From the IMG/VR virus record IMGVR_UViG_3300045988_098422: 64,000 bases of DNA. One strand, given 5' to 3'. The notes under the pieces were generated by a model. That model searched no databases and had not been told where the DNA came from. It saw only the letters and a list, made by a program, of their open reading frames with translations. Positions 1 through 64,000 of the stretch are shown piece by piece. Position 1 is the first letter of the stretch; every line of letters begins with the position of its first letter. The position numbers were made by a program, and so were the translations under genes. The stretch comes from a virus.

Positions 1-31
1 CGCTTGAATAGGCAGTTTTAGATATAATGTG

Positions 32-39
32 TACTTTTG
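32..39 (+). promoter_or_regulatory. Bacteroidota-type -7 promoter box TACTTTTG (TAnnTTTG)
   Basis: Exact match to the TAnnTTTG -7 consensus, 36 nt upstream of the ATG at 76. An A10 tract follows at 63-72. Confidence 0.4.
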
Positions 40-75
40 TTTACGAATAAAATTGTTTAACCAAAAAAAAAAGAG

Positions 76-723
76 ATGGCAAAAGCAGCATGGTTAACCG
101 TCGCCCCGATGTCAGGGACAGGTAACGCAACAATCACCAACACGGGTACAGTTCACACAGGTCGTGAACAACGTACAACAACCGTGACAGGAACTGCAAC
201 AGGGGTTTCTCCTAATAAAACTTATACGGTTGTGCAGAAAGCGAAGCCGGAATTTGTAAGTTTTGACAACGGTGCAGAAATCACAGTTCCAAAAACAGGC
301 GGGACACTTACTATTACAGGTAAGTCTAACTCCTCTAAATTGACCTTTGCACTTCTTAAACTCACTGACGATGGTGATACCGCTAATGTGGTTGAGGGTG
401 GTTTGAAATTGACATTGCCTGCGAAGTACGATGCAGGTGGTGCGCAGACTTCAAATGATACAGCAATTTCTGGTGACCCCGGAGCTACGGCTGAATTTAC
501 ATTCAGTATTAAGTTTACAGGCATTGCAGCCAATACAACTATCAATGAGTTGACCGCTGCATTGAAAGTGACAGCTCAAGGGGGGCAAACAGCTCAAATT
601 TTTATCAGACAGTCTGCAGGAGACCCACAATTCTCATTCGGTCAGGCTACCATTACTCTGGAAGCAAGTGGCGCAGCCGTTACGAATACAGTTGTTTCTA
701 ACACTTCTTGGACATTATCATAA
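76..723 (+). CDS. BACON/Ig-like virion surface (decoration or fibre) protein, paralog A
   Basis: N-terminus MAKAAWLTVAPMSGTGNATITN...RTTTVTG matches the second half of the BACON consensus (W-L-x-V-x-P-x-S-G-x-G-N...R-T-x-x-V). C-terminus ends NTSWTLS, the first half of BACON. About 135 aa are colinear with the N-terminus of ORF 1740..2810. Confidence 0.6.
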   Translation: MAKAAWLTVAPMSGTGNATITNTGTVHTGREQRTTTVTGTATGVSPNKTYTVVQKAKPEFVSFDNGAEITVPKTGGTLTITGKSNSSKLTFALLKLTDDGDTANVVEGGLKLTLPAKYDAGGAQTSNDTAISGDPGATAEFTFSIKFTGIAANTTINELTAALKVTAQGGQTAQIFIRQSAGDPQFSFGQATITLEASGAAVTNTVVSNTSWTLS

Positions 724-977
724 TGGCAACCAAAAGAGTAAAGAAAGCAAGTGCAACACAACCGCCCGTCAGGGCGGTTGCTGTTGTTTCTTCAGGCGTT
801 AACGACGGCTTTGACAGAACGATGACTGTTACCGGAAGAACGACTGAGGGGACACCTATACAAGTGTCCTCTTTTCGCATTACTCAATTAGGTTTAAGAG
901 AGCCGTTTTTACCTGCCGACAGCGATGAACCGTTTGAAACAGCCGATGGTGAACAATTTGGAGTTTTAAAATTATAA
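723..977 (+). CDS. hypothetical protein (84 aa)
   Basis: ATG at 723 overlaps the upstream TAA (TAATG). The ORF-track start at 708 is a TTG. No recognisable motif. Confidence 0.45.
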   Translation: MATKRVKKASATQPPVRAVAVVSSGVNDGFDRTMTVTGRTTEGTPIQVSSFRITQLGLREPFLPADSDEPFETADGEQFGVLKL

Positions 978-989
978 AGTTAAAAGGTT

Positions 990-1187
990 ATGGCATACAA
1001 GTCTAAATTTACAGGGGTAGAAGTTGATAACTTGCTCACCTATGTGCAGACGTTGCAACAGAATCCGGATGCCGTGTTGCAAAACATGACGGGTCAGGCA
1101 ATTATTGACAAGATAAATACCGTTACAGGAAACATAGTATTCACTAAATTTGTGGACGCACAGGCGGGCGCAGGTAAATCAGTATAA
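990..1187 (+). CDS. hypothetical small structural-module protein
   Basis: Compact ATG ORF in the + strand gene train. No recognisable motif. Confidence 0.45.
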   Translation: MAYKSKFTGVEVDNLLTYVQTLQQNPDAVLQNMTGQAIIDKINTVTGNIVFTKFVDAQAGAGKSV

Positions 1188-1190
1188 AGT

Positions 1191-1727
1191 ATGAACTATT
1201 CTTTTGCAACATCACAAGAGGCGGCTGATACGGTGAACATTACACCGGAAGAAATTGGTGTGCCTGCAAATAATTATGTGCGGAAGAAGGAGTTGATTGC
1301 GACTGGAAAGTTTGATGAGAGTGCTTTAGCGTCTTACACAGATAATGAATTTGTGTTATTAAAAGATTTGGCGCAAGGTTCATTCACTATCACTCTTGCT
1401 TTAAATTCTGACATCACAAGCCGAGGCACGGTGCAGATTAATGATGGAGCAGCCGGAGCAACCGCTCAAGCGACCGTAGATTTGGGCGACCAAGTGCTTG
1501 CAAAATGCAACCTGACAAGCCCAGATGATGCCTTTGACGGATGGTATGAGGGCGATACAAAAGTTAGTAGTGATAAGAATTACAGCTTCACAGCTACTAA
1601 GAATGTTTCTTTGGTGGCAAAAGCAATGTATATTGATGTCACCCCTACATCACTGGAATACACTGCCGCAGGCGGTGAGCAAACATTGACTGTAACAACC
1701 AACGTAAATAGTTGGACAGTAAGTTAA
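1191..1727 (+). CDS. Listeria-Bacteroides-repeat protein ending in the first half of a BACON domain
   Basis: Contains FDGWYEG (List-Bact / Flg_new type repeat). C-terminus is VTPTSLEYTAAGGEQTLTVTTNVNSWTVS. The C-terminal ~115 aa are paralogous to the C-terminus of ORF 1740..2810. Confidence 0.6.
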   Translation: MNYSFATSQEAADTVNITPEEIGVPANNYVRKKELIATGKFDESALASYTDNEFVLLKDLAQGSFTITLALNSDITSRGTVQINDGAAGATAQATVDLGDQVLAKCNLTSPDDAFDGWYEGDTKVSSDKNYSFTATKNVSLVAKAMYIDVTPTSLEYTAAGGEQTLTVTTNVNSWTVS

Positions 1728-1739
1728 ATTTAAAATAAT

Positions 1740-2810
1740 ATGGCGAAAGATAGTTGGTTAACCGTATCCCCGATGTCTGGCAAAGGCAATGCCACAATCA
1801 GTAATTCCGCTCCTGATTTTAAGGGGCGGATTCAGAGGTCTACTGTCGTGACAGGTGCAGCGACTGGGATATCTGGGAATAAGACTTATACTGTTATACA
1901 AAAAGGTATGGGGGAAACCATTGTGATTCCCACCCGTTCGTATTCGGTAAATAATGGGGAAACTACTTTAACGATATCGGGTTCAAGTAATTCACCTAAA
2001 TTAACGTTTGCAACAGTCGGTACAAGCCAGATTCCATTAGATTTGCCTACTACCTACACAGCCGATGGGAAAACCCAAGCAAACGGAGCAGCTATTGCAG
2101 GAGACCCCGGAGCTTCTTATTTATATTCTTTTTCTGCAACTATAAGGGTTCCATCCAATAATGTGGGGCAACGAGTTTCCACAGTAAGAGTTTCCGGACA
2201 AGACCCAAATGTTTGGATTGATATTGTTATCACTCAAGCGACAGCAACATTTACTGTTGCGTATAGAGCCGGAAATTATATATCAGCCGTTCAGCCTACT
2301 ACTCAAACCGTGAATTATGGTGGGACAGCCGCTTCTGTTGCTACGGTACAGGCAGAAGATACTAATTACCGATACGAATTTGATGGTTGGTATGAGGGGT
2401 CTAATAAGGTCTCTAGCAGTCCTTCGTTAAGTGTGGCTAATATTACCTCGGCACGCACATTTGAAGCCCGTGCGAACCGTATAAGCAAGGCGGTAACTAT
2501 TACCGTTGCGTTGGATGCAAGTAGCGCAGGTAGAGGAAGCGTTTCAGGCGGTGGCTCATACAATATTGGAGCAAGTTGTACAGTACAATGTGTAATGAAC
2601 AATGCTAGTGACGTGTTTGATGGTTGGTATGAGGGAAATATGAAAGTAAGTTCTAGTCAGAATTACACATTTACCGTTTCAGCCGCTAGGTCGTTAAGGG
2701 CGAAAATTCTATATCTTGATGTGACACCTACTTCTTTGGACTTTGAAGCCGGAGGCGGAAGTGAAACATTAACAGTAAGTACCAACGTTGACAGTTGGAC
2801 AGTGAGTTGA
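1740..2810 (+). CDS. BACON/Ig-like plus Listeria-Bacteroides-repeat surface protein, paralog B (mosaic)
   Basis: N-terminus MAKDSWLTVSPMSGKGNATISN is paralogous to ORF 76. Two FDGWYEG repeats. C-terminus LDFEAGGGSETLTVSTNVDSWTVS is paralogous to ORF 1191. Confidence 0.7.
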   Translation: MAKDSWLTVSPMSGKGNATISNSAPDFKGRIQRSTVVTGAATGISGNKTYTVIQKGMGETIVIPTRSYSVNNGETTLTISGSSNSPKLTFATVGTSQIPLDLPTTYTADGKTQANGAAIAGDPGASYLYSFSATIRVPSNNVGQRVSTVRVSGQDPNVWIDIVITQATATFTVAYRAGNYISAVQPTTQTVNYGGTAASVATVQAEDTNYRYEFDGWYEGSNKVSSSPSLSVANITSARTFEARANRISKAVTITVALDASSAGRGSVSGGGSYNIGASCTVQCVMNNASDVFDGWYEGNMKVSSSQNYTFTVSAARSLRAKILYLDVTPTSLDFEAGGGSETLTVSTNVDSWTVS

Positions 2811-2825
2811 CGAATGATTATTATG

Positions 2826-2854
2826 GGGAATAAAATTTGAGTATTTTTATTCCC
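2826..2854 (+). terminator. stem-loop (10-bp stem GGGAATAAAA / TTTTATTCCC) after the surface-protein genes
   Basis: Perfect 10-bp inverted repeat with a 9-nt loop in the 80-nt gap before the sheath gene. Confidence 0.45.
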
Positions 2855-2890
2855 TGAAATAATTTAGTTAGAAAAATTAATTTTGATAAT

Positions 2891-4558
2891 ATGGCAACGA
2901 GTGTTTATTTTAATGGAAAATTAAGAACTCTTCCTGGAGCTTATTCTACGATAACTTCTGGGGATAGCACTGCATCACGTTCGCTGGATTACGGTACAGT
3001 CCTTATCATTGATACGGGTGTTTATGGTGCTGGATTTGGTGGTGGTGCAGGCGTAAATGGTGAAGGAGCGCAAGGTCTTGACGCGATTTACGAGTTTGAC
3101 GATTTAACCACTTTCCGCAACTTTGTGAAAGGTGGTATGTATTGGAAATGTGCGGAAGCTCTTTGGAAACCAGACCCGTCCAATGCTGATGCAGTGGGTA
3201 TCAGCAAATTGTTGTTTGTGCGTGCTTGTACGACAAAGGCTGCAAAGATGACATTTACAGCGACAGGCGGTGGTTCTAATGGCGGAACGTTTGTAATCCG
3301 GACTATTGATGAGGGGCTGAACGCAAACGGTGTTACAGAGGAAATTGACGGTGTAACTTACTTGAAAAATGGATATGCGTTTACTACCGAAGCGGGCGTA
3401 GATAATCCGGAAGCGGTGGTTCTGAAGTTGTGGCAGGGCACATTTACAGGTTTATACAAAGACCCCGTCACAGGCGTTGAGCTTTCCTATAATGAGTTGA
3501 CCGTTGAGCAATCAGACGCAAACCTGTTATGTGAAAGTCCTGAATGTACCACGATGGCAGAGCTTATTTATTGGGCACAAACCGACGAAAACTTTGGGGC
3601 ACGTTTTGTTCTGGACGATGCGACGGCTGGTAAGGGCACAGGAGAAATGAATGCTTCTGACGTAACCGATGGTTATCAATTAGCCGCAGGCGGTACAGAA
3701 ACTTATACTCCGAATACAGATTTGGAGAGTGTATTAAGTCAGATTGCCGATGTTGATTACAACATTGTAATGACTGACCAAATTGGCGCAAACGCTTTGA
3801 GTGCCGCTAATAAGGCAATAATCGCTCATCGTAATTTGGACGCTAAGTTTGACAAGTTTGTTTTCATTGGTGCATACGACAGCCGTGCCAATTACGAGGC
3901 TTCTTTGGCTTATGCAAAACAAGCAAACAACGCTTATGTCTGCATCGTTCACGGTGGTATTGGTACGGCTAGTGACATGGTGGCTTCCAAGATACGTTGG
4001 TGGGGTGTATTCTACAACTTGTGTCAGGTAGTGGGTCGCACGGCTGGAAAACCGCCTTATGTGCCTATCACTAACAAGACAATCGGTGGTGACAAGTTGC
4101 AAATGATACCTAACGAAAAGGAGATGGAAAAGGCTGTTAAAGCCGGACTTATTATAGTCTCAAACAATCCGTATTTGAAACGTTTTGTAATTTTGCAGGG
4201 TGTAACTACATTGCAAGACAATACGCTCCTCTTCAACAAGAAGGGACAGAGCTTTAGCTTACAATTTATGCGGTGTTTGGCACAACTCAATAAAGAGTGT
4301 GTAGTGAACGCAGAAATTGACTTGCTTGCTGATGAAAATGGGGTCAATATTAATACCCTGTCTAAAGGTGCGTTGGAAACGTGGACAATCAATTTCTTAC
4401 AGACACGAGTTGCAACAGAAAATCAGGATAACTTGATTTCCAAGTTCCAAAACGTAGTCGCATCCAGAGAAAATGATTATTACCGTGTAACTTACGAAGT
4501 AATGATTAATAACGAAGTAACTAAGATATTCTTTACAGGATTCTTGTTACGTAACTAA
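2891..4558 (+). CDS. tail sheath protein
   Basis: 555 aa, immediately upstream of a 162-aa tube-sized ORF, two chaperone-sized ORFs and the tape measure. N-terminus is sheath-like (SVYFNG..LPGAYSTI). The call rests on size and synteny. Confidence 0.6.
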   Translation: MATSVYFNGKLRTLPGAYSTITSGDSTASRSLDYGTVLIIDTGVYGAGFGGGAGVNGEGAQGLDAIYEFDDLTTFRNFVKGGMYWKCAEALWKPDPSNADAVGISKLLFVRACTTKAAKMTFTATGGGSNGGTFVIRTIDEGLNANGVTEEIDGVTYLKNGYAFTTEAGVDNPEAVVLKLWQGTFTGLYKDPVTGVELSYNELTVEQSDANLLCESPECTTMAELIYWAQTDENFGARFVLDDATAGKGTGEMNASDVTDGYQLAAGGTETYTPNTDLESVLSQIADVDYNIVMTDQIGANALSAANKAIIAHRNLDAKFDKFVFIGAYDSRANYEASLAYAKQANNAYVCIVHGGIGTASDMVASKIRWWGVFYNLCQVVGRTAGKPPYVPITNKTIGGDKLQMIPNEKEMEKAVKAGLIIVSNNPYLKRFVILQGVTTLQDNTLLFNKKGQSFSLQFMRCLAQLNKECVVNAEIDLLADENGVNINTLSKGALETWTINFLQTRVATENQDNLISKFQNVVASRENDYYRVTYEVMINNEVTKIFFTGFLLRN

Positions 4559-4571
4559 GGAGAAGTAAATT

Positions 4572-5060
4572 ATGGCTAGAGGAAACGTATATACAGCACC
4601 GAAAGCGTACATTAAAATCGATAATGAAGTGGCAGGTTACGTTCGTAACTTGAATTTTTCGGAAAATGTACAGCGTGCGAATGTTCAGGGGCTAGGGTCT
4701 TTGACATTGCAAGAAGCTCCGGCAGTGGTTTACACGTGTCAATGGAGCGTTTCACAGTACTTTATTTCGTTTAATACTCCAATCATGCAGAAGATGCTGA
4801 AAAAATTTGGTAGTATTGCAGAAATAAAGAATAGCTTGGTACTTGGTGACATTGCGTTTGATATCACGATGTATGCTAAGACAGTGGCAAGTGAAGATGC
4901 GAATAGCAAGTTAGTTACTGAAGTAGACAATACCGGAAATACGATTGCCCGTTTACAGGGATGTCTTGTAAACAGTCAGTCATTTCAACTTCAAGAGGGT
5001 GGAATTGCCGGAACGGATATTAACGGTATTTATCTTGAACCAATTAGTACAGCGGGATAA
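4572..5060 (+). CDS. tail tube protein
   Basis: 162 aa, directly after the sheath gene, with a strong AAGGAG upstream. Confidence 0.5.
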   Translation: MARGNVYTAPKAYIKIDNEVAGYVRNLNFSENVQRANVQGLGSLTLQEAPAVVYTCQWSVSQYFISFNTPIMQKMLKKFGSIAEIKNSLVLGDIAFDITMYAKTVASEDANSKLVTEVDNTGNTIARLQGCLVNSQSFQLQEGGIAGTDINGIYLEPISTAG

Positions 5061-5070
5061 TCCCCGCTGT
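5049..5070 (+). terminator. stem-loop overlapping the tail tube stop codon
   Basis: ACAGCGGG(A)..(T)CCCCGCTGT inverted repeat with the TAA in the loop. The T tract is weak. Confidence 0.3.
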
Positions 5071-5089
5071 CTTTAAATAAAAGACGATT

Positions 5090-5446
5090 ATGGATGAAGT
5101 GAAAATTTCAATTAAAGGGCATGAGTACACAGTTGCTTTCCCTAATGTGGGTCAGTATTACAGAATTGAAGCGATGAAACAAAGTTTGTCACGTGGCTTT
5201 TACAATTCTATGGTAATGAGTCCCGCAAACAGTGCTCAACACGCACTTGACATGATAGACATTGAGGCTACTTTGGTGGTGTTGTGTCCGCAGTTGGTTG
5301 AGGATTTAAAGGTGAAAAATTTTGACGATTTGGACGTTCGGGATTACAAGTTAATTCGGGATGAGTACAACGGAAAAGTTTTGCCGTTCTTTAAAGAAAT
5401 CAATGACCTGTTAAGTGGGAAGTCAGAAATAAATAAGCAGCAATGA
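5090..5446 (+). CDS. putative tail assembly chaperone
   Basis: 118 aa, positioned between the tube and tape measure genes. Confidence 0.4.
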   Translation: MDEVKISIKGHEYTVAFPNVGQYYRIEAMKQSLSRGFYNSMVMSPANSAQHALDMIDIEATLVVLCPQLVEDLKVKNFDDLDVRDYKLIRDEYNGKVLPFFKEINDLLSGKSEINKQQ

Positions 5447-5450
5447 GGTC

Positions 5451-5765
5451 ATGAACCGAGAGGAGTTGATACGTAGTGTCAACACTTGGAATATAAAATT
5501 CCCGATGGACAGGTGGTGGAGAAGTAAACATAATGTTGCATTCATGTCCCCTGTTCATCGGGAATGTTCTTTTATACATCAGCTTATGGAGTTTGAAGAG
5601 GACAAACTTTATATGCAGGCGATGTTACCTAAAGAAGAAGACAAATATATTCCAGGAATTGGCGATTTGTTTAAAACGCCATTGACACAGGAAGCATTTT
5701 TGGACGAAGCCCAAAGAGAAATTGATGAAATGTTAAAACTAGAGGAACAAAATGGCGGAGGATAA
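5451..5765 (+). CDS. putative tail assembly protein (second chaperone-position ORF)
   Basis: 104 aa, own ATG, overlaps the tape measure start by 14 nt. Confidence 0.35.
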   Translation: MNREELIRSVNTWNIKFPMDRWWRSKHNVAFMSPVHRECSFIHQLMEFEEDKLYMQAMLPKEEDKYIPGIGDLFKTPLTQEAFLDEAQREIDEMLKLEEQNGGG

Positions 5766-7800
5766 AAGAATACGGGTGTCGGCAGATACTACCCCGTTGC
5801 AAGAAGTGAGGCAGGCAGCCCGAGAACTTTGGGAAGACCTTGCACAAATGGAAACTAACTTTAAGCAAATTAATGATGGAGTATTGCAATCCATACAGAA
5901 ACAGATTGATTTGCTTAAAGAGCGTAATAGCCTCTATACGGCTTTTAATCCACAAGAGCAAACAAATACCCAACAGGGGCAAAATAATCGCAATGCGGGG
6001 CTTATAGACCCCTACACTGGACGACCATTGTTTGACAAGACAGAGGGGCAGGGGATTAGGAATGCCGATTTTGAAAAAGCACTTAACGTTTTAGATAAAA
6101 TTTCAAGTGATGTCACTCGTATAGCCGAAACCTTAGAACAAGACCAACGAAATCAACAAAATGGTTTGGTTCCCGGAGAAGGCTCACAACCTGCACCACT
6201 TCCAAATCCAGCAGGTGGAAATCCTTTGCAACCCCCACAGCAACCAAATGCTCCAACAGGTGGCAGGGGCGGAGGGTTTAGTTTGCCTACTAGCTTACAA
6301 GGGATGATGAGCCTGTTGCCTTATGGTGCTGCACTTTTTGGAATTGGACAGATGATAGGGCAACAATTTCAGTTCCAAGCAATGCAGTATGGAGCGCAAA
6401 ACGAATTTCAGCGTAGAAATAACGTGGGTAAGAACCCATTGTTAAATATGCTGTCTTTTGGTATAACAGGCGCAAAGGCTGATGAGGCAGAAGTCGGACG
6501 TTTGGCAGCAGAACAGAATGATAAGGTTTTAAAGGATTATTCTGCATTATTTGGAGTTTCCTATAATGAAAGTTTGCGTCGGCAGATAACAGGCAGTTTT
6601 GGTGGAAATTATAATAATTTGTTTGACCAAACAATTGGAGCACCTAAATCTAGGTCGGATAGTTATATCCGAGTTTCAGAAGGCGGTGATACTAGCCGTG
6701 TAGTAACGGGGGATAAAACTCGTGCAGAAGAAGCAAATAAAGCGGCTGGAATTTCAAAAGAGGAATTTCAGAATTGGGCTTCAACCGTTTTAGGACTGAA
6801 TATAACAGAATTTACTGAAAAAATCACAAGTTTATCCCGTGCAGGGGCAAAAGGTAGCAATACAACTGATGATGATTTAAAACAGTTATTGTTAGCCCAA
6901 AGACTTCGGGGGATTACCGATGAACAGGCTGAAGACGTGTTACGCACTACTCGTTTTAGACGAAACGAACAAGGTTTAACGGGTGCAGGAGTGATTAGTG
7001 CTTTTGATGCTAATTTGTCTGAAAGGTTTGCAGAGCGTGCAGATGCCAATCAATTAATCGCTTCAACTCTTGGTGAGTATTTAGCGCAATTTAATCAAAT
7101 TTCTGACCGCATACTTGACCGTGTGGGTTCAGTAAATACTACTAATATTGTGCGTTCCATGACGAGCATACAGAACGCCACTAAAATGGAAGGAAAACAA
7201 CTGGAAAGAGTGCAAAATGCGTTGATGGGAAATGATATATCACAGGATGATACCACGCAGGCTCTTCTTTTGCGTACCGCTCGCCAATTGAATCCAGAAG
7301 GCAACTTGTCAGATTTACAGGCAGATATTGAGGATATGGCAAATAATCCTGAATTGCAAAAAGCCTTTTTTGGACAAATTAGACAGATGACAGGGGGTGG
7401 GGAACAAATGCGCCATGTATTAAAAGCAATTTTTCCGCAGCTATCAATGTCGGATATCAAGAAAGCTGATTTGGGGCAAATTACCGAAGAAGAACTTTTT
7501 GATAGAGGAAGAACGCAAGGGGCACAATATAGTGATAGAAGTGCCGCAAGAATGGTCGGGGACGCTGAACGTTCAACGGCTGGAACCATGAATAGAAAGA
7601 TTTTTGAGGGGTACGAAAATGTTATGGGGGCTGAACAGCTAAAAGCGGTTTTGGAAAGTATTGAAAAGCCGATACCCGTTTTTATGACATTTGAGGGGGC
7701 TCATTCAATTATGGAATCCATACGCAGCTTTACTGAAATATTAAGTGATACCCCGAAAGCGTTAAGCCGAGTATTGAAAAACTTAACAATAGAAGAATAA
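5752..7800 (+). CDS. tail tape measure protein
   Basis: 682 aa, helical and low-complexity (Q/N/G/P-rich 6150-6290). Canonical position after the chaperones. Confidence 0.65.
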   Translation: MAEDKRIRVSADTTPLQEVRQAARELWEDLAQMETNFKQINDGVLQSIQKQIDLLKERNSLYTAFNPQEQTNTQQGQNNRNAGLIDPYTGRPLFDKTEGQGIRNADFEKALNVLDKISSDVTRIAETLEQDQRNQQNGLVPGEGSQPAPLPNPAGGNPLQPPQQPNAPTGGRGGGFSLPTSLQGMMSLLPYGAALFGIGQMIGQQFQFQAMQYGAQNEFQRRNNVGKNPLLNMLSFGITGAKADEAEVGRLAAEQNDKVLKDYSALFGVSYNESLRRQITGSFGGNYNNLFDQTIGAPKSRSDSYIRVSEGGDTSRVVTGDKTRAEEANKAAGISKEEFQNWASTVLGLNITEFTEKITSLSRAGAKGSNTTDDDLKQLLLAQRLRGITDEQAEDVLRTTRFRRNEQGLTGAGVISAFDANLSERFAERADANQLIASTLGEYLAQFNQISDRILDRVGSVNTTNIVRSMTSIQNATKMEGKQLERVQNALMGNDISQDDTTQALLLRTARQLNPEGNLSDLQADIEDMANNPELQKAFFGQIRQMTGGGEQMRHVLKAIFPQLSMSDIKKADLGQITEEELFDRGRTQGAQYSDRSAARMVGDAERSTAGTMNRKIFEGYENVMGAEQLKAVLESIEKPIPVFMTFEGAHSIMESIRSFTEILSDTPKALSRVLKNLTIEE

Positions 7801-7801
7801 T

Positions 7802-9979
7802 ATGGCAGACGATAATAAAAACAAAATGCCCGTTACGAAGTATGAGTTTACAAGTATTAACGGGCAAACGGTTAAAGAAGCTCCTATTAATGAATTTTGG
7901 GAAGACCTTGTGCGTTTGGAGTTGTTGGACAAGGATTTTGAGGGTCCGGATTGGTTGGCTTTAGAAGTGGACGGGTTGACAAATGCCGCCCGAATTTGGG
8001 AAACTTATACGCCTGAAGAAAAGAAGAAAGAGGAGGGTGGTGAAACCAACCCTCCGTTCATTAAATACGGCACAATTGTCTATTTGTGGAATAAAGATAT
8101 TGTCGCTGAAATGCAAAAAATTATAGGCTCAGAAATATTTATGGAACAAAAGGATTTTAATGCCTTTTATACTGAAAATATGGAGCTTATTGTTTCTGAC
8201 CCAGATTACACACCATTTACCGACTTAACAGACACTAATAGTAGTAAAGCACAAAATAAGCGTGAGCGCAATAATATCGGATATCTTTTTAAGTTTAAAT
8301 CCTTGGAAATAAAAGTCTGGATTTATGTACGAGCGTTAAATAAGATTATGGATGTTAGTGCATGGGTTCAAAGTTGTACCACTAACAAAGATAAGGGGGT
8401 GGGCACTTTTTCATTGGATTTGTTGCCGACTGCCGATTTGACCCCGTTGTCTTATGGCGATGAAATTATAGAACAGTTTAATGTCATTAATTCCCAATAT
8501 TCATTGACAAGAGATTGGTTTACCACCTACGTTCAGAATAACGACCTTGTGTTTATAAGGTTTGAAAGGTTACGAATGGAAGAAGATGTGGATAAGAGTT
8601 TAGGTGGGGAACGAAATGCAGAAGTGCAACCGTCAAGCCTGAATAGCGATGTTATTTGGGATATGATGGCGTTGGTGGATACTGTTAGCTTGACAGTTAG
8701 TTCACTGTCTAACGATTATACTGTGAATATACAGGGTCGTGATTATACTAAGCTATTGGTAGAGGATGGTAGTTATTTCATTCCATTAAAATTTGTTGAG
8801 GGTAGTCCTGACAAGTGGTTTTATGGTGGTGACCCTGAGAGTGAGTGGTTTAAACGCAATATGATTACAGGCGCATACGATTATTACTTTGCGTATTCTT
8901 TTCAGAAAATAAAACAGGTGCTTTGGTTTGTTATTAATCAGTTGTCCAATATTGGGATAGTGGATAATTCTTTATTTGCCTCATGCGCAAAGGTAACGAA
9001 AAAATACGCTGTTGAAACAGGCGATGATAAATACAAGGGAATGGAAGCTGATGTGAATGGTATATGGCAGATGATAGAGTTATTTGTTGATGACAACTTG
9101 AATGACAGACGTATTGTTGACCGTTCCCTAGTGAACCCAGAAGGAACACTCTTAGACTTCTTTAATAAGGTTTGTCAAGACCCCTTTGTAGAATTTTGGG
9201 GAGATACTTGGGGCAATGGATACCAATTTTTGGTTAGACAGCCACCATTTACCGCTCAAGCAATAGAAAGCATTATCAGTCAGGATAAGTATTATATTAC
9301 AATAAATTCTGAAGATATATTTGCATTGTCGTTGTCTTACGATGATAGAGCTTATGCGTGGTATAGATTAATGCCACAAAATAGCATGATGGGAAATAGC
9401 CAGTTTTCTTCGCTCGCTTTAGTTCCTATAATTTTCTTTGAACAATTTTGCAAAATGTACGGAAATAAACGTTGTATTATTAATGATATTTATTTGTCGG
9501 AGAGTTATTTGTATGGCAAAGAAAAGGACAGGGCGAAAGGTTTGACAACTTTATCACAAGCATTGCTGAATGATTTGTTGTATGTTGTGGAAACTTCTGT
9601 TTATTTACCGTTTACTCGGAAAGGAACTATTACTATAAATGGCGACCGAAGAATTAAAGTGGGTACATTTGTTCGTTTGGCTCCGACTAACGAACTGTTT
9701 TATGTTACCGGAGTAAACAATACTGCCACATTTACAGGCGATGCCGTAGACCGTATTACGACGTTAACCGTGGAAAGAGGTATGGTGATGGATTACATTG
9801 CTCGCAGTAAGGATTACTCCTATTTTAAAATTGCAAATTTGGACGGAATGCGAAAGGAAATTACTGAACGCAATGAAGCTAATAACAAGCAACAGGGCGG
9901 TTCTAGTGCTACCCCGTCAAAATTTGGTATAAACGAAGACCAATTTAATTTCTTTATGAACCGACAAATGTATAAATAG
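7802..9979 (+). CDS. tail/baseplate hub-associated protein
   Basis: 725 aa, follows the tape measure gene by 1 nt. Positional call only. Confidence 0.4.
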   Translation: MADDNKNKMPVTKYEFTSINGQTVKEAPINEFWEDLVRLELLDKDFEGPDWLALEVDGLTNAARIWETYTPEEKKKEEGGETNPPFIKYGTIVYLWNKDIVAEMQKIIGSEIFMEQKDFNAFYTENMELIVSDPDYTPFTDLTDTNSSKAQNKRERNNIGYLFKFKSLEIKVWIYVRALNKIMDVSAWVQSCTTNKDKGVGTFSLDLLPTADLTPLSYGDEIIEQFNVINSQYSLTRDWFTTYVQNNDLVFIRFERLRMEEDVDKSLGGERNAEVQPSSLNSDVIWDMMALVDTVSLTVSSLSNDYTVNIQGRDYTKLLVEDGSYFIPLKFVEGSPDKWFYGGDPESEWFKRNMITGAYDYYFAYSFQKIKQVLWFVINQLSNIGIVDNSLFASCAKVTKKYAVETGDDKYKGMEADVNGIWQMIELFVDDNLNDRRIVDRSLVNPEGTLLDFFNKVCQDPFVEFWGDTWGNGYQFLVRQPPFTAQAIESIISQDKYYITINSEDIFALSLSYDDRAYAWYRLMPQNSMMGNSQFSSLALVPIIFFEQFCKMYGNKRCIINDIYLSESYLYGKEKDRAKGLTTLSQALLNDLLYVVETSVYLPFTRKGTITINGDRRIKVGTFVRLAPTNELFYVTGVNNTATFTGDAVDRITTLTVERGMVMDYIARSKDYSYFKIANLDGMRKEITERNEANNKQQGGSSATPSKFGINEDQFNFFMNRQMYK

Positions 9980-9980
9980 G

Positions 9981-11012
9981 ATGGTAAAGATAATTCGTAA
10001 ATCTAAGCAAGGGGTCGCTCCAGTGGGTAGAAATAGAACTACCCAACAGACGACTGGATTTGGGTATGTTATTATTCCCGAAGGAGTGGATAGGAATAAA
10101 TATGTGGACGGCTGTTTTAGACGAAACCGATTGTCTATTATAGATGATGCAGATGGTAACATCATTCACGATTGTTACGTGTCTAAAGAAGTTTTGGCAA
10201 ATGTGGAGTTTCCATTGGAAGTCGGGGAAAAGGGGGTTCCTGTTGTATGGGTGGCGCAGCCTTTTCAAAATATACCGATGATTGTGGGCACATTATCATC
10301 TTACGATAGTGTAACAATTCGCAGCGATGCAGAAATTAACTATTCAAAAACTTGGGAAAAGGGCGAAGTTACAATTAAAGGGAACGCCCGTGATGGTTCA
10401 TTAACACTGTTGGTTCGGGGTCAAGAATTTAGCCGTATTAAAATAGCTGCATTTGGTAGCGAAGACAGCGTGTGTGAAGTGTTTAGTAATGGCAGCATAG
10501 ATGTCACAGCCAATAAGGATGTCACAATTAAGGCGTTTCAAAATTTAGTTGGGAACGTAACAGACAGCGAGACAGGCAATTCTTCGGGTTTTAGCGTCAA
10601 TAAGGAAAGTTTTACCACCGAGGCGAACTATGGTGAGGGCGATGACAAAAACTTCGCTAAAACGCAAATAACCGAGGAAGGACGAGTGACTGAAATAAAA
10701 GCAGGCGAAAGCACCTATAAGCAGATAGTTAATGAAAGTATGGATGAAACCACTTTTCAGGACTGCACAGTTAAGGCTGAAAAGGGCAAATTAACTATTT
10801 CCCAAGGAAAAGCAGTTATTGAAATAAGCGGGGGCAAATTGGCTATTACGAATGATGGTACAGGTTTAAATGAACTGTTAACGAAAATTGTTGATGCTAT
10901 TGCGACACTAACTGTTTCAACCGCAGTCGGTCCGAGTGGAACCCCGTTACCACCTACTATTCAAAAGACAACTGAATTAACTAATTTATTAAAACAATTT
11001 TTTAACAAATAA
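9981..11012 (+). CDS. putative baseplate central spike (beta-helix-like)
   Basis: 343 aa with repetitive short beta-strand segments (VTIKGNARDGSLTLLV.., IDVTANKDVTIKAF.., KLTISQGKAVIEISGGKLAITNDG), typical of gp5/VgrG-like spikes. Confidence 0.4.
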   Translation: MVKIIRKSKQGVAPVGRNRTTQQTTGFGYVIIPEGVDRNKYVDGCFRRNRLSIIDDADGNIIHDCYVSKEVLANVEFPLEVGEKGVPVVWVAQPFQNIPMIVGTLSSYDSVTIRSDAEINYSKTWEKGEVTIKGNARDGSLTLLVRGQEFSRIKIAAFGSEDSVCEVFSNGSIDVTANKDVTIKAFQNLVGNVTDSETGNSSGFSVNKESFTTEANYGEGDDKNFAKTQITEEGRVTEIKAGESTYKQIVNESMDETTFQDCTVKAEKGKLTISQGKAVIEISGGKLAITNDGTGLNELLTKIVDAIATLTVSTAVGPSGTPLPPTIQKTTELTNLLKQFFNK

Positions 11013-11014
11013 CT

Positions 11015-11236
11015 ATGGCACTCAATAAAGCAGGTTTGGCGTCTGATATCTTAAATTTGATGACGCAAATGCGTAAAGAAACAGAAATAGATGATAGCAA
11101 ATTTGCAAATGCTTTGGCAGAGGCTATTGACAAGTTTGTTAAGACAGGTGAAGTTCCCGCAGGTATAGCCGTATCAACTACGGGTAGCGCAACGGCTCAA
11201 ACAGGGGCTACGACAGCTCCGGGCACAATAATCTAA
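11015..11236 (+). CDS. small baseplate-module protein
   Basis: 73 aa, tightly packed after the spike candidate. Confidence 0.35.
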   Translation: MALNKAGLASDILNLMTQMRKETEIDDSKFANALAEAIDKFVKTGEVPAGIAVSTTGSATAQTGATTAPGTII

Positions 11237-11268
11237 TTAATTGCTATATTTGTAGAAAATTTTAGGTT

Positions 11269-12060
11269 ATGGCAAATAGTTTTATAATGGATAAGTTGCA
11301 AAGTATGACTAGCATGGCACGCTCGATTGGGATAGAGGCGGTAAGTCGTTTGTATCCTAATGATTTTGAAGTGTACATGGTGGCTCTGGAGCTTACTGAT
11401 AGCCAAGACAATATGATTGATTACTTGGTGTTTCCTGTATTGCCTGACGCAATAACCAAAACAGAGCCGACCCGTACCAATATTAAGAAGTCTTTGGCAG
11501 GGGTAACAGTTTTGACAAATCCTAGTTTTACTCCTCAAGAGATAAATATTAAAGGTTCTTTCGGTAGAAATTTTAAAATCTTAAGAGGCAAACAATCAGG
11601 TTCTTCTTTGTCTGTAAATGCGGGCAAATATAGTTTGTATAGTGTGATGTCAAAGACAATGGCTTTAAACTTGAATTTTGGTGAATTTGATTTGGGTATA
11701 AAGACAGGGTATGGAATACTTAAAATACTGAAAGCTATGTGTGATAAAAGTGTGGGGCTAGACGATAATGGAAAACCGTTGCGTCTATACTTTTATAATA
11801 TGGCTTTAGGTGAGAGTTATCTGGTAGCTATCCCTCCGAGTGGTGTGCAGTATAGTCAAGATGTTTCTAAAAATATGATTTGGAACTATAACTTGACGAT
11901 GATGGCTTTGGCTCCTTTGGAAGCCGTACAGAGCCGAGCAAACCGTTCTTCGGAATTGGTGGATAATTTATTGCCGTCATTGGTTCAAATGGGTGTCAGT
12001 GAATTGGCGAGTGGCGTAGAAAAAGCAACTAGAGGGATAAGGAGTGCGGTGTTATGGTAG
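11269..12060 (+). CDS. baseplate-module protein
   Basis: 263 aa. Its stop overlaps the next start (ATGGTAG). Confidence 0.4.
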   Translation: MANSFIMDKLQSMTSMARSIGIEAVSRLYPNDFEVYMVALELTDSQDNMIDYLVFPVLPDAITKTEPTRTNIKKSLAGVTVLTNPSFTPQEINIKGSFGRNFKILRGKQSGSSLSVNAGKYSLYSVMSKTMALNLNFGEFDLGIKTGYGILKILKAMCDKSVGLDDNGKPLRLYFYNMALGESYLVAIPPSGVQYSQDVSKNMIWNYNLTMMALAPLEAVQSRANRSSELVDNLLPSLVQMGVSELASGVEKATRGIRSAVLW

Positions 12061-12968
12061 AAGCGATACAGAAATTTAAACAGTTAACGGGATATAATAT
12101 ACAGGCTTTCTTTGAAGACTTTGTATTGTTTTGTAATTCGTATTATCCGTTAATTGTAGGTTATTACACGGGCGCAACAAATGTATCGGTTGATGATAGT
12201 TTTGGGCGTTTAGAAACCCTTATGAAGCAAGCGCAGGAAATAGAACCTTTGTTTACTTTAAAGGCAAACAGTTTGACAGGGATTGGAGCTTGGGAGCTTT
12301 TAGATACGTTTACTGATTGTCAAACAAAACTTTGGACTATTAATAATTCTTCACGTTGGTTACGTTCGGCAATTATTGGCAAGTTTTCTAATAATATTGC
12401 TTTGAACAGAGTATTAAAAAGCCGTGAGAATTTTGAAATTGTAGCTACTGAATTGGGCAGTAATGACCCTCAAAATGCGTGGTTTGATATTGCTAAAAAC
12501 AATTTTGTTGAGGAAGAGGACTACGATGCTAATAATGAGGGCGGTATGTTCAAAATTAATATAAAACAGTCTGGCAATTACGATATTCCAAATATTGTTG
12601 ATAATTTAAGTTCCGAAAAGATTTTGGGGCGGGATATGGATGTTGACTTTAGGTTTGAGAATAATGATATTGCTACTGTTGATTATGAATTGGCAGTTCG
12701 GCAGGCGTTTAACACGATATTGCATTGTGTCAAGGGAGCGATACCTGAATTTAATGATTATGGAATACCAAACGATATTCCGGGGTCAAGCGTTAATGCA
12801 GTTCAATATCCGGTTTTGTTTAAACATATCATGAATATGTTCCAGCGTGATGCTCGTTGGGTACAGGTCAATCTTATTGATGTGTATCGTAAAGAAGATA
12901 ACATTTTTATGAAAATAAATGCGAAAACGGTTACAAATAACTTTTTAGAAACAAATATTCAGATATGA
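12054..12968 (+). CDS. baseplate wedge protein with gp25/GPW-like C-terminal region
   Basis: ILHCVKGAIPEFNDYGIPNDIPG resembles the gp25-family G-x-x-P-x-x-P-x-(F/Y)G motif. Lies directly upstream of the baseplate J-like gene. Confidence 0.4.
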   Translation: MVEAIQKFKQLTGYNIQAFFEDFVLFCNSYYPLIVGYYTGATNVSVDDSFGRLETLMKQAQEIEPLFTLKANSLTGIGAWELLDTFTDCQTKLWTINNSSRWLRSAIIGKFSNNIALNRVLKSRENFEIVATELGSNDPQNAWFDIAKNNFVEEEDYDANNEGGMFKINIKQSGNYDIPNIVDNLSSEKILGRDMDVDFRFENNDIATVDYELAVRQAFNTILHCVKGAIPEFNDYGIPNDIPGSSVNAVQYPVLFKHIMNMFQRDARWVQVNLIDVYRKEDNIFMKINAKTVTNNFLETNIQI

Positions 12969-14167
12969 TAACAAAGGTAAACAATACAATTTCCTTCCTT
13001 AAGAATTTATGGGTGGAAACATTTTTGAATAAAACGGATAAAGTAACCGATATTACAGATAATTCCGTTTTGAATGGAGTTGCTTATGGTACGGCAAAGG
13101 TAGCACAAAAGGCGTTGAAAGATATTGCTATCGTAGAAGCGCAAATTTTTCCGGAAGAAGCGACAGGGGATTATTTGGACAGGGCGGCTCAATTGTTTGG
13201 TGTTACACCCCGTAAAGGTGCACTCGGTTCATCTACTTATATTCGGGTCTATGCAGCTCCTGGAACAGTTTATACCGCAGGTGTGAATACATTTGTGAGC
13301 AATGATGGTGTTCGGTTTGCCATAGAAGAGAGCCTGACTGTTGGTGAAACGGGTTATGGATATGTAAAAGTGCGTAGTGAGAGTACAGGTTCTTTTACCA
13401 ATGTTTCGGCAAACTCTATTGTAACTTTGTCACCTATTCCACAAGGGCATTACGAATGTACGAATGAATATTATGCTTTAGGCGGGCGCGACCAAGAGAG
13501 CGACGAAATGTTTCGCAGGCGCATTTTAAATCATCAAAATGTGTACGCCACCGCCACGATGGAGAAATTTACACAAATATTCCAAAATATTGACAGCCGT
13601 GTCTTAAAAATTATGTATATCGGTATAATGGAAGACGGCTTTATGCACATTCAAATTGCTACACAGAACGGGCAGGATTTGACCGAAGCTGAATTGAATA
13701 CATTGCTTGAGGGTGCAGCCCCTTATTTTGGTATTGGGGACTTCATTGTTAATGGAAACCTTATGGGAATTAAGTTGGAGAATGCAACTTGGTACGAAGT
13801 AGGTGGAGAAGACGGTATTGATTTCCGTTGTGAAATTGAGGCAGAATATGCTAATGACATATCTACCGTGCGCAAGAATATTCAGGTAGGTCTGACTAAG
13901 TATTTGGATTTTCGTTATTGGGAAGCTGGAAACAAGGTTGAATGGGATAACTTGCTGGATATTGTAAAACAAGCCGAAGGAGTGCGCTACGTGGCTTCTG
14001 AATGGTTTAAACCAAATGTGGATGAACCTGTTGCTGATTATATGTTGCCACGTGTGAAGAAATTTATCATGCGTGATTTGGAAGGCAACGTGATGACAGA
14101 CGAATTAGGCGAGACACAGTTGTATGACAATTTAGCTCCTGTATTTTACCCCGCTGGACAAAGCTAG
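12965..14167 (+). CDS. baseplate J-like (gp6/gpJ family) protein
   Basis: 400 aa. The N-terminal region (..AIVEAQIFPEEATGDYLDRAAQLFGVTPRKGALGSSTYIRV) follows the Baseplate_J pattern. Start overlaps the upstream stop (ATGA). Confidence 0.6.
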   Translation: MITKVNNTISFLKNLWVETFLNKTDKVTDITDNSVLNGVAYGTAKVAQKALKDIAIVEAQIFPEEATGDYLDRAAQLFGVTPRKGALGSSTYIRVYAAPGTVYTAGVNTFVSNDGVRFAIEESLTVGETGYGYVKVRSESTGSFTNVSANSIVTLSPIPQGHYECTNEYYALGGRDQESDEMFRRRILNHQNVYATATMEKFTQIFQNIDSRVLKIMYIGIMEDGFMHIQIATQNGQDLTEAELNTLLEGAAPYFGIGDFIVNGNLMGIKLENATWYEVGGEDGIDFRCEIEAEYANDISTVRKNIQVGLTKYLDFRYWEAGNKVEWDNLLDIVKQAEGVRYVASEWFKPNVDEPVADYMLPRVKKFIMRDLEGNVMTDELGETQLYDNLAPVFYPAGQS

Positions 14168-14221
14168 TTATTGAATAAAAATTAAACTGTAAATTTACGT
14201 GCAAATTAGCAATAAGGGATA

Positions 14222-14707
14222 ATGGAAACAGAAGTTAGAAATTTCAATTTACAGTGGGCATCTGGAGTGGCGACGGCTTTATGGGGCTCGTTTGCTCCTA
14301 TTCAAGATATGCTGATAGGGGTGTTTATATTTATAGGCGTGGACTTCATTGTGGGGTGCATTGCAAGTTATAAACGAGCGAAGCGTAGAAAGGTGCGATG
14401 GTACTTTGAAAGTGCAAAAGCGTGGAATACGATTTATAAATTGGCTTTTTCATTGATAGCCGTTTCGTTATCCTATTATTTGGATGAAAAGATTTTTGAT
14501 TTCGTAGATTTGAAGTTGCCGAACATGGTTGCCGGATTTGTTTGTGGTACGGAATTTTGGAGCTTCTTAGAAAATGCAGGTGACATTAGTGAACACCCTG
14601 TATTTAAAGCTATACGAAAAATAACTAAGCGAAAAATAAATAGGGTGATAGATAACGATGATGAATTTCCTCCAACGAATTGCCCGCCTGAAGAAATTAA
14701 CCAATAA
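14222..14707 (+). CDS. holin (phage_holin_4_1-like)
   Basis: Three or four hydrophobic segments and the GTEFWSFLENAGD motif (E-x-x-S-x-x-EN characteristic of this holin family). Confidence 0.55.
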   Translation: METEVRNFNLQWASGVATALWGSFAPIQDMLIGVFIFIGVDFIVGCIASYKRAKRRKVRWYFESAKAWNTIYKLAFSLIAVSLSYYLDEKIFDFVDLKLPNMVAGFVCGTEFWSFLENAGDISEHPVFKAIRKITKRKINRVIDNDDEFPPTNCPPEEINQ

Positions 14708-14721
14708 AGAAAGGAGTAATT

Positions 14722-15177
14722 ATGGAAATCGTTTTAAACAGTATTAAGTTCACCGCTACCGCTACGATGGGTGAATTGTTTGCAAATGGGCTAAAGATTG
14801 CTGATACTTTGGAAGATACTTACAGGGTGTTACCGCCCGCTTGTCCAAATACTCCTAAGGGGGTGGGCTGTAAGTGCAAAGAAAAGGTATATGGGAAAAC
14901 TTGTATTCCGGCTGGAAGATACAAGGTGGTTTGGCACTATTCACCGAAATTTAAGAATTATTACCCGATGTTGGAAAACGTACCGCACTTTATCGGCATT
15001 CTTATTCACGCAGGTGGTAATGTAGACCACACAGATGGATGTATTTTGACAGGTGAGGAAATTCCTGGACAGGAAAAACTGAAAAATCAGTTTGAAGTCA
15101 CTAACAAGGTAAAGAGTATGATAAAAAAGGCTCTTGATGCGAAAGAAGAGGTTTGGATAACGGTAAACCGAAAGTAA
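14722..15177 (+). CDS. putative endolysin-position enzyme (DUF5675-like; YkuD-like H...DGCIL motif)
   Basis: Located between the holin and a spanin-like ORF. IHAGGNVDHTDGCILTG resembles the L,D-transpeptidase-fold His...(S/T)xGC(I/V) catalytic motif. Confidence 0.35.
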   Translation: MEIVLNSIKFTATATMGELFANGLKIADTLEDTYRVLPPACPNTPKGVGCKCKEKVYGKTCIPAGRYKVVWHYSPKFKNYYPMLENVPHFIGILIHAGGNVDHTDGCILTGEEIPGQEKLKNQFEVTNKVKSMIKKALDAKEEVWITVNRK

Positions 15178-15178
15178 T

Positions 15179-15802
15179 ATGTGGAAATTTTTATTAAAGA
15201 ATTGGCAATACGTATTGATAGGGGTGTTGGTGCTTGCACTGTATATCGCTTCTAAAAATGCGATTGCCAATAAGCAAAAATACAAAAGAGAAAAGAGTAA
15301 TGTAGAAACTCTTATGTCTGACATCGAACACGCCCGCACCAAAGCGGGCGAAGATGTTGCTACGATTGGTGAATTACAATTAACCGTAGATGAGTTTAAG
15401 AAGTTACGTGCGGAAGATGCAAAGCTAATTAAAGAGCTGAAAATAAAAGCTAGTGAAGTGCGTGAGGTGGTTAAGACGGTTGTAAAAACTCGCATAGAAT
15501 ACAAAGATACTTTAGTACAGGTCGCTCCTAAAAAGTTTGAATGGAAGAAAGACACAGATTGGTGGAGCGTTGACCAAAAGATAGATTTTACACCTACTCC
15601 GCCAGAGGTAGACTTTAATATGGTTAACCGTGACAGTTTGACACACGTATTGTATAAGGTTCCGAAATTTAAGTTTCTTTGGTGGCATATTGGCACAAAA
15701 GGATATAAAATAAAGGTGATTAATCACAATCCAAGTTCTGTAATATCTTATAGCGAATGGATAAACGTGAGCAAGGAAAGCAAGAAGCGAAAAAGAGAAT
15801 AA
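15179..15802 (+). CDS. spanin-like lysis protein (N-terminal TM plus coiled coil)
   Basis: N-terminal TM (WQYVLIGVLVLALYIA) followed by a charged helical region. Last gene of the holin/lysin block. Confidence 0.35.
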   Translation: MWKFLLKNWQYVLIGVLVLALYIASKNAIANKQKYKREKSNVETLMSDIEHARTKAGEDVATIGELQLTVDEFKKLRAEDAKLIKELKIKASEVREVVKTVVKTRIEYKDTLVQVAPKKFEWKKDTDWWSVDQKIDFTPTPPEVDFNMVNRDSLTHVLYKVPKFKFLWWHIGTKGYKIKVINHNPSSVISYSEWINVSKESKKRKRE

Positions 15803-15803
15803 C

Positions 15804-18143
15804 ATGGCTAAGTTAATATATAAAGAATTTGCAGGTGTTGGCAAGGGATTTGAAGTAGCCACTTCAATCCCGCCCGCTGGATTGGTATCGGTTTTACGAG
15901 CCGCCCGTCAAGGTGAGCGCAATAAGTTTCGTTATTCTTTGGATGACGGACAAACTTTTACTGATTGGCTGGAGCTTGATGATACTAATGGAGAGTTATT
16001 AGGCAAGCTAACTGATAGGGTGGATTTGGTGATGCACGTAGTAACTGAACCGTTTTATGTCAAGAAGAGATTGGCAAGAATGGCGAATACTGTTGCTAGT
16101 CCATTTGATTTGCCTGCAAGTTCCATTTTTTACGATAGGTCTATTTTTAAGACATTTTTTGAAAGCAACGATACACGTGTCCTCGGTTGGGCGTTAAACG
16201 TATTAGAGAAATTATTTGAGCCAAATGTAATTCCTCTATATATAAGACGAAACAACCAAGACGACTACAACGCATTTTTCCTGACTATAACGCATTTCTT
16301 TGCGTTTATTGTTATTTATGGTAGGCAATTTCGTGAAATAGAAAATAGCGATATATTGCTGAAAAAGTTTGTAGAGGGGTGGGGCATTGTGTACGAAAAC
16401 ATAGACACCCCCGAGCAGCGGGCGTTCTTATTCCAGAATTGGATTAACCAATTTTATGAAAGGGGCACTCGGGATATAGCTGCCAAAGAGGAGTTGAACC
16501 CAGACGGGAGCATAAAAAGGCTAAATGGAGAACTTAGACGTTTGGTAGGATACCAGAAACCGAATGAGTTTATTTTTGCCGTGCTCACCCCGCAAGACAT
16601 TGGATGGTGTTTGGGTTACTCCTCTCCTACGTGGTATGGAACAGAAACTGTGAATGCAGTGTCAAAAGGGTACGATTTGGGCATGGTGTACAGTGAGCCG
16701 GAGAAAGGTGTTGGGGAACTAGCCAACTACCCTACAATCGGCACATTAGAGCGTAAACAGTTGGACGATATAAATGTATTCCAGCTAACAGGTTCTGGAA
16801 GGGTTGGTTTAAGTACTGAAGCTGACCCGACAAAGGCATTAGAGGTTTATCCAGGATTAGATTATGAGATTTCCATTTGGGTAAAGGCTCTTAATGCAGG
16901 CGCACAAAATTTGGAGTTTGGCGTACATTGTTACGACGGGAATATGCAGTTGATAAATCAGGCTCGTATTACTGATTTACAAGAAACTAATAGTTTTTAT
17001 ACAGGTGATAGATATCAATCCCCTTGTAAGGTGGTGGGGCAGTATTATCGCTTAACAGGCATTATCTATAATATATTAGCTCAACGGTCAGAAGGCTTCT
17101 ATTTGAACTTTGAAAACGGGAGACCATTACGTTTCATGGGAGATGTGAAATATATGGCTCCCTATTTAGTGCAGAACAGGGATGGGAATACCGCTGATGT
17201 GGTAATTGCAGGGGTAACGCTGAAGCCGTTGTATTTGCACGTGGATTACGAGTTAATAGAAAATCGCCAAGAAACTCAAGAGCTTCCATATCCAGCAATG
17301 GAATATTCCTTTACAAAGGACGGAAAGTTTACCGTATTACGGTCATCACCTACCTCACAGGGCTATCTTGGACAGCCGAATGCGATTGCAATGTATGCGC
17401 AAATTAAGTCAGCCCGTACAAAACAGGATATTGAAGAATTTACAAATAGATATCTAGTAAGTTATAAGAATGTTGTTTCTTATACATGGTTGGATTGGGT
17501 GGTTCGCACGTCTTGGTTCTTGACTTTTTATGTAAAGAAAGAATTAGATGGTTCACCGATTGCAGGTGCAACAGTTACCCTTGATAATGGGTTTACGTCC
17601 ACTACTGATGCTGACGGTTATGTGCGGTTTGAGTTACAGGATGGCAGTGTAGTGAATTGGACAGTTACCGCACGAGGCGCAACTGCAACGGGTACAGCTA
17701 CAATGAATAAAGACCAAGTAGTTAATGTGTCGTTGAATGTGCCACTTGAAGTAGATGTGACAATAGTTGAGGCAGGTTGGGGAACTGTAAATGTGGAAGG
17801 AAGTAAATTGCCGAATACTAAGATAACATTGACAGCAACACCGACAGCGGGTTATGTCTTTATTAAATATGTGATAAATCCGGGAGCTACGGAATTAACA
17901 ACTCCTATTGCTGATTATTGGTTGACAACGTTTGATATTAACGTTCAGGCGATATTTGAGCGTAGCGGAGAATTATCGTTTGCTCCGGCAGAGGTAACAA
18001 TTCCGGCAGAGGGTGGCACGGCTACCGTGACGGCAACTTCTACTAAGCATTGGCAGTTTGACGCATTGCCTGAAGATTGGGCAACTGTTACGCCAAACGA
18101 AGGAAACGAAGGAGATACAACAATTACAATAAAAATAGAATAA
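15804..18143 (+). CDS. tail fibre / receptor-binding protein with CarboxypepD_reg-like and BACON-like C-terminal modules
   Basis: 779 aa. DGSPIAGATVTLDNGFTSTTDADGYVRFEL is a carboxypeptidase-regulatory-like fold motif. C-terminus is LSFAPAEVTIPAEGGTATVTATSTKHWQF..EDWATVTPNEGNEGDTTITIKIE (BACON-like). Confidence 0.5.
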   Translation: MAKLIYKEFAGVGKGFEVATSIPPAGLVSVLRAARQGERNKFRYSLDDGQTFTDWLELDDTNGELLGKLTDRVDLVMHVVTEPFYVKKRLARMANTVASPFDLPASSIFYDRSIFKTFFESNDTRVLGWALNVLEKLFEPNVIPLYIRRNNQDDYNAFFLTITHFFAFIVIYGRQFREIENSDILLKKFVEGWGIVYENIDTPEQRAFLFQNWINQFYERGTRDIAAKEELNPDGSIKRLNGELRRLVGYQKPNEFIFAVLTPQDIGWCLGYSSPTWYGTETVNAVSKGYDLGMVYSEPEKGVGELANYPTIGTLERKQLDDINVFQLTGSGRVGLSTEADPTKALEVYPGLDYEISIWVKALNAGAQNLEFGVHCYDGNMQLINQARITDLQETNSFYTGDRYQSPCKVVGQYYRLTGIIYNILAQRSEGFYLNFENGRPLRFMGDVKYMAPYLVQNRDGNTADVVIAGVTLKPLYLHVDYELIENRQETQELPYPAMEYSFTKDGKFTVLRSSPTSQGYLGQPNAIAMYAQIKSARTKQDIEEFTNRYLVSYKNVVSYTWLDWVVRTSWFLTFYVKKELDGSPIAGATVTLDNGFTSTTDADGYVRFELQDGSVVNWTVTARGATATGTATMNKDQVVNVSLNVPLEVDVTIVEAGWGTVNVEGSKLPNTKITLTATPTAGYVFIKYVINPGATELTTPIADYWLTTFDINVQAIFERSGELSFAPAEVTIPAEGGTATVTATSTKHWQFDALPEDWATVTPNEGNEGDTTITIKIE

Positions 18144-18145
18144 TT

Positions 18146-18976
18146 ATGAGTACAATAAACATCCACAGGGGTACATTCCTAGAAAAGGAAGAATTAAGAA
18201 GAATGATAGGGTTTTTAAACGATAACCCTATCAACTCTGCGATGATTGCAGCTTCTATATCTTTTGGGCTTGTAACTCCCGGAGCTGTTCCAGCAAATCC
18301 CTTTGCTGTTACAGTTTCCAATACATTGGGAACAATTAACATGACGGGCGGTTATGTTATTGATAGCACGTTAAAGGCATACAAAGTTACCAATCAAACA
18401 GATTTAGCCGTGCCGTCAGACGGCTTGTGGTATTGGTTAAAAGTTGGGGCACAGTCTGTAAATTACGAAGAGGGTTATGTACAGGTAGACGCTTCTGGAA
18501 ACGTGTCAGGTACGGTCAATTTTGATGGTATTGTGCGGGGGCAGAGTTCCGGTGTGCCTACATGTATAAAGTTTGTAAAAGATGATGGCACGACCCCTCT
18601 AAACAATCAAGTGTATCAGGTTGTGAATATTGTGAATAGTAATAATATCGTTCTGTCCAGTGGTTATCCATTCCAGCCGGAAACTCAACTTCGGGTAGTG
18701 GTGCTCGGAAGCATCCCTATGGGAAATCGTTTTACAGATGAGCAACTTCAGGGGCTTTATACATTTTCTTCTTTTAAACTTACATTTGTGGTGGAAAGGA
18801 CTACTAATACCGCTCCAGGAAAGAGTAGTAACGAGTATTGGCTTGCACGTGTACGCAATCAAAATGGGATTGTGACAGTGGAAGATAAGAGAACCCAATT
18901 TTGGCAGCTAGCCGCAGGCGGTGGGGATGTTCCTGGTTCAGAATACGATACATTTATGGTTAAAAATACGCAATAA
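18146..18976 (+). CDS. fibre-module protein
   Basis: ATG at 18146 (MSTINIHRG). The ORF-track start at 18077 lies inside the upstream gene. Confidence 0.35.
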   Translation: MSTINIHRGTFLEKEELRRMIGFLNDNPINSAMIAASISFGLVTPGAVPANPFAVTVSNTLGTINMTGGYVIDSTLKAYKVTNQTDLAVPSDGLWYWLKVGAQSVNYEEGYVQVDASGNVSGTVNFDGIVRGQSSGVPTCIKFVKDDGTTPLNNQVYQVVNIVNSNNIVLSSGYPFQPETQLRVVVLGSIPMGNRFTDEQLQGLYTFSSFKLTFVVERTTNTAPGKSSNEYWLARVRNQNGIVTVEDKRTQFWQLAAGGGDVPGSEYDTFMVKNTQ

Positions 18977-18978
18977 TT

Positions 18979-19551
18979 ATGAATCTTTATTATACGACCA
19001 CAGCAGGTTACAATGAGGCACAGCCCAACCCGTCTATTTCTTTAGGCGGGTATAAGTCTTCAACTTTGGTGGGCAACGATGATTTTGATAATATGTTCGA
19101 TGAAATTTCTATCATGTCTATTCGTAGCGGACGTGATGAATATCGGGCTATTATCATTCGTAATGATTTTGTAGTTAGTATGACAAATTTAGAGGTTAAA
19201 GTTGTCGCAGACCCTGACGCAATTTGTACGTATAAATTAGCGATTGCTCCGTTAAATGGGATTGATAAATACCGTAGACGTTTTATGGAACACGTGGTTA
19301 CGGTAAATAATAAACCTTTTCACGCTACATTCGTGGACATGACACCTGACGCAGTGCTTACGATTGGCAACCTTGCACCCGAAGAAGAAATTGGGTTGTG
19401 GATATGTCGCCATATAGATAAAGATACCGCTAAAGAGCAATACGAAAATGTGTGTGAGCCTGATTTGGCGGTTGACCCTACGGGTAGAGTATATAAAGAG
19501 GTAAAACACCCCACCGTAGAAAGCATTAATCTTGATTTTACGTGGCAGTAA
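18979..19551 (+). CDS. hypothetical structural-module protein
   Basis: 190 aa, 2 nt after the upstream stop. Confidence 0.4.
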   Translation: MNLYYTTTAGYNEAQPNPSISLGGYKSSTLVGNDDFDNMFDEISIMSIRSGRDEYRAIIIRNDFVVSMTNLEVKVVADPDAICTYKLAIAPLNGIDKYRRRFMEHVVTVNNKPFHATFVDMTPDAVLTIGNLAPEEEIGLWICRHIDKDTAKEQYENVCEPDLAVDPTGRVYKEVKHPTVESINLDFTWQ

Positions 19552-19578
19552 ACCAAGAGAATAAATTAAAAATTGATT

Positions 19579-20253
19579 ATGTTATATAGCTATGATGATA
19601 CATTAAAGATAATATTGCGGATTTACGAATATCTGCAACTAAGAGTAAAAGCCCAACCGAGGACCCTGAAGATGTATTCACAACGTCACAGGAATTCGGT
19701 TGTGGCTTTTATGGAAAAATTACCACCGAGCGCAGGAGCTGACTTTATATGGGAGTTCTTTGTGTTTCAATTTTATATTTACCAAGACCAAGACCAAATA
19801 TTAAGACCGATGCCCGTGTGGTTCATGGGCGATGAAGCGTGGCGACGGTGGCGTGAGTATGATGAGGGTGCACGGTGGCACGCTAAACAGTGGGCGTCAG
19901 AAAAACATTTGGAAAATCCTGTCAAATCAAAATCTTACAAGTCTGTAAGCGAAGATACGTTGCGTAAAGAAAGATACCGTATGTCACGAATATCGGGCGC
20001 AAATTATTGTGGTGCAAAATATGGTGATTCACCTTATGATTCTACGGATGTTATGTGTACAACATGTCCGTTTGAAAAAGACTGCATTGTGCTATACGGT
20101 GATAAGAATAAGGATGGGAAAAACTTGTTTCAAGCATTGCAGGATATACCTGTTACTGAGAACGAGGGAAAACACTTGCGAGGCGTAAAAGTAAAGAGTA
20201 GGATTATTGTAGCTAAAGAAAGAAACTATGGAGAAACCGATAATGAAGTGTAA
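19579..20253 (+). CDS. hypothetical protein (Trp/Arg-rich, CxxC near C-terminus)
   Basis: First ATG at 19579 (the track start at 19573 is a TTG). No family recognised. Confidence 0.4.
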   Translation: MLYSYDDTLKIILRIYEYLQLRVKAQPRTLKMYSQRHRNSVVAFMEKLPPSAGADFIWEFFVFQFYIYQDQDQILRPMPVWFMGDEAWRRWREYDEGARWHAKQWASEKHLENPVKSKSYKSVSEDTLRKERYRMSRISGANYCGAKYGDSPYDSTDVMCTTCPFEKDCIVLYGDKNKDGKNLFQALQDIPVTENEGKHLRGVKVKSRIIVAKERNYGETDNEV

Positions 20254-20641
20254 AAAGTGTGGAGAAGTTAAAGTTATTGTGAACAAAACAAAGTGTCTTT
20301 GTGATGATTGCAATTTTAAGCGTCTACACGATGGTTTAAGCCGCTTTCAGTACAAGGTATTAAACTTTAAGTTTTTACCCCGTACAGAGATAAAAAGACG
20401 GAGCATTGCAAGGAAACCACGCAAATCAACAGGCGAGAGGGAATTGTTTGCTGAAATTTGGAATGAACGACCTCATGTGTGCACACATTGCGGGGGTAAA
20501 TTACCCGAACCAATGCGTTCCTATTATTTTAGTCATATAAAATCTAAAGGGGCTTTTCCAGAGCTCCGGCTAGAAAAGAGTAATATAGAATTAACGTGTC
20601 TAAAGTGTCATCAGGAATATGAGTTCGGGAAACGTATATAA
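20228..20641 (+). CDS. HNH homing endonuclease
   Basis: CxxC zinc knuckles (CKKCG, CDDC). HNH core CTHCGG..FSHIKSKG..N..LTCLKCHQEYE. Confidence 0.7.
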   Translation: MEKPIMKCKKCGEVKVIVNKTKCLCDDCNFKRLHDGLSRFQYKVLNFKFLPRTEIKRRSIARKPRKSTGERELFAEIWNERPHVCTHCGGKLPEPMRSYYFSHIKSKGAFPELRLEKSNIELTCLKCHQEYEFGKRI

Positions 20642-21236
20642 AGGGTTTATTTACTATGTGGTTTGCTTAATAAATGGTAAGATTTATTTTGGTCAGACAA
20701 GCCGCTCCCCAGAAATTAGGTGGAAACGTCATGTTCAAAGAGCTTTTAATGAAAATGAAAGTTATCATAGTGCTCTTCACAAAGCTATTTGTAAATATGG
20801 TGCTGATAATTTTAAGGTTTATCCTTTTATAGAAATTTGCGCAGGCTCTTTAAAAGAACTGAAAGCCAAATTAAATTGGATAGAAATTTATTTAATAGCC
20901 AAATATAAAACCCAGATAACAGGGTATAATTTAGCGGCAGGAGGTGAAGGTGTTTTTGGAAATAAATGGTCTGAAAATTCCAGGATAAAACTTTCTAAAA
21001 CAATTACAGGAAGAAAACTTACTGCGGAACATAGGCGTAAGATTTCAAGGGCGAACAAAGGAAAGCCATCTTGGGTGGCTGGGAAACATTTAAGTGAAGA
21101 GCACAAACGTAAACTTTCTGAAGCTCGCAAAGGGTCTGGAAATCCAATGTTTGGACGGAAACATTCGAGCAAAAGCATAAAGAAAATGAGCGTTGCGCAC
21201 CGAAAGCAATGGGCAAAAATTAAAATTAATAAGTAA
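20619..21236 (+). CDS. GIY-YIG homing endonuclease with NUMOD3 repeats
   Basis: GFIYYVVC..GKIYFGQT (GIY-YIG), R..H, GYNLAAGGEG. Repeated (K/R)xSxxxxGK NUMOD3-type units (KLSKTITGRK, KISRANKGK, KLSEARKGS). Confidence 0.8.
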   Translation: MSSGNVYKGFIYYVVCLINGKIYFGQTSRSPEIRWKRHVQRAFNENESYHSALHKAICKYGADNFKVYPFIEICAGSLKELKAKLNWIEIYLIAKYKTQITGYNLAAGGEGVFGNKWSENSRIKLSKTITGRKLTAEHRRKISRANKGKPSWVAGKHLSEEHKRKLSEARKGSGNPMFGRKHSSKSIKKMSVAHRKQWAKIKINK

Positions 21237-21248
21237 TTTTGTAAGCAA

Positions 21249-21638
21249 ATGGAAGAAAGAACAGTGGCTTTATTAATTCGGCTTTGTACCCTATACAAAG
21301 AAACACGGCTGTTGAAGCAGCTAATGAAATGGTACGAAGAAGATATAAATACCGAAGAATTATGGGAAAAGGTTGAACAGTTTGTTTCAAACTTGGAAGA
21401 AAAATACCAAACAAGGATATTTGAATTTCGTGACCGTACCAAACAAATCATTTTGAGGTCGCTGATACTTCAGTGGAAACCTGACTTTACATTAGAGGGG
21501 GAACCAATGATTGTTATTAATGACTTCCGTTTAGGGTTACAGGGCAAAGACAACCCCGTTGTTAATTTGGAGTTGGTGTATGATGATTTGGAAACCCGTG
21601 ATGAAGATTTAGAAAAATTGACATTATTAAAGAAATAA
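21249..21638 (+). CDS. hypothetical protein
   Basis: 129 aa. A TAATTTTG box sits 7 nt upstream. Confidence 0.4.
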   Translation: MEERTVALLIRLCTLYKETRLLKQLMKWYEEDINTEELWEKVEQFVSNLEEKYQTRIFEFRDRTKQIILRSLILQWKPDFTLEGEPMIVINDFRLGLQGKDNPVVNLELVYDDLETRDEDLEKLTLLKK

Positions 21639-21647
21639 AAATAGATT

Positions 21648-22322
21648 ATGAAAAGTACTATTCGCTACGTGATAGTAGCTGACACTGAAACGGGTGGTTT
21701 GCCCTCTAAAGGTGGTAAAGGAAAACCCGCTAAAAAGGCGTTTGTTGATATTGCGCTCTGTGAAATTGCGCTTGTGGTAGTAGACCTTTGGGAAATGAAA
21801 ATTGTTGAGGAATACGATGCAATTATCGCCCCCTATGCAGAAGGACTAGAATATAACCCCAACGCTGAAGCCGTGCACGGCTTGTCTGTTGCACATTTAA
21901 CGCAGAACGGGCAGGATATCAAGGATGTGTATTTAGCTACAAAAACATATCTAAAGAAATATGCGAATTCTAAGATTGGGGCAGTGTTGGCAGGGCATAA
22001 CTTCCAGTTATTTGATATACCATTCTTTGAAGAAATGTTTGCCTTTTGTAAGGATAATCTTTGGGACTATGTGAAATTTGTGGAAGACACAATGAAGATG
22101 GCATGGTACAGAGCAGAGGAACAAGAGAATTATAAATTGGGCACGTGTTGTCGCCAAGAGGGGGTGGAGCTTGTAGACGCTCACCGTGCTTTGCATGATA
22201 CTCGTGCAAATGCGTTGCTCTTTTTAAAGTATATTGCGGCTTTGCGTGGCACAGGAGCAGCAGCCCAAGCAACCCCCACTCAAAGAAAATCACGATTTAG
22301 GGAGACTTTTCAATTAGTATAA
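21648..22322 (+). CDS. DnaQ-like DEDDh 3'-5' exonuclease
   Basis: Exo I VIVADTETGG, Exo II GHNFQLFDIPF, Exo III HRALHDTRANA. Confidence 0.7.
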   Translation: MKSTIRYVIVADTETGGLPSKGGKGKPAKKAFVDIALCEIALVVVDLWEMKIVEEYDAIIAPYAEGLEYNPNAEAVHGLSVAHLTQNGQDIKDVYLATKTYLKKYANSKIGAVLAGHNFQLFDIPFFEEMFAFCKDNLWDYVKFVEDTMKMAWYRAEEQENYKLGTCCRQEGVELVDAHRALHDTRANALLFLKYIAALRGTGAAAQATPTQRKSRFRETFQLV

Positions 22323-22323
22323 A

Positions 22324-24423
22324 ATGATACGATTTAACGAAGACAGTAAACTGACATTCAAGCAGTTGGACACAGTTTTCGCCACCGCTGTGAGTATTGT
22401 GGATAATTTGCCACCCGTGGCAATTAATCAACTTCTCACGGCTTATGGCGGGGATATGGACAATTTGTTGAATGAAATATTTACGCAGACAAATAATGTG
22501 CTTTCGTTAAATTCCACACTTGATACAGAACGGCTGAATTATGTAGACCAACTTGAGGAAAGCATGGATGAGACCTTAAAGGTTCAGTCTTATAATTACT
22601 TCAAGACGACGATGTTACCTAATTTTCGTCAGGGATGGCGAAATTTGGAGTGGGGTAACATGATACAATTATATCCAAATAGCGCATATCTTGCAGCCCG
22701 TTCTCATGGTAAATGTTTTGCAGCCGGAACACCTGTTTTAATGGCAGACTGGACGGTAAAAAATATTGAAGATATATACCCCGGAATGGAAGTGATGGGT
22801 GTGGATTTTACACCTCGTAGAGTGTTAACGAGACACATTGGCAGTTCCAAACTTTATACAGTTTTTCAAGAAAACGGCATTGATTATACCGTGAACCCCG
22901 AACACATACTTTGCTTATGGGACACCAAGCGCAAACAGTATGTGGAAATAGAAATGAAGAGGTTCATTACCTATACAAAAGCCAAGCGAGACAGATTTAG
23001 AGGGTACAGGGTTTTTTCCTACGATACCCCTGTTTATGAGAAGGGAAAAGTGTGGGTGGATGAAGCCGGAACGGGGGCATATTACGGGTTTATGTGTGAT
23101 GGTGACCACTTGTTTCAGTTGGAAGATGGAACGGTGGTTCATAACTCTTATGAGTTTTGTATGGCGTTTCCATTGTGGAGATTATATAGTTACCACCGCC
23201 CGTCTTTTATGCGTCCGGATAATCCTGATAATAAAAATCGTCAGGAAACCTGCATTATTACCAATACCGAAAAACTTGGTAAAGAACATATTGACAAGGT
23301 AGTTGAAGAAATACGTACGAATGAGGCATTGGCAGCGAAGCTGAACCCCACAGGCAAAGCGTCTTTAGCCGCCACGAGTATTGAATGCGAAAACGGTACG
23401 AAACTTCACCTCCGTGGAAAGGATGGGTTTATTCGTGGTTTGCACGTAGGTTCAGCCGTGAGCGATGACTTACCCGATGAAAGTAGTATTTACAGTTTAG
23501 AGCAACGTGAGAAGTTGCGAGACCTGTTTAAAGGAGCAATTACCCCGATTGTAGAGCCATACGGTTATAATATCGTTGACGGCACACCGTATCAGCAAGA
23601 TGACCTCTATGCAGATTTAAAACGTGACCCGAAATTCATGGTGTTTGAGTATCCCGCTATTGACCCGAATGGTAGGTTGTTAGCTCCCGACCGTTTTACC
23701 TTTGATAAGTTGATGCAGGAAAAAGCCTCTTTGGGTACTCTAGTTTTTAGCCGTGAGTATTTGGTTGTACCAATATCAGATGACAGTACGATATTTCCTT
23801 GGGAGATATTAAAGAGAAGCACCATCGGGATGGAACACGTGCGTTTAGTTCATAACATAGAAAGTTTTCCGATTAAACTCGCACGAGTGACAATTGGTTG
23901 TGACTTTGCTGTTTCCGGAAATGTGGGGGCGGACTATACTTGCTATACGGTTTGGGGAAAAGACTTGCAAGAAAATTATTATTTACTGTATATTTACAGG
24001 GAAAAGGGCTTATCACATAATGAACAGATACAAAAGATAGCTCAACTAAACATCGCATTTAAACCGAATGAAATTGTGGTGGAAAATAACGGCTTCCAAT
24101 CTATTCTGGCTGATATGTGTGTGCAAATGGGTATAAAGAATATAACACCATTTACTACCACCGCAGGGAATAAAAAGGATTTACGTACAGGTTGGGCATC
24201 GTTGTCGGCACTGTTTGAGCGTGGTGCTCTTAAATGTCCGTACCACCCAGATACTCAAGATAAAGTTGACCAAATGTTTGGGGAGTTTAATAGTGTGGCT
24301 TTCAGAAGTGATAAGGGTACATTAGAAAGTATTAGCGGGCATGATGATACAGTAAGTTCTTCCTACATGGCTATTAACAAGTTGAGGGAAGCTACGGTGC
24401 AAATAAAAGTTGACGCAGTTTAA
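22324..24423 (+). CDS. terL: terminase large subunit, interrupted by a mini-intein
   Basis: Walker A is AARSHGK|..|S once aa 131-274 are removed. The C-terminal nuclease-type region carries conserved acidic residues (IGCDFAVSG.., ..GHDDTVSS). 699 aa including the intein. Confidence 0.75.
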   Translation: MIRFNEDSKLTFKQLDTVFATAVSIVDNLPPVAINQLLTAYGGDMDNLLNEIFTQTNNVLSLNSTLDTERLNYVDQLEESMDETLKVQSYNYFKTTMLPNFRQGWRNLEWGNMIQLYPNSAYLAARSHGKCFAAGTPVLMADWTVKNIEDIYPGMEVMGVDFTPRRVLTRHIGSSKLYTVFQENGIDYTVNPEHILCLWDTKRKQYVEIEMKRFITYTKAKRDRFRGYRVFSYDTPVYEKGKVWVDEAGTGAYYGFMCDGDHLFQLEDGTVVHNSYEFCMAFPLWRLYSYHRPSFMRPDNPDNKNRQETCIITNTEKLGKEHIDKVVEEIRTNEALAAKLNPTGKASLAATSIECENGTKLHLRGKDGFIRGLHVGSAVSDDLPDESSIYSLEQREKLRDLFKGAITPIVEPYGYNIVDGTPYQQDDLYADLKRDPKFMVFEYPAIDPNGRLLAPDRFTFDKLMQEKASLGTLVFSREYLVVPISDDSTIFPWEILKRSTIGMEHVRLVHNIESFPIKLARVTIGCDFAVSGNVGADYTCYTVWGKDLQENYYLLYIYREKGLSHNEQIQKIAQLNIAFKPNEIVVENNGFQSILADMCVQMGIKNITPFTTTAGNKKDLRTGWASLSALFERGALKCPYHPDTQDKVDQMFGEFNSVAFRSDKGTLESISGHDDTVSSSYMAINKLREATVQIKVDAV
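22714..23145 (+). mobile_element. mini-intein (144 aa, Hint domain only) in the TerL P-loop
   Basis: Starts CFAAGTPVLMADW (block A, Cys1). NPEHIL is block-B-like. Ends FQLEDGTVVHN followed by Ser+1. Excision restores GKS. No endonuclease domain. Confidence 0.7.
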
Positions 24424-24424
24424 T

Positions 24425-26059
24425 ATGGATAAGAAAATTGATGCTATACTAAGTCCGAGTTTTGTTGAGGAAATGATGCGGTTGGCTTTTGCTAACAGGC
24501 AGTTTGCCATCATGGTAACGGATAATTTAGATTTAAGTAATTTCCCTCGTGAAATGGGTGGTTGCAAAGCAATGCTGAAAGTATTGGCAGATAATTTGCG
24601 ACGGGATGGTGGTTTGGCGACTTATGGAATGGTTGAAATGGCTTATCCTGGAAATAAGGATGTGGCAAAGAAACTTGAGGAAGTACGCAGCTTGAAACTA
24701 CCTGATTACGAACCTATGGTCAGGCAGCTTGAAACCTTTATTAAGCGTCAAACCTTTGTAGCCACTCAACGGGAAATTTCTGATATGTATAACGAGGGTC
24801 GGCAGGAAGAAGCCATGCAGTTACTCGGAAAACGTATGGAAGAAATTAATACCTTTTCGTTAGAGGGTGGTAGAGGACGTTTTACCCGCATTTACAGGGA
24901 TTTTGAACGCAATATTAGTACTATACAGAATAAAGCCGATGATGCTGTTAGACGGCAGAAAATCCCGACAGGCATATCTACACTTGATGACCTTACAGAC
25001 GGGGGCATACCACGTCAGGACACCTTATTGATGATAATGCGTTCAGGTGTTGGAAAATCCACTTTCTTAAAGTGGATTGCATGGTACAACACGTCCATTG
25101 CTCATAATCACGTTTTACAGATACAGTTAGAGGGCGGTATGGATGAAGCCGTGGTTAAGTTTGACCAGATGCTTGCGAATACCACTTACTCAAAGATAAT
25201 GCGGGGTGATATTAGTGAGGAAACGGCACAACGCCTGTCAGCGGTGGTTAAACGTTCTATTACTGTAAATAGTGATATTGACCTTTATGCAACCGACCAA
25301 ATGCTTGACATGACATTGGCGGATTTGGTAACAGTGATAGAGGACTATAAAATGGAATATGGGTATTATCCGGATTTGATTAATATAGACAGTTTGGATT
25401 TGCTGTTAACGGGGGAAAATAAAAAGATAGACTTTGACCCTAGTTTCTTGAAGTTTCGTTTACAACGGTGCGCCCAAAAACTAAAAGATATTGCGAAGAC
25501 ATACGATTGTGTGGTGGCGGCTGTTACTCAAACGGGGGAAGTACCGTTTGAAGTTTGGAATGACCCCACACGGGTACTCACCCGTAGCAATACAGAGGGT
25601 GACCGCACGCTTATCAAACCGTTCTCATTCGTATTGACAGGTAATGTTACGATAGAGGAGAGTAAACAAAAACTACTTCGTATCTTTTGTGATAAATTGC
25701 GTAACTACAAGAATGATGGTATTATTATTCGTATTCCTACGAATTTTGAGAATGGCTTTTTCTACGACATGGGCAGGTCATCAACCGTTGAACAGATATT
25801 GGATATGTCGGCACTTGAAAAGTTAGAACCACGAAGAGGAAAGAAAGCCAACGGTGAGGATGCAGTGGGCGACCGAAAAGAAAGGGTTGAAGTAGAGCCG
25901 GGAGTATGGGCGACCCGTGTTGTTAAAGCGGGCGAAAGCCCGACGCAGACCCCGCCAGATGTATTGGACGAACAACATAAGAAAGATACATTGCGAGAGT
26001 ACTTGAATGGTAACAAAGAAGTTAAGCCAAAACCCGTGCGTAAAAAGGTACAGCGATGA
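24425..26059 (+). CDS. DnaB-family replicative helicase
   Basis: PTGISTLDDLTDGGIPRQDTLLMIMRSGVGKSTFL (DnaB/gp4-type Walker A context). ATG at 24425 (the track start at 24410 is a TTG). Confidence 0.6.
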   Translation: MDKKIDAILSPSFVEEMMRLAFANRQFAIMVTDNLDLSNFPREMGGCKAMLKVLADNLRRDGGLATYGMVEMAYPGNKDVAKKLEEVRSLKLPDYEPMVRQLETFIKRQTFVATQREISDMYNEGRQEEAMQLLGKRMEEINTFSLEGGRGRFTRIYRDFERNISTIQNKADDAVRRQKIPTGISTLDDLTDGGIPRQDTLLMIMRSGVGKSTFLKWIAWYNTSIAHNHVLQIQLEGGMDEAVVKFDQMLANTTYSKIMRGDISEETAQRLSAVVKRSITVNSDIDLYATDQMLDMTLADLVTVIEDYKMEYGYYPDLINIDSLDLLLTGENKKIDFDPSFLKFRLQRCAQKLKDIAKTYDCVVAAVTQTGEVPFEVWNDPTRVLTRSNTEGDRTLIKPFSFVLTGNVTIEESKQKLLRIFCDKLRNYKNDGIIIRIPTNFENGFFYDMGRSSTVEQILDMSALEKLEPRRGKKANGEDAVGDRKERVEVEPGVWATRVVKAGESPTQTPPDVLDEQHKKDTLREYLNGNKEVKPKPVRKKVQR

Positions 26060-27102
26060 GATACGATAAGGAAAGAATAATAGAAGAATTTGCCCTGACG
26101 CCATTTGGCGCACGAGGATGGCTTACAAACAAGGATATGGAATGTCCTTTTTGTGGCAAGGCGGGGAAGTGGGGCATTATTTTTAACGATACAGGGCTAG
26201 CCACGTTTCATTGTTGGAAGTGTCCACGAAAAACTTCGGTGTATGAGTTTTTGAAAAAGGTAGGGCGAAAAGACCTTGCTAAAATGACATACACTGTCAA
26301 ACCGAATGAGTTGGATGTGTGCCCCAAACTAGAGGCGGAGAATTATGACTTATCGGATTGGATGAAGGAAACAATGGATACGGCTGAAAAGCTAGCACCT
26401 ACTCCAGTGCGTTTGCCTATGCGTTTAAAACCGCTGTCTAACGACCCGTATTTGGATAGTAGAGGGTTTGCTCCTGAACATTATGCGGAGTTTGAGCCTT
26501 CACACGTTACGAGTATGCTAGAGCCGAAATTGCATAACTATATTATCTTTAAGATGAAAGTAGATGGTGTATGTGTTGCATGGTGGGCACGCAGCCGATA
26601 TTCTAAAGAATGGCATAAAGAAAATCTGGAAGCATACAAAAGGCACGAGGCGGATTTAGTGTTGCGTTATCGTAACAGTGAAAATAATTTTCAGGACTTA
26701 TTAGGTGGGTGTGATACCATTATTGCAGGCAAGACTAAAACTGTAATCTTAGTTGAAGGAATTTTTGATTTTGTTAATATTTGGAATTTACTTGGATTAC
26801 GTGATTTGGATGATATAAAATGTTGTTTTACCTTTGGCAACAATATCGGGCAGGGACAGTTGAAAACACTGTTACAAAAGAAAGTTAAGAATGTCATACT
26901 TCTATATGACTATGGGACTATCAATGAAAGTAAGGATGCAGCGTTAAAAATGCGTGATATGTTTGATAGCGTGTTGGTAACAGCTATTCGCAAAGAAGGA
27001 GTTGACCCAGGAAATATAGATTTAGCATATTTGGAAGAAGTTTTACAGGGGGCGACAGACCCGTTTAACTTTTTCTGTAATAAAGTAGAAGTAAAGATTT
27101 AG
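26056..27102 (+). CDS. DNA primase (zinc ribbon plus TOPRIM)
   Basis: CPFCGK..x19..CWKCPRK zinc ribbon. TOPRIM-like VILVEGIFDF and ILLYDYG. ATGA overlap with the helicase gene. Confidence 0.6.
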   Translation: MRYDKERIIEEFALTPFGARGWLTNKDMECPFCGKAGKWGIIFNDTGLATFHCWKCPRKTSVYEFLKKVGRKDLAKMTYTVKPNELDVCPKLEAENYDLSDWMKETMDTAEKLAPTPVRLPMRLKPLSNDPYLDSRGFAPEHYAEFEPSHVTSMLEPKLHNYIIFKMKVDGVCVAWWARSRYSKEWHKENLEAYKRHEADLVLRYRNSENNFQDLLGGCDTIIAGKTKTVILVEGIFDFVNIWNLLGLRDLDDIKCCFTFGNNIGQGQLKTLLQKKVKNVILLYDYGTINESKDAALKMRDMFDSVLVTAIRKEGVDPGNIDLAYLEEVLQGATDPFNFFCNKVEVKI

Positions 27103-27105
27103 GAT

Positions 27106-27588
27106 ATGGAACAGGCAGTTAGTAACAACGGGGTTAAGTCACAGGAGCAATTTTTGATAAATTTGCAATTGGAGTATCTAACACAGCGTTTGCGGGCTTT
27201 AATTTACCAAGACGAAACATATATAAGAGTAGCTAGTGATATAGCCGCTAAGAAGCGAATGAAGATAACCCAGCTTGGAATTAAGTTTAATCTTACGACT
27301 ATATTTAACGGTGAGGACGTTGAACAGTTTGTGGATAAATATTTTTGGAATCCTAATGGATTGCCGAATTTTCAGTATAAAGATGCGCAACAGAAGAGGG
27401 TGCAAGGAAATTATGATGCGTGGTATATGCTTTACCGAGGAACGATAGTGGTATATAAAGGAAAAGACGCAGAAGTTTTGAGTAACAACCCCGCGAAAGA
27501 GGAATTGGAGATACGTATTAATAATGACAGAAAATTAACCGTCAGATATTCTGACATAACACTTAACAAAAATTTTGTATGGATTTAA
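27106..27588 (+). CDS. hypothetical protein
   Basis: 160 aa, no motif recognised. Confidence 0.4.
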   Translation: MEQAVSNNGVKSQEQFLINLQLEYLTQRLRALIYQDETYIRVASDIAAKKRMKITQLGIKFNLTTIFNGEDVEQFVDKYFWNPNGLPNFQYKDAQQKRVQGNYDAWYMLYRGTIVVYKGKDAEVLSNNPAKEELEIRINNDRKLTVRYSDITLNKNFVWI

Positions 27589-28025
27589 AAATTGTGAATT
27601 TGAGTAACAACGAGTTGCCGGAGTACAAAACAGCAGAAGCAGCAGGGCTTGATTTGCGTGCATGGTTACCGGAAGGACCGATTGTATTGCATCCCATGGA
27701 ACGTAGAATTATCCCGACAGGTTTACACATGGAAATTCCAGTTGGGTATGAGGGTCAGGTTCGTCCTCGTAGTGGTATAGCTGTGAAAAAAGGCTTGACA
27801 GTAATTAACTCTCCAGGAACTATTGACAGCGATTATCGTGGTGATGTAGGTGTGCCATTGATTAACCTTTCGGCATCAATTCAGACCGTGGAGCCAGGAG
27901 AACGCATTGCGCAAATTGTGTTTGCTAAGCATGAAAGAGCTGAAATTACCGTGGTAGAAAAGGTGGAAGACCTTGCAGATTCAGAACGTGGTGCGGGTGG
28001 CTTCGGTCATACAGGTACGAAATAA
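27579..28025 (+). CDS. dut: dUTP diphosphatase
   Basis: Trimeric dUTPase motifs AAGLDLRA, RSG, GTIDSDYRG, and C-terminal RGAGGFGHTG. Confidence 0.85.
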   Translation: MDLKIVNLSNNELPEYKTAEAAGLDLRAWLPEGPIVLHPMERRIIPTGLHMEIPVGYEGQVRPRSGIAVKKGLTVINSPGTIDSDYRGDVGVPLINLSASIQTVEPGERIAQIVFAKHERAEITVVEKVEDLADSERGAGGFGHTGTK

Positions 28026-28050
28026 AATTATAAGAATTTCGGGGATAAGT

Positions 28051-28082
28051 CTTGGATATTCCATTTTATCCCCGTACATTTG
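28051..28082 (+). promoter_or_regulatory. Bacteroidota-type promoter (CTTG-N20-TACATTTG)
   Basis: -7 box at 28075-28082 and -33-like CTTG at 28051-28054, 46 nt upstream of the ATG at 28129. Overlaps a 9-bp inverted repeat CGGGGATAA/TTATCCCCG (28040-28074). Confidence 0.45.
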
Positions 28083-28128
28083 CAACAGATAAGTAAACCA
28101 AATTATTAATTAAAAACGAAAGACGATT

Positions 28129-28842
28129 ATGGCTAACAATGCTCTTGCACTTCGTATGAGGTACAAAAAATTATCTGCCGAAGAATTGCAGGCTATCGCT
28201 AATGATAGCAAAAGTAGTGAAACAGAAGTAAAGATTGCTAATGAATTTTTGGCAAAGATGGGTGTAACCGCTGAAGAGGGGGTTAAGAAAGTCGCAGCCA
28301 AAGCAAAAAAGGCAGTTGAAACCAAAGAGGCTGAAGAGGAAGCTGTTACTAAAAAGGCAACTCCGAAAAAGGCTGCAAAGAAAGCTGATGCAGAAACACA
28401 GGAAGAAAGCGTGGAAAAGGCTGCAAAGAGCCAAGTAGTAGAATACGAAAGTGACGAACAGCTTACTCCGGAAGAAAAAGCACGTTTGGCAAAAGCCGAA
28501 AAGGAATTTGACGAACGCCAGAAAAGCCGCAAAACTCCTTCCAAGTCCGACAAAGCAATGAAACCCGCTACTAAAGAAAAGAAAGAAAAGGGTGCTCCTC
28601 GCGAAACCAAACGCCAAAATTTGGACGAAAGTAAGGAAGTTCCGGGATTGAAAATTGGTAGCAAAGTAACTTTGCAAGACGGTGGTGAAGTTGGTGAAAT
28701 TACCCGTGTATATGTTTCCGGAGACGGAAAAGAAAAGTGCATGGTAAAATTCGGGGACAACAAACCAATTAAGAAGCGTGTAACGGCTGTTACATTGGCT
28801 GATGAAGCACCTAAGAAAGCCCCTGCAAAGAAAAATAAATAA
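28129..28842 (+). CDS. Lys/Glu/Ala-rich protein with small C-terminal beta-rich (KOW/SH3-like) domain
   Basis: Low-complexity AKKA/KEKK tracts over aa 55-160, then GSKVTLQDGGEVGEITRVYVSGDGKEKCMVKF. Both antisense ORFs here are low-complexity shadows. Confidence 0.5.
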   Translation: MANNALALRMRYKKLSAEELQAIANDSKSSETEVKIANEFLAKMGVTAEEGVKKVAAKAKKAVETKEAEEEAVTKKATPKKAAKKADAETQEESVEKAAKSQVVEYESDEQLTPEEKARLAKAEKEFDERQKSRKTPSKSDKAMKPATKEKKEKGAPRETKRQNLDESKEVPGLKIGSKVTLQDGGEVGEITRVYVSGDGKEKCMVKFGDNKPIKKRVTAVTLADEAPKKAPAKKNK

Positions 28843-29591
28843 TGGTATCCGATAGCGGTACATTAATTTTAGTGAAAGGTATTTCAGGAAGTGGCAAATC
28901 TACACGGGTTTACTTATTCCTGGAATACCTTGAACATATAGGGGTGTCTTTTGAACCGTTTAAGTTTGTAAATATTGAGGGCAAAGAACGGGAAATTGGC
29001 GTGTATGCTAAAGACCTAGATATGGTATTTGTCGGCAAGTTTTACGAAAACGGTGGAATAAGACGTTGGCAGGGCTACGACAGTGTTACGGGAAGATTAC
29101 ATAAGGCTGAGGGGCTGAGCTACTTCCTAACCGAAATGTCCAATGCTGGACATACCGTTGTGATAGACGGTGCGGGTACGACGGCTTCGTGGCGTTTGCG
29201 ACCTTTGGAGTTGGGTGCAACCAACGGAATATTGAACATTCTCCATATCCGGTACGATTATACTGACGAACAATGGGATGAATATTGTAAAAGGATTGTG
29301 TACCGTTCCGGTAAAGAGCCGAAAGGGGATGCAATGTGGCGCAAGCATGGTACTTTTGAGAGTGATTATAAAAAAGCCGTAGAGGAAGCCAAAGAGGTGA
29401 ATGACCTCGGAGCTTGTGTTGAGGTATATAATCGTCCGTATAATACTCCAGTGTATGATTTGGGGGCGAGCATATTAAAGTTCATCGGTTTGCCTGAATT
29501 GGTGGATGACTTTGTTACCTACTGTAAGAATTCAAATTATTTGCAACTTAATTCTTTTGAAACTTTTGAAAATGGCAAAGAAAACAACTGA
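28842..29591 (+). CDS. P-loop kinase, candidate 5-hydroxymethyluracil DNA kinase (5-HMUDK)
   Basis: Walker A GISGSGKST at aa 13-21, about 250 aa. The 3' end overlaps the aGPT-Pplase-like ORF by 20 nt. The specific function is inferred from context. Confidence 0.45.
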   Translation: MVSDSGTLILVKGISGSGKSTRVYLFLEYLEHIGVSFEPFKFVNIEGKEREIGVYAKDLDMVFVGKFYENGGIRRWQGYDSVTGRLHKAEGLSYFLTEMSNAGHTVVIDGAGTTASWRLRPLELGATNGILNILHIRYDYTDEQWDEYCKRIVYRSGKEPKGDAMWRKHGTFESDYKKAVEEAKEVNDLGACVEVYNRPYNTPVYDLGASILKFIGLPELVDDFVTYCKNSNYLQLNSFETFENGKENN

Positions 29592-30597
29592 ATTTAAGAC
29601 GAATGACAATTATTTCCACCACCTGTATTGGATAGTGGAACGAATGAATGTGTTTTGGCGCAAGTATAACGGGCAGGAACGCCCGTGGACTGATGACCCT
29701 ATATTGCAGAATTTTAAGTTTACCAACGTGTATAGATGTCTGGATAGAGTGAGCCAATACTTACTCCGTCGGGTAATTTATAACGGTAAACAGTATGAGC
29801 CGGAAGATATGTTTTTCCGGATATTGGTGTTTAAGCACTTCAATAAGTGCGAAACGTGGGATTTATTGGAAAAAGAGCTCGGTGACATTACTTTGGAAGT
29901 AGGGCTAGAAGAAATTGCACGGGTATTAGATGAAGCGGTGGCAAGCGGGGAAACCATTTATGGGAGTGCCTACATTGTGAACTGTTGCTTTTATCAAAAT
30001 CCCGAATACGCCCACATAAAGGGAATGTCTAAGCATCGTGCTCACTTTACTATCTTTGACGATGAAATTTTCCAAAATGGACATTTATACGACTTTTTAG
30101 AGGCACAAAGTTTTGAGGAGTTGTTTTGGCTGTTTAGGAAGATGAAGATTTACGGTGATTTTACTGCACAACAGTATTGCATTGACCTGAATTATTCCCC
30201 TCTATTTAATTTCACGGAAAATGATTTCGTTATCACGGGTCCTGGAAGTCTAAAGGGATTGAGTTGGATAATGGAAGGAGCGACTGGGAAAAAGTATGAT
30301 TATGTAGGTGCGATTAAGTGGTTACAAGAACATTTCTTGGAAAATGTTACGCAGCTATGTGATGAACTTGGAATGGAATGGAAACCGTTGCCGTGGGAAC
30401 CCGTGCCAACATTAACGAATTATCAGAATACGTTGTGTGAAACAAGTAAGTTCGCAAAGGGATTGGGACATACTTTTAAAGAGGGTAAACAGGAGCGTAT
30501 AAAACATACTTACGAACAATCACCGCAAAAGATAGATTTTGTATTTCCACCCAAATGGAATGCAAAGATGCCTGAAGTAGGTGAAATTATTGTCTAA
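29572..30597 (+). CDS. alpha-glutamyl/putrescinyl thymine pyrophosphorylase (aGPT-Pplase)-like protein
   Basis: N-terminal WRKYNGQERPWTDDPILQNFKFTNVYRCLDRVSQYL and later YGDFTAQQYCIDLNY match my recollection of conserved aGPT-Pplase family blocks. ATG at 29572 (the track start at 29506 lies inside the upstream gene). Confidence 0.55.
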   Translation: MAKKTTEFKTNDNYFHHLYWIVERMNVFWRKYNGQERPWTDDPILQNFKFTNVYRCLDRVSQYLLRRVIYNGKQYEPEDMFFRILVFKHFNKCETWDLLEKELGDITLEVGLEEIARVLDEAVASGETIYGSAYIVNCCFYQNPEYAHIKGMSKHRAHFTIFDDEIFQNGHLYDFLEAQSFEELFWLFRKMKIYGDFTAQQYCIDLNYSPLFNFTENDFVITGPGSLKGLSWIMEGATGKKYDYVGAIKWLQEHFLENVTQLCDELGMEWKPLPWEPVPTLTNYQNTLCETSKFAKGLGHTFKEGKQERIKHTYEQSPQKIDFVFPPKWNAKMPEVGEIIV

Positions 30598-30612
30598 CTT
30601 AATTGAATAATT

Positions 30613-31710
30613 ATGTATTTAGAATGTGAAAATTTAAGTGCCGCTTTGATTGCTGTTTGCCAACAGTTATTGGAGCATGGCAAACCAACTGTCCGTAGAG
30701 GATTTAACTGCACAGAATTTCCTGGAGCGGTTATGGTATGTATTACCAACCCGACAGACCGTTATGTACGTGTGCCAGAACGCAAATGGAACAAGACATT
30801 GGGGTGGATTGAGAGCCTTTGGTTGGCTCGTGGCGATAACAGTTTGGCAATGCCATCCGCATACGTTAAGAACTTGTTGAATTTTTCTGATGACGGTGAT
30901 TATATGCGTGCGGGGTATGGTCCGAGGCTGAGGCGTTATGGCGATAACGAGGCAGCGATGACGACAGGACAGGGGATGTTATTACGCCAATACCGTAACG
31001 GGGTAAAAAAGAACGGTCTAGGACAATTGAAAGCTCCTAGTAAGTACCAAAATGCGACCGACCAATTACGGTTCGTAATTGAGAAGTTTAAAGAGGACAT
31101 AGACACTCGTGAGGCAGTAATCAGCATTGCTGACCCTGTAAGTGATGACTTTAATGGTATTGCAGGCAAAGACGCTTCTCCGCTCATTAAAACCAAAGAT
31201 ACCCCCTGCACCCGTTCTATCCATTTTATGATAGTAGATGGAAAGATGAACTGTTATGTGGATATGCGGAGTAACGATGTTATTTGGGGCTTCAGTGCCG
31301 TTAACATTTTTAACTTCACGTTGATGCAGGAATATGTGGCTGCAATTGTGGGTGTTCCTGTTGGCAAGTATTACCACAAAGCTGATAACTTGCACGTGTA
31401 CGAAGACTTTTTGCCTATGGTACAGGAAATCGCTAAACATTACCAAGACTACTTTAGTAGTGGGATTGAGTACCGTTACGAGCCGACGTACCATTCTTTG
31501 GAAGAGTTTGATACGCTGATAAAGGGGCTGTCAGAATTTGAAGAAGCCGTGCGGTCTAACTTCCTGGATAAGAACAAGGCTTCACAATACATAAAGAAGC
31601 AAAAAGACCCGTTGTTCCAGGATTGGGCACGTGTTATTTATTGTTATTGGTTCAAAGAAGTGGTAGAATTTAACAACCCGTTACTGAATGAGTTGTTTAC
31701 ACACTTGTAA
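30613..31710 (+). CDS. thymidylate synthase (ThyA)-fold enzyme, candidate dUMP hydroxymethyltransferase
   Basis: PCTRSIHFMIVDGKMNCYVDMRSNDVIWGFSAVNIFNF aligns with ThyA [37 protein letters not shown]. Catalytic Cys199 is at 31207-31209 and Asn231 at 31303-31305. ADNLHVYED aligns with GDxHxY. 365 aa, about 100 aa longer than ThyA. Confidence 0.7.
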   Translation: MYLECENLSAALIAVCQQLLEHGKPTVRRGFNCTEFPGAVMVCITNPTDRYVRVPERKWNKTLGWIESLWLARGDNSLAMPSAYVKNLLNFSDDGDYMRAGYGPRLRRYGDNEAAMTTGQGMLLRQYRNGVKKNGLGQLKAPSKYQNATDQLRFVIEKFKEDIDTREAVISIADPVSDDFNGIAGKDASPLIKTKDTPCTRSIHFMIVDGKMNCYVDMRSNDVIWGFSAVNIFNFTLMQEYVAAIVGVPVGKYYHKADNLHVYEDFLPMVQEIAKHYQDYFSSGIEYRYEPTYHSLEEFDTLIKGLSEFEEAVRSNFLDKNKASQYIKKQKDPLFQDWARVIYCYWFKEVVEFNNPLLNELFTHL

Positions 31711-31737
31711 GAGAAATAAATTAAAAATAGATTTCGT

Positions 31738-32277
31738 ATGAATTTTAGAAAGATTGACATCCTGTTAGGGATGAAGGAGATACAAAGGTTGCCCAATACA
31801 CCTCATCACCGTGGCTACAATTTGCTTGAGCATGGGATGGTCGTGGGAATGTTGTTTAGGTGGTTTGCATCAGAAGAAGACGTTGCCTACGATATTAATG
31901 TTTTTGACAAAGTGTTGCTTCATGATTACGTTGAGAGTGTAACGGGCGACCTCAATAGTTGTGTGAAGAATTTCAGCCCCGCCACCAAAGCCGCATGGGA
32001 GCTCATAGAACGTGAAATTTGTAGCACCGATATAGTACTTCAGCCGTACAGTGATGATGCCTTAAAGAAGGGAATGACCGACTTACAGCACCGATTGTTT
32101 AAGATGTGTGATTATTTGGACTTATGGATATTTTGCAAAAACGAAATAGCGTTGGGAAATGCCTGTAAGAAGATAAAGATGTGCCTAAATAATTGTGAGG
32201 TTGCGTTGTGCCGTATTTCCAACGATTTTAAAGATTTTAAGAGTATAAAGAAATTCATGGAACAGTATGAGCCATAA
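31738..32277 (+). CDS. HD-domain phosphohydrolase (YfbR-like 5'-deoxynucleotidase candidate)
   Basis: H..(LLEH)..(LLHDYVE)..D pattern: HHRGYNLLEHGMVVG and VLLHDYVESVTGDL. Confidence 0.6.
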   Translation: MNFRKIDILLGMKEIQRLPNTPHHRGYNLLEHGMVVGMLFRWFASEEDVAYDINVFDKVLLHDYVESVTGDLNSCVKNFSPATKAAWELIEREICSTDIVLQPYSDDALKKGMTDLQHRLFKMCDYLDLWIFCKNEIALGNACKKIKMCLNNCEVALCRISNDFKDFKSIKKFMEQYEP

Positions 32278-32911
32278 AGGAAAGATATATGGAATAGTAG
32301 GTGTTATCGGTAGCGGTAAGACTTACAGGGCTGAACAGTTACAATATGACGCAGCAGTTGAAGAACGCCCAATGATACTTGGTGATTTTAGCGAGGGTAT
32401 CCGTCAGACGTTAATGAACATTTTCACAGGTAGAAACAGGGGTGTTCAGTTGGATAGTAGTGTCTATGCAGGTTGGAAGAATGCCCAACAGTCAATTCTA
32501 TTACCAACTTCTGGGAATGGGTTGTTACCCGATACTGTTAAAGTAACGGGTCGTGAAATGTTGCAGCGTACCGGAGAATATTTAAAAATGTTGGCGGGCG
32601 AAGATGTTTGGGCAAAATGGACGGCTCAAGATATTTTGAACCGTTGGTCAAAAATAGATATTGATAAAAGAGAACAGTGTGATATCGTGTTTGGTTCTTT
32701 GCGGTTTGATTGCGAAGCGGCACAACTGTTTAACTTGTCTAAAGCCACAGAAAAAGAAGTAGAAATTATTTTCTGCAATTTTAAAAGTGGCAAGTACGAA
32801 TTGAACGACCATGTTAGCGAAGACTTTGCAAGGTATTTCCTAGACAAAGGCTGCAAGGACGGTGAGAATATTACTGATTTGGTAAAAGAAAAATTGCATG
32901 GAAGAATTTAA
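32267..32911 (+). CDS. P-loop deoxynucleoside monophosphate kinase-like protein
   Basis: IYGIVGVIGSGKTY Walker A at the N-terminus, 214 aa. Overlaps both flanking genes. Confidence 0.5.
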   Translation: MSHKGKIYGIVGVIGSGKTYRAEQLQYDAAVEERPMILGDFSEGIRQTLMNIFTGRNRGVQLDSSVYAGWKNAQQSILLPTSGNGLLPDTVKVTGREMLQRTGEYLKMLAGEDVWAKWTAQDILNRWSKIDIDKREQCDIVFGSLRFDCEAAQLFNLSKATEKEVEIIFCNFKSGKYELNDHVSEDFARYFLDKGCKDGENITDLVKEKLHGRI

Positions 32912-35900
32912 AGCATATTTGACGAACAACCTAATGTCGTTTACGCAAGTTTCTGACTATGTTGTAGAAATTGGTGGGAAGACATTTGAGTTGTACCAGC
33001 CCGCCTACGATGGTGCATTGTTTGACGACGACTTTAATTTTGTTGGAGTACCTATGCACGAACGAGGTGAGGATATTACAACGGAGTGCGACTTTTATGC
33101 TTATAAATTTGGGGGCGTATATTATATGCTTGAAAAGGGGAAGGAAAACGCTGTTAAGTTAACCCGTCTGAAGTATGTGGGGGAAGCACAACAGGAAATT
33201 CCAACCCCTGTCTTTTTGGGCGTACATGGGCAGTATGAAATGATGAGTGGGACGGGTACATATAGTGAATGGTGCAAGAAAGCCAAATTTTTAGGCGTGC
33301 ATACATTGGGTATATGTGAACGGAACAGTTTGGCAGGTGCGTTGAAATTTCAAACAGAATGCAAGGCAAACGGCTTGAAAAGTGTTATTGGAATGGAGTG
33401 CACCGTGTATGATATTCCAAACGATTATCGTTTTACTGTTAAAGTGTATGCGATGAATGAAAATGGTTGGCGTGACTTGCTGACTATAAATAAGTTCATT
33501 AATTGCGATAACCCCAAATATATAAGTCTGGAGGACTTTAGGGCGATAACCCTGCATAATGATAACCTGATGTTGTTTATAGACCCAAAGACTTTGGACT
33601 ACGACAAACTAGCGGGATTGAAATTAGATGTTGGGGTATATCAATTAGACCCCTGTGAATATGTAGACGACAGCCGTGATGAATGGTACTTAAAGAACTT
33701 GAAAAAGTTTTTTAAAGACAGAAACTTGATGCCCGTGCCAATGGGTGACGCATGGTATTTGGATGAGGAGTATTGTTGCATTCGCCCTCGGTTACATAGT
33801 ATTGGCGGTACAACTGCTTATGAAAGCGAAAACCAATACTTTAAATCTAATGACCAACTTTTCTTGGAGTTGGCAGCTATGTTTCCAGATACTGACGAGG
33901 GGTTTGAGGACGCCTATCAGCGTTTCACAGACGCAGCTAGTTTGTTGGAAGACATTGCATTGGGAATTGATTTTACAGTTAATGTGAAACAGCGACATTT
34001 ACCACATTATAAGATGACTCCTGATGAGGCAAAAGTGTACGATACTAATGAAGACCTCTTTTGGGCTCTTATTGCCGAGGGGCTTGATAAGCATCCTGAC
34101 TTACTTGCAACATGGGGCGAAGATGTAATTATGGAACGCATAGACCGTGAAGTGGGGGTTATAAAGCTAGGCGAGGCAATTGATTACTTTTTAATTACAT
34201 GGGATATCATTAATTGGTGTCACCGTAATGGAATAATGACAGGAATAAGTCGTGGTTCAGCGGGTGGATGCTTGGTGTCGTATCTATTGGGAATTACCAA
34301 ACTTGACCCAATGCGTTATGACTTACTTTTTGAGCGTTTCTTGAACGCAGGACGTGTTAAGGTTTCACTCCCCGATATTGACTGTGACTATCCAGGAGAA
34401 GACCGACCCCGTGTAAAGAAATACATGGAAGAACGTTACGGGTGGCAACAGGTTTGTTCTGTGGGAACTTATAGTGCATTGCAACTACGGGCAGCGATTA
34501 AGGATATGGCACGAGTGTACGGGCTTGACTTTCAGGAAATGAACGACATGATGAAAGCGTTTGACGTTAAAGACCGTAAACCTGAAGACCTGTTTAAAAT
34601 TGCGTGTGCCAACAGCCGTGTCAAAGATTTCGTAAAAACGTATCCAGATTTAATTAACGAAGTAATGTTGATTATGCCTGCACCTAAGGCACAAAGTATC
34701 CATGCGTGTGCGATGATGGTTTTCCCAGATGAGCACGATATGTTCAGGTGGGTTCCTATTCGTAAACAGGGTGACGATTATGTGACAGAATGGGAAGGCG
34801 GTGAAATGGATGCAGCCGGATTTTTGAAAGAGGACGTTTTGGGGGTAGCCCAATTTGATAAATTTCAAGACATGGTACGCCTCATCAAAGAGCACGAAAA
34901 TGTGGATTTGGATATATTTAGTGTACCGCTTGATGACAAAGAGGTTTACAGGTTTTTCCAGAACGGGTGGAATGAAGATAATTTTCACTTCGGTAGCCGT
35001 GGATTAACGGGTTATTGCCGTCAGATGAAACCTGAAAATATTGAAGACCTGATTGCCGCTATTTCGTTGTATCGTCCGGGAGCAATGGAAAACAACTTCC
35101 ATAATGAGTACGTGTTGCGTAAAGAGGGCAAAAAGACGGTGGAGTATTTTACAGGCACACAAGATATTCTTAAGAACACGTATGGAGTATTTGCCTATCA
35201 GGAGCAAATTATGCAACTTTGTCGGGAGCTAGGCGGGTTGTCTTTGGTAGAAGCTGATGACGTGCGTAAAGCAATGGTAAAGAAGAAGTACGAGGCACTG
35301 CAACAGTACAAAGAACGGTTTATTCCGTATTACCGTGATACCTATCATGTAACACAGGAATACAGTGAAAATGTGTGGGATGCTATTGATAAGGCTAGTA
35401 CTTATCTTTTCAATCGTAGCCATGCCGCAGCGTATGCAATAACAGGTTATATTTCTCAATGGATTAAAGTACATTATCCAATAGAATACTGGAGTGTGGC
35501 GTTTAAATATGCACAGGACTTTGACTATTCCCGTTATATTGCGGAAATCAATAAGACTGGGATGTGTACGGTTCGGCAGGTGGACATAAACATATCCAGC
35601 ACGGATGTAGTTATCAACTTTACGGAAAAGGCTCTATATTGGGCTATAACCGGAGTTAAGCAGGTTGCCGAAAAAGCGGCTACGCAAATATTAAAAGAGC
35701 GTGACGAAAATGGACAGTACTTTTCACTAAGCGATTTTATTAGTCGCCATAAATGGAAAGGCTCGGCAGTAAATAGCCGTGTAATTAGAAACCTTATATT
35801 GGCAGGTGCATTTGACAAACTTGAAGGAGTTACCAAAGCTAAGGACAGAATTGACCTGTTAGTGGAATATTTGGGCAAAGCGAGTGTAGCCGTACGGGAA

Positions 35901-36365
35901 GATGATATTGTATTAACAGGGGCTGACCGCCATGCGAATGATGAATGGTGGTGGGCGTTATTACAAAAGAAAGTATCGGGTTTTGCGTTCTTTAATTACG
36001 AGAGCATTTATAAACGGTTTGTCGGTGAGTTCCCAGAGGAATATGAATACGCAACGTTTGAGGAGTGTTTAGACACGGAACATCTTGCTCACAATGGTTA
36101 TGTCGTGGTAGCGGGTTATATTGCTGAAATGGAGATTAAAAAGACCAAAAAAGGCGAAATGATGGCACGCTTAACACTCGAGGCTAACTACGAATTTTTG
36201 GAAGTAATGATATTCCAGCAAGAATATCAGCAGCTTTCCGACTTATTGGTGGCAGGGCGTGCTAACCTGCTATTAATTAATGGAGTTGTTTCTTATGATA
36301 AGCGCAAAGAAAGTAATATTCTACGGGCTAATTATGAAACCAACATTGTCACCTTAACGCTATGA
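32898..36365 (+). CDS. dnaE: DNA polymerase III alpha subunit (DnaE-type) with ~105-aa N-terminal extension
   Basis: 1155 aa. PHP region FLGVHGQYEMMSG..HTLGICERNSLAG. Palm/fingers blocks GISRGSAGGCLVSYLLGITKLDP, LPDIDCDY, YQEQIMQ, FNRSHAAAYA. OB-fold-like C-terminus. Confidence 0.85.
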   Translation: MEEFKAYLTNNLMSFTQVSDYVVEIGGKTFELYQPAYDGALFDDDFNFVGVPMHERGEDITTECDFYAYKFGGVYYMLEKGKENAVKLTRLKYVGEAQQEIPTPVFLGVHGQYEMMSGTGTYSEWCKKAKFLGVHTLGICERNSLAGALKFQTECKANGLKSVIGMECTVYDIPNDYRFTVKVYAMNENGWRDLLTINKFINCDNPKYISLEDFRAITLHNDNLMLFIDPKTLDYDKLAGLKLDVGVYQLDPCEYVDDSRDEWYLKNLKKFFKDRNLMPVPMGDAWYLDEEYCCIRPRLHSIGGTTAYESENQYFKSNDQLFLELAAMFPDTDEGFEDAYQRFTDAASLLEDIALGIDFTVNVKQRHLPHYKMTPDEAKVYDTNEDLFWALIAEGLDKHPDLLATWGEDVIMERIDREVGVIKLGEAIDYFLITWDIINWCHRNGIMTGISRGSAGGCLVSYLLGITKLDPMRYDLLFERFLNAGRVKVSLPDIDCDYPGEDRPRVKKYMEERYGWQQVCSVGTYSALQLRAAIKDMARVYGLDFQEMNDMMKAFDVKDRKPEDLFKIACANSRVKDFVKTYPDLINEVMLIMPAPKAQSIHACAMMVFPDEHDMFRWVPIRKQGDDYVTEWEGGEMDAAGFLKEDVLGVAQFDKFQDMVRLIKEHENVDLDIFSVPLDDKEVYRFFQNGWNEDNFHFGSRGLTGYCRQMKPENIEDLIAAISLYRPGAMENNFHNEYVLRKEGKKTVEYFTGTQDILKNTYGVFAYQEQIMQLCRELGGLSLVEADDVRKAMVKKKYEALQQYKERFIPYYRDTYHVTQEYSENVWDAIDKASTYLFNRSHAAAYAITGYISQWIKVHYPIEYWSVAFKYAQDFDYSRYIAEINKTGMCTVRQVDINISSTDVVINFTEKALYWAITGVKQVAEKAATQILKERDENGQYFSLSDFISRHKWKGSAVNSRVIRNLILAGAFDKLEGVTKAKDRIDLLVEYLGKASVAVREDDIVLTGADRHANDEWWWALLQKKVSGFAFFNYESIYKRFVGEFPEEYEYATFEECLDTEHLAHNGYVVVAGYIAEMEIKKTKKGEMMARLTLEANYEFLEVMIFQQEYQQLSDLLVAGRANLLLINGVVSYDKRKESNILRANYETNIVTLTL

Positions 36366-37018
36366 GTACAGTTATTGGACATATTTATTGTGTTGTTTGC
36401 AATAGAAATCAAAGAATGTATTTTGGGCAAACAATGCAGCAAGTAGAAAGTCGTTTTGAGGCTCACATACGTAGGGCAAAACGTGGTTCGCTTCTTAAGT
36501 TCCACCGAGCCATACGAAAGTATGGCGAGGATAACTTTGTCATTGAGGAAGTGATGTGGGTGGAAGCTCCTACGAAGAAGGAGCTGAAAGCCAAACTTGA
36601 TTTCCTTGAACGGCATTTCATCCAGCGTTACGACACCCGAAAGAATGGCTACAACATGACAGACGGTGGCGATAGTTGTCCAATGGTAGGTAAAAATCAT
36701 TCTGAAGAAACCAAATTAAAGATAGGAATGGCAACAAAGGGTCGCAAACATTTGAAAGCAACTAAAGATAAAATTTCAAAGGGAAACAAAGGTAAGAAAC
36801 TTTCTGAAGAAACCCGACGTAAAATTTCGGAAGCCAAGAAAGGCAAGACTTCTCCATTTAAGGGTAAACATTTATCTAAAGAAGTTAGGAAACATTTATC
36901 AGAATTGGCAATCGGTAGGCAAAGTCCATTTAAGGGACATCACCATTCTGAAGCCACTAAACGTAAAATGAGTGAAATAAAAATTATACAAAATCATGGA
37001 AATATTAGTACATTTTAG
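36362..37018 (+). CDS. GIY-YIG homing endonuclease with NUMOD3 repeats
   Basis: GHIYCVVC..RMYFGQT, R..H, GYNMTDGG. Five or more NUMOD3-like units (HSEETKLKIG, KISKGNKGK, KISEAKKGK, HLSELAIGR, HSEATKRKMS). ATGA overlap with the dnaE stop. Confidence 0.8.
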   Translation: MSTVIGHIYCVVCNRNQRMYFGQTMQQVESRFEAHIRRAKRGSLLKFHRAIRKYGEDNFVIEEVMWVEAPTKKELKAKLDFLERHFIQRYDTRKNGYNMTDGGDSCPMVGKNHSEETKLKIGMATKGRKHLKATKDKISKGNKGKKLSEETRRKISEAKKGKTSPFKGKHLSKEVRKHLSELAIGRQSPFKGHHHSEATKRKMSEIKIIQNHGNISTF

Positions 37019-37526
37019 TGGAGTACCCGTAACACTTGAAACAAACGGTTTTTCTGGACGCATAGATATAGACCAATTAACGTCTATTGATTATGGCAAT
37101 TTGTACGGTGAAGCCGTGACAGTTAGTGCTCTTCTAAATAAGGTTGGTTTGCTACGTGCCGAGGCAGAGCAGGCATTAGCCGAGAAGAAGTTGGAAAGGG
37201 ACGTGTGCGAGGCTGATACGAAGCGTAAATGGCGACAGCAAGCCAACGCCAACCAAGGAAAGTTCTGTTTTGAGGGTGAGTGGATAAAGCTGTCAGAAAA
37301 GGCGTTGGATGAGGCGTTGCTACTTGATGATGCTTATCAGGGATTGTGCTGTGAGTATATTGAGGCACAAAAGAACTTTAATGTCCTTGACGCTTTGCAA
37401 TGGGCGGTGCAAGATAAGTCTAAGAAACTTAATAACCTGTTAAAACCCGTGACACCTACTGAGTTGCTCGGGGAGTTGGTGGAGAGTAACGTAAATAGTT
37501 TTGTGATAACTAAAAAAGGATACTAA
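36996..37526 (+). CDS. hypothetical protein
   Basis: 176 aa, helical, no motif recognised. Confidence 0.4.
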   Translation: MEILVHFSGVPVTLETNGFSGRIDIDQLTSIDYGNLYGEAVTVSALLNKVGLLRAEAEQALAEKKLERDVCEADTKRKWRQQANANQGKFCFEGEWIKLSEKALDEALLLDDAYQGLCCEYIEAQKNFNVLDALQWAVQDKSKKLNNLLKPVTPTELLGELVESNVNSFVITKKGY

Positions 37527-37527
37527 T

Positions 37528-37833
37528 ATGGCAACAACATCAACAATTTTTGACGGGTTTATTAAACTGGTAGGCAACATTTACATGAAGCCCTGTGAGG
37601 CTCATCCATCTGCATACGATTTGTATGTACACAAACCGAGTACAAGTGCTAGACACCCCGAGGGTAAAATGGACGACGTGGCATTTGGTTTGTCATTGGA
37701 GCTAGCTATTTCGTGGGCGTGTCATAAGGCAGCGGGCGAACGTGAAGTTAAAGACTTGCAGGGATTGTTGAAAGAACTGCATAAAGTAAACCAAGAAATT
37801 AGAGAGAACGTACTAAGTTTTATTAACGATTAA
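37528..37833 (+). CDS. hypothetical protein
   Basis: 101 aa. Confidence 0.4.
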   Translation: MATTSTIFDGFIKLVGNIYMKPCEAHPSAYDLYVHKPSTSARHPEGKMDDVAFGLSLELAISWACHKAAGEREVKDLQGLLKELHKVNQEIRENVLSFIND

Positions 37834-37847
37834 TTTATAGAAAAATT

Positions 37848-39299
37848 ATGGCAGGATTTGACCGCAGCAAGTGGAAAGCTGCACCCCTAGCAACAGTGAA
37901 TTCAACAGTGAACGAAACAAAAAAGTTTGACACTTATTTTGAGAGTGGAAATAACGAATATGCTCGTTTTTGGGCAAATCGTGACGGCATTACGATAAAA
38001 CGTGTGCTGCCTGCACATGAGCCAGGAGATAGCCCTTATGTGCCTATGTTGACAGCCATGCTGAAAATTGAAGTAGACGATAAGGACAGCAATGGCACAG
38101 TGATTGGGAAGAAAGTCGCTAACAAGAAAATTTTTATTGGTACTTTGCACGGTGGTTATCCGTACGATATCATTGAGGAGTACATTAAACGGGTGTACGA
38201 AAAGGCTGATGCTTATCAGGGCGATGAGCGTGACCGTTATTTGAACCCTGTTAAAGGTTACAGAATGGGCGGTAAGAATGGCACATGGGTTCCGGGAATT
38301 AGACCTCAACTGGAGTATGTGTTTTATGCTCTTATTGAGGGTAAAATTTACCGTGACAGTTTGAAACCGAAGCAAATGGAAGCCTTGAATAAGGAAAGTG
38401 CTGACCTTTGTGCACAGAACGACACGGCTGCAATTGATATGTTTAGCGACCCGACAACAGGTTTTCCAATTCAGTGGAGTGTAGGAAAGGATAAGGATGG
38501 CAAAAAGGAAACCACTCTTAAATCTTTGCCGTTGAAAATGCAACAGACTTGGGATGAATACTTTGGTGAAAATGCAGTTCCTGACGCAATTTTGGAACAG
38601 CTTGAAAAGTTGCCAAGTTTGAAGAGCCTGTACGTTGACAGTTACAAAAAACGTGACTTTGACCTTGCATTGGAAGGACTGAAACGTTTTGATGAAGCCA
38701 ACGTTTACAAGATTTTTGCCGACGAAGAGTTTTTGGACATGGTTGAACAGATGGCTGAAATGGTGGCAGAAAAGACAGGGGATGACGGAAAGCCAAGCGG
38801 TACAGATGATTTGCCTTTTGGTGATGAAGCTCCTAGCGCAGCTCCGGCTCCAGCCGCTAAAAAGACGCCCGTAGCTAAAGCTCCAGCAGCTAAGAAAGCC
38901 GTAGCAAAGAAAAAACCCGCTGAACCGACACCTGAAGAAAAACTTGCTGTCATCAACACTGAATTTGTGCGCCAATACGGTGACGGTTACGATGAATTTA
39001 CACTTGAGGATATGGGCGATGAACTGGAAGAAACATACCAACTTGCACTCAAGAAAGAAGATTTGGGTTATGACATACCTCACGTTGACGGTTGGGATGG
39101 CGATGGTGATAATGGTGAGGACGAAACTCCAGCCGAAGACCCTGAACCGGAACAAGCTCCGGCAGTACCAGAAGTTCACACCGCAGTCGGTCCGGCAGCA
39201 GTGAAAGCTCCTGCAGACGCAAATAGCAAAAGTGCGATGAGTGCTGTTGAGCGCATACGTTTGCTTCGTGAACAAAAAGCCGCAGCCGCTAAGAAGTAA
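37848..39299 (+). CDS. putative gp32-like ssDNA-binding protein with Ala/Pro/Lys linker and acidic C-terminal region
   Basis: ITIKRVLPAHEPGDSPYVPM resembles the T4 gp32 VIRFLPSKNDEQAPF segment. Low-complexity APAAKK tract and acidic patch DGWDGDGDNGEDETPAEDPEPE. Sits at the head of the recombination module. Confidence 0.4.
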   Translation: MAGFDRSKWKAAPLATVNSTVNETKKFDTYFESGNNEYARFWANRDGITIKRVLPAHEPGDSPYVPMLTAMLKIEVDDKDSNGTVIGKKVANKKIFIGTLHGGYPYDIIEEYIKRVYEKADAYQGDERDRYLNPVKGYRMGGKNGTWVPGIRPQLEYVFYALIEGKIYRDSLKPKQMEALNKESADLCAQNDTAAIDMFSDPTTGFPIQWSVGKDKDGKKETTLKSLPLKMQQTWDEYFGENAVPDAILEQLEKLPSLKSLYVDSYKKRDFDLALEGLKRFDEANVYKIFADEEFLDMVEQMAEMVAEKTGDDGKPSGTDDLPFGDEAPSAAPAPAAKKTPVAKAPAAKKAVAKKKPAEPTPEEKLAVINTEFVRQYGDGYDEFTLEDMGDELEETYQLALKKEDLGYDIPHVDGWDGDGDNGEDETPAEDPEPEQAPAVPEVHTAVGPAAVKAPADANSKSAMSAVERIRLLREQKAAAAKK

Positions 39300-39317
39300 A
39301 TTTTATTCACCAATATA

Positions 39318-39340
39318 GGCGGGCTTTCGCCCGCCTTTTT
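39318..39340 (+). terminator. rho-independent terminator
   Basis: GGCGGGC-TTTC-GCCCGCC followed by TTTTT. Confidence 0.75.
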
Positions 39341-39351
39341 GCTTTTATACA

Positions 39352-40386
39352 ATGAAAAGAAACCCGATAGCCGTTATAAGTACAGACAGACATTTAAAGG
39401 AAGAAAACGCTTTAGACCTGTTAGATTTGTCTGAACAAGAAATTGCGCTTGCTCAAAAGCTGAAAGTTAAGACCGTTATTTGGTTGGGAGACATATTTGA
39501 TAGCCGCCTTAGTCAGCGTCAAGAATTGCTTAACTGTTTAACGTTGATGATACAAATGTATCACGAGGCAGGGCTGCAAATTATTTGTATTCCTGGAAAC
39601 CACGATAAGACAGATTATGAGGATGACGATAGCTTTTTGACCGCCTACAAATATCATCCCGGATTTGACCTAATTGAGACACCTCAAGCCCGTGTAATAG
39701 GTGGGGTTGATTTTGACTTTGTGCCGTTTTATTCGGTGGATATGTGGTTGGATAAGTTTGCGGAATTAGACCCGCCTCCGGGATTAAAATCAGTACTATG
39801 TAGTCATACAGCCGTACAAGGTTCTATCAATAACGACGGCAAAGTAGTAGAGAACCGCATTAAGACAAAGTTATTCAACAAATACGGAAAAGTATTGTTA
39901 GGGCATTATCACAATGCTCAACAACCCGCTTCAAATGTTTTTCACCTACCGTCTATAAGACAAAATAACTTTGGTGAAGATGAAGAAAAAGGCTTTACGG
40001 TGTTGTATGACGATGTAAGTTTTGATTTCGTTAAGTCTGATTTTGTGCCATACAGAGAAGTCAAAATTGATGTGGCGACTGTGACAAAGGCTGAACTTCA
40101 AAAGTTGCATACGGAAATTGATGATGGGGTACATTCCCGAGTGGTGCTTATTGGCGACCAACAGGCAGTGAAAGCGGTTAACAAGAAATGGTTTACGGAA
40201 CACGGAATAGCCGTAAAAGCTAAATACACCGATGTAGAAGTAACGGAAACCGAAGAAACAGAAGCGGTGCAGGAATTAAGCGGAGAAGACTTAAAAGATA
40301 AGTTTGAGGCGTTTTGTACTGAAAAGGGTTACGATTACAAAGAGGGGTTTAAACTATTAAAAGAAATAATGAAATGGCAGGAGTAA
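39352..40386 (+). CDS. sbcD: SbcD/Mre11-like nuclease
   Basis: Calcineurin-like phosphoesterase motifs STDRH, WLGDIFD, GNHD, GHYH. Partnered with an SbcC-like ATPase downstream. Confidence 0.65.
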   Translation: MKRNPIAVISTDRHLKEENALDLLDLSEQEIALAQKLKVKTVIWLGDIFDSRLSQRQELLNCLTLMIQMYHEAGLQIICIPGNHDKTDYEDDDSFLTAYKYHPGFDLIETPQARVIGGVDFDFVPFYSVDMWLDKFAELDPPPGLKSVLCSHTAVQGSINNDGKVVENRIKTKLFNKYGKVLLGHYHNAQQPASNVFHLPSIRQNNFGEDEEKGFTVLYDDVSFDFVKSDFVPYREVKIDVATVTKAELQKLHTEIDDGVHSRVVLIGDQQAVKAVNKKWFTEHGIAVKAKYTDVEVTETEETEAVQELSGEDLKDKFEAFCTEKGYDYKEGFKLLKEIMKWQE

Positions 40387-41333
40387 AAGATTTTGTGAAT
40401 ACCGTACAAAAGAAGTTCGGTAAAGAAGTAATTGCCGGAGATAACCGTGCAGGGGTAGAGTTTCTACCGTCAGGCAGCTTGTCTTTGGATTTAGCATTGG
40501 GCGGGGGTTATGCAAAGGGGCGCATTATTGAGCTCATGGGTTACGAAAGTTGTGGTAAAACGACACTAGCTTTACACGCTTGCTTGAGTGCCCAAAATGA
40601 GGGTAAAGCTGTTTTATACGTAGACCGTGAGAACGCTATTGATATTGATTATGTACAGAATTTAGGCATTGACACTGACCCTGAAAAGTTTATCTTGACA
40701 CAGCCCGGAGTAGCCGAGGAATGTTTTGAAATTATAAGGGAAGCAATTAAGACTGATGAAATTGGTGTTATTGTTTTGGACAGTGTTGCCGCTTTGTTCC
40801 CTAAATGTTACTTAGACGCTGATGTCGGTGATGCTAAGATGGGCACAGTCGCTCGCATTATGTCTACGTGGCTTCCTGGATTTGTGGGGGATATTAAACG
40901 TAATAACATCGTTGTAATATTCATCAACCAATATCGCGACAAAATTGGCGTAATGTTTGGTGACCCTCGCACAACTCCGGGAGGGAAAGCATTAGGGTTT
41001 TATTCTTCCCAGCGTCTGGATATTGCCCGTGCAGGTGCGGCAGGCGACAAGGGGGAAGAGTTTGCTAATCACGTTAAAGTTAAAGTGACGAAAAACAAGG
41101 TCGCCCCACCGTTCCGAAAAGCTGAATTTGATATACGTTTTGGCGAGGGTATTGATAAGGCATTGGATATCCTTAATCTGGCGGTTGAAAAAGGCGTAGT
41201 GGAAAAGGCAGGCTCGTTCTTTAAGTATGGGGGTAAAACCCTAGCACAAGGCGCAGAGAAAACTCGTGATGTGATAGCTGAGGACGAAGACCTTATGGCA
41301 CGCATTGAAGAAGAAATTATGCAAAATATTTAG
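40374..41333 (+). CDS. recA: RecA-family recombinase
   Basis: LPSGSLSLDLALGGGYAKGRIIELMGYESCGKTTLALH (RecA Walker A context). VLDSVAAL and FINQYRDKIGVMFGDPRTTPGGKAL. Confidence 0.8.
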   Translation: MAGVKDFVNTVQKKFGKEVIAGDNRAGVEFLPSGSLSLDLALGGGYAKGRIIELMGYESCGKTTLALHACLSAQNEGKAVLYVDRENAIDIDYVQNLGIDTDPEKFILTQPGVAEECFEIIREAIKTDEIGVIVLDSVAALFPKCYLDADVGDAKMGTVARIMSTWLPGFVGDIKRNNIVVIFINQYRDKIGVMFGDPRTTPGGKALGFYSSQRLDIARAGAAGDKGEEFANHVKVKVTKNKVAPPFRKAEFDIRFGEGIDKALDILNLAVEKGVVEKAGSFFKYGGKTLAQGAEKTRDVIAEDEDLMARIEEEIMQNI

Positions 41334-41336
41334 TTT

Positions 41337-43337
41337 ATGGAATTGAAGTATTTGCGTCTGCAGAATTTTTTGTCATTCAAGGATATGCAACACACATTTT
41401 TGAATGAGCCTGTTTTAATTAAAGGGAAGAACCTTACTGAGACGGAAAGCCAAGAAACCAACGGTGCAGGAAAGAGTACAATGGAAGCGGGGATTGCATT
41501 TGCAATTCTCGCCACTTCTTTGCGCAAACAAACCTTAGATAAAGACTTGATATATTGGGGTGCGGATGAAGCGCATATATGGCTTGACATCTATTGTCCT
41601 ATTCGCAAACAGACCCTAAATATTCATCGCACGTTGCGTACAAAGGGGTCACAACTGTTGGAATTGACTTTGAACGAGGAAGAGGGTAGTGTGCATTTTG
41701 CCACTGTATCAGATGGCAACAACTACATTCTTAATTGGATAGGTATATCAGCAGTGGATTTGAAGAATTACTACTTGATTAACAAGGAGAATTTTAAATC
41801 GTTTGTTTCAAGTAGTAATACTGAACGTTTGGCGTTGATAAGCCGTTTTATTAAAGCTGAACAGTTGGACACGGCTGATGATGTTATAAAAGCTAAGAAT
41901 AAACCACTTGAGGCACAGGCTAAAGAGGCAGCGTTTAAGGTCGCGACGATAGAGGGTGAATTAAGCGTCTATACGCAACAATTAGAGGCTGAGGCGGAGC
42001 GTAACTTGGAACAAGAGCGCAACGACAAATTAGAGGCTTTAAATATGCGTATGGATGGTGTGATTGCCCGCTATGATAAAGCGGAGCAAATAAAACAGAA
42101 TGCGACATTGGCTATAAAGTTGGCAGAAGATAACATTGCTAAAGAGAAACATAAACTTCAGGATTTTGAAAAGGCATTAGCCGAACTTAACAAGCAAGAT
42201 TTTACAGCCCGTTATAAAAGTATTCAGGAAGCCCGTGCCACCGCTGACAGCAAAGTAGACGCAGAACGCCAACAGTTAACAGATACGAAGAAAAATGTAC
42301 AGAGTTTAAGCCTTTCTATTCAACGTTTGTCAGGCATTTTGCAAGGGACGATAAAGTGCCCCAAATGTCAGCACGAGTTTGCTATTGCTGACCCCGATTT
42401 GGATTTGCAGGGGGTACGCAAGAAATTAGAGTTGGAAACTTCTAAGCGAACTTCTACGGAGCAACAGGTGGCATCACTACAAAAACGGCTTGAAACGCTA
42501 GCCACCCAATTGAAAACGTTTGATGAAGAAACTGGACAGGTACGTGAGGAAGAACGTGAACATTTGAAATCTGTAAGGGCTTTGCAGTCCCAAGTATTTG
42601 AAGTCCAAGACACTATTAAAAGACACGAACAATTGATTAAAAGTAATCAACGTGACATTGAGCAAATGGACGTGGAACTTGAAAACTGCAATTCCCAAAG
42701 TGAAAAATTACTTGAGGAAATTGAAAAGGTTGAAAAAGAAGAGTTAGAAACCCGTGAAGCCGAGTTAAAAGGGATTATAGCTTTAACCGAAAAGAAGTTA
42801 CAGAAAGCTCAAAAAGAACGTGACAAATACGAAGCCGAGGTATCTAACAATGTGCAATGGGGGCTGAGAATGAAAGAATTTAAGATGTCCCTAGCGTGCG
42901 AACAGTTGCGCATCATTCAAAATTTTGCTAATTTGGCTCTCCAAAAACAAAGGTCAGATTTACGTTTAAGTATTGACGGTTTTAAACGTAACGCCAACGG
43001 TAAAGTAAAAGAAGAGATTACTGTTACAGTCATTAACAGTGAGGGCGAGTATAAACCATTTTGGTCTTTCAGTGGCGGTGAGCGTGCCCGTATAGAAGTT
43101 GCACTTATACAGGCTTTCCAGGAAATGATAAACGGAACGAATGAGTGGGGTGGTTTGCATTTCCTAATGATTGATGAAGTATTGGAAGGGACAGACCCGT
43201 TGGGATTGGCTTTGTTGCTAGAAAGTTTGAACGATGTTGGACATCCGGTGTATATAATAAGTCACGTGATGAATATACGTGCCGGAGTCCGCACATTAAC
43301 AGTCGTAAAAGAAAATGGCGAAAGTTACATTGAGTAA
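41337..43337 (+). CDS. sbcC: SbcC/Rad50-like SMC ATPase
   Basis: N-terminal LRLQNFLSF..NGAGKST. Long coiled coil with a central CPKCQHEF hook-like motif. C-terminal FSGGERARIEVAL signature and LMIDEV Walker B. Confidence 0.7.
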   Translation: MELKYLRLQNFLSFKDMQHTFLNEPVLIKGKNLTETESQETNGAGKSTMEAGIAFAILATSLRKQTLDKDLIYWGADEAHIWLDIYCPIRKQTLNIHRTLRTKGSQLLELTLNEEEGSVHFATVSDGNNYILNWIGISAVDLKNYYLINKENFKSFVSSSNTERLALISRFIKAEQLDTADDVIKAKNKPLEAQAKEAAFKVATIEGELSVYTQQLEAEAERNLEQERNDKLEALNMRMDGVIARYDKAEQIKQNATLAIKLAEDNIAKEKHKLQDFEKALAELNKQDFTARYKSIQEARATADSKVDAERQQLTDTKKNVQSLSLSIQRLSGILQGTIKCPKCQHEFAIADPDLDLQGVRKKLELETSKRTSTEQQVASLQKRLETLATQLKTFDEETGQVREEEREHLKSVRALQSQVFEVQDTIKRHEQLIKSNQRDIEQMDVELENCNSQSEKLLEEIEKVEKEELETREAELKGIIALTEKKLQKAQKERDKYEAEVSNNVQWGLRMKEFKMSLACEQLRIIQNFANLALQKQRSDLRLSIDGFKRNANGKVKEEITVTVINSEGEYKPFWSFSGGERARIEVALIQAFQEMINGTNEWGGLHFLMIDEVLEGTDPLGLALLLESLNDVGHPVYIISHVMNIRAGVRTLTVVKENGESYIE

Positions 43338-43833
43338 AGAAATAGATTGGACAGCAATTGGAATTGACCCCGGAAAAGAGGGGTTTATTACAGTAATGCG
43401 ACGGGGTTTTATACACAGTTACCCTGTTCCAAAAGTAAAGGATGTTATTGATGAGGAAGGATTGGCAGCGTTGGTTTTAGAAATCGCTGAACAGTGTGAC
43501 CCTCAATACACTCACATAGCGATAGAGGACGTACACGCTTTGCACGGTTCATCAGCGCAGGGGACATTCAACTTTGGTGGGATAACATGGGCTCTCCGTA
43601 TGGCGTTTATTGTGTGCGGGCTACCTGTTCATCGGGTAGCCCCTAAAAAGTGGCAAAAAGAGATGCACGAGGGAGTTAAACCGTGCGCAGATAAGAAACA
43701 GATGTCTATATTAGCGGCTAAACGGTTGTTCCCTAATTACAATCTTTTACGGACGCCAAACTGCAAGAAGCCTGATGACAATCTTGTGGACAGTTTGTTG
43801 ATTGCTGAATATTGTAGGAGAAATTATTTATGA
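43315..43833 (+). CDS. RuvC-like Holliday junction resolvase
   Basis: IGIDPGKEG (Asp1), IAIEDV (Glu), DDNLVDSLLIAEY (C-terminal Asp). Confidence 0.6.
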   Translation: MAKVTLSKEIDWTAIGIDPGKEGFITVMRRGFIHSYPVPKVKDVIDEEGLAALVLEIAEQCDPQYTHIAIEDVHALHGSSAQGTFNFGGITWALRMAFIVCGLPVHRVAPKKWQKEMHEGVKPCADKKQMSILAAKRLFPNYNLLRTPNCKKPDDNLVDSLLIAEYCRRNYL

Positions 43834-44174
43834 AATACGTATTGGTTTGCCCGAATACGGGCTGCATAGAGCATAATAAGCCTGTGGATGCGGGTACTTA
43901 TTGCATGAAGTATGACAAAGCAACCAAACAGATGAAACCCGAATTTAAGGGGGAAATTCAGCGGTGTGTGGTTTGTGGTGAAGAATTACAGTTTACCGAA
44001 GCCCCAAGCGTTATTCCGGAATTTAGTGTAGGCACGTTCAAAGGATTGCCGGATGACAAGAAGAAAGAAGTGCTGCATAAACGTTTCCAAAAGGGGATGA
44101 CTAAGGGTGGTAATGATGAGAACGAATTAAGAAAAAGAGGTGCGGTTAAAAAATTAATTGGATATGATGACTAG
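43830..44174 (+). CDS. zinc-ribbon protein
   Basis: CPNTGC..x..CVVCGE cysteine pairs. 114 aa. Confidence 0.45.
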   Translation: MKYVLVCPNTGCIEHNKPVDAGTYCMKYDKATKQMKPEFKGEIQRCVVCGEELQFTEAPSVIPEFSVGTFKGLPDDKKKEVLHKRFQKGMTKGGNDENELRKRGAVKKLIGYDD

Positions 44175-44496
44175 TGAACAAATTAAAATGATGCTGGACG
44201 GTGTTAAAGGTCTGGCGATGAATTGTGAAGTTAACGTTTTGGTACTGAAAGTACTGGATGAGTACCGTGTTTATTTGGCTCCTGAAGTGCGCCTAAAGAC
44301 ACGTGAGTGCCGTTATAACGAAGTACGGGATGCTCAAGATATTACCGTATTGGTGAAGAACGTGGGGGTGAACTTTGCGCTTGGTATGACGCATCAGACA
44401 TTAATGGAAAAGGCACAGTCCATTCACAAGGAAAGTTTCAAGTTCGGTACTGATGATTATATGTGGTTTACGAAAGTTGATTTAAACCGTGGTTAA
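44164..44496 (+). CDS. hypothetical protein
   Basis: ATG at 44164 (the track start at 44158 is a TTG). Confidence 0.4.
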   Translation: MMTSEQIKMMLDGVKGLAMNCEVNVLVLKVLDEYRVYLAPEVRLKTRECRYNEVRDAQDITVLVKNVGVNFALGMTHQTLMEKAQSIHKESFKFGTDDYMWFTKVDLNRG

Positions 44497-44528
44497 GAAG
44501 AAAAGTGCAAATGTTTGCTGAGGATTTC

Positions 44529-44559
44529 TTTGGAATGTCATTTTAAGTTGCTACATTTG
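44529..44559 (+). promoter_or_regulatory. Bacteroidota-type promoter (TTTG-N19-TACATTTG)
   Basis: Full -33/-7 consensus match in the 83-nt gap. The track's GTG start at 44559 falls inside the -7 box. Confidence 0.6.
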
Positions 44560-44579
44560 TGCAGTTAATTAACAACATC

Positions 44580-45665
44580 ATGGAAAATTTAACAGATATC
44601 TTTTTAAAATCCAGAGGGCACAAATATTTACGCAAAGTGCCGAACGGTAAAGGCGGTTATCGTTACATATACGAAGAACCGAGCCTGAAAACTACTTCGG
44701 TAGTCACACGTGAACAAAAGTACAAACAGAACGGGTGGGATTACAATACCCCATCAACGGTTGAGTACGCAAACGACCCACAGCGTAAACGGCTGCATCG
44801 TAAAACAGTTGCCGAGTACATTAAACGTTCAAGCCGACAGGGTGAAACGCCTCGTGCGGTGTTTACATTAGGCGGTTCGGGTGCGGGTAAAAGTACCGTT
44901 CTTAGAATGTTAGGTGAGCAAGACCCGTCCTTTAACAAAATTGTTACTGTTGATAGTGACGATATTAAGACAAAAACGTTTAAGGAAGATTTTGACGCTT
45001 ACAACAAACAAAAGAAGATGAGTGCCGCAGGGCGTTTGCATGAAGAGAGTAGCGAATTGGCTGATAAAATTGTTGACGGTATATTAAGCGTAAATAATGA
45101 CTACTTAAAGGATGGTACGATGAAAACGTATGCTTCTGCCGCAGCGGAAATTGAAAAAGCTAAGAAGAAAGGCTACCGGACTGATGTAGTAGGTGTGACA
45201 ATTTCGGTGGAAGAAGCCATTCGTCGGGCATATTCTAGAGCAGCTAAATCTGGTCGTCACGTTGAACCTGAAGTAATTGTAAAGGCTCATGTCGGTTCTA
45301 CGGAAACATTTTTGAAGTTAATTGAAACAGGTTTGGCAGATAGTTTGAAATTGTATGATAATTCGAGTAGTTCGCCAATACTAATCTATGATAGTGAGGA
45401 TGAAAATCCTATTAAGAACGTTAAGTTATTTGAGGAATTTAAAAATAAGAGGAATTACACTATGGCAAAGAAAGACAACAACATTGAAAAATCTTATGAT
45501 TTTGGTAAAAGTGAGTTTAACCGAAAAATGAAAAAGATATACCAAGAGCGAGAGGCTAAAGGTCTTCCAAATAGTGTGGATATACCAAACGACGCAGATG
45601 CGGACGACTTGGCACGCTTAAGAGCTTTTGGGGAATGGTTGAGCGATGGGCAACCCGTAGATTAA
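44580..45665 (+). CDS. zeta-toxin-like P-loop kinase
   Basis: FTLGGSGAGKSTVLRML Walker A, VDSDD, and downstream Arg-containing helices as in zeta/AAA_33 kinases. N-terminal HKYLRKVPNGKGGYRYIYEE motif. ATG at 44580. Confidence 0.5.
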   Translation: MENLTDIFLKSRGHKYLRKVPNGKGGYRYIYEEPSLKTTSVVTREQKYKQNGWDYNTPSTVEYANDPQRKRLHRKTVAEYIKRSSRQGETPRAVFTLGGSGAGKSTVLRMLGEQDPSFNKIVTVDSDDIKTKTFKEDFDAYNKQKKMSAAGRLHEESSELADKIVDGILSVNNDYLKDGTMKTYASAAAEIEKAKKKGYRTDVVGVTISVEEAIRRAYSRAAKSGRHVEPEVIVKAHVGSTETFLKLIETGLADSLKLYDNSSSSPILIYDSEDENPIKNVKLFEEFKNKRNYTMAKKDNNIEKSYDFGKSEFNRKMKKIYQEREAKGLPNSVDIPNDADADDLARLRAFGEWLSDGQPVD

Positions 45666-45688
45666 TCTAAAGATTTTTCGGCTAGTTC

Positions 45689-45719
45689 CTTGCATAATTC
45701 AAAATTATGACTACCTTTG
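45689..45719 (+). promoter_or_regulatory. Bacteroidota-type promoter (CTTG-N19-TACCTTTG), copy 1 of a 29-nt repeat
   Basis: 45701-45729 (AAAATTATGACTACCTTTGTAGTGTCAAT) is identical to 60561-60589. Confidence 0.6.
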
Positions 45720-45747
45720 TAGTGTCAATCAATAAAACAAGGTAGTC

Positions 45748-46050
45748 ATGAAAAGAAAAGTATTAACAGTCAGTGAAGTTAACCAAATGTTAATCCGCAA
45801 GGGATATAGAAGTTGTGAAACTATTCACATAGATATAGAAAATTCTTGGGAAGCGGATACTTTAGTATTTGAAGAATACAAAGATGGACACAGCGTTTGC
45901 GGGCTTTATAAGTTTCATCAATCTGAAGGCTGTCCAGTAGGTTGCGGCAATTTAACTAGAGTGGCAACCTACCGTAAATTAAAGGTTGCTGAAAAATACG
46001 AAATTATTGGTATTGTGGCACGTTTACCCAAACAAGAAAATAAAAATTGA
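45748..46050 (+). CDS. hypothetical protein
   Basis: 100 aa, first gene after the repeat promoter. Confidence 0.45.
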   Translation: MKRKVLTVSEVNQMLIRKGYRSCETIHIDIENSWEADTLVFEEYKDGHSVCGLYKFHQSEGCPVGCGNLTRVATYRKLKVAEKYEIIGIVARLPKQENKN

Positions 46051-46057
46051 TTTAGTT

Positions 46058-48022
46058 ATGGCAAAGAAAGTTAGTTGTGAAGAATTAAGAAACCAACTGT
46101 TAGCCGCAAATGCGGCTTACAGAAGCGGTGAAAGTATTATGTCCGATGTGGAATACGATGCGTTGGTGGAAAAGCTACGTAAACTAGACCCGTCGGACAT
46201 CTTTTTTAATAAAGGAATAGTTGAAGCAGCCGATGACAGAATGGAAGAGTTGCCTGTTCCTATGTACAGTCTTGAAAAGATTAAGGAAATTAAACCGTTG
46301 CGCAAGTGGTTGAAAAAGATGTTGGATGCTGGAGCTTGCGAAGTTGTGGCGATGCCAAAATTTGACGGAATAAGCCTGTTGACCTACGATATGGATGGCG
46401 ACCAAGCGTGGACACGTGGTGACGGTATTGAGGGGCAACGAAGTGACGCACATTTTACTCGCATGAATAACGGCAAGCCCAAAGGATATTTCTGTAACGT
46501 GCATACATGGGGCGAAGCCATTTGTAAGAAAACCACCTTTGCACACTTAAAGGATGAATTGAATGTAGCGTACAAGAACGCCCGAAACATGGTGGCGGGC
46601 GTGTTTAATTCTTCGGACGGTTTTAAGAACTCTGTAATTGCCTATATTGATTTTGTGCGATATGGTATTGATGAACCAATTGACAAGGATGACCAATTGC
46701 GGGTGTTGCGCAATCGTTACCAGAATGTCACACCATCCAGAACCTACTTAATTGAAGAATTATTGGAGCTTGATGATGCAGACTTGAACGACCTTATTGA
46801 TTTGGAACTGCATGATGAATTTGACGCAGAGTACAAGATAGACGGTATTGTATTGGAAATTAATGAATGGGCGGTGAAACAACAGCTTGGAAGACTACCG
46901 AATGGAAACCCCGCTTATTCGGTTGCATTTAAGCGTGAAGAATGGTGTGACATTTATCAAACTAAAGTGACAGGGATTGAAAAAGGTATTGGCAAAACAG
47001 GTGTTTTGAACCCTGTTATCCTAATTGAACCCGTGGAAATAAATGGTGCGACAGTGAGCCGTGCTACCGCTTATAACGCTGCCTATTTGGTTGAAAACAA
47101 CATTTGTGAGGGGGCTGTGATAGAGGTTACTCGTGGGGGTGATGTAATACCCAAACACTTGAAAACATTGGAATATAACGAAACAATGTTTGAAAAGATG
47201 TGTGATGACCTTGTTATCTGTCCTTCGTGTGGGAAACCGTTAAAATGGAATGAAACAAATGTTGATTTAGTGTGTACGAATGACAAATGTAAAGAAATGG
47301 TAATCAGTGAAATGGTTTACTTTTTCCGTACAATGGGGTGTGAACAGTTTGAAGAACCTACAATACGTCGTTTGTATAATTTTGGCTACCGTAGTGTAGA
47401 AACGATTTTAGAGTCTCATGTAGCCGAGTTCCAAAAGTTGCTCGGCAAGGCTAAGGGTAAAACGGTTTACGACCAAATACAGAAAGTGTTGACTGAAGGC
47501 GTGCCGATGGCACGTTACATGACGGCACTAAATATTTTTGATGGCAAAATTGCCGAAGCCACCTGTCAGAAAATTTTTGATGCAGCGAATCCGGAAATGG
47601 TGGAAAGAGTAAAAACTGTTTCGTACGAAATTGGTAGCATAGCGGAAGCCACCTATTTAGCCAAGTCTTTAGAACAGGTTAACGGGGTAGGCGAGATATT
47701 GGCACGCTCATTCGTTAAGGGGCTGATAAAACTTCAACACATAGGTATATATCCGGGAGTAAATATTACCTATGTTCAGACGCCTGAAACTACACCGCTT
47801 GCAGAAAATGCGATGGTTGTATGTATGACAGGTTTTAGGGATAAGGAAATGGAAGTGCAACTCAATAAACTTGGACACAGGGTTGTTGATGGCGTTACTA
47901 AAGAATGCAATGTGCTCGTAGTTGCTGATTTGAACAGCAATAGCAGCAAGATGAAAAAGGCAAAAGAAAAAGGACTTAGAATTGTAGAACGTATGGAATT
48001 TAGACGTGAATTACTATTATAA
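46058..48022 (+). CDS. ligA: NAD-dependent DNA ligase
   Basis: Adenylation motif MPKFDGISL (KxDG), EYKIDGIVLE, Zn finger CPSCGKPL..CTNDKC, HhH region, BRCT-like C-terminus (VVCMTGFRD..VLVVAD). ATG at 46058. Confidence 0.8.
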   Translation: MAKKVSCEELRNQLLAANAAYRSGESIMSDVEYDALVEKLRKLDPSDIFFNKGIVEAADDRMEELPVPMYSLEKIKEIKPLRKWLKKMLDAGACEVVAMPKFDGISLLTYDMDGDQAWTRGDGIEGQRSDAHFTRMNNGKPKGYFCNVHTWGEAICKKTTFAHLKDELNVAYKNARNMVAGVFNSSDGFKNSVIAYIDFVRYGIDEPIDKDDQLRVLRNRYQNVTPSRTYLIEELLELDDADLNDLIDLELHDEFDAEYKIDGIVLEINEWAVKQQLGRLPNGNPAYSVAFKREEWCDIYQTKVTGIEKGIGKTGVLNPVILIEPVEINGATVSRATAYNAAYLVENNICEGAVIEVTRGGDVIPKHLKTLEYNETMFEKMCDDLVICPSCGKPLKWNETNVDLVCTNDKCKEMVISEMVYFFRTMGCEQFEEPTIRRLYNFGYRSVETILESHVAEFQKLLGKAKGKTVYDQIQKVLTEGVPMARYMTALNIFDGKIAEATCQKIFDAANPEMVERVKTVSYEIGSIAEATYLAKSLEQVNGVGEILARSFVKGLIKLQHIGIYPGVNITYVQTPETTPLAENAMVVCMTGFRDKEMEVQLNKLGHRVVDGVTKECNVLVVADLNSNSSKMKKAKEKGLRIVERMEFRRELLL

Positions 48023-49670
48023 GGACAATCAATATTGGTACGTAGGATTTCGCTACGACGAACGCTTGGTTAAAGAAATCAAGCGTTTTGTTGGAGCGGG
48101 GTATAATCCCGAGAATAAAGAATGGTACATTCCTTTCACATTACCAACTGTCGCACCGTTGCAAAAATGGTTACACGACAATGGATTTGTGGAAGGGATG
48201 AATTATTACCCCTCTAAACGGGTGCTGGAGTATCAGGAACCCCCTGTAATTATTACCCCTGAAGATGTGGCTATTGCTTGTAAAGAGCTAGGGTTTAAGC
48301 GAATGCCACGTCCATATCAATGTGAGGGTATTGCTTACATGATAAATCATGGCAACTGCATAAACGGGGATGATTGTGGCTTAGGGAAAACAGGGCAAAC
48401 GATTGCGACATTAGAATTAATGGATGCTTTTCCAGCTTTGGTTATCACTCCTGCATCTGTGAAATACAACTGGAAAAAGGAGTGGGAAAAATGGAACCCG
48501 ACCCGCACTGTTGGGGTAGTTGGGCGCAAAAAGAAGTTTGACGAAAATGTATGGCAGAATGACGTGATTATTATTAATTACGATATACTAGGTGAGCGGG
48601 GCTTAGATAAGCCAACAGCGAAGTTCAAAGAGCTCCTAAAGAAGCGATGGGCGTCTTGTGTGATGGATGAAATACATTTCTTGAAGAGCGAAAAGGCGTT
48701 ACGAACCAAAATGGCGAAGAAAATTGTAAAAACAGTTCCGCATGTATGGGGGTTAACAGGCACATTGACACAGAACAAACCCGCAGACTTAATACAGCCG
48801 TTTACGATAATACGTAGGTTTGAGGACATTTTTGGCAGTACGAAAGAATTTAAGTATCGTTATTGCAATGCGAAAATGACAGTATTTGGAATGGATTGTA
48901 GTGGGTTTAGCAATTTGGAAGAGCTACATGAATTGTTGCGAATGGGTGGGTACATCAGGCGTAATAAAAGAGATGTGCTGGATGAATTGCCGCCAATGGT
49001 GGAACAAACTATTGACGTGCCTATTAGCAATACTAGAGAATACCGTAAAGCGGAAAATAACCTGTTGGAATACTTGGAAAAGATAGATATAAACAAGGTG
49101 AACAGCGCAGTCAATGCTCCACACTTGGTAATGATACAAACGTTGAAACAATTAAGTATAGAGGGCAAACTTCCATTTATCACCACTTATATAAAAGAAT
49201 GGTTGGAAGCAAACGAGGGCGAGCAATTGCTTGTCTTTGGCGTGCACCGGATGCCTCTGCAACAGTTAGCCGAGTACTTCAAAGCCCCGCTTATACAAGG
49301 CGGAGTAAGTGCCGACAAGAAGCAACAAATCGTAAATGAATTCAGTAACGGGGGTCATCGCCTATTGTTTGCCAATATTCAGTCAGCCGGAACAGGTACG
49401 GACGGTCTACAAGATAATTGCAGCAACTTAGTATATATAGAGCTACCCGACAAAAGTACCGAGCTAGAGCAAGCAAATGCAAGACTTGAGCGGATGGGGC
49501 AACGGAATAGTATAAATATAACTTACTTGCTGTCACCGGACACGATAGATGCTGATATCAAAGAGATGGTTGCTGATAAAGGGATGATTACAGGCTTGGT
49601 GAACAAAGGTGGCAATGAAAACGAATTATTAACTAAGAAATTCTTATTAAAGAAAAATGGCAAAATTTGA
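48006..49670 (+). CDS. SNF2-family helicase/translocase
   Basis: DDCGLGKTGQ (motif I), VMDEIHFLK (DEAH-type motif II), LTGTLTQNK (III), C-terminal helicase motifs (ANIQSAGTGTDGLQ, QANARLERMGQ). GTG start overlapping the ligA stop. Confidence 0.7.
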   Translation: MNYYYKDNQYWYVGFRYDERLVKEIKRFVGAGYNPENKEWYIPFTLPTVAPLQKWLHDNGFVEGMNYYPSKRVLEYQEPPVIITPEDVAIACKELGFKRMPRPYQCEGIAYMINHGNCINGDDCGLGKTGQTIATLELMDAFPALVITPASVKYNWKKEWEKWNPTRTVGVVGRKKKFDENVWQNDVIIINYDILGERGLDKPTAKFKELLKKRWASCVMDEIHFLKSEKALRTKMAKKIVKTVPHVWGLTGTLTQNKPADLIQPFTIIRRFEDIFGSTKEFKYRYCNAKMTVFGMDCSGFSNLEELHELLRMGGYIRRNKRDVLDELPPMVEQTIDVPISNTREYRKAENNLLEYLEKIDINKVNSAVNAPHLVMIQTLKQLSIEGKLPFITTYIKEWLEANEGEQLLVFGVHRMPLQQLAEYFKAPLIQGGVSADKKQQIVNEFSNGGHRLLFANIQSAGTGTDGLQDNCSNLVYIELPDKSTELEQANARLERMGQRNSINITYLLSPDTIDADIKEMVADKGMITGLVNKGGNENELLTKKFLLKKNGKI

Positions 49671-49851
49671 AGCAAAGTTTTGGGGCACAAAAGAGAAGCG
49701 AGGACAGCTTGCTAAAGAAGTGGAAATTGTTGAGGCTACCACCCGAGGTGAGGTGGAGGGCAAGCTGTATGCTCGTGGATGGCTAAAAATTAACGGTTTA
49801 AAAGTAAGAGAAGCAAAGAATGAACCGAGTACCGATAACAATATGGACTGA
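49657..49851 (+). CDS. hypothetical small protein
   Basis: 64 aa, overlaps both neighbours. Confidence 0.3.
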   Translation: MAKFEAKFWGTKEKRGQLAKEVEIVEATTRGEVEGKLYARGWLKINGLKVREAKNEPSTDNNMD

Positions 49852-50518
49852 TGGCAGTTGTACCACTAAAGACGACCGAAAAGGTGGAATGGGTGTGTAC
49901 CTACTTGCAGACGGATGCGAAGTAGCTTTGCGACGTGGTTATTGGAACACCACTACACCACGCATGGAACAGCGTGCGTTGATTGCAGCCGTGCAAATGA
50001 TAAACGTTGACATTCCTACTGATGTGTTGATTTGGTGCGACAGCAAGTTTATTGTAGAAGCGATAATGAACGGGGGTGTGCGACAATGGCGTGCCGATGG
50101 CTGGAAAGGTGTTGCAAACGTTGAACTTTGGAAGGAATTTGTTACCGAGGTTGAAAAACGTAGAAAGATGCGCTTATGCGTGCGTCATATCAATGGACAC
50201 CAAAAAGACTTGTTGAACCCTGTTATTTATGGGAATAATGTGGCTGATGCCCTTGCTGATTACCACACGCAAGATTCCTATGTGCAGGATAAGCCCCTAG
50301 AGGGGTTTAGTTGGTACGTTCACGACCCTAGTAGTTTGATATTTATTGCTAAAAACGAGGAACACGAGTATTTGGTTACACATGACGATATTGTGTTGTT
50401 AGGAGATTGCCATTATGCAACAGAAGAAGACCTTGTGAACTGCATAAATGGAAAATGGATTTTTGATGGTTACTACAACGGTGACTACGAAATAAATACC
50501 GAAATAAAAACGATTTAG
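49820..50518 (+). CDS. rnhA: RNase HI with ~80-aa C-terminal extension
   Basis: DEDD(H) pattern: WTDGSC, MEQRAL, IWCDSK, INGHQ, GNNVADALA. Confidence 0.7.
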   Translation: MNRVPITIWTDGSCTTKDDRKGGMGVYLLADGCEVALRRGYWNTTTPRMEQRALIAAVQMINVDIPTDVLIWCDSKFIVEAIMNGGVRQWRADGWKGVANVELWKEFVTEVEKRRKMRLCVRHINGHQKDLLNPVIYGNNVADALADYHTQDSYVQDKPLEGFSWYVHDPSSLIFIAKNEEHEYLVTHDDIVLLGDCHYATEEDLVNCINGKWIFDGYYNGDYEINTEIKTI

Positions 50519-50521
50519 TAT

Positions 50522-51976
50522 ATGGCTGACTTGGATAAGTATAAACAAGCGATTGTGGATGTTTATGACACCACTAATAAAAATATTTTTGTGAATGCAA
50601 CCGCAGGCAGTGGGAAAACATTTACTTTGTGCACACTTGCTGACCGCACACCACCTATAAAATCGTCCATATTCCTAGCCTTTAACAAGTCAATAGCTCA
50701 AGAATTGGGGGCACGTTTGCCTCGCACAGTTAAAGCGTCAACACTACATTCGTGTTCGTTGTCGGCTTTATTGAAAGCATTTAAAATGGATTTCGCTATA
50801 AGTGAAAACAAATACTTTGGAATGGCTAGGGAGTGTTTGGATTTTAAAGGAATAGCCGCTAAAAGAATTAACGGGTTATGCGGCAGAGCTTGCACTCTGT
50901 ATGACCTTATGCGGTTCAACCTGATTACAGACGATTTTGACAAGGTTACAGAGTTGGGGGAAAGGTACGGTGTTGACGCAGACGAAGAAAGCGTACAGAG
51001 AGCCCTAGAGCTTTATAGGGTCGCAAAACACAAAGCCGATAGATACTTTGAGGGTTCAGTAGGTGGAAAATTACGTATGGATTTTACTGATATGCTATAT
51101 TATGCCGCCAATTACATAGACATGAAAGACTTTAAACAATACAATGTCGTAATGCTGGATGAGTGCCAAGATATCAGCCCGTTACAGTTTGAGGTCGTGA
51201 AGCGGTGCAAGACACCACGAGGCAGACTGATAGCCGTAGGTGATGAAAAACAAAGTATTTACAGTTTCATGGGAAGTAATTTGGACAGTTTGCACGCTAT
51301 AAAGAATTCCCCGAATACGATTGAATTACCTTTGTCTATGACATACCGTTGTGCGGTGAATATTGTAGACGAAGCCCGTAAAGTGTTTCCGGACGGTATT
51401 GAGGCAGCTCCGGGAGCTGTATTGGGGAGTGTTGATTGTGGTAGTTTTAGAGATGCCAAAGATGGCGACTTTATATTGTGCCGAAACAATGCACCCCTGA
51501 TGGAAACGTTTATAGAATTATTGAAACTAGGCAAACGGTGCGCCATTATGGGTAAAGATTACGGTGATGAGTTGGTGTACCTAATAGATAGCATTAAAGA
51601 TATTTGGGGGCTGGAAGCTAAGTTAGAAAAGCTAAGTGAAAGCCTTGCGAAGAAAGGTGTTAAAATGCCGACCAAAGTGCCTGCATACGCCCAATTGGAA
51701 GAAAAAGTACACGTCTTGCTCACCCTGTATGAATATTTTGGCGACTTAGAGGTGGTGCGTAATCGCATTTATGATATATTCACAGATACGCAGAGCAAGG
51801 GGGTGACGTTGAGTACGATACATAAATCTAAAGGTTTAGAGGCTGATAACGTATATTTCTTGCAACCGGATTTATTACCGAGCAAGTATGCGGTTACGGA
51901 GTTAGCCTTGTATGCGGAAAAATGTTTAAAATTTGTGGCAATAACGAGGAGTAGAAAGAATTTAATATATTGTTAA
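50522..51976 (+). CDS. UvrD/PcrA-like superfamily 1 helicase
   Basis: NATAGSGKTFTL (Walker A), VMLDECQDISP (motif II), VGDEKQSIYSF, MTYRC, TIHKSKGLEADNVY. Confidence 0.7.
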   Translation: MADLDKYKQAIVDVYDTTNKNIFVNATAGSGKTFTLCTLADRTPPIKSSIFLAFNKSIAQELGARLPRTVKASTLHSCSLSALLKAFKMDFAISENKYFGMARECLDFKGIAAKRINGLCGRACTLYDLMRFNLITDDFDKVTELGERYGVDADEESVQRALELYRVAKHKADRYFEGSVGGKLRMDFTDMLYYAANYIDMKDFKQYNVVMLDECQDISPLQFEVVKRCKTPRGRLIAVGDEKQSIYSFMGSNLDSLHAIKNSPNTIELPLSMTYRCAVNIVDEARKVFPDGIEAAPGAVLGSVDCGSFRDAKDGDFILCRNNAPLMETFIELLKLGKRCAIMGKDYGDELVYLIDSIKDIWGLEAKLEKLSESLAKKGVKMPTKVPAYAQLEEKVHVLLTLYEYFGDLEVVRNRIYDIFTDTQSKGVTLSTIHKSKGLEADNVYFLQPDLLPSKYAVTELALYAEKCLKFVAITRSRKNLIYC

Positions 51977-51994
51977 ACGAATTAAATTAATTTC

Positions 51995-52456
51995 ATGGAA
52001 GAACAAGAAAAACAAGCGGTAAAACAAACTCCCGCTGATTTATATTTGATGGTTCCTAAAAATTCAAAGACAGGGGTGCGGATTTCATTCCTTAGTGTAA
52101 AGAAAATTAAATCCTTTTTTGGGATTGCGCCCACAAGGGAAATTCTTGAAGCTCACTTTCAGGCGGAGCATGTGCGAATGGAAATAGCCGATGCCGAAGC
52201 TAAAAAGGCGGGAAAGAATGCAAAATATTTACCTCAACCCTTGTATTTGCAAATACAAAGTAGTATATTTGCAACTATTGTTGAAGAAGCCCGTGGCAAA
52301 GACAAGGATGTGGATGGTAAAGCCTTGTGTCTAACTCTTGGTTCGCAGATACCCTGTTGTGTAATTACACCTATGCCGGAAGCACCTGTTGAGGACGAGC
52401 AACCAAAACAAGTTCGTAAAAAGAGAACCCCAAAAATTGTTATTAACAATGATTAG
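51995..52456 (+). CDS. hypothetical protein
   Basis: 153 aa. Confidence 0.4.
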   Translation: MEEQEKQAVKQTPADLYLMVPKNSKTGVRISFLSVKKIKSFFGIAPTREILEAHFQAEHVRMEIADAEAKKAGKNAKYLPQPLYLQIQSSIFATIVEEARGKDKDVDGKALCLTLGSQIPCCVITPMPEAPVEDEQPKQVRKKRTPKIVINND

Positions 52457-54785
52457 TAAAGACAGTAGAAAGGTCGTAGGTGAATACGTGTTTTTGAGCA
52501 AGTATTCACAGACACACAACGGTGTTAAAGAAACATGGGACGAGGCTGTTAACCGTGTCATGACAATGCACTGGAACCGTTACAAAGAGATAGTTAATGA
52601 GGCAGATATGCCCGAGTTTGAACGTTTGTTTGGATTTGCTGAAAAGTTGTATCATCAGCAACATATTTTAGGGGCACAAAGAGCCTTACAATATGGGGGT
52701 GAGTTGATGCTTGAAAAACACGCTCGGTTTTACAACTGTTCAAGCACTTATATTGACCGTGTGGAAGTGTTTGAGGAAATTATGTATTTGCTCTTATGTG
52801 GGGCGGGTACAGGGTACAGTGTTCAACATATCCACACCGAACAATTGCCTATCCCCAAAGGGTTTAATCCCAAACTTGAGAAAAAGATATTTGTAATACC
52901 CGATACGATTGAGGGGTGGGCAAAGGCGGCAGGCGAGTTGATTGGAGCTTACTATTATGGACGTGCCGAAGTGTTGTTTGACTATTCCCAAATCCGCCCG
53001 AAAGGTGCTTACATACGAGGTGGATTTAGAGCTCCAGGACCCGAACCATTGCGGGAAGCACTGGACAAAGTAAGAAGCCTCTTGTGCAAAGTTCAGAAGC
53101 GTAAATTGAGACCGTTTGAGCTTCATTATATTATTTGCGTTTTAGCGAATAGTGTGGTAACAGGTGGTGTTCGTCGCAGTGCGATGATAAGTATTTTTGA
53201 CGCTGACGATGTGGAAATGGCAGGTTGTAAAGTTGGGGCGTGGATTAGCACACATCCTGAACTATGCCGAAGCAATAATTCCGCAGCTATTTTGCCCAAT
53301 ACCCCAAAAGAAACATTTGACATGATTTACGAGTTTACCCGTAAATTTGGGGAACCCGGATTTGTGTTTATAGACAGTCCGTGGTTTGTCTATAATCCGT
53401 GCGGGGAAGTGGGTATGTACCCTCGCATCCAGGACGAAAACGGTGCATGGAAATCAGGATGGGGCTTTTGTAACCTATCTGAAATAAACGGGGGTAAAAT
53501 ACAAACCGAACAAGATTTCTATGATGCTTGTGTGGGTGCGTCTGTTATATGTACGTTGCAAGCGGGTTACACGAATTTTAAAGTGTTACAGCCGTGGTCG
53601 CAAAAAATTGCAGAGCGTGACGCCCTGATTGGAGTAGGTATTACGGGGCTATGTGAGAACCCTGACTTATTGTTTGACCCTATTATTCAACGCAAAGGGG
53701 CGATGTTGGTAAAGGAAACGAACCAGAAGATAGCCCGCATGATTGGGATAAATTCAGCGGCACGATGTACCGTTGTCAAGCCGTCGGGTAACAGTTCTCA
53801 ATTACTTGGTACACTGTCAGGTATTACTCCAGGACACGCCCGCCATTACATACGTCATATTCAGGCGGCAGACACCGAACAGGCGGTTCAACTATGGGAA
53901 AAGATAAACCCGAATTGTGTTGAACCGAGTGCATGGAACCCGACCCGTGAAAAAGTACTTGCTTTCCCCGTTACATTGCCAGAGGGTGCAATTCTTAAAC
54001 AAAACCTTTCTGCCATTGAATTCTTGAAATTTGTGCTGATTACCAAACAAAATTGGATAGAGTACGGTACAAACTTTGACCATCCGAGCACTAAAGAAAA
54101 TCCAACGCTACGTATGAATGTTTCTAATACTTGTACGGTAAAACCGGACGAGTGGGATGAAGTACGTGAATTTTTGTGGGAACACCGTGGTGAGTTTGGC
54201 GGAATTAGCCTGTTGTCATCATTCGGTGATTTGGATTACCCTCAAGCACCATACACCGAAGTTCTTGACGAGGTGGAATTGGCTGAACGATACGGTGCAG
54301 GTGCAATTCTGTCCAGTGGTTTAATAGTGGATGCAGCTGATGTCTTTAAGGACGTTTGGGAAGGCTGCAACGCTGCAACAGGCTTAGCTCCTAATTTACT
54401 GACTCTTACTGATGCAGACATTGCTAAATACATTACAGATAATATTAAGGACGGCAAGTTTTTAGTAGATATTGACGGGGTGTGTTTTAGCGATGTGAAT
54501 TGCGTAATTGACTATTTGAAACGTAGGGTTGTGAAACGTCTTGAATGGGTGCGCAGGTTCAACAGTTTTGCTGACAAATATATGGAGGGTGACCGTTTAA
54601 AGACCGCCTATTGTTTGAAGCACGTAAACGCCTTTCACAAATGGCAGTTGATTTGCAGGATGAAACCTGTTGATTACTCCGGGATTGTATGGGAAGAGCC
54701 ACTGAAACAAGCAGGCAGTGAGATTGCGACAGCTTGTGCGGGTGGAGCTTGTAGTTTGGAAGAATATAGACGTAGTAAAGAATAA
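52449..54785 (+). CDS. class II (adenosylcobalamin-dependent) ribonucleotide reductase
   Basis: NPCGEV active-site Cys loop, FCNLSEIN, single large polypeptide (778 aa), no beta subunit nearby. ATG at 52449 overlaps the upstream stop (ATGATTAG). Confidence 0.65.
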   Translation: MISKDSRKVVGEYVFLSKYSQTHNGVKETWDEAVNRVMTMHWNRYKEIVNEADMPEFERLFGFAEKLYHQQHILGAQRALQYGGELMLEKHARFYNCSSTYIDRVEVFEEIMYLLLCGAGTGYSVQHIHTEQLPIPKGFNPKLEKKIFVIPDTIEGWAKAAGELIGAYYYGRAEVLFDYSQIRPKGAYIRGGFRAPGPEPLREALDKVRSLLCKVQKRKLRPFELHYIICVLANSVVTGGVRRSAMISIFDADDVEMAGCKVGAWISTHPELCRSNNSAAILPNTPKETFDMIYEFTRKFGEPGFVFIDSPWFVYNPCGEVGMYPRIQDENGAWKSGWGFCNLSEINGGKIQTEQDFYDACVGASVICTLQAGYTNFKVLQPWSQKIAERDALIGVGITGLCENPDLLFDPIIQRKGAMLVKETNQKIARMIGINSAARCTVVKPSGNSSQLLGTLSGITPGHARHYIRHIQAADTEQAVQLWEKINPNCVEPSAWNPTREKVLAFPVTLPEGAILKQNLSAIEFLKFVLITKQNWIEYGTNFDHPSTKENPTLRMNVSNTCTVKPDEWDEVREFLWEHRGEFGGISLLSSFGDLDYPQAPYTEVLDEVELAERYGAGAILSSGLIVDAADVFKDVWEGCNAATGLAPNLLTLTDADIAKYITDNIKDGKFLVDIDGVCFSDVNCVIDYLKRRVVKRLEWVRRFNSFADKYMEGDRLKTAYCLKHVNAFHKWQLICRMKPVDYSGIVWEEPLKQAGSEIATACAGGACSLEEYRRSKE

Positions 54786-54796
54786 TTTTGTATATT

Positions 54797-54822
54797 TGCA
54801 CCCTATAAACAAATAGGGTGCA
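54797..54822 (+). terminator. stem-loop terminator (10-bp stem TGCACCCTAT/ATAGGGTGCA) plus TTTATT
   Basis: Perfect 10-bp inverted repeat 12 nt after the RNR stop. Also partially overlaps a TATATTTG box (54791-54798). Confidence 0.6.
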
Positions 54823-54828
54823 TTTATT

Positions 54829-55527
54829 ATGAAAGAAAAGACTTTAGGTGAGGTTTATTTGGTTACGTGCTTAGTAACAGGTAAACAATACGTTGGAATA
54901 ACTGCAAGAGGTTATTTAAATCGCTGGAAGAAGCATGTTGCAATGTCTAAAACAAAAGCAACAGGTCTTCACGAGGATATTGCTAAGTTTGGGGAAGATA
55001 ACTTTAAAATAGAAGTTATAGAGAGCAAATTATATGCAAATCGTGATAGAATGGCTAAATGGCTATTTAAAAGAGAGCGTTATTGGATTGCTTATTACGG
55101 TACTTATGAAAATGGATATAATTTGACCGCAGGTGGTGACGGTGTGGCAGGCGCACATAAATCAAAAGTTATTAGAGAGCTTATGGCTGAAATGATGAAG
55201 GATTTGTACGAAAACCACCCAGAAGAAAAGATTAAGCGATTGGAAAAGGCTCACGCCAAATTGCGCGACCCCGAATATCGCAAAATTAATTCTGAGAGGG
55301 TAAAAGCCCGTTTTGCTAATCCAGCGGAAAGACAAAGAACTAGCCGCCTAACGAAAGAAGCGATGGATAAATTACCAAAATACAAGAAAGATAAAATTAA
55401 GGAGAAACAGTTTAAGAAGGGATTAATACCTTGGAATAAAGGAAAATCTATGTCTGAAGAACAGAAAAACAAAATTTCTGAAAGCTGCAAAGGCAGAAAG
55501 GCATGGAACAAAGGTTTGAGGAATTGA
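54829..55527 (+). CDS. GIY-YIG homing endonuclease
   Basis: GEVYLVTC..GKQYVGIT, R..KH, GYNLTAGGDG. C-terminal basic region with a NUMOD3-like unit (KISESCKGRK). Confidence 0.75.
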   Translation: MKEKTLGEVYLVTCLVTGKQYVGITARGYLNRWKKHVAMSKTKATGLHEDIAKFGEDNFKIEVIESKLYANRDRMAKWLFKRERYWIAYYGTYENGYNLTAGGDGVAGAHKSKVIRELMAEMMKDLYENHPEEKIKRLEKAHAKLRDPEYRKINSERVKARFANPAERQRTSRLTKEAMDKLPKYKKDKIKEKQFKKGLIPWNKGKSMSEEQKNKISESCKGRKAWNKGLRN

Positions 55528-55568
55528 TTTGTTTTTAAACGTATTAAAATAAAAACGATTAAATAATT

Positions 55569-57179
55569 ATGAACGTACAGATTTTATTTAATGATGACGC
55601 CCGAAAGAAAATGTTTGAGGGGGTTGAAGAGTTGGCAAATGCAGTGTCGTCCACGCTCGGACCAAAAGGGCACTCGGTTATCCTGGATAAAGGCTATGGA
55701 ATACCCCACATCACCAAAGACGGTGTGACAGTTGCCCGTGCCTACGATACGGATGATACGATGAAGCGTATGGGTGCGACGCTTGTGAAGACCGTTGCTG
55801 CAAAAACATGTGATGAGGCGGGGGATGGCACTACGACAGCCACCATTTTAACCCGTGCATTAATGAAAGAGGGGATGGCAACATTAGCCCGTGTGTCTAA
55901 TCCACAGCGTTTTAAAGAGGGTATTGAAGCCGCTAAATGCGAAGCCGTGAAGTTTATGCAACAGATGAGCAAAGAAATTGGTGAAAACGATTTTGAGCGT
56001 ATCAGACAGATTGCGACAATAAGTGCCAACGGTGATGAGGAAATTGGGGCTATTATCACTGAAGCTATTGGCAAAGTAGGCAACGACGGAGTAATTACTG
56101 TTGAAGAAAGTAGCAAGAGCGAAACCACCGTAGAGGTGACGACAGGCTTCCAATGGGAAAAGGGGCTGTTGAACCCGTATTTTGTGACTGACCCCGAACG
56201 AATAGAATGTGTACTGAACAAACCATACATTTTGCTCTTTGGGCAAAACATAAACTACCCCGATGAAATATTGGGTGTATGTCGCAAGGTGTACGATAGT
56301 CACCGTTCTCTTTTGGTTGTTGCTCCTAATGCGTCTAACGACGTAGTGAATTTCTTGGTGCAGAATGTTAAACAAGCCAATGGACTGAAAGCCTGTTTCG
56401 TTAAAGCTCCGGGATATGGGCAGATGCAAAAGGATTTGATTATGGATTTGGGCGTTAAGATTGGCGCACACGTAATCGGAGAAGAGTATGGCAATCGTGT
56501 AGAAGAAATTGGCGTGGATTGGCTTGGTGAGTGTGAGCGTGTTGTGGTAAATAGCACTCGTACTATACTCACAGGGGGCGCAGGTTCGCCAGATGAGGTA
56601 AATACACAGGTAGCCGCAATTAAGCACCAATTAGACGACAGTACGAACGCTTTTGACATTGAAAAGTACCGTGAACGTATTGCACGCCTGACAGGTGGTG
56701 CGGCTGTTATTTATGTAGGCGCAGACAGTGACGTAGAAATGAAGGAACGGAAAGACCGTGTTGATGATGCTATTGCCGCAACTCGTGCAGCATTGGAAGA
56801 GGGGTACGTTCCGGGAGGCGGCACAATTCAGCTTCGTGCCTCTGAACTGCTTGTGCACCAACTTGCAGACTTGAATGAAAAACCAGCCGATTTCAGAGCT
56901 GGATGGTGTGTAGTGGCTGAGGCTTTGCGTTACCCGTTCCGTCAATTATGCGAAAATGCTAGTGCGAACGCAGTACGTATTCAAGTGGATATGGAACTTC
57001 AACCGTGGATGCACGGTTATGACCCTATAAAGGAAGAAGTTTGTGATATGTATGATGCAGGAATTATTGACCCGACAAAGGTGGCACGCTTGACGCTTGA
57101 GAACGCTACGTCGGTTGCAATTCAATTCCTCAATACTTCATGTGCAATGGCAGCTAGTAATGATGAGAAAGGGAGTTAA
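55569..57179 (+). CDS. groEL: GroEL/Cpn60-family chaperonin
   Basis: GPKGHSVILDK..PHITKDGVTVA, AGDGTTTATILT, AALEEGYVPGGG. 536 aa with no GGM tail. Confidence 0.85.
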   Translation: MNVQILFNDDARKKMFEGVEELANAVSSTLGPKGHSVILDKGYGIPHITKDGVTVARAYDTDDTMKRMGATLVKTVAAKTCDEAGDGTTTATILTRALMKEGMATLARVSNPQRFKEGIEAAKCEAVKFMQQMSKEIGENDFERIRQIATISANGDEEIGAIITEAIGKVGNDGVITVEESSKSETTVEVTTGFQWEKGLLNPYFVTDPERIECVLNKPYILLFGQNINYPDEILGVCRKVYDSHRSLLVVAPNASNDVVNFLVQNVKQANGLKACFVKAPGYGQMQKDLIMDLGVKIGAHVIGEEYGNRVEEIGVDWLGECERVVVNSTRTILTGGAGSPDEVNTQVAAIKHQLDDSTNAFDIEKYRERIARLTGGAAVIYVGADSDVEMKERKDRVDDAIAATRAALEEGYVPGGGTIQLRASELLVHQLADLNEKPADFRAGWCVVAEALRYPFRQLCENASANAVRIQVDMELQPWMHGYDPIKEEVCDMYDAGIIDPTKVARLTLENATSVAIQFLNTSCAMAASNDEKGS

Positions 57180-57181
57180 CC

Positions 57182-57406
57182 ATGAGCCAAAAAACCATTC
57201 GGAAAGGCGACATTTGCCGCATCCGGCACAATACTAGCCTACACGGATTTCCGGAAAATACGCTAGTAATAATAAAAGAGTGCCGTCCTCGTAGGGCGGA
57301 GTTCCCACACCTATTTAAAGCCGCCACAGCGAAAGAGTGGTGGTGGGTGGATATTGCTGATATTACCTTGTTTGAACGAGGCAATTATGATGAAGACGAT
57401 TGGTAA
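57182..57406 (+). CDS. small protein translationally coupled to the chaperonin gene
   Basis: ATG lies 2 nt after the groEL-like stop (TAACCATG). 74 aa, beta-rich, Trp-rich, acidic tail. Confidence 0.45.
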   Translation: MSQKTIRKGDICRIRHNTSLHGFPENTLVIIKECRPRRAEFPHLFKAATAKEWWWVDIADITLFERGNYDEDDW

Positions 57407-57412
57407 ATTAAA

Positions 57413-57433
57413 GCCCGTGCGCATTGCACGGGC
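57413..57433 (+). terminator. GC-rich stem-loop (GCCCGTGC-GCATT-GCACGGGC)
   Basis: Perfect 8-bp stem 7 nt after the stop at 57406. No clear T tract. Confidence 0.4.
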
Positions 57434-57448
57434 ACAATATTAAAAATA

Positions 57449-57850
57449 ATGGATGCTCACATTTTACACGTTGTTTTCTTTGCCACGGTGATAGCTTTAG
57501 GGGGCTTGTTAATGTGGTGGAAAAAGAATAGAAAGAGATTTGCTTGCAGGCGAATGAGAAAGCATTTGTTGAAACACCCGTCAAACGGTATTCCATCAGA
57601 TTACCTGTTAAATGCTTTAGAAAGGGAATTTAAAGGAATAACCTTTCAGGAGTATTCCTTTGGGGTATTCATTTATAACGAAATGGGTGGAAACATTGCA
57701 TATTTATGCTGTAAAGATGGAATTTTGAGCGGTACGGCTTCAACGGATAAAATGCCTTGTTTGGCAAAATTTGTTGAAGAATTTAAAGGGAAACCAGAAT
57801 GGCAGGCAGTGTCGTCCCTAATGAAGTGCGGCTGTTATTGTACAAAATGA
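57449..57850 (+). CDS. membrane-anchored hypothetical protein
   Basis: N-terminal TM HVVFFATVIALGGLLMWW followed by KKNRKR. Confidence 0.45.
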   Translation: MDAHILHVVFFATVIALGGLLMWWKKNRKRFACRRMRKHLLKHPSNGIPSDYLLNALEREFKGITFQEYSFGVFIYNEMGGNIAYLCCKDGILSGTASTDKMPCLAKFVEEFKGKPEWQAVSSLMKCGCYCTK

Positions 57851-57851
57851 T

Positions 57852-59285
57852 ATGGCAGAAGAAAAAAGACTGATACAGGAAGAAGACATTGAGCGCATTA
57901 TGCACAATGCGCCTGACTATATATTGGATGCTACTGATGAGATAAAGGATTTATGGGTAGCGTCTGAATGGGCTAAGGAAGAACGTGACTTGACCCCTAA
58001 ACGCTATTATGAGGTAGTGTTGTTTGAGGGTGAAGACAAAGAAAAACGTATTGAAATAGACTTCCAGCAAACAGTTAATCCAGGGACTATTGTAAAGGCG
58101 GCAGGCGGAAGTGTTACTGACGTGCGTAGTGTTAATGCAAAACGATTGCAGTACCTAAAATACGAACGTGAGTACCAACGTTTAGTCAAGGAGCTAAACA
58201 AGGCTATCGGCAAAAGAACTCACCGTCCTCGTAATATAGTGGATTATACGGGGAATATTTTGGAGCTATTTGGCAAGTTCTACACTATTGCGGACGTTGC
58301 TAAGATAATGGCGAAAGAATACCGTATAAAGATACCTGAAGACGAATTAAAGAAGTTCTATGTTGAACACCGTGATTTAGTTACTCGCAGGCGAGCTGAA
58401 TACGTATTGCAGAACAAAGACTTTCGGGTTGCCACTGAAACGGGGCGTCTGGAAGTGCTGAACCAGATGCTAGTAGAGGTTGAAATAAAGAACCGAGCGT
58501 GTGGTGGTAGCAATGTAGACTATTGCAACCTGATACTTCGTATTATTGAGCAGGCACGCAAAGAAGTTAAGGGGAACGAAATAAAGATGACCGTAGATGG
58601 CAAGATAGACATTAATGCGACCATACAGGCAGAAACGAATGTTATGTCGGTAATGAAGCAAATGTCTATTAATGCGCTTGTCGTTGGTCTTACAGCCGCA
58701 AAAGCAGGGTTGAATCCAGCCGTTCTTATCGCACAACTTGCTAACAGTTGGTATTCACAATTCAATGGGTTTAATGGCAACGTCATGGACGGTGTACAGG
58801 TGCAACTCCCATCCGCACTTATCAAACAGTACGATTGGGGTGCAATGGAAAAACAGAGCAAACAGTTTGTGAACGATTTTACCCCGATAGCGGAAATTAT
58901 AGAAGAGCCCGAAGAAGTTGCAAACAACGAGGCAGAAAATACCCGTAAGAAGCTGTTAGAGCAATTAAAGAACATGAGGCGGGCGAAACATACCGAAGAC
59001 GGGAAAGCGAACGTTATTACACCTGACAGCCCTGATATGGAATTGCGTGACACGGGTGTAGTGTTGGCGGCTGAACCTGTTGATGAGGAAGAACCTACGC
59101 AGGAATTTGAGATTGATTACAATGCACGCAAACAGAAGAAGGGGATGCGTATAAAAGGTAAGATAAAAGAGAGTGTAGCACGTCATAAAGCGAAAGCCGA
59201 GGCAGAAGAGGCGGACTTAACGGCTGCCGAATTAGCTGCAAGGCAGAGACGTAAAGAAAGACGGGCGGCTCGTAAAAAGAAATAA
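57852..59285 (+). CDS. hypothetical protein with HTH-like segment and strongly basic C-terminus
   Basis: 477 aa. YTIADVAKIMAKEYRIKIPEDELKKF is HTH-like. C-terminus ends RQRRKERRAARKKK. Confidence 0.4.
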   Translation: MAEEKRLIQEEDIERIMHNAPDYILDATDEIKDLWVASEWAKEERDLTPKRYYEVVLFEGEDKEKRIEIDFQQTVNPGTIVKAAGGSVTDVRSVNAKRLQYLKYEREYQRLVKELNKAIGKRTHRPRNIVDYTGNILELFGKFYTIADVAKIMAKEYRIKIPEDELKKFYVEHRDLVTRRRAEYVLQNKDFRVATETGRLEVLNQMLVEVEIKNRACGGSNVDYCNLILRIIEQARKEVKGNEIKMTVDGKIDINATIQAETNVMSVMKQMSINALVVGLTAAKAGLNPAVLIAQLANSWYSQFNGFNGNVMDGVQVQLPSALIKQYDWGAMEKQSKQFVNDFTPIAEIIEEPEEVANNEAENTRKKLLEQLKNMRRAKHTEDGKANVITPDSPDMELRDTGVVLAAEPVDEEEPTQEFEIDYNARKQKKGMRIKGKIKESVARHKAKAEAEEADLTAAELAARQRRKERRAARKKK

Positions 59286-59290
59286 TAGAA

Positions 59291-59311
59291 AGACGGGTAT
59301 AGTGCCCGTCT
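59291..59311 (+). terminator. stem-loop (AGACGGG-TATAGTG-CCCGTCT)
   Basis: 7-bp perfect stem 5 nt after the stop. Confidence 0.4.
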
Positions 59312-59328
59312 AATTAAATATTAAAATT

Positions 59329-59946
59329 ATGAAGAAAGATTTCCTTAATGTTTCTCCTGATACAGGGGGGGGTAGCGGAACGGTAACTGTCACCGCTGAC
59401 CCTAATTTAAACTTTGCTAGTCGTACGACAACTTTGAATTTTAATGCTGATGGAGAAGTATTAAAAGAGGTTGAAGCGTTACAGTTTGGGAATACCATTA
59501 TTCCGCAATTTTATTTAAGTCCAACCGTTTCAAGTAACAATGACTTATGGGCGTTGAAAATTACAACAACCTTAGAACTAGAAGAATTTGCGGCTGGAGC
59601 TTATAATTTCTTGGTGGATTGTACCGCTAATAAGAAGATAGCTACGGAAGGGACAGCTCCTAATGTAACTATTTGTATTTCGGTGATTAATAGTGTTATC
59701 ATACCGAGTGGTGGAAGTAACATAAATAACCGAGAATACGATATGTATTACAGTAAAGACAACGGTACTAAGACTAAGATGACAGTAAGTAAAGACCAAT
59801 ACAGTCAGTTTATTTCTTTCCGTTTTATGGAGAGGGCTACATTTGAAGAACTAACTGTTTCTAATTATCGCTTTTGGCTTCGCAATATAAACGATGCAAG
59901 TGAAATAGAACTTCCAGTTAGGTTTAGATTAGCTTATCATTATTAA
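59329..59946 (+). CDS. protein beginning with a BACON second-half motif
   Basis: MKKDFLNVSPDTGGGSGTVTVTADPNLNFASRTTTLNF follows the W/L-x-V-S-P-x-x-G-x-G..R-T-x-x-L pattern seen at the N-termini of ORFs 76 and 1740. Confidence 0.5.
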   Translation: MKKDFLNVSPDTGGGSGTVTVTADPNLNFASRTTTLNFNADGEVLKEVEALQFGNTIIPQFYLSPTVSSNNDLWALKITTTLELEEFAAGAYNFLVDCTANKKIATEGTAPNVTICISVINSVIIPSGGSNINNREYDMYYSKDNGTKTKMTVSKDQYSQFISFRFMERATFEELTVSNYRFWLRNINDASEIELPVRFRLAYHY

Positions 59947-59951
59947 AATAA

Positions 59952-59971
59952 GGGGAGCCAAATGGCTCCCC
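59952..59971. terminator. bidirectional terminator between convergent genes
   Basis: GGGGAGCC-AAAT-GGCTCCCC, with a T-rich run downstream on + (GATTTGTTT) and an A-rich run upstream (T-rich on the - strand). Confidence 0.7.
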
Positions 59972-59978
59972 GATTTGT

Positions 59979-60458
59979 TTACCGCATTTCGTTATAACTA
60001 CGGTTCATCCACGCTTCTTTTTCCATGCTTTCAATCATGTCCTCAAGGAAATTTAAGGTTCCTTGGTCAGCGGGTGGCACTTGGTCATGAATTTCACGGA
60101 TGCGTCTAATTACCGTGTCCCAGTCGGCAGAAATAATTTTCCACATTTCCATGTCCGTCGGGAGTGGCTGAGACATTTCAAACTCCTGAATGTGGTTTGC
60201 CTGTAACATAGCTTCCATACTACCGAGCGGTCTGCCACCTAAAGCCCGCACACGTTCAGCAACGTCATCAACACGTTCAATTTCGGCTTCATAAAGTTTC
60301 AGCATAGCTTCGTGATAGCTGCCAAAAGAAGAACCAATAACGTTCCAATGGAACTGCCATGTTTTTAGCAACAGGGTAAAGTGGTCGGCTAATAAGCCGT
60401 TCAACAGGACAAGACTTTTAGCTATGTCCTCTGATGTTAATCCAATGTTTACTTTCAT
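59979..60458 (-). CDS. dps: Dps (DNA-binding ferritin-like protein)
   Basis: LNGLLADHFTLLLKTWQFHWNVIGSSFGSYHEAMLKLYEAEIERVDDVAERVRALGG matches the Dps ferroxidase-site helices (H..W.V.G..F...H......E....D..AER). Start taken at MKVNIGL (60458); an ATG at 60467 is also possible. The track start at 60506 lies in the promoter. Confidence 0.85.
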   Translation of the reverse strand: MKVNIGLTSEDIAKSLVLLNGLLADHFTLLLKTWQFHWNVIGSSFGSYHEAMLKLYEAEIERVDDVAERVRALGGRPLGSMEAMLQANHIQEFEMSQPLPTDMEMWKIISADWDTVIRRIREIHDQVPPADQGTLNFLEDMIESMEKEAWMNRSYNEMR

Positions 60459-60493
60459 AATGTACATTTTAAAAAGTTGATGTATATACGCCA

Positions 60494-60501
60494 CAAAGGT
60501 A
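60494..60501 (-). promoter_or_regulatory. -7 box TACCTTTG for dps (minus strand)
   Basis: Reverse complement of CAAAGGTA, within GACTACCTTTGTGG. This is the same core as the + strand repeat promoters. Confidence 0.5.
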
Positions 60502-60548
60502 GTCAAAAGAAAATTATTAGAAAAATCTTAGAAAAAGTCCGGTGAAGT

Positions 60549-60579
60549 CTTGTTATTTCAAAAATTATGACTACCTTTG
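60549..60579 (+). promoter_or_regulatory. Bacteroidota-type promoter (CTTG-N19-TACCTTTG), copy 2 of the 29-nt repeat
   Basis: 60561-60589 is identical to 45701-45729. Divergent from the dps promoter. Confidence 0.6.
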
Positions 60580-60618
60580 TAGTGTCAATAAACAATAACT
60601 CATTAAAAATTCAAAATT

Positions 60619-60906
60619 ATGGCAACAACAGTAAATAACAAAAGAACTTTTGCAAAAGACATTGCAACTATTAGCACAGCTTTAGACGGCATAGTAGAAT
60701 TTCAAAGTATTGAATTTAGCCAAATACTTATTACGGAACATGGGCAAAGCATTAACGATTTACAGTATGTGAACAAAATACGTGGTATTTACTTTTATAC
60801 AAGCCGCAGCAAAGTAGAAAATATTGTTTGTGCTTTATGGCGTAATGAAACCCTACCGACTTATGTAGTTTGCGCTGACAGCAAAAACGTTTACGAACTT
60901 AAATGA
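60619..60906 (+). CDS. hypothetical early-region protein
   Basis: 95 aa, first gene after the repeat promoter. Confidence 0.45.
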   Translation: MATTVNNKRTFAKDIATISTALDGIVEFQSIEFSQILITEHGQSINDLQYVNKIRGIYFYTSRSKVENIVCALWRNETLPTYVVCADSKNVYELK

Positions 60907-60944
60907 TAACCCGTGGGGCGCAAGCCCCGCACAACTTTTGAATT

Positions 60945-61388
60945 ATGGAACATAACAGATGTATGATATGTGGAGCGGTTATTAGCGATAACAATACGGA
61001 CGGTATTGGTTGGGGCTGTATGGCAAATGTTGTGAAACCCGCTATTAAAGAAACTATGTGGGAAGTGTACGGGTTGGACATTTGGGTGGCAAAAGCCAAC
61101 AGAATAAAGGAAGCGTTTTTGAACGCTTATGCAGGCGTAAAATTCCGTAATGAATTTAAACGGGGGTTTTACGAAAGTATGGCGAAAGCCGAAAGGGTGA
61201 GCAAGAAACAACTGGAAATTATGAACCAGATGCTGGACGATAAATGTGTTTTGCTGGACTTTAAAGACATTTTTGAACGTTACGAGGGAATGGCACAGAG
61301 TAGCGAATGTAAAGCCCAATTTCAGGCTAATATTGCGAAATACAAGAAGATTTATTTAAGTGGACGTAAAAATAAAACGGAGGAATAA
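60945..61388 (+). CDS. hypothetical protein with N-terminal CxxC...GC zinc-binding-like motif
   Basis: CMICG..x11..GWGC. 147 aa. Confidence 0.4.
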   Translation: MEHNRCMICGAVISDNNTDGIGWGCMANVVKPAIKETMWEVYGLDIWVAKANRIKEAFLNAYAGVKFRNEFKRGFYESMAKAERVSKKQLEIMNQMLDDKCVLLDFKDIFERYEGMAQSSECKAQFQANIAKYKKIYLSGRKNKTEE

Positions 61389-61390
61389 TT

Positions 61391-61711
61391 ATGAAGCCAA
61401 CTGTTGAGAATTTTCAGGTTATTAATTCAACGAGCACAGAATTGGAAGTTGAATTAACCCCAACGATACGTTTGAAGTGCCTACGTCATTCTAATCGCAG
61501 GACGGGTTCTTCGGTTTGGGAAGCTCGCTTGTACCAATTTGGGAAGTGGAGGGTGTTTAACAACCCGTTTGACCGCAAAGATTATGAGGTGGTTGAAAAA
61601 TGGGGGAAGATAAAGGCAAACGCTTTTCGGGGCGTGATTATTGCCAAAAGTTATTCCTACAAAAAGGATATTATAAGTGCTTTAAATAGCGTACCACTAA
61701 AAATAAATTGA
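61391..61711 (+). CDS. hypothetical protein
   Basis: 106 aa. Confidence 0.4.
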   Translation: MKPTVENFQVINSTSTELEVELTPTIRLKCLRHSNRRTGSSVWEARLYQFGKWRVFNNPFDRKDYEVVEKWGKIKANAFRGVIIAKSYSYKKDIISALNSVPLKIN

Positions 61712-61717
61712 TTGAAT

Positions 61718-62014
61718 ATGGCAAAGAAACAGAAAAGAGCGTTGCTAGCCGCTGAAATAGCACAGCTATGCACCAATAAAGGGTATAACAGTTTTAGTGA
61801 TTATATTCCGATTGCACCTAATAAATGGGGTGCGACACATGTTGATTTTGTGGATAACCTGAATGGATATACATGGCTTTATTTGCGTAAATTAGAGAAA
61901 CGGTTTGGCATTAAACATTATACCACCGTAGTAGAATATACTAAGCTGAACGCAGACGATAAACGTTTGGTTGAGGCTTTAATTAGGGAAGCACCTGATA
62001 AAGAAACTAAATAA
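61718..62014 (+). CDS. hypothetical protein
   Basis: ATG at 61718 (the track start at 61712 is a TTG). Confidence 0.4.
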   Translation: MAKKQKRALLAAEIAQLCTNKGYNSFSDYIPIAPNKWGATHVDFVDNLNGYTWLYLRKLEKRFGIKHYTTVVEYTKLNADDKRLVEALIREAPDKETK

Positions 62015-62023
62015 AAGAAGATT

Positions 62024-62587
62024 ATGTATTTAAAGAAAAATTTGTGGCAAAGAATTAAGTTTGCTTTTAAAACATTGTTAAGCGACGCACCGCTTGAAGA
62101 AATGTACACAACCGGATACAAAGCCGGAGTGGACGAAGTGATTAACGATTATCGTTTGTTGAAAGAAAAGTTGGTTCCGATACTGACAGAGCTAGCCACA
62201 CCACCGCAAAAGTTGGATGATAATTTTATCACGTATCCGGATATGTCGGTACGGCAACTAAGTTTCTTTAATGTTGAACACCCTACCCCACGATTTTTGC
62301 ATAACGACATTAACAGCCCTTATCCAATAGAAAGGGTAACGGTGGAAAGGGTTATATACACAGCGAACCAAGTGCAAGTGACAGCAATGTCAGACCCTAT
62401 GGTTAAACAGTTGCAGGGTGACGCCCGTTATGCTAAGTATTTGGAGCATGAGCAACGCAATGCAGCCCAACGACTAGGGGAATACCTGTTGAAGAATGGG
62501 TTTATTAGGGCGACCCGATTGGCTAGTACAAATCCCCATGACATGAGAGTTATGTACTGGACATTAACTTATACTAAGTTGCAGTAA
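62024..62587 (+). CDS. hypothetical protein
   Basis: 187 aa. Confidence 0.4.
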   Translation: MYLKKNLWQRIKFAFKTLLSDAPLEEMYTTGYKAGVDEVINDYRLLKEKLVPILTELATPPQKLDDNFITYPDMSVRQLSFFNVEHPTPRFLHNDINSPYPIERVTVERVIYTANQVQVTAMSDPMVKQLQGDARYAKYLEHEQRNAAQRLGEYLLKNGFIRATRLASTNPHDMRVMYWTLTYTKLQ

Positions 62588-62602
62588 AACAAATCTATGA
62601 AT

Positions 62603-62631
62603 AAGCCGGAAAATTTTCCGGCTTTTCTTTT
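62603..62631 (+). terminator. rho-independent terminator
   Basis: Perfect 22-nt palindrome AAGCCGGAAAATTTTCCGGCTT followed by TTCTTTT. The track ORF start at 62597 falls in it. Confidence 0.7.
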
Positions 62632-62658
62632 GCAGTTTAAATTAAAGTATTATATTTG
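62629..62658 (+). promoter_or_regulatory. Bacteroidota-type promoter (TTTG-N18-TATATTTG)
   Basis: Followed by GTGTCAATAAA, the same post -7 motif as the two repeat promoters. Confidence 0.55.
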
Positions 62659-62683
62659 CGGTGTCAATAAAAACTTAATAGTT

Positions 62684-63292
62684 ATGTCAACAGAAAATTT
62701 AGTACCCGCAGCAATACTCTTAAAGATTAAGAAGTTGCAAGAACTAGCCTTGAGAGGCGTAGGTGGTGAGGCGCAAAATGCTCAAAGAGTTTTAGAAGCC
62801 TTGTGTGAAAAATATGGTTTAACCCTTGAGGATTTAGACCAAGATGCAAAAGTAACTTATGAATTTCCACTACGAGCTTCTATTCGTTCGCTGTTTGTTA
62901 ATTGTTTTACGTACATGTTTGGGGCGAATACCCGCTTTAAAGAAGACTACACGGCTTATCGTGGCTGTGATACAAAGAAAGAATGGGTGGAATTAAATCT
63001 GACACCTAGCGAATATATAGAATTTTCACAGTTCTGGGAATGGCATAAACATAATTTTCTTAAAGAACGTGCTGCCATGCGTGAAGCGTTTAAGAGTGCC
63101 TATTGTGAAAAGCACCAATTATTTACAAACGATTTTGCCGACGATATACGTGAGGAGCTAGATAGCCGTAAAGAACCGACCTTAGAGGAAATAATGGCGA
63201 TTAAAGCACTGGCGGGGACGCTTAAAAATAATACCTATCATAAACAGATTGGGAGCAGTGCAAACGCTTATAACGAGGAGGACGAAGAATGA
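62684..63292 (+). CDS. DUF2786-like protein
   Basis: N-terminus ILLKIKKLQELALRGVGGEAQNAQRVLEALCEKYGL follows the DUF2786 pattern (KLLALA...EAE.A...A..L..KYGI). ATG at 62684. Confidence 0.4.
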   Translation: MSTENLVPAAILLKIKKLQELALRGVGGEAQNAQRVLEALCEKYGLTLEDLDQDAKVTYEFPLRASIRSLFVNCFTYMFGANTRFKEDYTAYRGCDTKKEWVELNLTPSEYIEFSQFWEWHKHNFLKERAAMREAFKSAYCEKHQLFTNDFADDIREELDSRKEPTLEEIMAIKALAGTLKNNTYHKQIGSSANAYNEEDEE

Positions 63293-63930
63293 TGACTACA
63301 AAAGAGCGTGACTTCCATTTAGTACAAAAGGCTTTAGGTGGAGATAACAAGGCTTGTGAAACAATATACAACAGGTTTAACAGGGCGGTAAATTATCAGA
63401 TAGGCAAGATAGTGATGGACACCGAAATAGCCTTAGACCTTACAATGGAAACATTTGAAAAGATATTTACCCGTTTGCACCGCTATCAGCCGGATTACTG
63501 TTTAAGCACATGGGTGAGCCGCATAGCTACTAACACCGCATTAGATTACACCCGAAAAGTAAGGCGTGTTACAATTGTAAGTATAGAAGCAAGTATAGAA
63601 AACGAGGATGGGGCAGATATACAGGTGATGGACGACGAACCAACTCCCGATGAGCGTATAATCTTAACACAAAAGATGACCTACCTTACAGGGCTGATGC
63701 GGTACATGCAGCCGAATGAATGTAGGCTGTTGCAACTGTATTACGTGAACGACATGGGTTATACCGAAATAGCTGACGAAATGGATATTTCGGTGCGTGT
63801 TGTCAGGCAGTATATCAGGGATGCACGCAATAAACTACGCAAGTTGACGCAGGAAATAAGCATGCGGGAAGTATTAACCAAAGAACAAAGAAGATATGAA
63901 AAAGAATTACAGAGCCAAGTTACAGGGTGA
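63289..63930 (+). CDS. ECF-type sigma-70 family RNA polymerase sigma factor
   Basis: Region 2 (..DLTMETFEKIF..Y......WVSRIATNTALDYTRK) and region 4 HTH (MGYTEIADEMDISVRVVRQYIRDARNKLRK). Confidence 0.75.
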   Translation: MMTTKERDFHLVQKALGGDNKACETIYNRFNRAVNYQIGKIVMDTEIALDLTMETFEKIFTRLHRYQPDYCLSTWVSRIATNTALDYTRKVRRVTIVSIEASIENEDGADIQVMDDEPTPDERIILTQKMTYLTGLMRYMQPNECRLLQLYYVNDMGYTEIADEMDISVRVVRQYIRDARNKLRKLTQEISMREVLTKEQRRYEKELQSQVTG

Positions 63931-64000
63931 ATTTGACATTATACAATTAACCGATGACAATTATGAGGAAGTGGTAGCCTTTATCGCCAGAAAGGATGAA
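63896..64000 (+). CDS. partial ORF running off the window end
   Basis: ATG at 63896 overlaps the sigma factor 3' end by 35 nt. 35 codons are open to the window edge (MKKNYRAKLQGEFDIIQLTDDNYEEVVAFIARKDE). Confidence 0.3.
   Translation, partial: MKKNYRAKLQGEFDIIQLTDDNYEEVVAFIARKDE

Follow-up and report, generated by a model that had tools for sequence, protein, structure and literature searches.

Why do several open reading frames of one phage stop in the middle of a BACON domain, and why do several begin, at their initiator methionine, in the middle of the same domain? The phage in question is an abundant and uncultivated inhabitant of the human gut, and its genes were examined in a window of 64,000 nt, the whole stretch of DNA that was analysed. 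A whole BACON domain is one Ig-like beta-sandwich that spans both parts (3ZMR; PMC11216935). On the 94-position Pfam "viral BACON" profile BACON_2 (PF19190), the first part, here called B1, corresponds to positions 2-37 and the second part, B2, to positions 40-92. B1 is C-terminal in its protein, measures ~33 aa, comprises roughly the first three strands and ends in "...SWT[VL]S-stop"; B2 is N-terminal, measures ~55 aa, comprises the remaining strands and begins with "MAK..WLTV.P.SG.GN". We favour, with modest confidence, an answer in which separate polypeptides dock by complementation of the BACON fold and so join Ig-repeat proteins on the virion. The features that bear on this answer are the following.

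76..723, + strand: ORF76, 215 aa, with the architecture B2 - Ig-like domain - B1
76..240, + strand: B2 of ORF76 (residues 1-55), the second BACON part, beginning at the initiator Met
241..621, + strand: central Ig-like beta-sandwich of ORF76 (residues ~56-182), all-beta, AlphaFold pLDDT ~90
622..720, + strand: B1 of ORF76 (residues 183-215), a divergent first BACON part that runs to the stop codon
723..977, + strand: ORF723, 84 aa, its ATG overlapping the TAA of ORF76 (TAATG), in a different frame
990..1187, + strand: ORF990, 65 aa, a conserved small gene between both cassettes
1191..1727, + strand: ORF1191, 178 aa, with a unique N-terminal part, one Flg_new-like repeat and a C-terminal B1, without B2; candidate "anchor" protein
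1617..1724, + strand: B1 of ORF1191 (residues 143-178), which in fusion with B2 matches BACON_2 positions 2-92 at 42.7-47.0 bits
1725..1742, + strand: junction of ORF1191 and ORF1740, TAA-att-TAA-aat-aat-ATG, with a shared frame and two in-frame stops between
1740..2810, + strand: ORF1740, 356 aa, with the architecture B2 - Ig-like domain - two Flg_new-like repeats - B1
1740..1910, + strand: B2 of ORF1740 (residues 1-57), matching BACON_2 positions 41-92 of 94
2700..2807, + strand: B1 of ORF1740 (residues 321-356, the last 36 aa), matching BACON_2 positions 2-37 at 17.9 bits alone and scoring 43.8-48.5 bits when fused to B2
59329..59946, + strand: ORF59329, 205 aa, with a B2-like N-terminal segment (residues 4-43), without B1 and without an adjoining B1 gene; candidate B2-only partner

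The ORFs and their terminal sequences stand as quoted in the initial annotation, and a public gene caller returned the same 215-aa gene for ORF76. The BACON-half genes sit between the head/neck genes and the tail sheath, a gene context that marks a virion module, and this synteny suggests that the products of ORF76, ORF1191 and ORF1740 are incorporated into the virion. Just upstream of the window lies a gene for a 296-aa protein, which seems to hold two tandem B1-like motifs with no B2 between them. No PHROGs family matched this upstream protein or the six small genes, and three 10-kb stretches, upstream of ORF76, beyond the end of the window and upstream of the portal gene, yielded no further BACON halves.

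Pfam mapping confirmed that the break falls at the ORF ends. ORF76, ORF1191 and ORF1740 each carry a C-terminal B1 that includes the final residue, and ORF76 and ORF1740 carry B2 from residue 1, their N-termini matching only BACON_2 positions 40-92. The gathering score of BACON and BACON_2 is 25 bits; on PF13004 and PF19190 ORF76 (23.6 and 20.6 bits) and ORF1740 (16.4 and 17.9 bits) score below it as whole proteins, and the isolated B2 of ORF76 scores 28.4 and 25.3 bits. On BACON_2 the separate parts reach 19-25 bits for B2 and ~18 bits for B1. When C-termini and N-termini are joined artificially, a single match results that covers BACON_2 positions 2-92 at 42.7-48.5 bits, and the solved BACON domains 3zmr_A and 9s8x_A align across the artificial junction. 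There the native domain reads WTVSCDQPWVTVSP, as against "WTVS*" and "MAKDSWLTVSP" in the phage. The divergent B1 of ORF76 can be aligned with the other B1 segments, and its fusion to B2 matches BACON_2 positions 17-92 with a gain of only ~4 bits. The B2 of ORF59329 is weaker: it matches PF13004 at positions 10-50 of 61 with 32 bits, above threshold, and a family-specific B2 HMM with E = 0.002, and fused to the B1 of ORF1740 it gives a match to BACON_2 positions 2-82 at 38.2 bits. ORF723, which has a basic N-terminus and a motif that resembles only the last two strands of B2, was considered as a B2-type cap but not adopted as one; its alignment looks plausible, but hhalign against the B2 profile aligned only 25 columns (P = 0.011) and there was no Pfam match.

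All relatives examined have the break at one and the same profile position, precisely where the ORFs end or begin, which bears out the initial view that it does not reflect random gene decay. Among the 2612 homologues of ORF76 (211-215 aa) the termini hardly vary. Relatives of ORF1740 range from 355 to 2296 aa, and in all of them B2 stands at residue 1 and B1 is terminal, with variation only in the middle; strong B2 matches fall at residue 1 in 10 of 10 cases, and strong B1 matches are C-terminal in 9 of 9. The relatives of ORF1191 (177-178 aa) all have the B1 end, and the spacer between the ORF1191 and ORF1740 genes is 12-25 nt long among relatives, with all three frame relations represented. 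Neither a contiguous BACON domain of ~90 residues in one chain nor an adjacent B1-B2 pair was found in the family. A tblastn search of GenBank phages with the chimeric junction, a short and low-complexity query, returned no unsplit close relative, and the N-terminus of P0121 found no match in IMG/VR. The break had also been described as recurring, in three ORFs that end with the first half and three that begin with the second. The break itself is real, but the description overstates independence because these cases are paralogues of one inherited split. ORF76 and ORF1740 have the N-terminal part in common and ORF1191 and ORF1740 the C-terminal part, visible as DNA repeats of 71-75% identity.

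The split is present in at least three further lineages, a crAss-like phage among them. In the crAss-like phage cr127_1, gp35 (70 aa, ending in ...SNTNWTFND*) is followed after 10 nt by gp36 (211 aa, B2-Ig-B1) in another frame. There are 1424 homologues of gp36, and the best 120 of these 1424 measure 210-211 aa. In MT121964 and MT835482 the gene order is a gene ending in B1, then B2-Ig-B1, then a small B2-type protein, which in MT835482 reaches 27.2 bits, over the Pfam BACON threshold. A csAssE-Sib homologue (218 aa) carries both halves and has no partner gene alongside. The terminal motifs change jointly across lineages: WTVS/WTVS, WTLE/WTLS, NWTF/DWTF and TTFKV/TTFTV.

Proteins with both halves have them in the order of a circular permutation, with the C-terminal part of the domain first and the N-terminal part last in one chain; this holds for ORF76, ORF1740, gp36 of cr127_1, the 218-aa csAssE-Sib protein and P0121-P0134. 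Other proteins are one-sided. B1 alone is found in ORF1191, gp35 and P0183, and B2 alone in ORF59329, a 97-aa protein of MT835482 and possibly P0148 and P0175. Such one-sided proteins imply that a partner is needed in trans.

Additionally, anchor and subunit B1 segments evolve in concert. Their similarity within a genome (0.726) exceeds that between genomes (0.636), a value reached by 4 of 40,320 permutations, and the loop indel state is common to anchor and subunit B1 in 8 of 8 genomes. The synonymous sites of anchor/subunit B1 pairs have diverged. Past gene conversion, rather than a shared partner, could be the source of the within-genome similarity.

We also considered predicted structures. 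In an AlphaFold monomer model of ORF76, from a shallow alignment (48 sequences, all at least 73% identical), B2 has pLDDT <50 and B1 <55, and the termini are unpaired. The initial annotation had named a self-contained N-terminal domain as the outcome that would speak against complementation; the model does not bear this out, with pLDDT <50 in that segment and ~90 in the adjacent domain. When the C-terminus of ORF1191 was joined to the N-terminus of ORF1740 and this chimera modelled without an alignment, as a single sequence, the prediction was poor along its whole length (mean pLDDT 45) and uninformative. Foldseek with the ORF76 model gave generic Ig-like matches only (TM ~0.3), and the FimA structures at the top of these matches were set aside as not meaningful.

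Because the same split recurs throughout thousands of relatives, crAss-like phages included, the likeliest reading is that the B1 of one protein and the B2 of another fit together, a docking that probably builds surface fibres. Complementary halves, an exact and conserved break, separate ORFs and gene adjacency are plain from the sequences; we infer that the pieces physically dock, which proteins are partners, where on the virion they sit and that they serve adhesion. The B1 of one protein would pack on the B2 of another to give a whole BACON domain and a tight non-covalent joint, by which Ig-repeat proteins would be linked into chains and held on the virion. B1-only anchors (ORF1191 and probably the 296-aa upstream protein) would hold the chain on the particle, and the proteins that run from B2 to B1, ORF76 and ORF1740, would dock on an anchor. 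The B1 of a docked protein might then bring in a second copy, or a protein with B2 alone, which is possible because it resembles the B1 of the anchor. What results would be a fibre or adhesin built of modules, variable in length and presented at the head-tail region.

The initial annotation had already suggested in-trans complementation of half-domains. This remains the reading that best fits the complementary profiles, the conserved split, the position of B1-only genes directly upstream of B2-first genes, the one-sided proteins and the concerted B1 segments, although the halves are of low confidence in both AlphaFold runs. Its more specific proposal, that ORF1740 pairs with ORF76, gained no support over self-pairing or pairing with the anchor. 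Counting against docking, the B1 of ORF1740 has no adjoining B2-only gene, the B1 of ORF76 is a weak BACON match, and proteins with both halves could close in cis.

Such closure in cis would make these proteins circular permutants, in which B2 and B1 of the same ORF76 or ORF1740 chain fold together and no chain of subunits forms. We regard this as unlikely, even though ORF76, ORF1740, gp36 and the lone csAssE-Sib homologue do each carry both halves on a single chain, and self-fusions match cross-fusions in score (B1 and B2 of ORF1740 together give 43.8 bits). A tandem (BACON-Ig)n array cut out of register is, moreover, the classic origin of a permuted domain. However, the B1-only proteins (ORF1191, gp35 and P0183) and the B2-only proteins would be left partnerless, and the tracking of subunit B1 by anchor B1 would be unexplained. 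It seems unlikely that a repeat array of 1300-2296 aa closes on itself, and the termini of ORF76 were unpaired in the AlphaFold model, a weakly informative run.

It is also conceivable, and in our judgement quite improbable, that there is no complementation at all, B2 being an autonomous small module and B1 an unrelated C-terminal beta motif added onto another virion protein, so that their likeness to half-domains is an evolutionary leftover. The 61-position PF13004 profile fits this reading in that it covers essentially B2 only (the B2 of ORF76 matches positions 8-61 of 61). The same can be said of the weak BACON matches for the B1 of ORF76 and for the B1-like motifs of the 296-aa protein, the apparent tandem arrangement of the latter, and ORF15804, which ends with a BACON domain truncated at a different point. 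Against it, the 94-position profile and solved BACON structures put both parts in one Ig-like sandwich (PMC11216935), which also disfavours the suggestion, made in the initial annotation, of a true domain boundary between both Trp motifs. B2 was not predicted to be folded, whereas the next domain of ORF76 was, and the exact complementarity, gene adjacency and co-variation would all have to be coincidence.

Recoding, by readthrough, frameshifting or hopping past the stop between an ORF that ends in B1 and one that begins with B2, would yield a fusion with an intact BACON domain, and ORF1191 and ORF1740 do share a frame with only 12 nt between them. We consider it very improbable nonetheless, because stop codons, spacers and frame relations vary. 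Two in-frame TAA codons separate ORF1191 from ORF1740, no suppressor tRNA, nor any tRNA, was found in the window, and the spacers and frame relations seen among relatives, like the different frames of gp35 and gp36, speak against it. So do the 64-nt AT-rich spacer that precedes ORF76, the TAATG overlap of ORF76 and ORF723 in different frames, and the conserved Met-Ala/Lys start on every B2. A conserved frame relation with a recoding signal, as in programmed readthrough or frameshifting, was not found at the junction. Stop-codon reassignment was rejected as well, given the lack of tRNAs, the use of TAA, TAA and TGA as stops and the long intact ORFs throughout. Finally, that gene decay or an assembly artefact broke a longer gene, for which nothing more than the truncated look of the domains speaks, is effectively refuted because thousands of independent assemblies, and divergent lineages too, share the same ORF boundaries with strongly conserved termini.

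Returning to docking between separate polypeptides, we compared it with known systems. Proteins with tandem BACON_2 (PF19190) repeats are known from crAss-like and other gut phages (de Jonge et al. 2019, PMC6949934), and split or partial BACON domains are not mentioned in that study. These crAss-BACON proteins are alike in domain family, in belonging to Bacteroidota gut phages, in the location of their genes beside tail genes, and in a variable repeat number with a presumed role in adhesion or as spacers. Their BACON domains are, however, whole and covalently linked in one chain, whereas the domain studied here is interrupted at profile position ~38, with the pieces placed at opposite ends of a protein or on different proteins.

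In chaperone-usher pili a terminal segment of the next subunit completes an incomplete Ig-like fold, which gives a stable non-covalent head-to-tail polymer. The likeness is one of principle only, the Ig fold of one subunit being completed by another. In the pili the donor is a single strand from an N-terminal extension, whereas here ~3 C-terminal strands would meet ~4 N-terminal strands; the split divides ~37 from 53 profile positions with a C-terminal donor, in place of the one missing strand and N-terminal donor of donor-strand exchange. The pili need a chaperone and an usher, neither of which was noticed among the phage ORFs scanned; the phage joint would assemble in the cytoplasm on the virion, and the sequences are unrelated. 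Type V pili of Bacteroidia (FimA/Mfa1) are formed by protease-triggered strand exchange, in which C-terminal strands fill the groove of the next subunit. They share the host phylum and the entry of C-terminal strands into the next subunit, but their pilins are lipoprotein precursors matured by proteolysis and belong to another fold family, and the phage N-termini (MAKAAW, MAKDSW) have neither a hydrophobic leader nor a lipobox Cys.

Circular permutation and 3D domain swapping, including its "runaway" form, allow either closure in cis or a swap in trans that leads to open-ended oligomers. The phage proteins resemble these cases in that one chain starts with the second half and finishes with the first. 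Such cases are known mostly for single proteins in vitro or in disease, whereas the phage joint would be a conserved means of assembly served by dedicated one-sided partners. T4 Hoc and the BACON/PKD "modular adhesins" of gut phages (Apjok et al. 2026, PMC13370021) likewise display Ig-like modules on virions. The latter study names a BACON-rich unassigned myovirus-like group and, with the proteins displayed on phage K1F, reports binding to epithelium (PMC13370021); it does not describe a split-domain joint, and the terminal motifs are absent from its supplementary files. Our literature search found no description of split BACON domains or of Ig-domain complementation in phage fibres.

More tentatively, and with some doubt, we propose that crAss-like and unassigned myovirus-like (~105 kb) gut phages polymerise adhesin fibres head-to-tail and non-covalently through the split-BACON joint. 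A virion-bound anchor would give the first third of the domain, and each subunit would complete it with its N-terminal two thirds and offer a new first third at its C-terminus, in a phage counterpart of donor-strand exchange in pili. If so, the supply of subunits and B2-only terminators, not gene length, would set the length and composition of the fibre.

If the halves dock, they represent an undescribed mode of phage appendage assembly, used by phages that rank among the most abundant in the human gut, namely a compact and genetically portable protein-protein joint made from a split Ig-like domain. It would account for the attachment of flexible, poorly resolved fibre components, and repeat arrays might expand or be swapped with attachment undisturbed. 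It could also guide the annotation of "partial BACON" genes now labelled lipocalin-like, GH5 or hypothetical, and supply protein engineers with a natural pair of split-domain tags that join non-covalently. As to the repeats themselves, the internal repeats of ORF1191 and ORF1740 score 19.4, 23.4 and 16.5 bits against Flg_new / InlB B-repeat (PF09479, PF18998; cut-offs 27 and 23.6), and the Flg_new-like region is matched by hundreds of long Flg_new-array proteins.

Positions 76-2810 of the window are filled by five tightly packed genes on the + strand, which are followed by a tail sheath gene (ORFs are named by their start coordinates):

76-723, +, ORF76, 215 aa
723-977, +, ORF723, 84 aa; its ATG overlaps the ORF76 stop as TAATG
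990-1187, +, ORF990, 65 aa
1191-1727, +, ORF1191, 178 aa
1740-2810, +, ORF1740, 356 aa
2891-4558, downstream of ORF1740, tail sheath gene (phrog_279)

Beyond the sheath gene lie a tube-like gene and then a long gene, which probably encodes the tape measure. Upstream of the window, a 99%-identical public contig encodes a portal, a major head protein, several virion/neck-type proteins and a 296-aa protein whose gene directly precedes ORF76. Genes called independently on an assembly of 105 kb were the same ORFs (296, 215, 84, 65, 178, 356 and 555 aa). The source phage is uncultivated, comes from the human gut, measures ~105-109 kb and has the gene set of a contractile tail; no close relative was found among GenBank phages.

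The initial annotation described BACON domains split at ORF termini, and the termini it quoted were correct on checking. We refer to the C-terminal piece, which carries the first part of the domain, as B1 and to the N-terminal piece, which carries the remaining part, as B2. In Pfam, the N-termini of ORF76 and ORF1740 correspond to positions 40-92 of the 94-position viral BACON profile PF19190 (BACON_2) and to positions 8-61 of the shorter, 61-position profile PF13004; the last 36 residues of ORF1740 correspond to PF19190 positions 2-37. Joining B1 and B2 on paper produces a single unbroken match over PF19190 positions 2-92, with the scores listed below; the unjoined pieces reach 19.4-25.3 bits (B2) and ~18 bits (B1), the gathering score being 25.

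Table. PF19190 scores of B1 and B2 pieces joined on paper.
ORF1191 B1 + ORF1740 B2: 42.7 bits
ORF1740 B1 + ORF1740 B2: 43.8 bits
ORF1191 B1 + ORF76 B2: 47.0 bits
ORF1740 B1 + ORF76 B2: 48.5 bits

ORF76's own B1 is divergent, and with it the match grows only to positions 17-92, with a gain of ~4 bits. Two solved BACON domains (9s8x and 3zmr) align straight through the artificial B1-B2 junction; the break falls in the short turn that links the W-T-V-S and W-L-T-V-S-P strands, where the native sequence is WTVSCDQPWVTVSP in 9s8x and WHISTSESWCKSS in 3zmr. BACON domains consist of two antiparallel sheets packed into an Ig-like sandwich (PMC11216935), and therefore either piece alone is an incomplete fold. 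The simplest reading of these sequences is that B1 and B2 join to rebuild one domain, and it is only in the sense that both pieces jointly make one domain that these genes belong to the BACON family. The six splits counted initially are not independent events, because ORF76 and ORF1740 have their first ~100 residues in common and ORF1191 and ORF1740 their last ~65; the underlying DNA repeats are 71-75% identical.

Both ends are conserved far beyond this phage. ORF76 has 2612 database homologues, the best 120 of which are 204-215 aa long, 73-97% identical and nearly invariant at their ends (MAKAAWLT... and ...SNTSWTLS). An exhaustive profile search for ORF1740 returned relatives of 355-2296 aa at 38-45% identity; all start with M(A)KDSWLTV.P.SG.GN at residue 1 and most end with ...Y[IL]DV.PTSL.F.A.GG...F.V.SN..W[TS][IV]S at the stop. 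Among these relatives, family-specific HMMs placed strong B2 hits at residue 1 (10/10) and strong B1 hits at the C-terminus (9/9), and detected no protein in which B1 is directly followed by B2. Among related IMG/VR contigs (more than 30), the ORF1191 gene encodes 177-178 aa, always with B1 at the end, and the ORF1740 gene encodes 355, 356, 1042, 1051, 1294, 1304 or 1390 aa, with only the middle differing. The ends are thus strongly constrained, and the repeat array is free to expand or contract. This length polymorphism is extreme despite synteny (loci L015-L035; 355-1390 aa in IMG/VR, and as long as 2296 aa among library proteins) and reflects gain or loss of Flg_new-like repeats between fixed termini.

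The same design was found by tblastn against GenBank phages. In the crAss-like phage cr127_1 (Crevaviridae), gp35 (70 aa) ends in ...YLRASPTNILLSEENDYKANVDIESNTNWTFND*, and gp36 (211 aa), which starts 10 nt later in a different frame, has B2 at its start and ends in ...SNTDWTFE*. MT121964 and MT835482 each encode a protein ending in ...TNTTF[KE]V..*, next a B2-Ig-B1 protein of 208-210 aa and then one of 97-102 aa; the 97-aa protein of MT835482 passes Pfam BACON at 27.2 bits (profile positions 8-61). csAssE-Sib carries a single 218-aa B2-Ig-B1 gene, alone. There are 1424 homologues of gp36 (210-211 aa in the best 120). The public labels of B2-Ig-B1 homologues (NC_055886 gp36, L011 5001-5636; WOZ57225 of OR575929, L012 4989-5645), 'lipocalin-like protein' and 'glycosyl hydrolase family 5 protein (xyloglucanase)', are probably wrong and seem to stem from partial similarity to BACON.

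That the joining takes place between different chains is suggested by three kinds of evidence. The first is the existence of one-sided proteins: ORF1191, gp35 and protein P0183 carry B1 only, ORF59329 (whose N-terminal B2 passes PF13004 at 32 bits; unlinked to any B1 gene) and the 97-aa protein carry B2 only, and proteins P0148 and P0175 appear to be B2 only, although they may be truncated. The second is adjacency: at least four lineages have a B1-only gene immediately 5' of a B2-first one. The third is that the B1 of the B1-only protein (the putative anchor) tracks that of the downstream B2...B1 protein (the subunit). Within eight genomes, some of them near-duplicates so that the effective sample is smaller, mean identity between the two is 0.726, versus 0.636 for all pairings; only 4 of 40,320 permutations reach the within-genome value. 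A one-residue loop indel is common to both in 8/8 genomes, and terminal motifs switch jointly across lineages (WTVS/WTVS, WTLE/WTLS, NWTF/DWTF, TTFKV/TTFTV). Since codons are identical at only 35-70% of identical residues, recent gene conversion does not underlie this likeness, which would be expected if the same B2 must accept both B1 segments.

The pattern further implies that a B2...B1 protein could dock onto a second copy, or that its own two ends could pair. Closure of two-ended proteins in cis is a live alternative, and one compatible with anchor docking. In the AlphaFold model of ORF76, the central Ig-like domain has pLDDT ~90, and B2 (1-55) and B1 (183-215) fall below ~55 and are unpaired; with a shallow alignment, this is weak evidence against closure. 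All that the model indicates is that B2 is not predicted to fold on its own. Foldseek searches with the model gave generic Ig-like matches only, and a chimera of the ORF1191 C-terminus and ORF1740 N-terminus was modelled poorly overall. Fusion of the ORFs by readthrough, frameshifting or stop-codon reassignment is unlikely: ORF1191 and ORF1740 do share a frame in this window, but their junction has two TAA codons (TAA-att-TAA-aat-aat-ATG), the spacer varies from 12 to 25 nt in relatives with all three frame relations, gp35 and gp36 differ in frame, a 64-nt AT-rich spacer precedes ORF76, and the 64-kb window contains no tRNA gene.

We propose that docking builds an anchor-primed, head-to-tail, non-covalent chain of B1/B2 proteins, in which ORF1191 would anchor ORF1740 units; the only obvious partners for the distal B1 of ORF1740 are ORF1740, ORF76 and ORF59329. 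With weaker support, the 296-aa protein (L001 3742-4632 = L043 9046-9936, just 5' of window position 1) is a candidate for anchoring ORF76 units to the virion. It matches no Pfam or PHROG family and ends in two tandem B1-like motifs (...YFVFGSPYVWLDEDSVGTQKIYSNTDWVLTVE and PFAFGSSHCWLNEITNKGTQEINARQDIHWTLE*) with no B2 between; fused to ORF76 B2, its C-terminus scores 32.7 bits on BACON_2 (positions 17-92), against 20.6 for whole ORF76. Synteny would place the displayed chain at the head-tail region, and the analogy of other phage Ig-like/BACON proteins (PMC6949934, PMC8008677, PMC13370021) suggests that its role would be that of an adhesin or spacer.

The split BACON domain is conserved, abundant and unexplained by current annotation. 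No description of it was found in papers on phage BACON repeats, gut-phage adhesins and the crAss001 virion structure, or in broader full-text literature searches. Circular permutation and domain swapping are classic concepts, and chaperone-usher pili and type V pili of Bacteroidia both rely on a neighbour's terminal segment to complete an Ig-like fold that is incomplete by itself. The phage genes belong to neither pilus family: BACON is cut at about 3 strands to 4, whereas the pilus folds are cut 6 to 1, the donating segment lies at the C-terminus, the proteins lack a signal peptide, and no chaperone or usher is evident. The principle of completion is already known, and the BACON split would be a new variation on it.

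ORF15804 (15804-18143, +, 779 aa), in the baseplate/tail-fibre region downstream of a Baseplate_J gene (12965-14167), ends in a BACON domain cut at another point (17970-18143; BACON_2 positions 1-63 of 94, 20.7 bits). B1 and the first strands of B2 precede the stop, after which the next ATG lies at 18146; either a second split site or coincidence may account for this. The two missing last strands are roughly the sole BACON-like part of the ORF723 family, which has no family match and whose role as a B2-type cap is not established. Its members (homologues in L007-L035, always 3' of the ORF76 gene) have a Lys/Arg-rich N-terminus (e.g. MGKKRLKKSK), and both their core (GFDRTMTVTGRTTEG..SSF.I.QLGLREPF) and their tail (F..(D/T).GE.FGVLKE) are conserved.

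At 32-39 (+), 37 nt 5' of the ORF76 ATG in the AT-rich spacer, TACTTTTG fits the Bacteroides -7 promoter consensus, TAnnTTTG, and suggests that a transcription unit begins at ORF76. A GC-rich hairpin within ORF723 (759-780, +; CAACCGCCC-GTCA-GGGCGGTTG; 9 pairs, 7 of them G-C), 36 nt past the ORF76 stop and with a T-rich tail behind it, is a possible post-ORF76 attenuator or terminator; hairpin-plus-T-tail sites in the region do not outnumber those in shuffled sequence. Between the ORF1740 TGA and the sheath gene lies a perfect 10-bp inverted repeat with a 9-nt loop (2826-2854, +; GGGAATAAAA ... TTTTATTCCC), absent from the terminator scan because it has no T-run. Elsewhere in the window, Pfam marks a GroEL-type chaperonin (Cpn60_TCP1, 55569-57179), a Dps/ferritin-like protein adjoining ORF59329 on the opposite strand (59979-60506, -) and a sigma-70-family factor (63289-63930), with a ribonucleotide-reductase-like gene and a GIY-YIG gene nearby.

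Follow-up and report, generated by a model that had tools for sequence, protein, structure and literature searches.

What does an abundant, uncultured phage of the human gut (genome ~108.5 kb) do with the thymine of its DNA? The question is raised by seven ORFs in the window, the 64,000-nucleotide stretch of viral DNA that was analyzed (IMG/VR record IMGVR_UViG_3300045988_098422). All seven lie on the + strand, with junctions that overlap by 1-20 nt or leave gaps of 15-103 nt, and the first-pass annotation of seven co-oriented genes followed by dnaE holds in coordinates and strand for every one of them. That annotation interpreted the locus as a thymidine hypermodification cluster. Our sequence comparisons support a thymidine-replacement module with a hmU DNA kinase, given the combination of a dUMP-hydroxymethylase-like ThyA homologue, a dUTPase, an HD nucleotidase, a P-loop kinase and a polymerase of the phage's own. 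No AADT was found in the surveyed genome, and bulk hypermodification of the phage DNA is doubtful. The gene set suggests that hmU replaces thymine and is then phosphorylated, while the known enzyme that attaches the side group is absent. The locus is composed as follows.

27106-27588, + strand: conserved 160-aa protein (orf160) between the primase and the dUTPase; syntenic core
27579-28025, + strand: trimeric dUTPase (PF00692, E=2e-28 over the full profile; phrog_135)
28129-28842, + strand: Lys/Glu/Ala-rich protein of 237 aa with a small C-terminal domain; variable cassette member
28842-29591, + strand: predicted P-loop 5-hmdU DNA kinase of the 'kinase 2' type (PF18747 HMUD2, E=1e-22; Walker A GISGSGKST)
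29572-30597, + strand: clade-1 aGPT-Pplase / 'HMUDK_hel' protein (PF18723, E=1.9e-73, 248 bits)
30613-31710, + strand: ThyA-fold enzyme, predicted dUMP hydroxymethylase (PF00303, E=8e-17)
31738-32277, + strand: HD phosphohydrolase, YfbR-like 5'-deoxynucleotidase (PF12917, E=7.5e-15)
32267-32911, + strand: P-loop kinase-like protein (Walker A GVIGSGKT; phrog_139 dNMP kinase, E=4e-8)
32898-36365, + strand: DnaE (Pol III alpha), a 1155-aa PHP/Pol III alpha ORF after the seven genes

Genes predicted to supply 5-hmdU

Alignments and profile scores support the placement of the ThyA-fold enzyme closest to the characterized pyrimidine hydroxymethylases SPO1 gp29 and MilA. The protein falls far under every NCBIfam thymidylate synthase equivalog cutoff (64 vs 174 and 47 vs 427), shares 30% identity with the dUMP hydroxymethylase SPO1 gp29 and finds the CMP hydroxymethylase MilA as its best PDB match (4e-18, compared with 1e-10 for the best thymidylate synthase). 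Cys199 and Asn231 align with the catalytic Cys146 and the uracil-specifying Asn177 of the E. coli protein, confirming the two residues that had been recognized at first reading, and both are conserved together with Arg219, Ser220, Asp222, His261 and Tyr263. The enzyme also has a long C-terminal extension, as do SPO1 gp29 and M6 gp58.

The dUTPase assignment is upheld by the PF00692 match and by a score of 175 bits against NCBIfam PRK00601 (cutoff 103). The enzyme is part of the conserved core in sister phages and is predicted to supply dUMP and to exclude dUTP from the DNA. The HD phosphohydrolase was likewise correctly named; it scores 55 bits against PF12917 (cutoff 26) and matches YfbR (E=3e-4) and Lin2634 (1e-6) in the PDB. 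Its adjacency to the ThyA-like gene recurs in M6 gp58-gp59 and in all sister cassettes, and it may deplete dTMP or other dNMPs. The last of the seven products had been described as a second dNMP-kinase-like P-loop protein. It resembles a P-loop kinase, with weak support, and its dNMP-kinase match comes from PHROG 139 only. Pfam and PDB searches gave no support beyond a generic P-loop, and a profile built from sister-phage homologues matched only generic P-loop proteins and gluconate kinase in the PDB. The gene is conserved between HD and DnaE in loci with type A and type B cassettes (listed below), and the protein may be a dNMP kinase that acts on 5-hmdUMP. The homology behind the dNMP-kinase and dTMPase roles is weak or generic, and both are tentative assignments.

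The cluster is flanked by constant neighbors. Homologues of orf160, which matched no family in profile searches, occupy the same position in 48 surveyed loci. In the surveyed loci, dnaE always lies directly downstream, and the DnaE homologue in L053 contains PHP, DNA_pol3_alpha, finger and HHH_6 domains.

The DNA kinase and the clade-1 protein

The kinase scores 81 bits against PF18747 (cutoff 25), a placement among 5-hmdU DNA kinases that the first-pass annotation had anticipated, and its tblastn homologues are 'P-loop nucleotide kinase 2' proteins of ViI-like phages. ViI gp243, of the 'Kinase2' type, phosphorylates hmU DNA in vitro (Lee 2021), and the kinase of the source phage would convert 5-hmdU in DNA into 5-PmdU by adding phosphate to its hydroxymethyl group. 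The reaction had been described as a pyrophosphorylation, which is incorrect because 5-hmdU DNA kinases add a single phosphate (Lee 2021). The same study found that the kinase domain of SP10 gp186 is active alone, its helical domain being dispensable, and that 5-PmdU shielded DNA from NcoI in vitro. At the level of homology, 5-hmdU synthesis and its phosphorylation in DNA are well supported.

Is the clade-1 protein the enzyme that attaches a side group? Its gene has an alternative ATG at 29506, and public gene calls give a 341-aa product (P0001, 100% identity). PF18723, formerly aGPT-Pplase clade 1, also holds M6 gp55, ViI-like ORF45 and the C-terminal half of the Goe26 protein, which is built like SP10 gp186. 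The aGPT-Pplase resemblance noted earlier therefore holds at the superfamily level but does not extend to the transferase clade 2, given that the profile search returned PF18723 and not PF18724. A role of the protein as the amine or amino-acid transferase is not supported. The proven transferases M6 gp51, ViI gp247, PhiW-14 gp109 and PaMx11 gp46 belong to clade 2 (now PF18724 'ADDT'); transfer of an amino acid or amine to DNA has been demonstrated for clade 2 (AADT) only, and the clade-1 protein M6 gp55 is dispensable for in vitro reconstitution. Among the seven genomes compared by Lee 2018, clade 1 is confined to hypermodifying phages.

The AF2 model of the clade-1 protein (pLDDT 93) is all-helical, with a distant likeness to HhH glycosylases. 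Its BFVD matches include SP10 gp186 and PhiW-14 (TM 0.62-0.74; 0.74 for SP10 gp186), and the match to AADT models is weaker (TM ~0.45, Foldseek probability 0.98-1.0). Clade-1 proteins, M6 gp55 and the ViI-like homologue among them, share an invariant Cys289-Glu290-x-x-Lys293 motif, which has the spacing of the Glu-Thr-x-x-Cys active-site helix in the solved AADT; the PUGT active site contains Glu243, Thr244 and Cys247. Kinase and clade 1 are fused in Goe26 (SP10 gp186 architecture) and in P0117, showing that the two proteins cooperate.

Cassette variants in sister phages

The core order dUTPase, cassette, clade 1, ThyA-like, HD, kinase-like and DnaE is kept across ~60 loci, and in sister gut and environmental phages the full order begins with the primase and orf160. 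Sister phages with type B, C or D cassettes share this syntenic core with the source phage and differ in the cassette.

Type A cassette (source phage): K/E/A-rich protein and HMUD2 only
Type B cassette: RIO1-like protein, nucleotidyltransferase and a GT1 or TAGT glycosyltransferase
Type C cassette: HMUD2, GATase, AADT, amidoligase and GNAT
Type D cassette: TAGT with or without an FkbM-like methyltransferase

In the type B locus L102, clade 1 and GT1 form a fusion protein. Some glycosyltransferase cassettes with clade 1 lack a recognizable hmU kinase (type D and LuckyBarnes), and a strictly phosphate-dependent clade-1 reaction thus fits poorly. Since sister phages carry a true AADT in addition to clade 1, clade 1 appears to be a constant partner of the transferase rather than its substitute. 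All type A loci (41 of 41) pair the K/E/A-rich protein, which has no Pfam, PHROG or NCBIfam family, with the HMUD2 kinase, and 11 other HMUD2 loci lack it; shared ancestry alone could account for this co-occurrence.

Missing tailoring enzymes and restriction-site avoidance

A survey of nearly the whole ~108.5-kb genome, covering ORFs of at least ~150 aa and part of the shorter ones, found no AADT (PF18724) and no PLP, rSAM, FAD or glycosyltransferase genes. The earlier remark that the cluster contains no PLP decarboxylase, radical SAM or other tailoring enzyme is thereby extended to essentially the whole genome.

T-containing restriction sites are strongly depleted from the source genome. GATC is found 0 times vs 130 expected and TCGA 7 times vs 110; AAGCTT (0/16, observed/expected), ATGCAT (0/13) and CATATG (0/9.5) are missing, and CCATGG is likewise purged. 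In M6, ViI and PhiW-14, hypermodification is directed to TG/TC and makes the DNA resistant to 48-71% of Type II enzymes, and site counts in the M6 and ViI-like control genomes are near expectation. The near-total loss of such sites argues against extensive protective T hypermodification in the source phage, although palindrome avoidance could instead reflect host-specific R-M pressure or methylation-dependent GATC restriction.

A two-stage model and its alternatives

We propose a two-stage thymine replacement module, with stage 1 operating before replication and stage 2 after it. In stage 1, which is based on homology to characterized enzymes and on gene order, the dUTPase would produce dUMP, the ThyA-fold enzyme would convert dUMP into 5-hmdUMP, the HD nucleotidase would remove competing dTMP, and the P-loop kinase-like protein would phosphorylate 5-hmdUMP. 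The adjacent phage DnaE would polymerize 5-hmdUTP, so that nascent phage DNA would contain 5-hmdU at T positions. The gene set fits the pre-replicative pathway of Lee 2021 (dTTPase, dTMPase, HMase, dNMP kinase and phage polymerase); neither a dCMP deaminase nor a dedicated dTTPase was found in this phage, which counts against the proposal. In stage 2, the HMUD2 kinase would add one phosphate to the hydroxymethyl group to give 5-PmdU, an activity proven for homologues, and the clade-1 protein, translationally coupled to the kinase, may act on hmU or PmdU via Cys289/Glu290. Given that AADT and tailoring enzymes are absent and T-containing sites are purged, we lean toward an end state in which most positions are turned back into thymine or carry a small derivative that is context-limited and weakly protective; a bulky T-wide base is not favored. 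Known hypermodifying phages turn leftover hmU into thymine enzymatically, and borohydride reduction of the AADT intermediate yields thymidine.

The proposed module combines features of known systems. SPO1, SP8 and SP5C, which replace T with 5-hmdU before replication, likewise possess a dUMP hydroxymethylase, nucleotide-pool enzymes and their own polymerase, but they have no hmU DNA kinase or aGPT-Pplase-family protein, and hmU stays in the virion. The kinase and clade 1 of the source phage exceed this set and thus imply post-replication processing. With M6, ViI, PhiW-14 and PaMx11 (Lee et al. 2018 PNAS; Lee et al. 2021 NAR), the source phage shares a dUMP hydroxymethylase-like ThyA beside HD (M6 gp58-gp59), a 5-hmdU DNA kinase of the ViI gp243 type and genes that adjoin the phage DNA polymerase, and with the first three a clade-1 paralogue (M6 gp55, ViI gp160 and PhiW-14 gp72). 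It differs from them in the absence of clade-2 AADT, PLP, rSAM, FAD and acetyltransferase genes from the surveyed genome and in its polymerase, a DnaE where theirs is PolA or PolB.

The strongest alternative, which is the model of the first-pass annotation and in our estimate a minority prospect, is that clade 1 is itself the transferase: an amine or amino acid would displace the phosphate, and a substantial fraction of T would be hypermodified, possibly to a new base. Superfamily membership, the invariant Cys/Glu pair resembling the clade-2 catalytic pair, and the overlap with the kinase gene, mirrored by fusions elsewhere, are consistent with this model. In SP10, as in the source phage, no clade-2 protein is detected (Lee 2018, Table 3), yet alpha-glutamylthymidine is made with clade 1 only, indicating that clade 1 could be a genuine transferase; a tblastn search with a sister-phage AADT also listed no Bacillus phages among its groups. 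SP10 uses an HMUD1 kinase domain (PF18748) instead of HMUD2, and this domain is fused to the clade-1 domain in gp186, as in the SP10-like Goe26, whereas the genes overlap in the source phage. SP10 also has a further kinase and a radical SAM enzyme, and its tailoring genes are all absent here. Against the alternative, M6 gp55 is unnecessary for transfer in vitro, a bona fide AADT accompanies clade 1 in sister phages, M6, ViI and PhiW-14, and TG- or TC-containing sites are purged from the source genome as though unprotected, unlike those of M6 and ViI-like phages.

It is unlikely that the kinase product is the end point, with the virion retaining 5-PmdU or 5-hmdU at many T positions and clade 1 serving as a base-flipping DNA-binding accessory for the enzyme of each cassette. 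A shared substrate-presenting role would suit both the Pfam name 'kinase helical domain' and the occurrence of clade 1 as a fusion partner of kinases and of a GT1 glycosyltransferase. Apart from the kinase, the type A cassette encodes nothing but the K/E/A-rich protein, which may offset the added negative charge, and hmU alone protects poorly, which is compatible with site avoidance. In contrast, the SP10 gp186 kinase domain works without its helical domain, and the invariant Cys-Glu-x-x-Lys motif points to catalysis and not just to binding. Although 5-PmdU protects against NcoI in vitro, CCATGG is purged along with other sites, and hmU is missing from the virions of every kinase-encoding phage that has been studied.

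Ordinary nucleotide metabolism, with a plain thymidylate synthase, P-loop dNMP kinases and canonical DNA throughout, is highly improbable: every family has a place in nucleotide metabolism, the ThyA-fold protein matches Pfam's model of thymidylate synthase and site avoidance is typical of unmodified phages, but the same protein lies far under the equivalog cutoffs and nearest to hydroxymethylases, whose C-terminal extension it shares, the kinase belongs to the DNA-kinase family PF18747 and not to dNMP kinases, clade 1 occurs, in the studied phage groups, in phages that further modify hmU, and AADT or glycosyltransferase cassettes fill the same slot in sister phages.

A probable gene cluster for hydroxymethyluracil DNA synthesis

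The cluster that the first-pass annotation predicted to hypermodify thymidine consists, as described there, of seven plus-strand ORFs whose neighbors are separated by short overlaps or gaps, and a 1155-aa PHP/Pol III alpha ORF is located directly 3' of the cluster. Family assignment using Pfam, PHROGs and NCBIfam gives the following gene set.

27579-28025, plus strand: dUTPase (PF00692, 2e-28; NCBIfam PRK00601, 175 bits versus a cutoff of 103)
28129-28842, plus strand: K/E/A-rich protein without a family in Pfam, PHROGs or NCBIfam
28842-29591, plus strand: HMUD2 kinase (PF18747, '5-hmdU DNA kinase 2', 81.1 bits versus a cutoff of 25)
29572-30597, plus strand: ORF4 (PF18723, HMUDK_hel, 247.7 bits versus a cutoff of 25, profile positions 8-273 of 281)
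30613-31710, plus strand: ThyA-fold enzyme (PF00303, 8e-17)
31738-32277, plus strand: YfbR-like HD protein (PF12917, 55.5 bits versus a cutoff of 25.9)
32267-32911, plus strand: P-loop kinase-like protein (sole family match PHROG 139, dNMP kinase, 4e-8)

What is the likely product of the ThyA-fold enzyme? The protein scores far under all of the thymidylate synthase equivalog cutoffs of NCBIfam, and in the PDB the CMP hydroxymethylase MilA (4e-18) ranks ahead of the best thymidylate synthase (1.4e-10). The characterized dUMP hydroxymethylase SPO1 gp29 matches it with 30% identity (1e-26), M6- and PaMx11-like enzymes are among its other phage homologs, and its sequence identity is 29-31% to SPO1 gp29 and M6 gp58 versus 23% to E. 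coli ThyA. Moreover, it carries a ~95-residue C-terminal helical extension that is common to hydroxymethylases and absent in ThyA. The catalytic Cys and uracil-specifying Asn noticed earlier are borne out by alignment: Cys199 corresponds to E. coli C146, and Asn231 corresponds to E. coli Asn177 in a column that is Asp in MilA. The phosphate- and base-binding residues Arg219, Ser220, Asp222, His261 and Tyr263 are equivalent to E. coli R166, S167, D169, H207 and Y209. The E. coli ThyA sequence served for residue numbering only.

The neighboring genes point to the same nucleotide pathway. The dUTPase is a bona fide family member by both PF00692 and PRK00601, and the proposed HD phosphohydrolase matches YfbR (2PAQ, E=3e-4) and Lin2634 in the PDB in addition to PF12917. 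Because the HD protein remains under the NCBIfam equivalog cutoff (28.5 versus 122), it belongs to the YfbR-like 5'-deoxynucleotidases at the superfamily level only. The 32267-32911 product had been described as a second dNMP-kinase-like protein. Its P-loop likeness stands, and its dNMP-kinase identity is not strengthened beyond the PHROG 139 match: a single-sequence search of the PDB gives no match, and a profile of its sister-phage homologs retrieves generic P-loop proteins only. A dNMP-kinase role is thus no more than putative. Combined with the polymerase next to the cluster, the ThyA-like enzyme, dUTPase, HD nucleotidase and kinase-like protein reproduce the pre-replicative hmU pathway that is summarized by Lee et al. 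(2021). A route in which the cluster supplies 5-hmdUMP and 5-hmdUTP while the phage DnaE builds hmU DNA is well supported and probable.

The HMUD2 kinase falls, as anticipated, in a 5-HMUDK-type family (PF18747, E=1.1e-22, profile positions 4-178 of 298). Its Walker A motif (GISGSGKST, residues 12-20) defines it as a P-loop NTPase, its similarity to thymidylate kinases in the PDB is weak, and 1 kb downstream of it is the ThyA-like gene. A tblastn search using the kinase retrieves 346 phage records, the majority of which are from Ackermannviridae (ViI-like) and some of which are labelled 'P-loop nucleotide kinase 2'. ViI gp243, which was entered as 'Kinase2' by Lee et al. (2018), phosphorylates 5-hmdU within DNA by transferring a single phosphate (Lee et al., 2021) and not the pyrophosphate given in the first-pass annotation. 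The HMUD2 kinase likely phosphorylates hmU in DNA, and its homology to a proven enzyme supports this function well.

ORF4 belongs to clade 1 of the aGPT-Pplase superfamily

ORF4, the 341-aa product of 29572-30597, had been proposed to be an aGPT-Pplase-like enzyme. The proposal is correct at the superfamily level, given that ORF4 falls in the former clade 1 (PF18723), but its reading as the transferase finds no experimental support. PF18723 is the sole match and also the precomputed annotation of the protein, and the clade-2 family PF18724, which contains the proven amino acid:DNA transferases (AADTs), is not matched even at E<=0.1. PF18724 recovers its positive controls, a sister-phage protein (L104:5621-6616, 3e-21) and M6 gp51 (1e-46). 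In current Pfam, M6 gp51 is PF18724 'ADDT' and M6 gp55 is PF18723 'HMUDK_hel'. ORF4 aligns with M6 gp55 (BLASTP, 8e-11), and BLASTP of ORF4 against M6 gp51 gives nothing. Lee et al. (2021) demonstrated that gp51 is a clade-2 glycine:DNA transferase and that the kinase gp54 and gp51 are sufficient, with gp55 being omittable. The name HMUDK_hel derives from fusions to a kinase such as SP10 gp186, whose architecture recurs in Bacillus phage Goe26 (PF18748 and PF18723); metagenomic proteins also fuse a thymidylate-kinase-like domain to PF18723, and the ViI-like homolog of ORF4 is a standalone 406-aa PF18723 protein. An aGPT-Pplase-like gene alone should not be annotated as evidence of hypermodified DNA.

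The AlphaFold2 model of ORF4 is all-helical (pLDDT 93.2, pTM 0.91). In a Foldseek search of BFVD, the model resembles clade-1 proteins with TM scores of 0.62-0.74, including SP10 gp186 (E=9e-13, query TM 0.74) and PhiW-14 gp72 (E=3.5e-7, TM 0.62). Its likeness to AADT-domain proteins is weaker (probability 0.98-1.0, TM 0.40-0.46) and fits a distant common origin. A Foldseek search of the PDB with the ORF4 model yields nothing significant (best E=1.9), with weak matches to HhH glycosylases and without retrieval of the solved AADT structures 8Z2M or 25QC, and phmmer and family-profile searches of PDB sequences find no match to these AADTs.

Clade 1 retains a conserved candidate active site. Cys289-Glu290-x-x-Lys293 is invariant across 37 diverse homologs, M6 gp55 and the ViI-like protein, and R55, D58, K154, D205, G223 and G225 of ORF4 are likewise invariant, including in M6 gp55 and the ViI-like homolog. 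The clade-1 motif reads [E/Q]-N-x-[L/F]-C-E-x-x-K. In the solved AADT PUGT, the active-site helix contains Glu243-Thr244-x-x-Cys247, and M6 gp51 and ViI gp247 both depend on the Cys and on a Glu close to it. At the sequence level, Gln285-Asn286-Thr-Leu-Cys289-Glu290 of ORF4 has the same spacing as the PUGT motif, which suggests that clade 1 may be a catalytically competent paralog.

No recognizable transferase in the genome survey

The exact window proteins are also found on 108,472-108,537-nt contigs from several human gut metagenomes, and a DNA-level search for deposited related phages returns short dUTPase matches only, indicating no cultured close relative. To survey the genome, near-identical IMG/VR contigs were joined outward from the window until the circle closed; unassigned ORFs of at least ~150 aa were scanned with Pfam, and precomputed Pfam annotation was used for the flanks of the window ends. 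Across the ~108-kb genome, the scanned ORFs (at least ~150 aa) include no AADT, PLP, radical SAM, flavoenzyme, Nmad5 or glycosyltransferase genes. The earlier remark that no PLP, radical SAM or other tailoring enzyme is visible in the cluster is thus extended to the scanned ORFs genome-wide. The complete pathway reconstituted by Lee et al. (2021) comprises an HMase, a 5-HMUDK and an AADT, with or without a tailoring enzyme; the window phage differs in that it has the HMase-like gene and the kinase and, among the scanned ORFs, neither an AADT nor a tailoring enzyme.

A DUF2400/TIGR02757 protein located ~17 kb past the window end (P0122, L009:17229-17975, E=1e-62) was considered as a hidden AADT and rejected, since hhalign against clade 1 gives a probability of 0.3% and its model does not retrieve AADT structures. 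P0122 contains an 'IPLDTHV' motif and has homologs in related phages, and its AlphaFold2 model (pLDDT 96) adopts an HhH DNA glycosylase fold like those of MutY and OGG1. Also outside the window are a 445-aa NUDIX protein (L025:10001-11338) and a PNK3P-like HAD phosphatase (L043:11362-12138), either of which could participate in nucleotide-pool editing, such as dTTP removal.

Restriction sites are purged from the genome

Is the infecting DNA protected at thymine? Relative to a second-order Markov model, the window is depleted of palindromic sites, with GATC at 0 (130 expected), GGCC at 0 (137 expected), TCGA at 7 (110 expected) and CGCG at 7 (99 expected). AAGCTT, GTATAC, GGTACC, ATGCAT and CATATG are each absent from the window versus 9.5-16 expected. 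The same avoidance extends over the rest of the genome (L004, L005, L009, L025 and L043), with approximately one GATC per whole ~108-kb genome. In a 34-kb stretch of hypermodified M6, GATC occurs 171 times (191 expected) and GGCC occurs 308 times (339 expected), and site counts are also near expectation in a ViI-like phage and LuckyBarnes. Thus, the M6 and ViI-like genomes are close to expected counts, whereas the window phage is purged. In M6, ViI and PhiW-14, hypermodification is directed to the dinucleotides TG and TC, and 48-71% of Type II enzymes are blocked by it (Flodman et al., 2019). Because the purged sites hold these same TG/TC dinucleotides, their loss argues indirectly that the infecting phage DNA is not broadly protected at T, although host-specific pressures could contribute.

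Clade 1 is the constant partner of interchangeable cassettes

We compared 75 viral loci with clade-1 homologs and three metagenomic loci, annotated locally by iterated profile searches seeded with reference proteins. The core gene order is conserved as primase, orf160, dUTPase, cassette, clade 1, ThyA-like, HD, kinase-like and DnaE, and the cassette slot accommodates four gene sets.

Type A (window): K/E/A-rich protein and HMUD2 kinase; 41 loci, clade-1 identity 53-100%
Type B: RIO1-like protein, cytidylyltransferase-like protein and GT1 or TAGT glycosyltransferase
Type C: HMUD2 kinase, glutamine amidotransferase, true AADT (PF18724, 3e-21), amidoligase and GNAT; L104:4180-8005, also L055, L101, L106-L109, L112 and L120
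Type D: TAGT and, in some cases, an FkbM-like methyltransferase; Brevibacterium phage LuckyBarnes is an example

The HMUD2 kinase was counted directly in all type A loci and is accompanied by the K/E/A-rich protein in 41 of 41; the other cassette types lack the K/E/A-rich protein, which may work together with the kinase-only cassette or may simply mark the lineage. Type C represents a full candidate hypermodification set, whose product is probably an uncharacterized thymidine adduct. In the glycosyltransferase-only cassettes, no P-loop kinase is found beside clade 1, and the nearby P-loop proteins are IstB/DnaC-like loaders only. An 837-aa GT1-clade-1 fusion (L102:6468-8981, also in L111) is comparable to the fusions of kinase and clade 1 in SP10-like phages. 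Clade 1 therefore coexists with a true AADT, also occurs in cassettes without a recognizable hmU kinase and emerges from the series as the constant partner of hmU synthesis. Hence, the DNA-modification cassettes in this single fixed slot are interchangeable (kinase only; kinase, AADT and amidoligase/GATase/GNAT; or glycosyltransferases), and this natural series divides the constant parts, the hmU synthesis genes and clade 1, from the variable chemistry.

Cellular clade-1 homologs with 38-41% identity are present on three bacterial contigs (L038, L040 and L042). Their neighbors are HD and YgjV genes; HTH, Peptidase_M78 and MazG/MazG_C genes; and Peptidase_M78 and radical SAM genes near an integrase. 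These contexts look less like phage DNA modification than like mobile elements or defense islands, and aGPT-Pplase is one of the predicted, unvalidated defense domains of a machine-learning survey.

Fate of hydroxymethyluracil in the phage DNA

All studied kinase-encoding phages convert residual hmU to thymine, by a step that Lee et al. (2018) describe as still unknown. Given this conversion, the missing AADT and the purged restriction sites, we favor thymine regeneration, or a small context-limited derivative, rather than bulk hypermodification. A speculative and less probable extension is that the clade-1 protein itself might regenerate thymine from phosphorylated 5-hmdU in the DNA and that the gut-phage lineage might carry a minimal pathway of kinase and clade 1. 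Cys289 and Glu290 would form an exocyclic methylene intermediate, and reduction of this intermediate would follow. The DNA would be copied as hmU DNA, and ordinary thymine would be restored before packaging.

The direct-adduct model of the first-pass annotation instead makes ORF4 itself the transferase. This model is less likely but still viable: SP10 reportedly makes alpha-glutamylthymidine with a clade-1 domain only (Lee et al., 2018). As for thymine regeneration, the kinase-only cassette provides the cleanest setting for learning the function of clade 1, including the conversion of hmU to thymine in DNA. The ~108-kb phage recurs in human gut metagenomes, and its exact clade-1 protein cluster comprises hundreds of member sequences; our literature search found no account of such a pathway in Bacteroidota phages of the gut.

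Host and other window genes

BACON-domain proteins and Bacteroidales-like DUF2400 homologs suggest a Bacteroidota host. The genes of the 64-kb window run one way with a strongly positive GC skew, and the only clear minus-strand gene encodes a ferritin-like protein (59979-60467). The large terminase gene (22324-24423) contains an apparent intein with a Hint-like 'CFAAGTPVLMADW ... VVHNS' segment; a terminase homolog in a related locus (L053) is precomputed as Hom_end_hint and Terminase_6C, and the DnaE of that locus also contains an intein. Three paralogous GIY-YIG homing-endonuclease-like genes (20619-21236, 36362-37018 and 54829-55527) share repeated K/S-rich NUMOD-like tails, and upstream, outside the window, there is another GIY-YIG/I-HmuI-like gene (L005:6744-7508). 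Further gene products of the window are a class II (B12-dependent-like) ribonucleotide reductase (52449-54785), a GroEL-type chaperonin (55569-57179) and a Zeta-toxin-like P-loop kinase (44580-45665).
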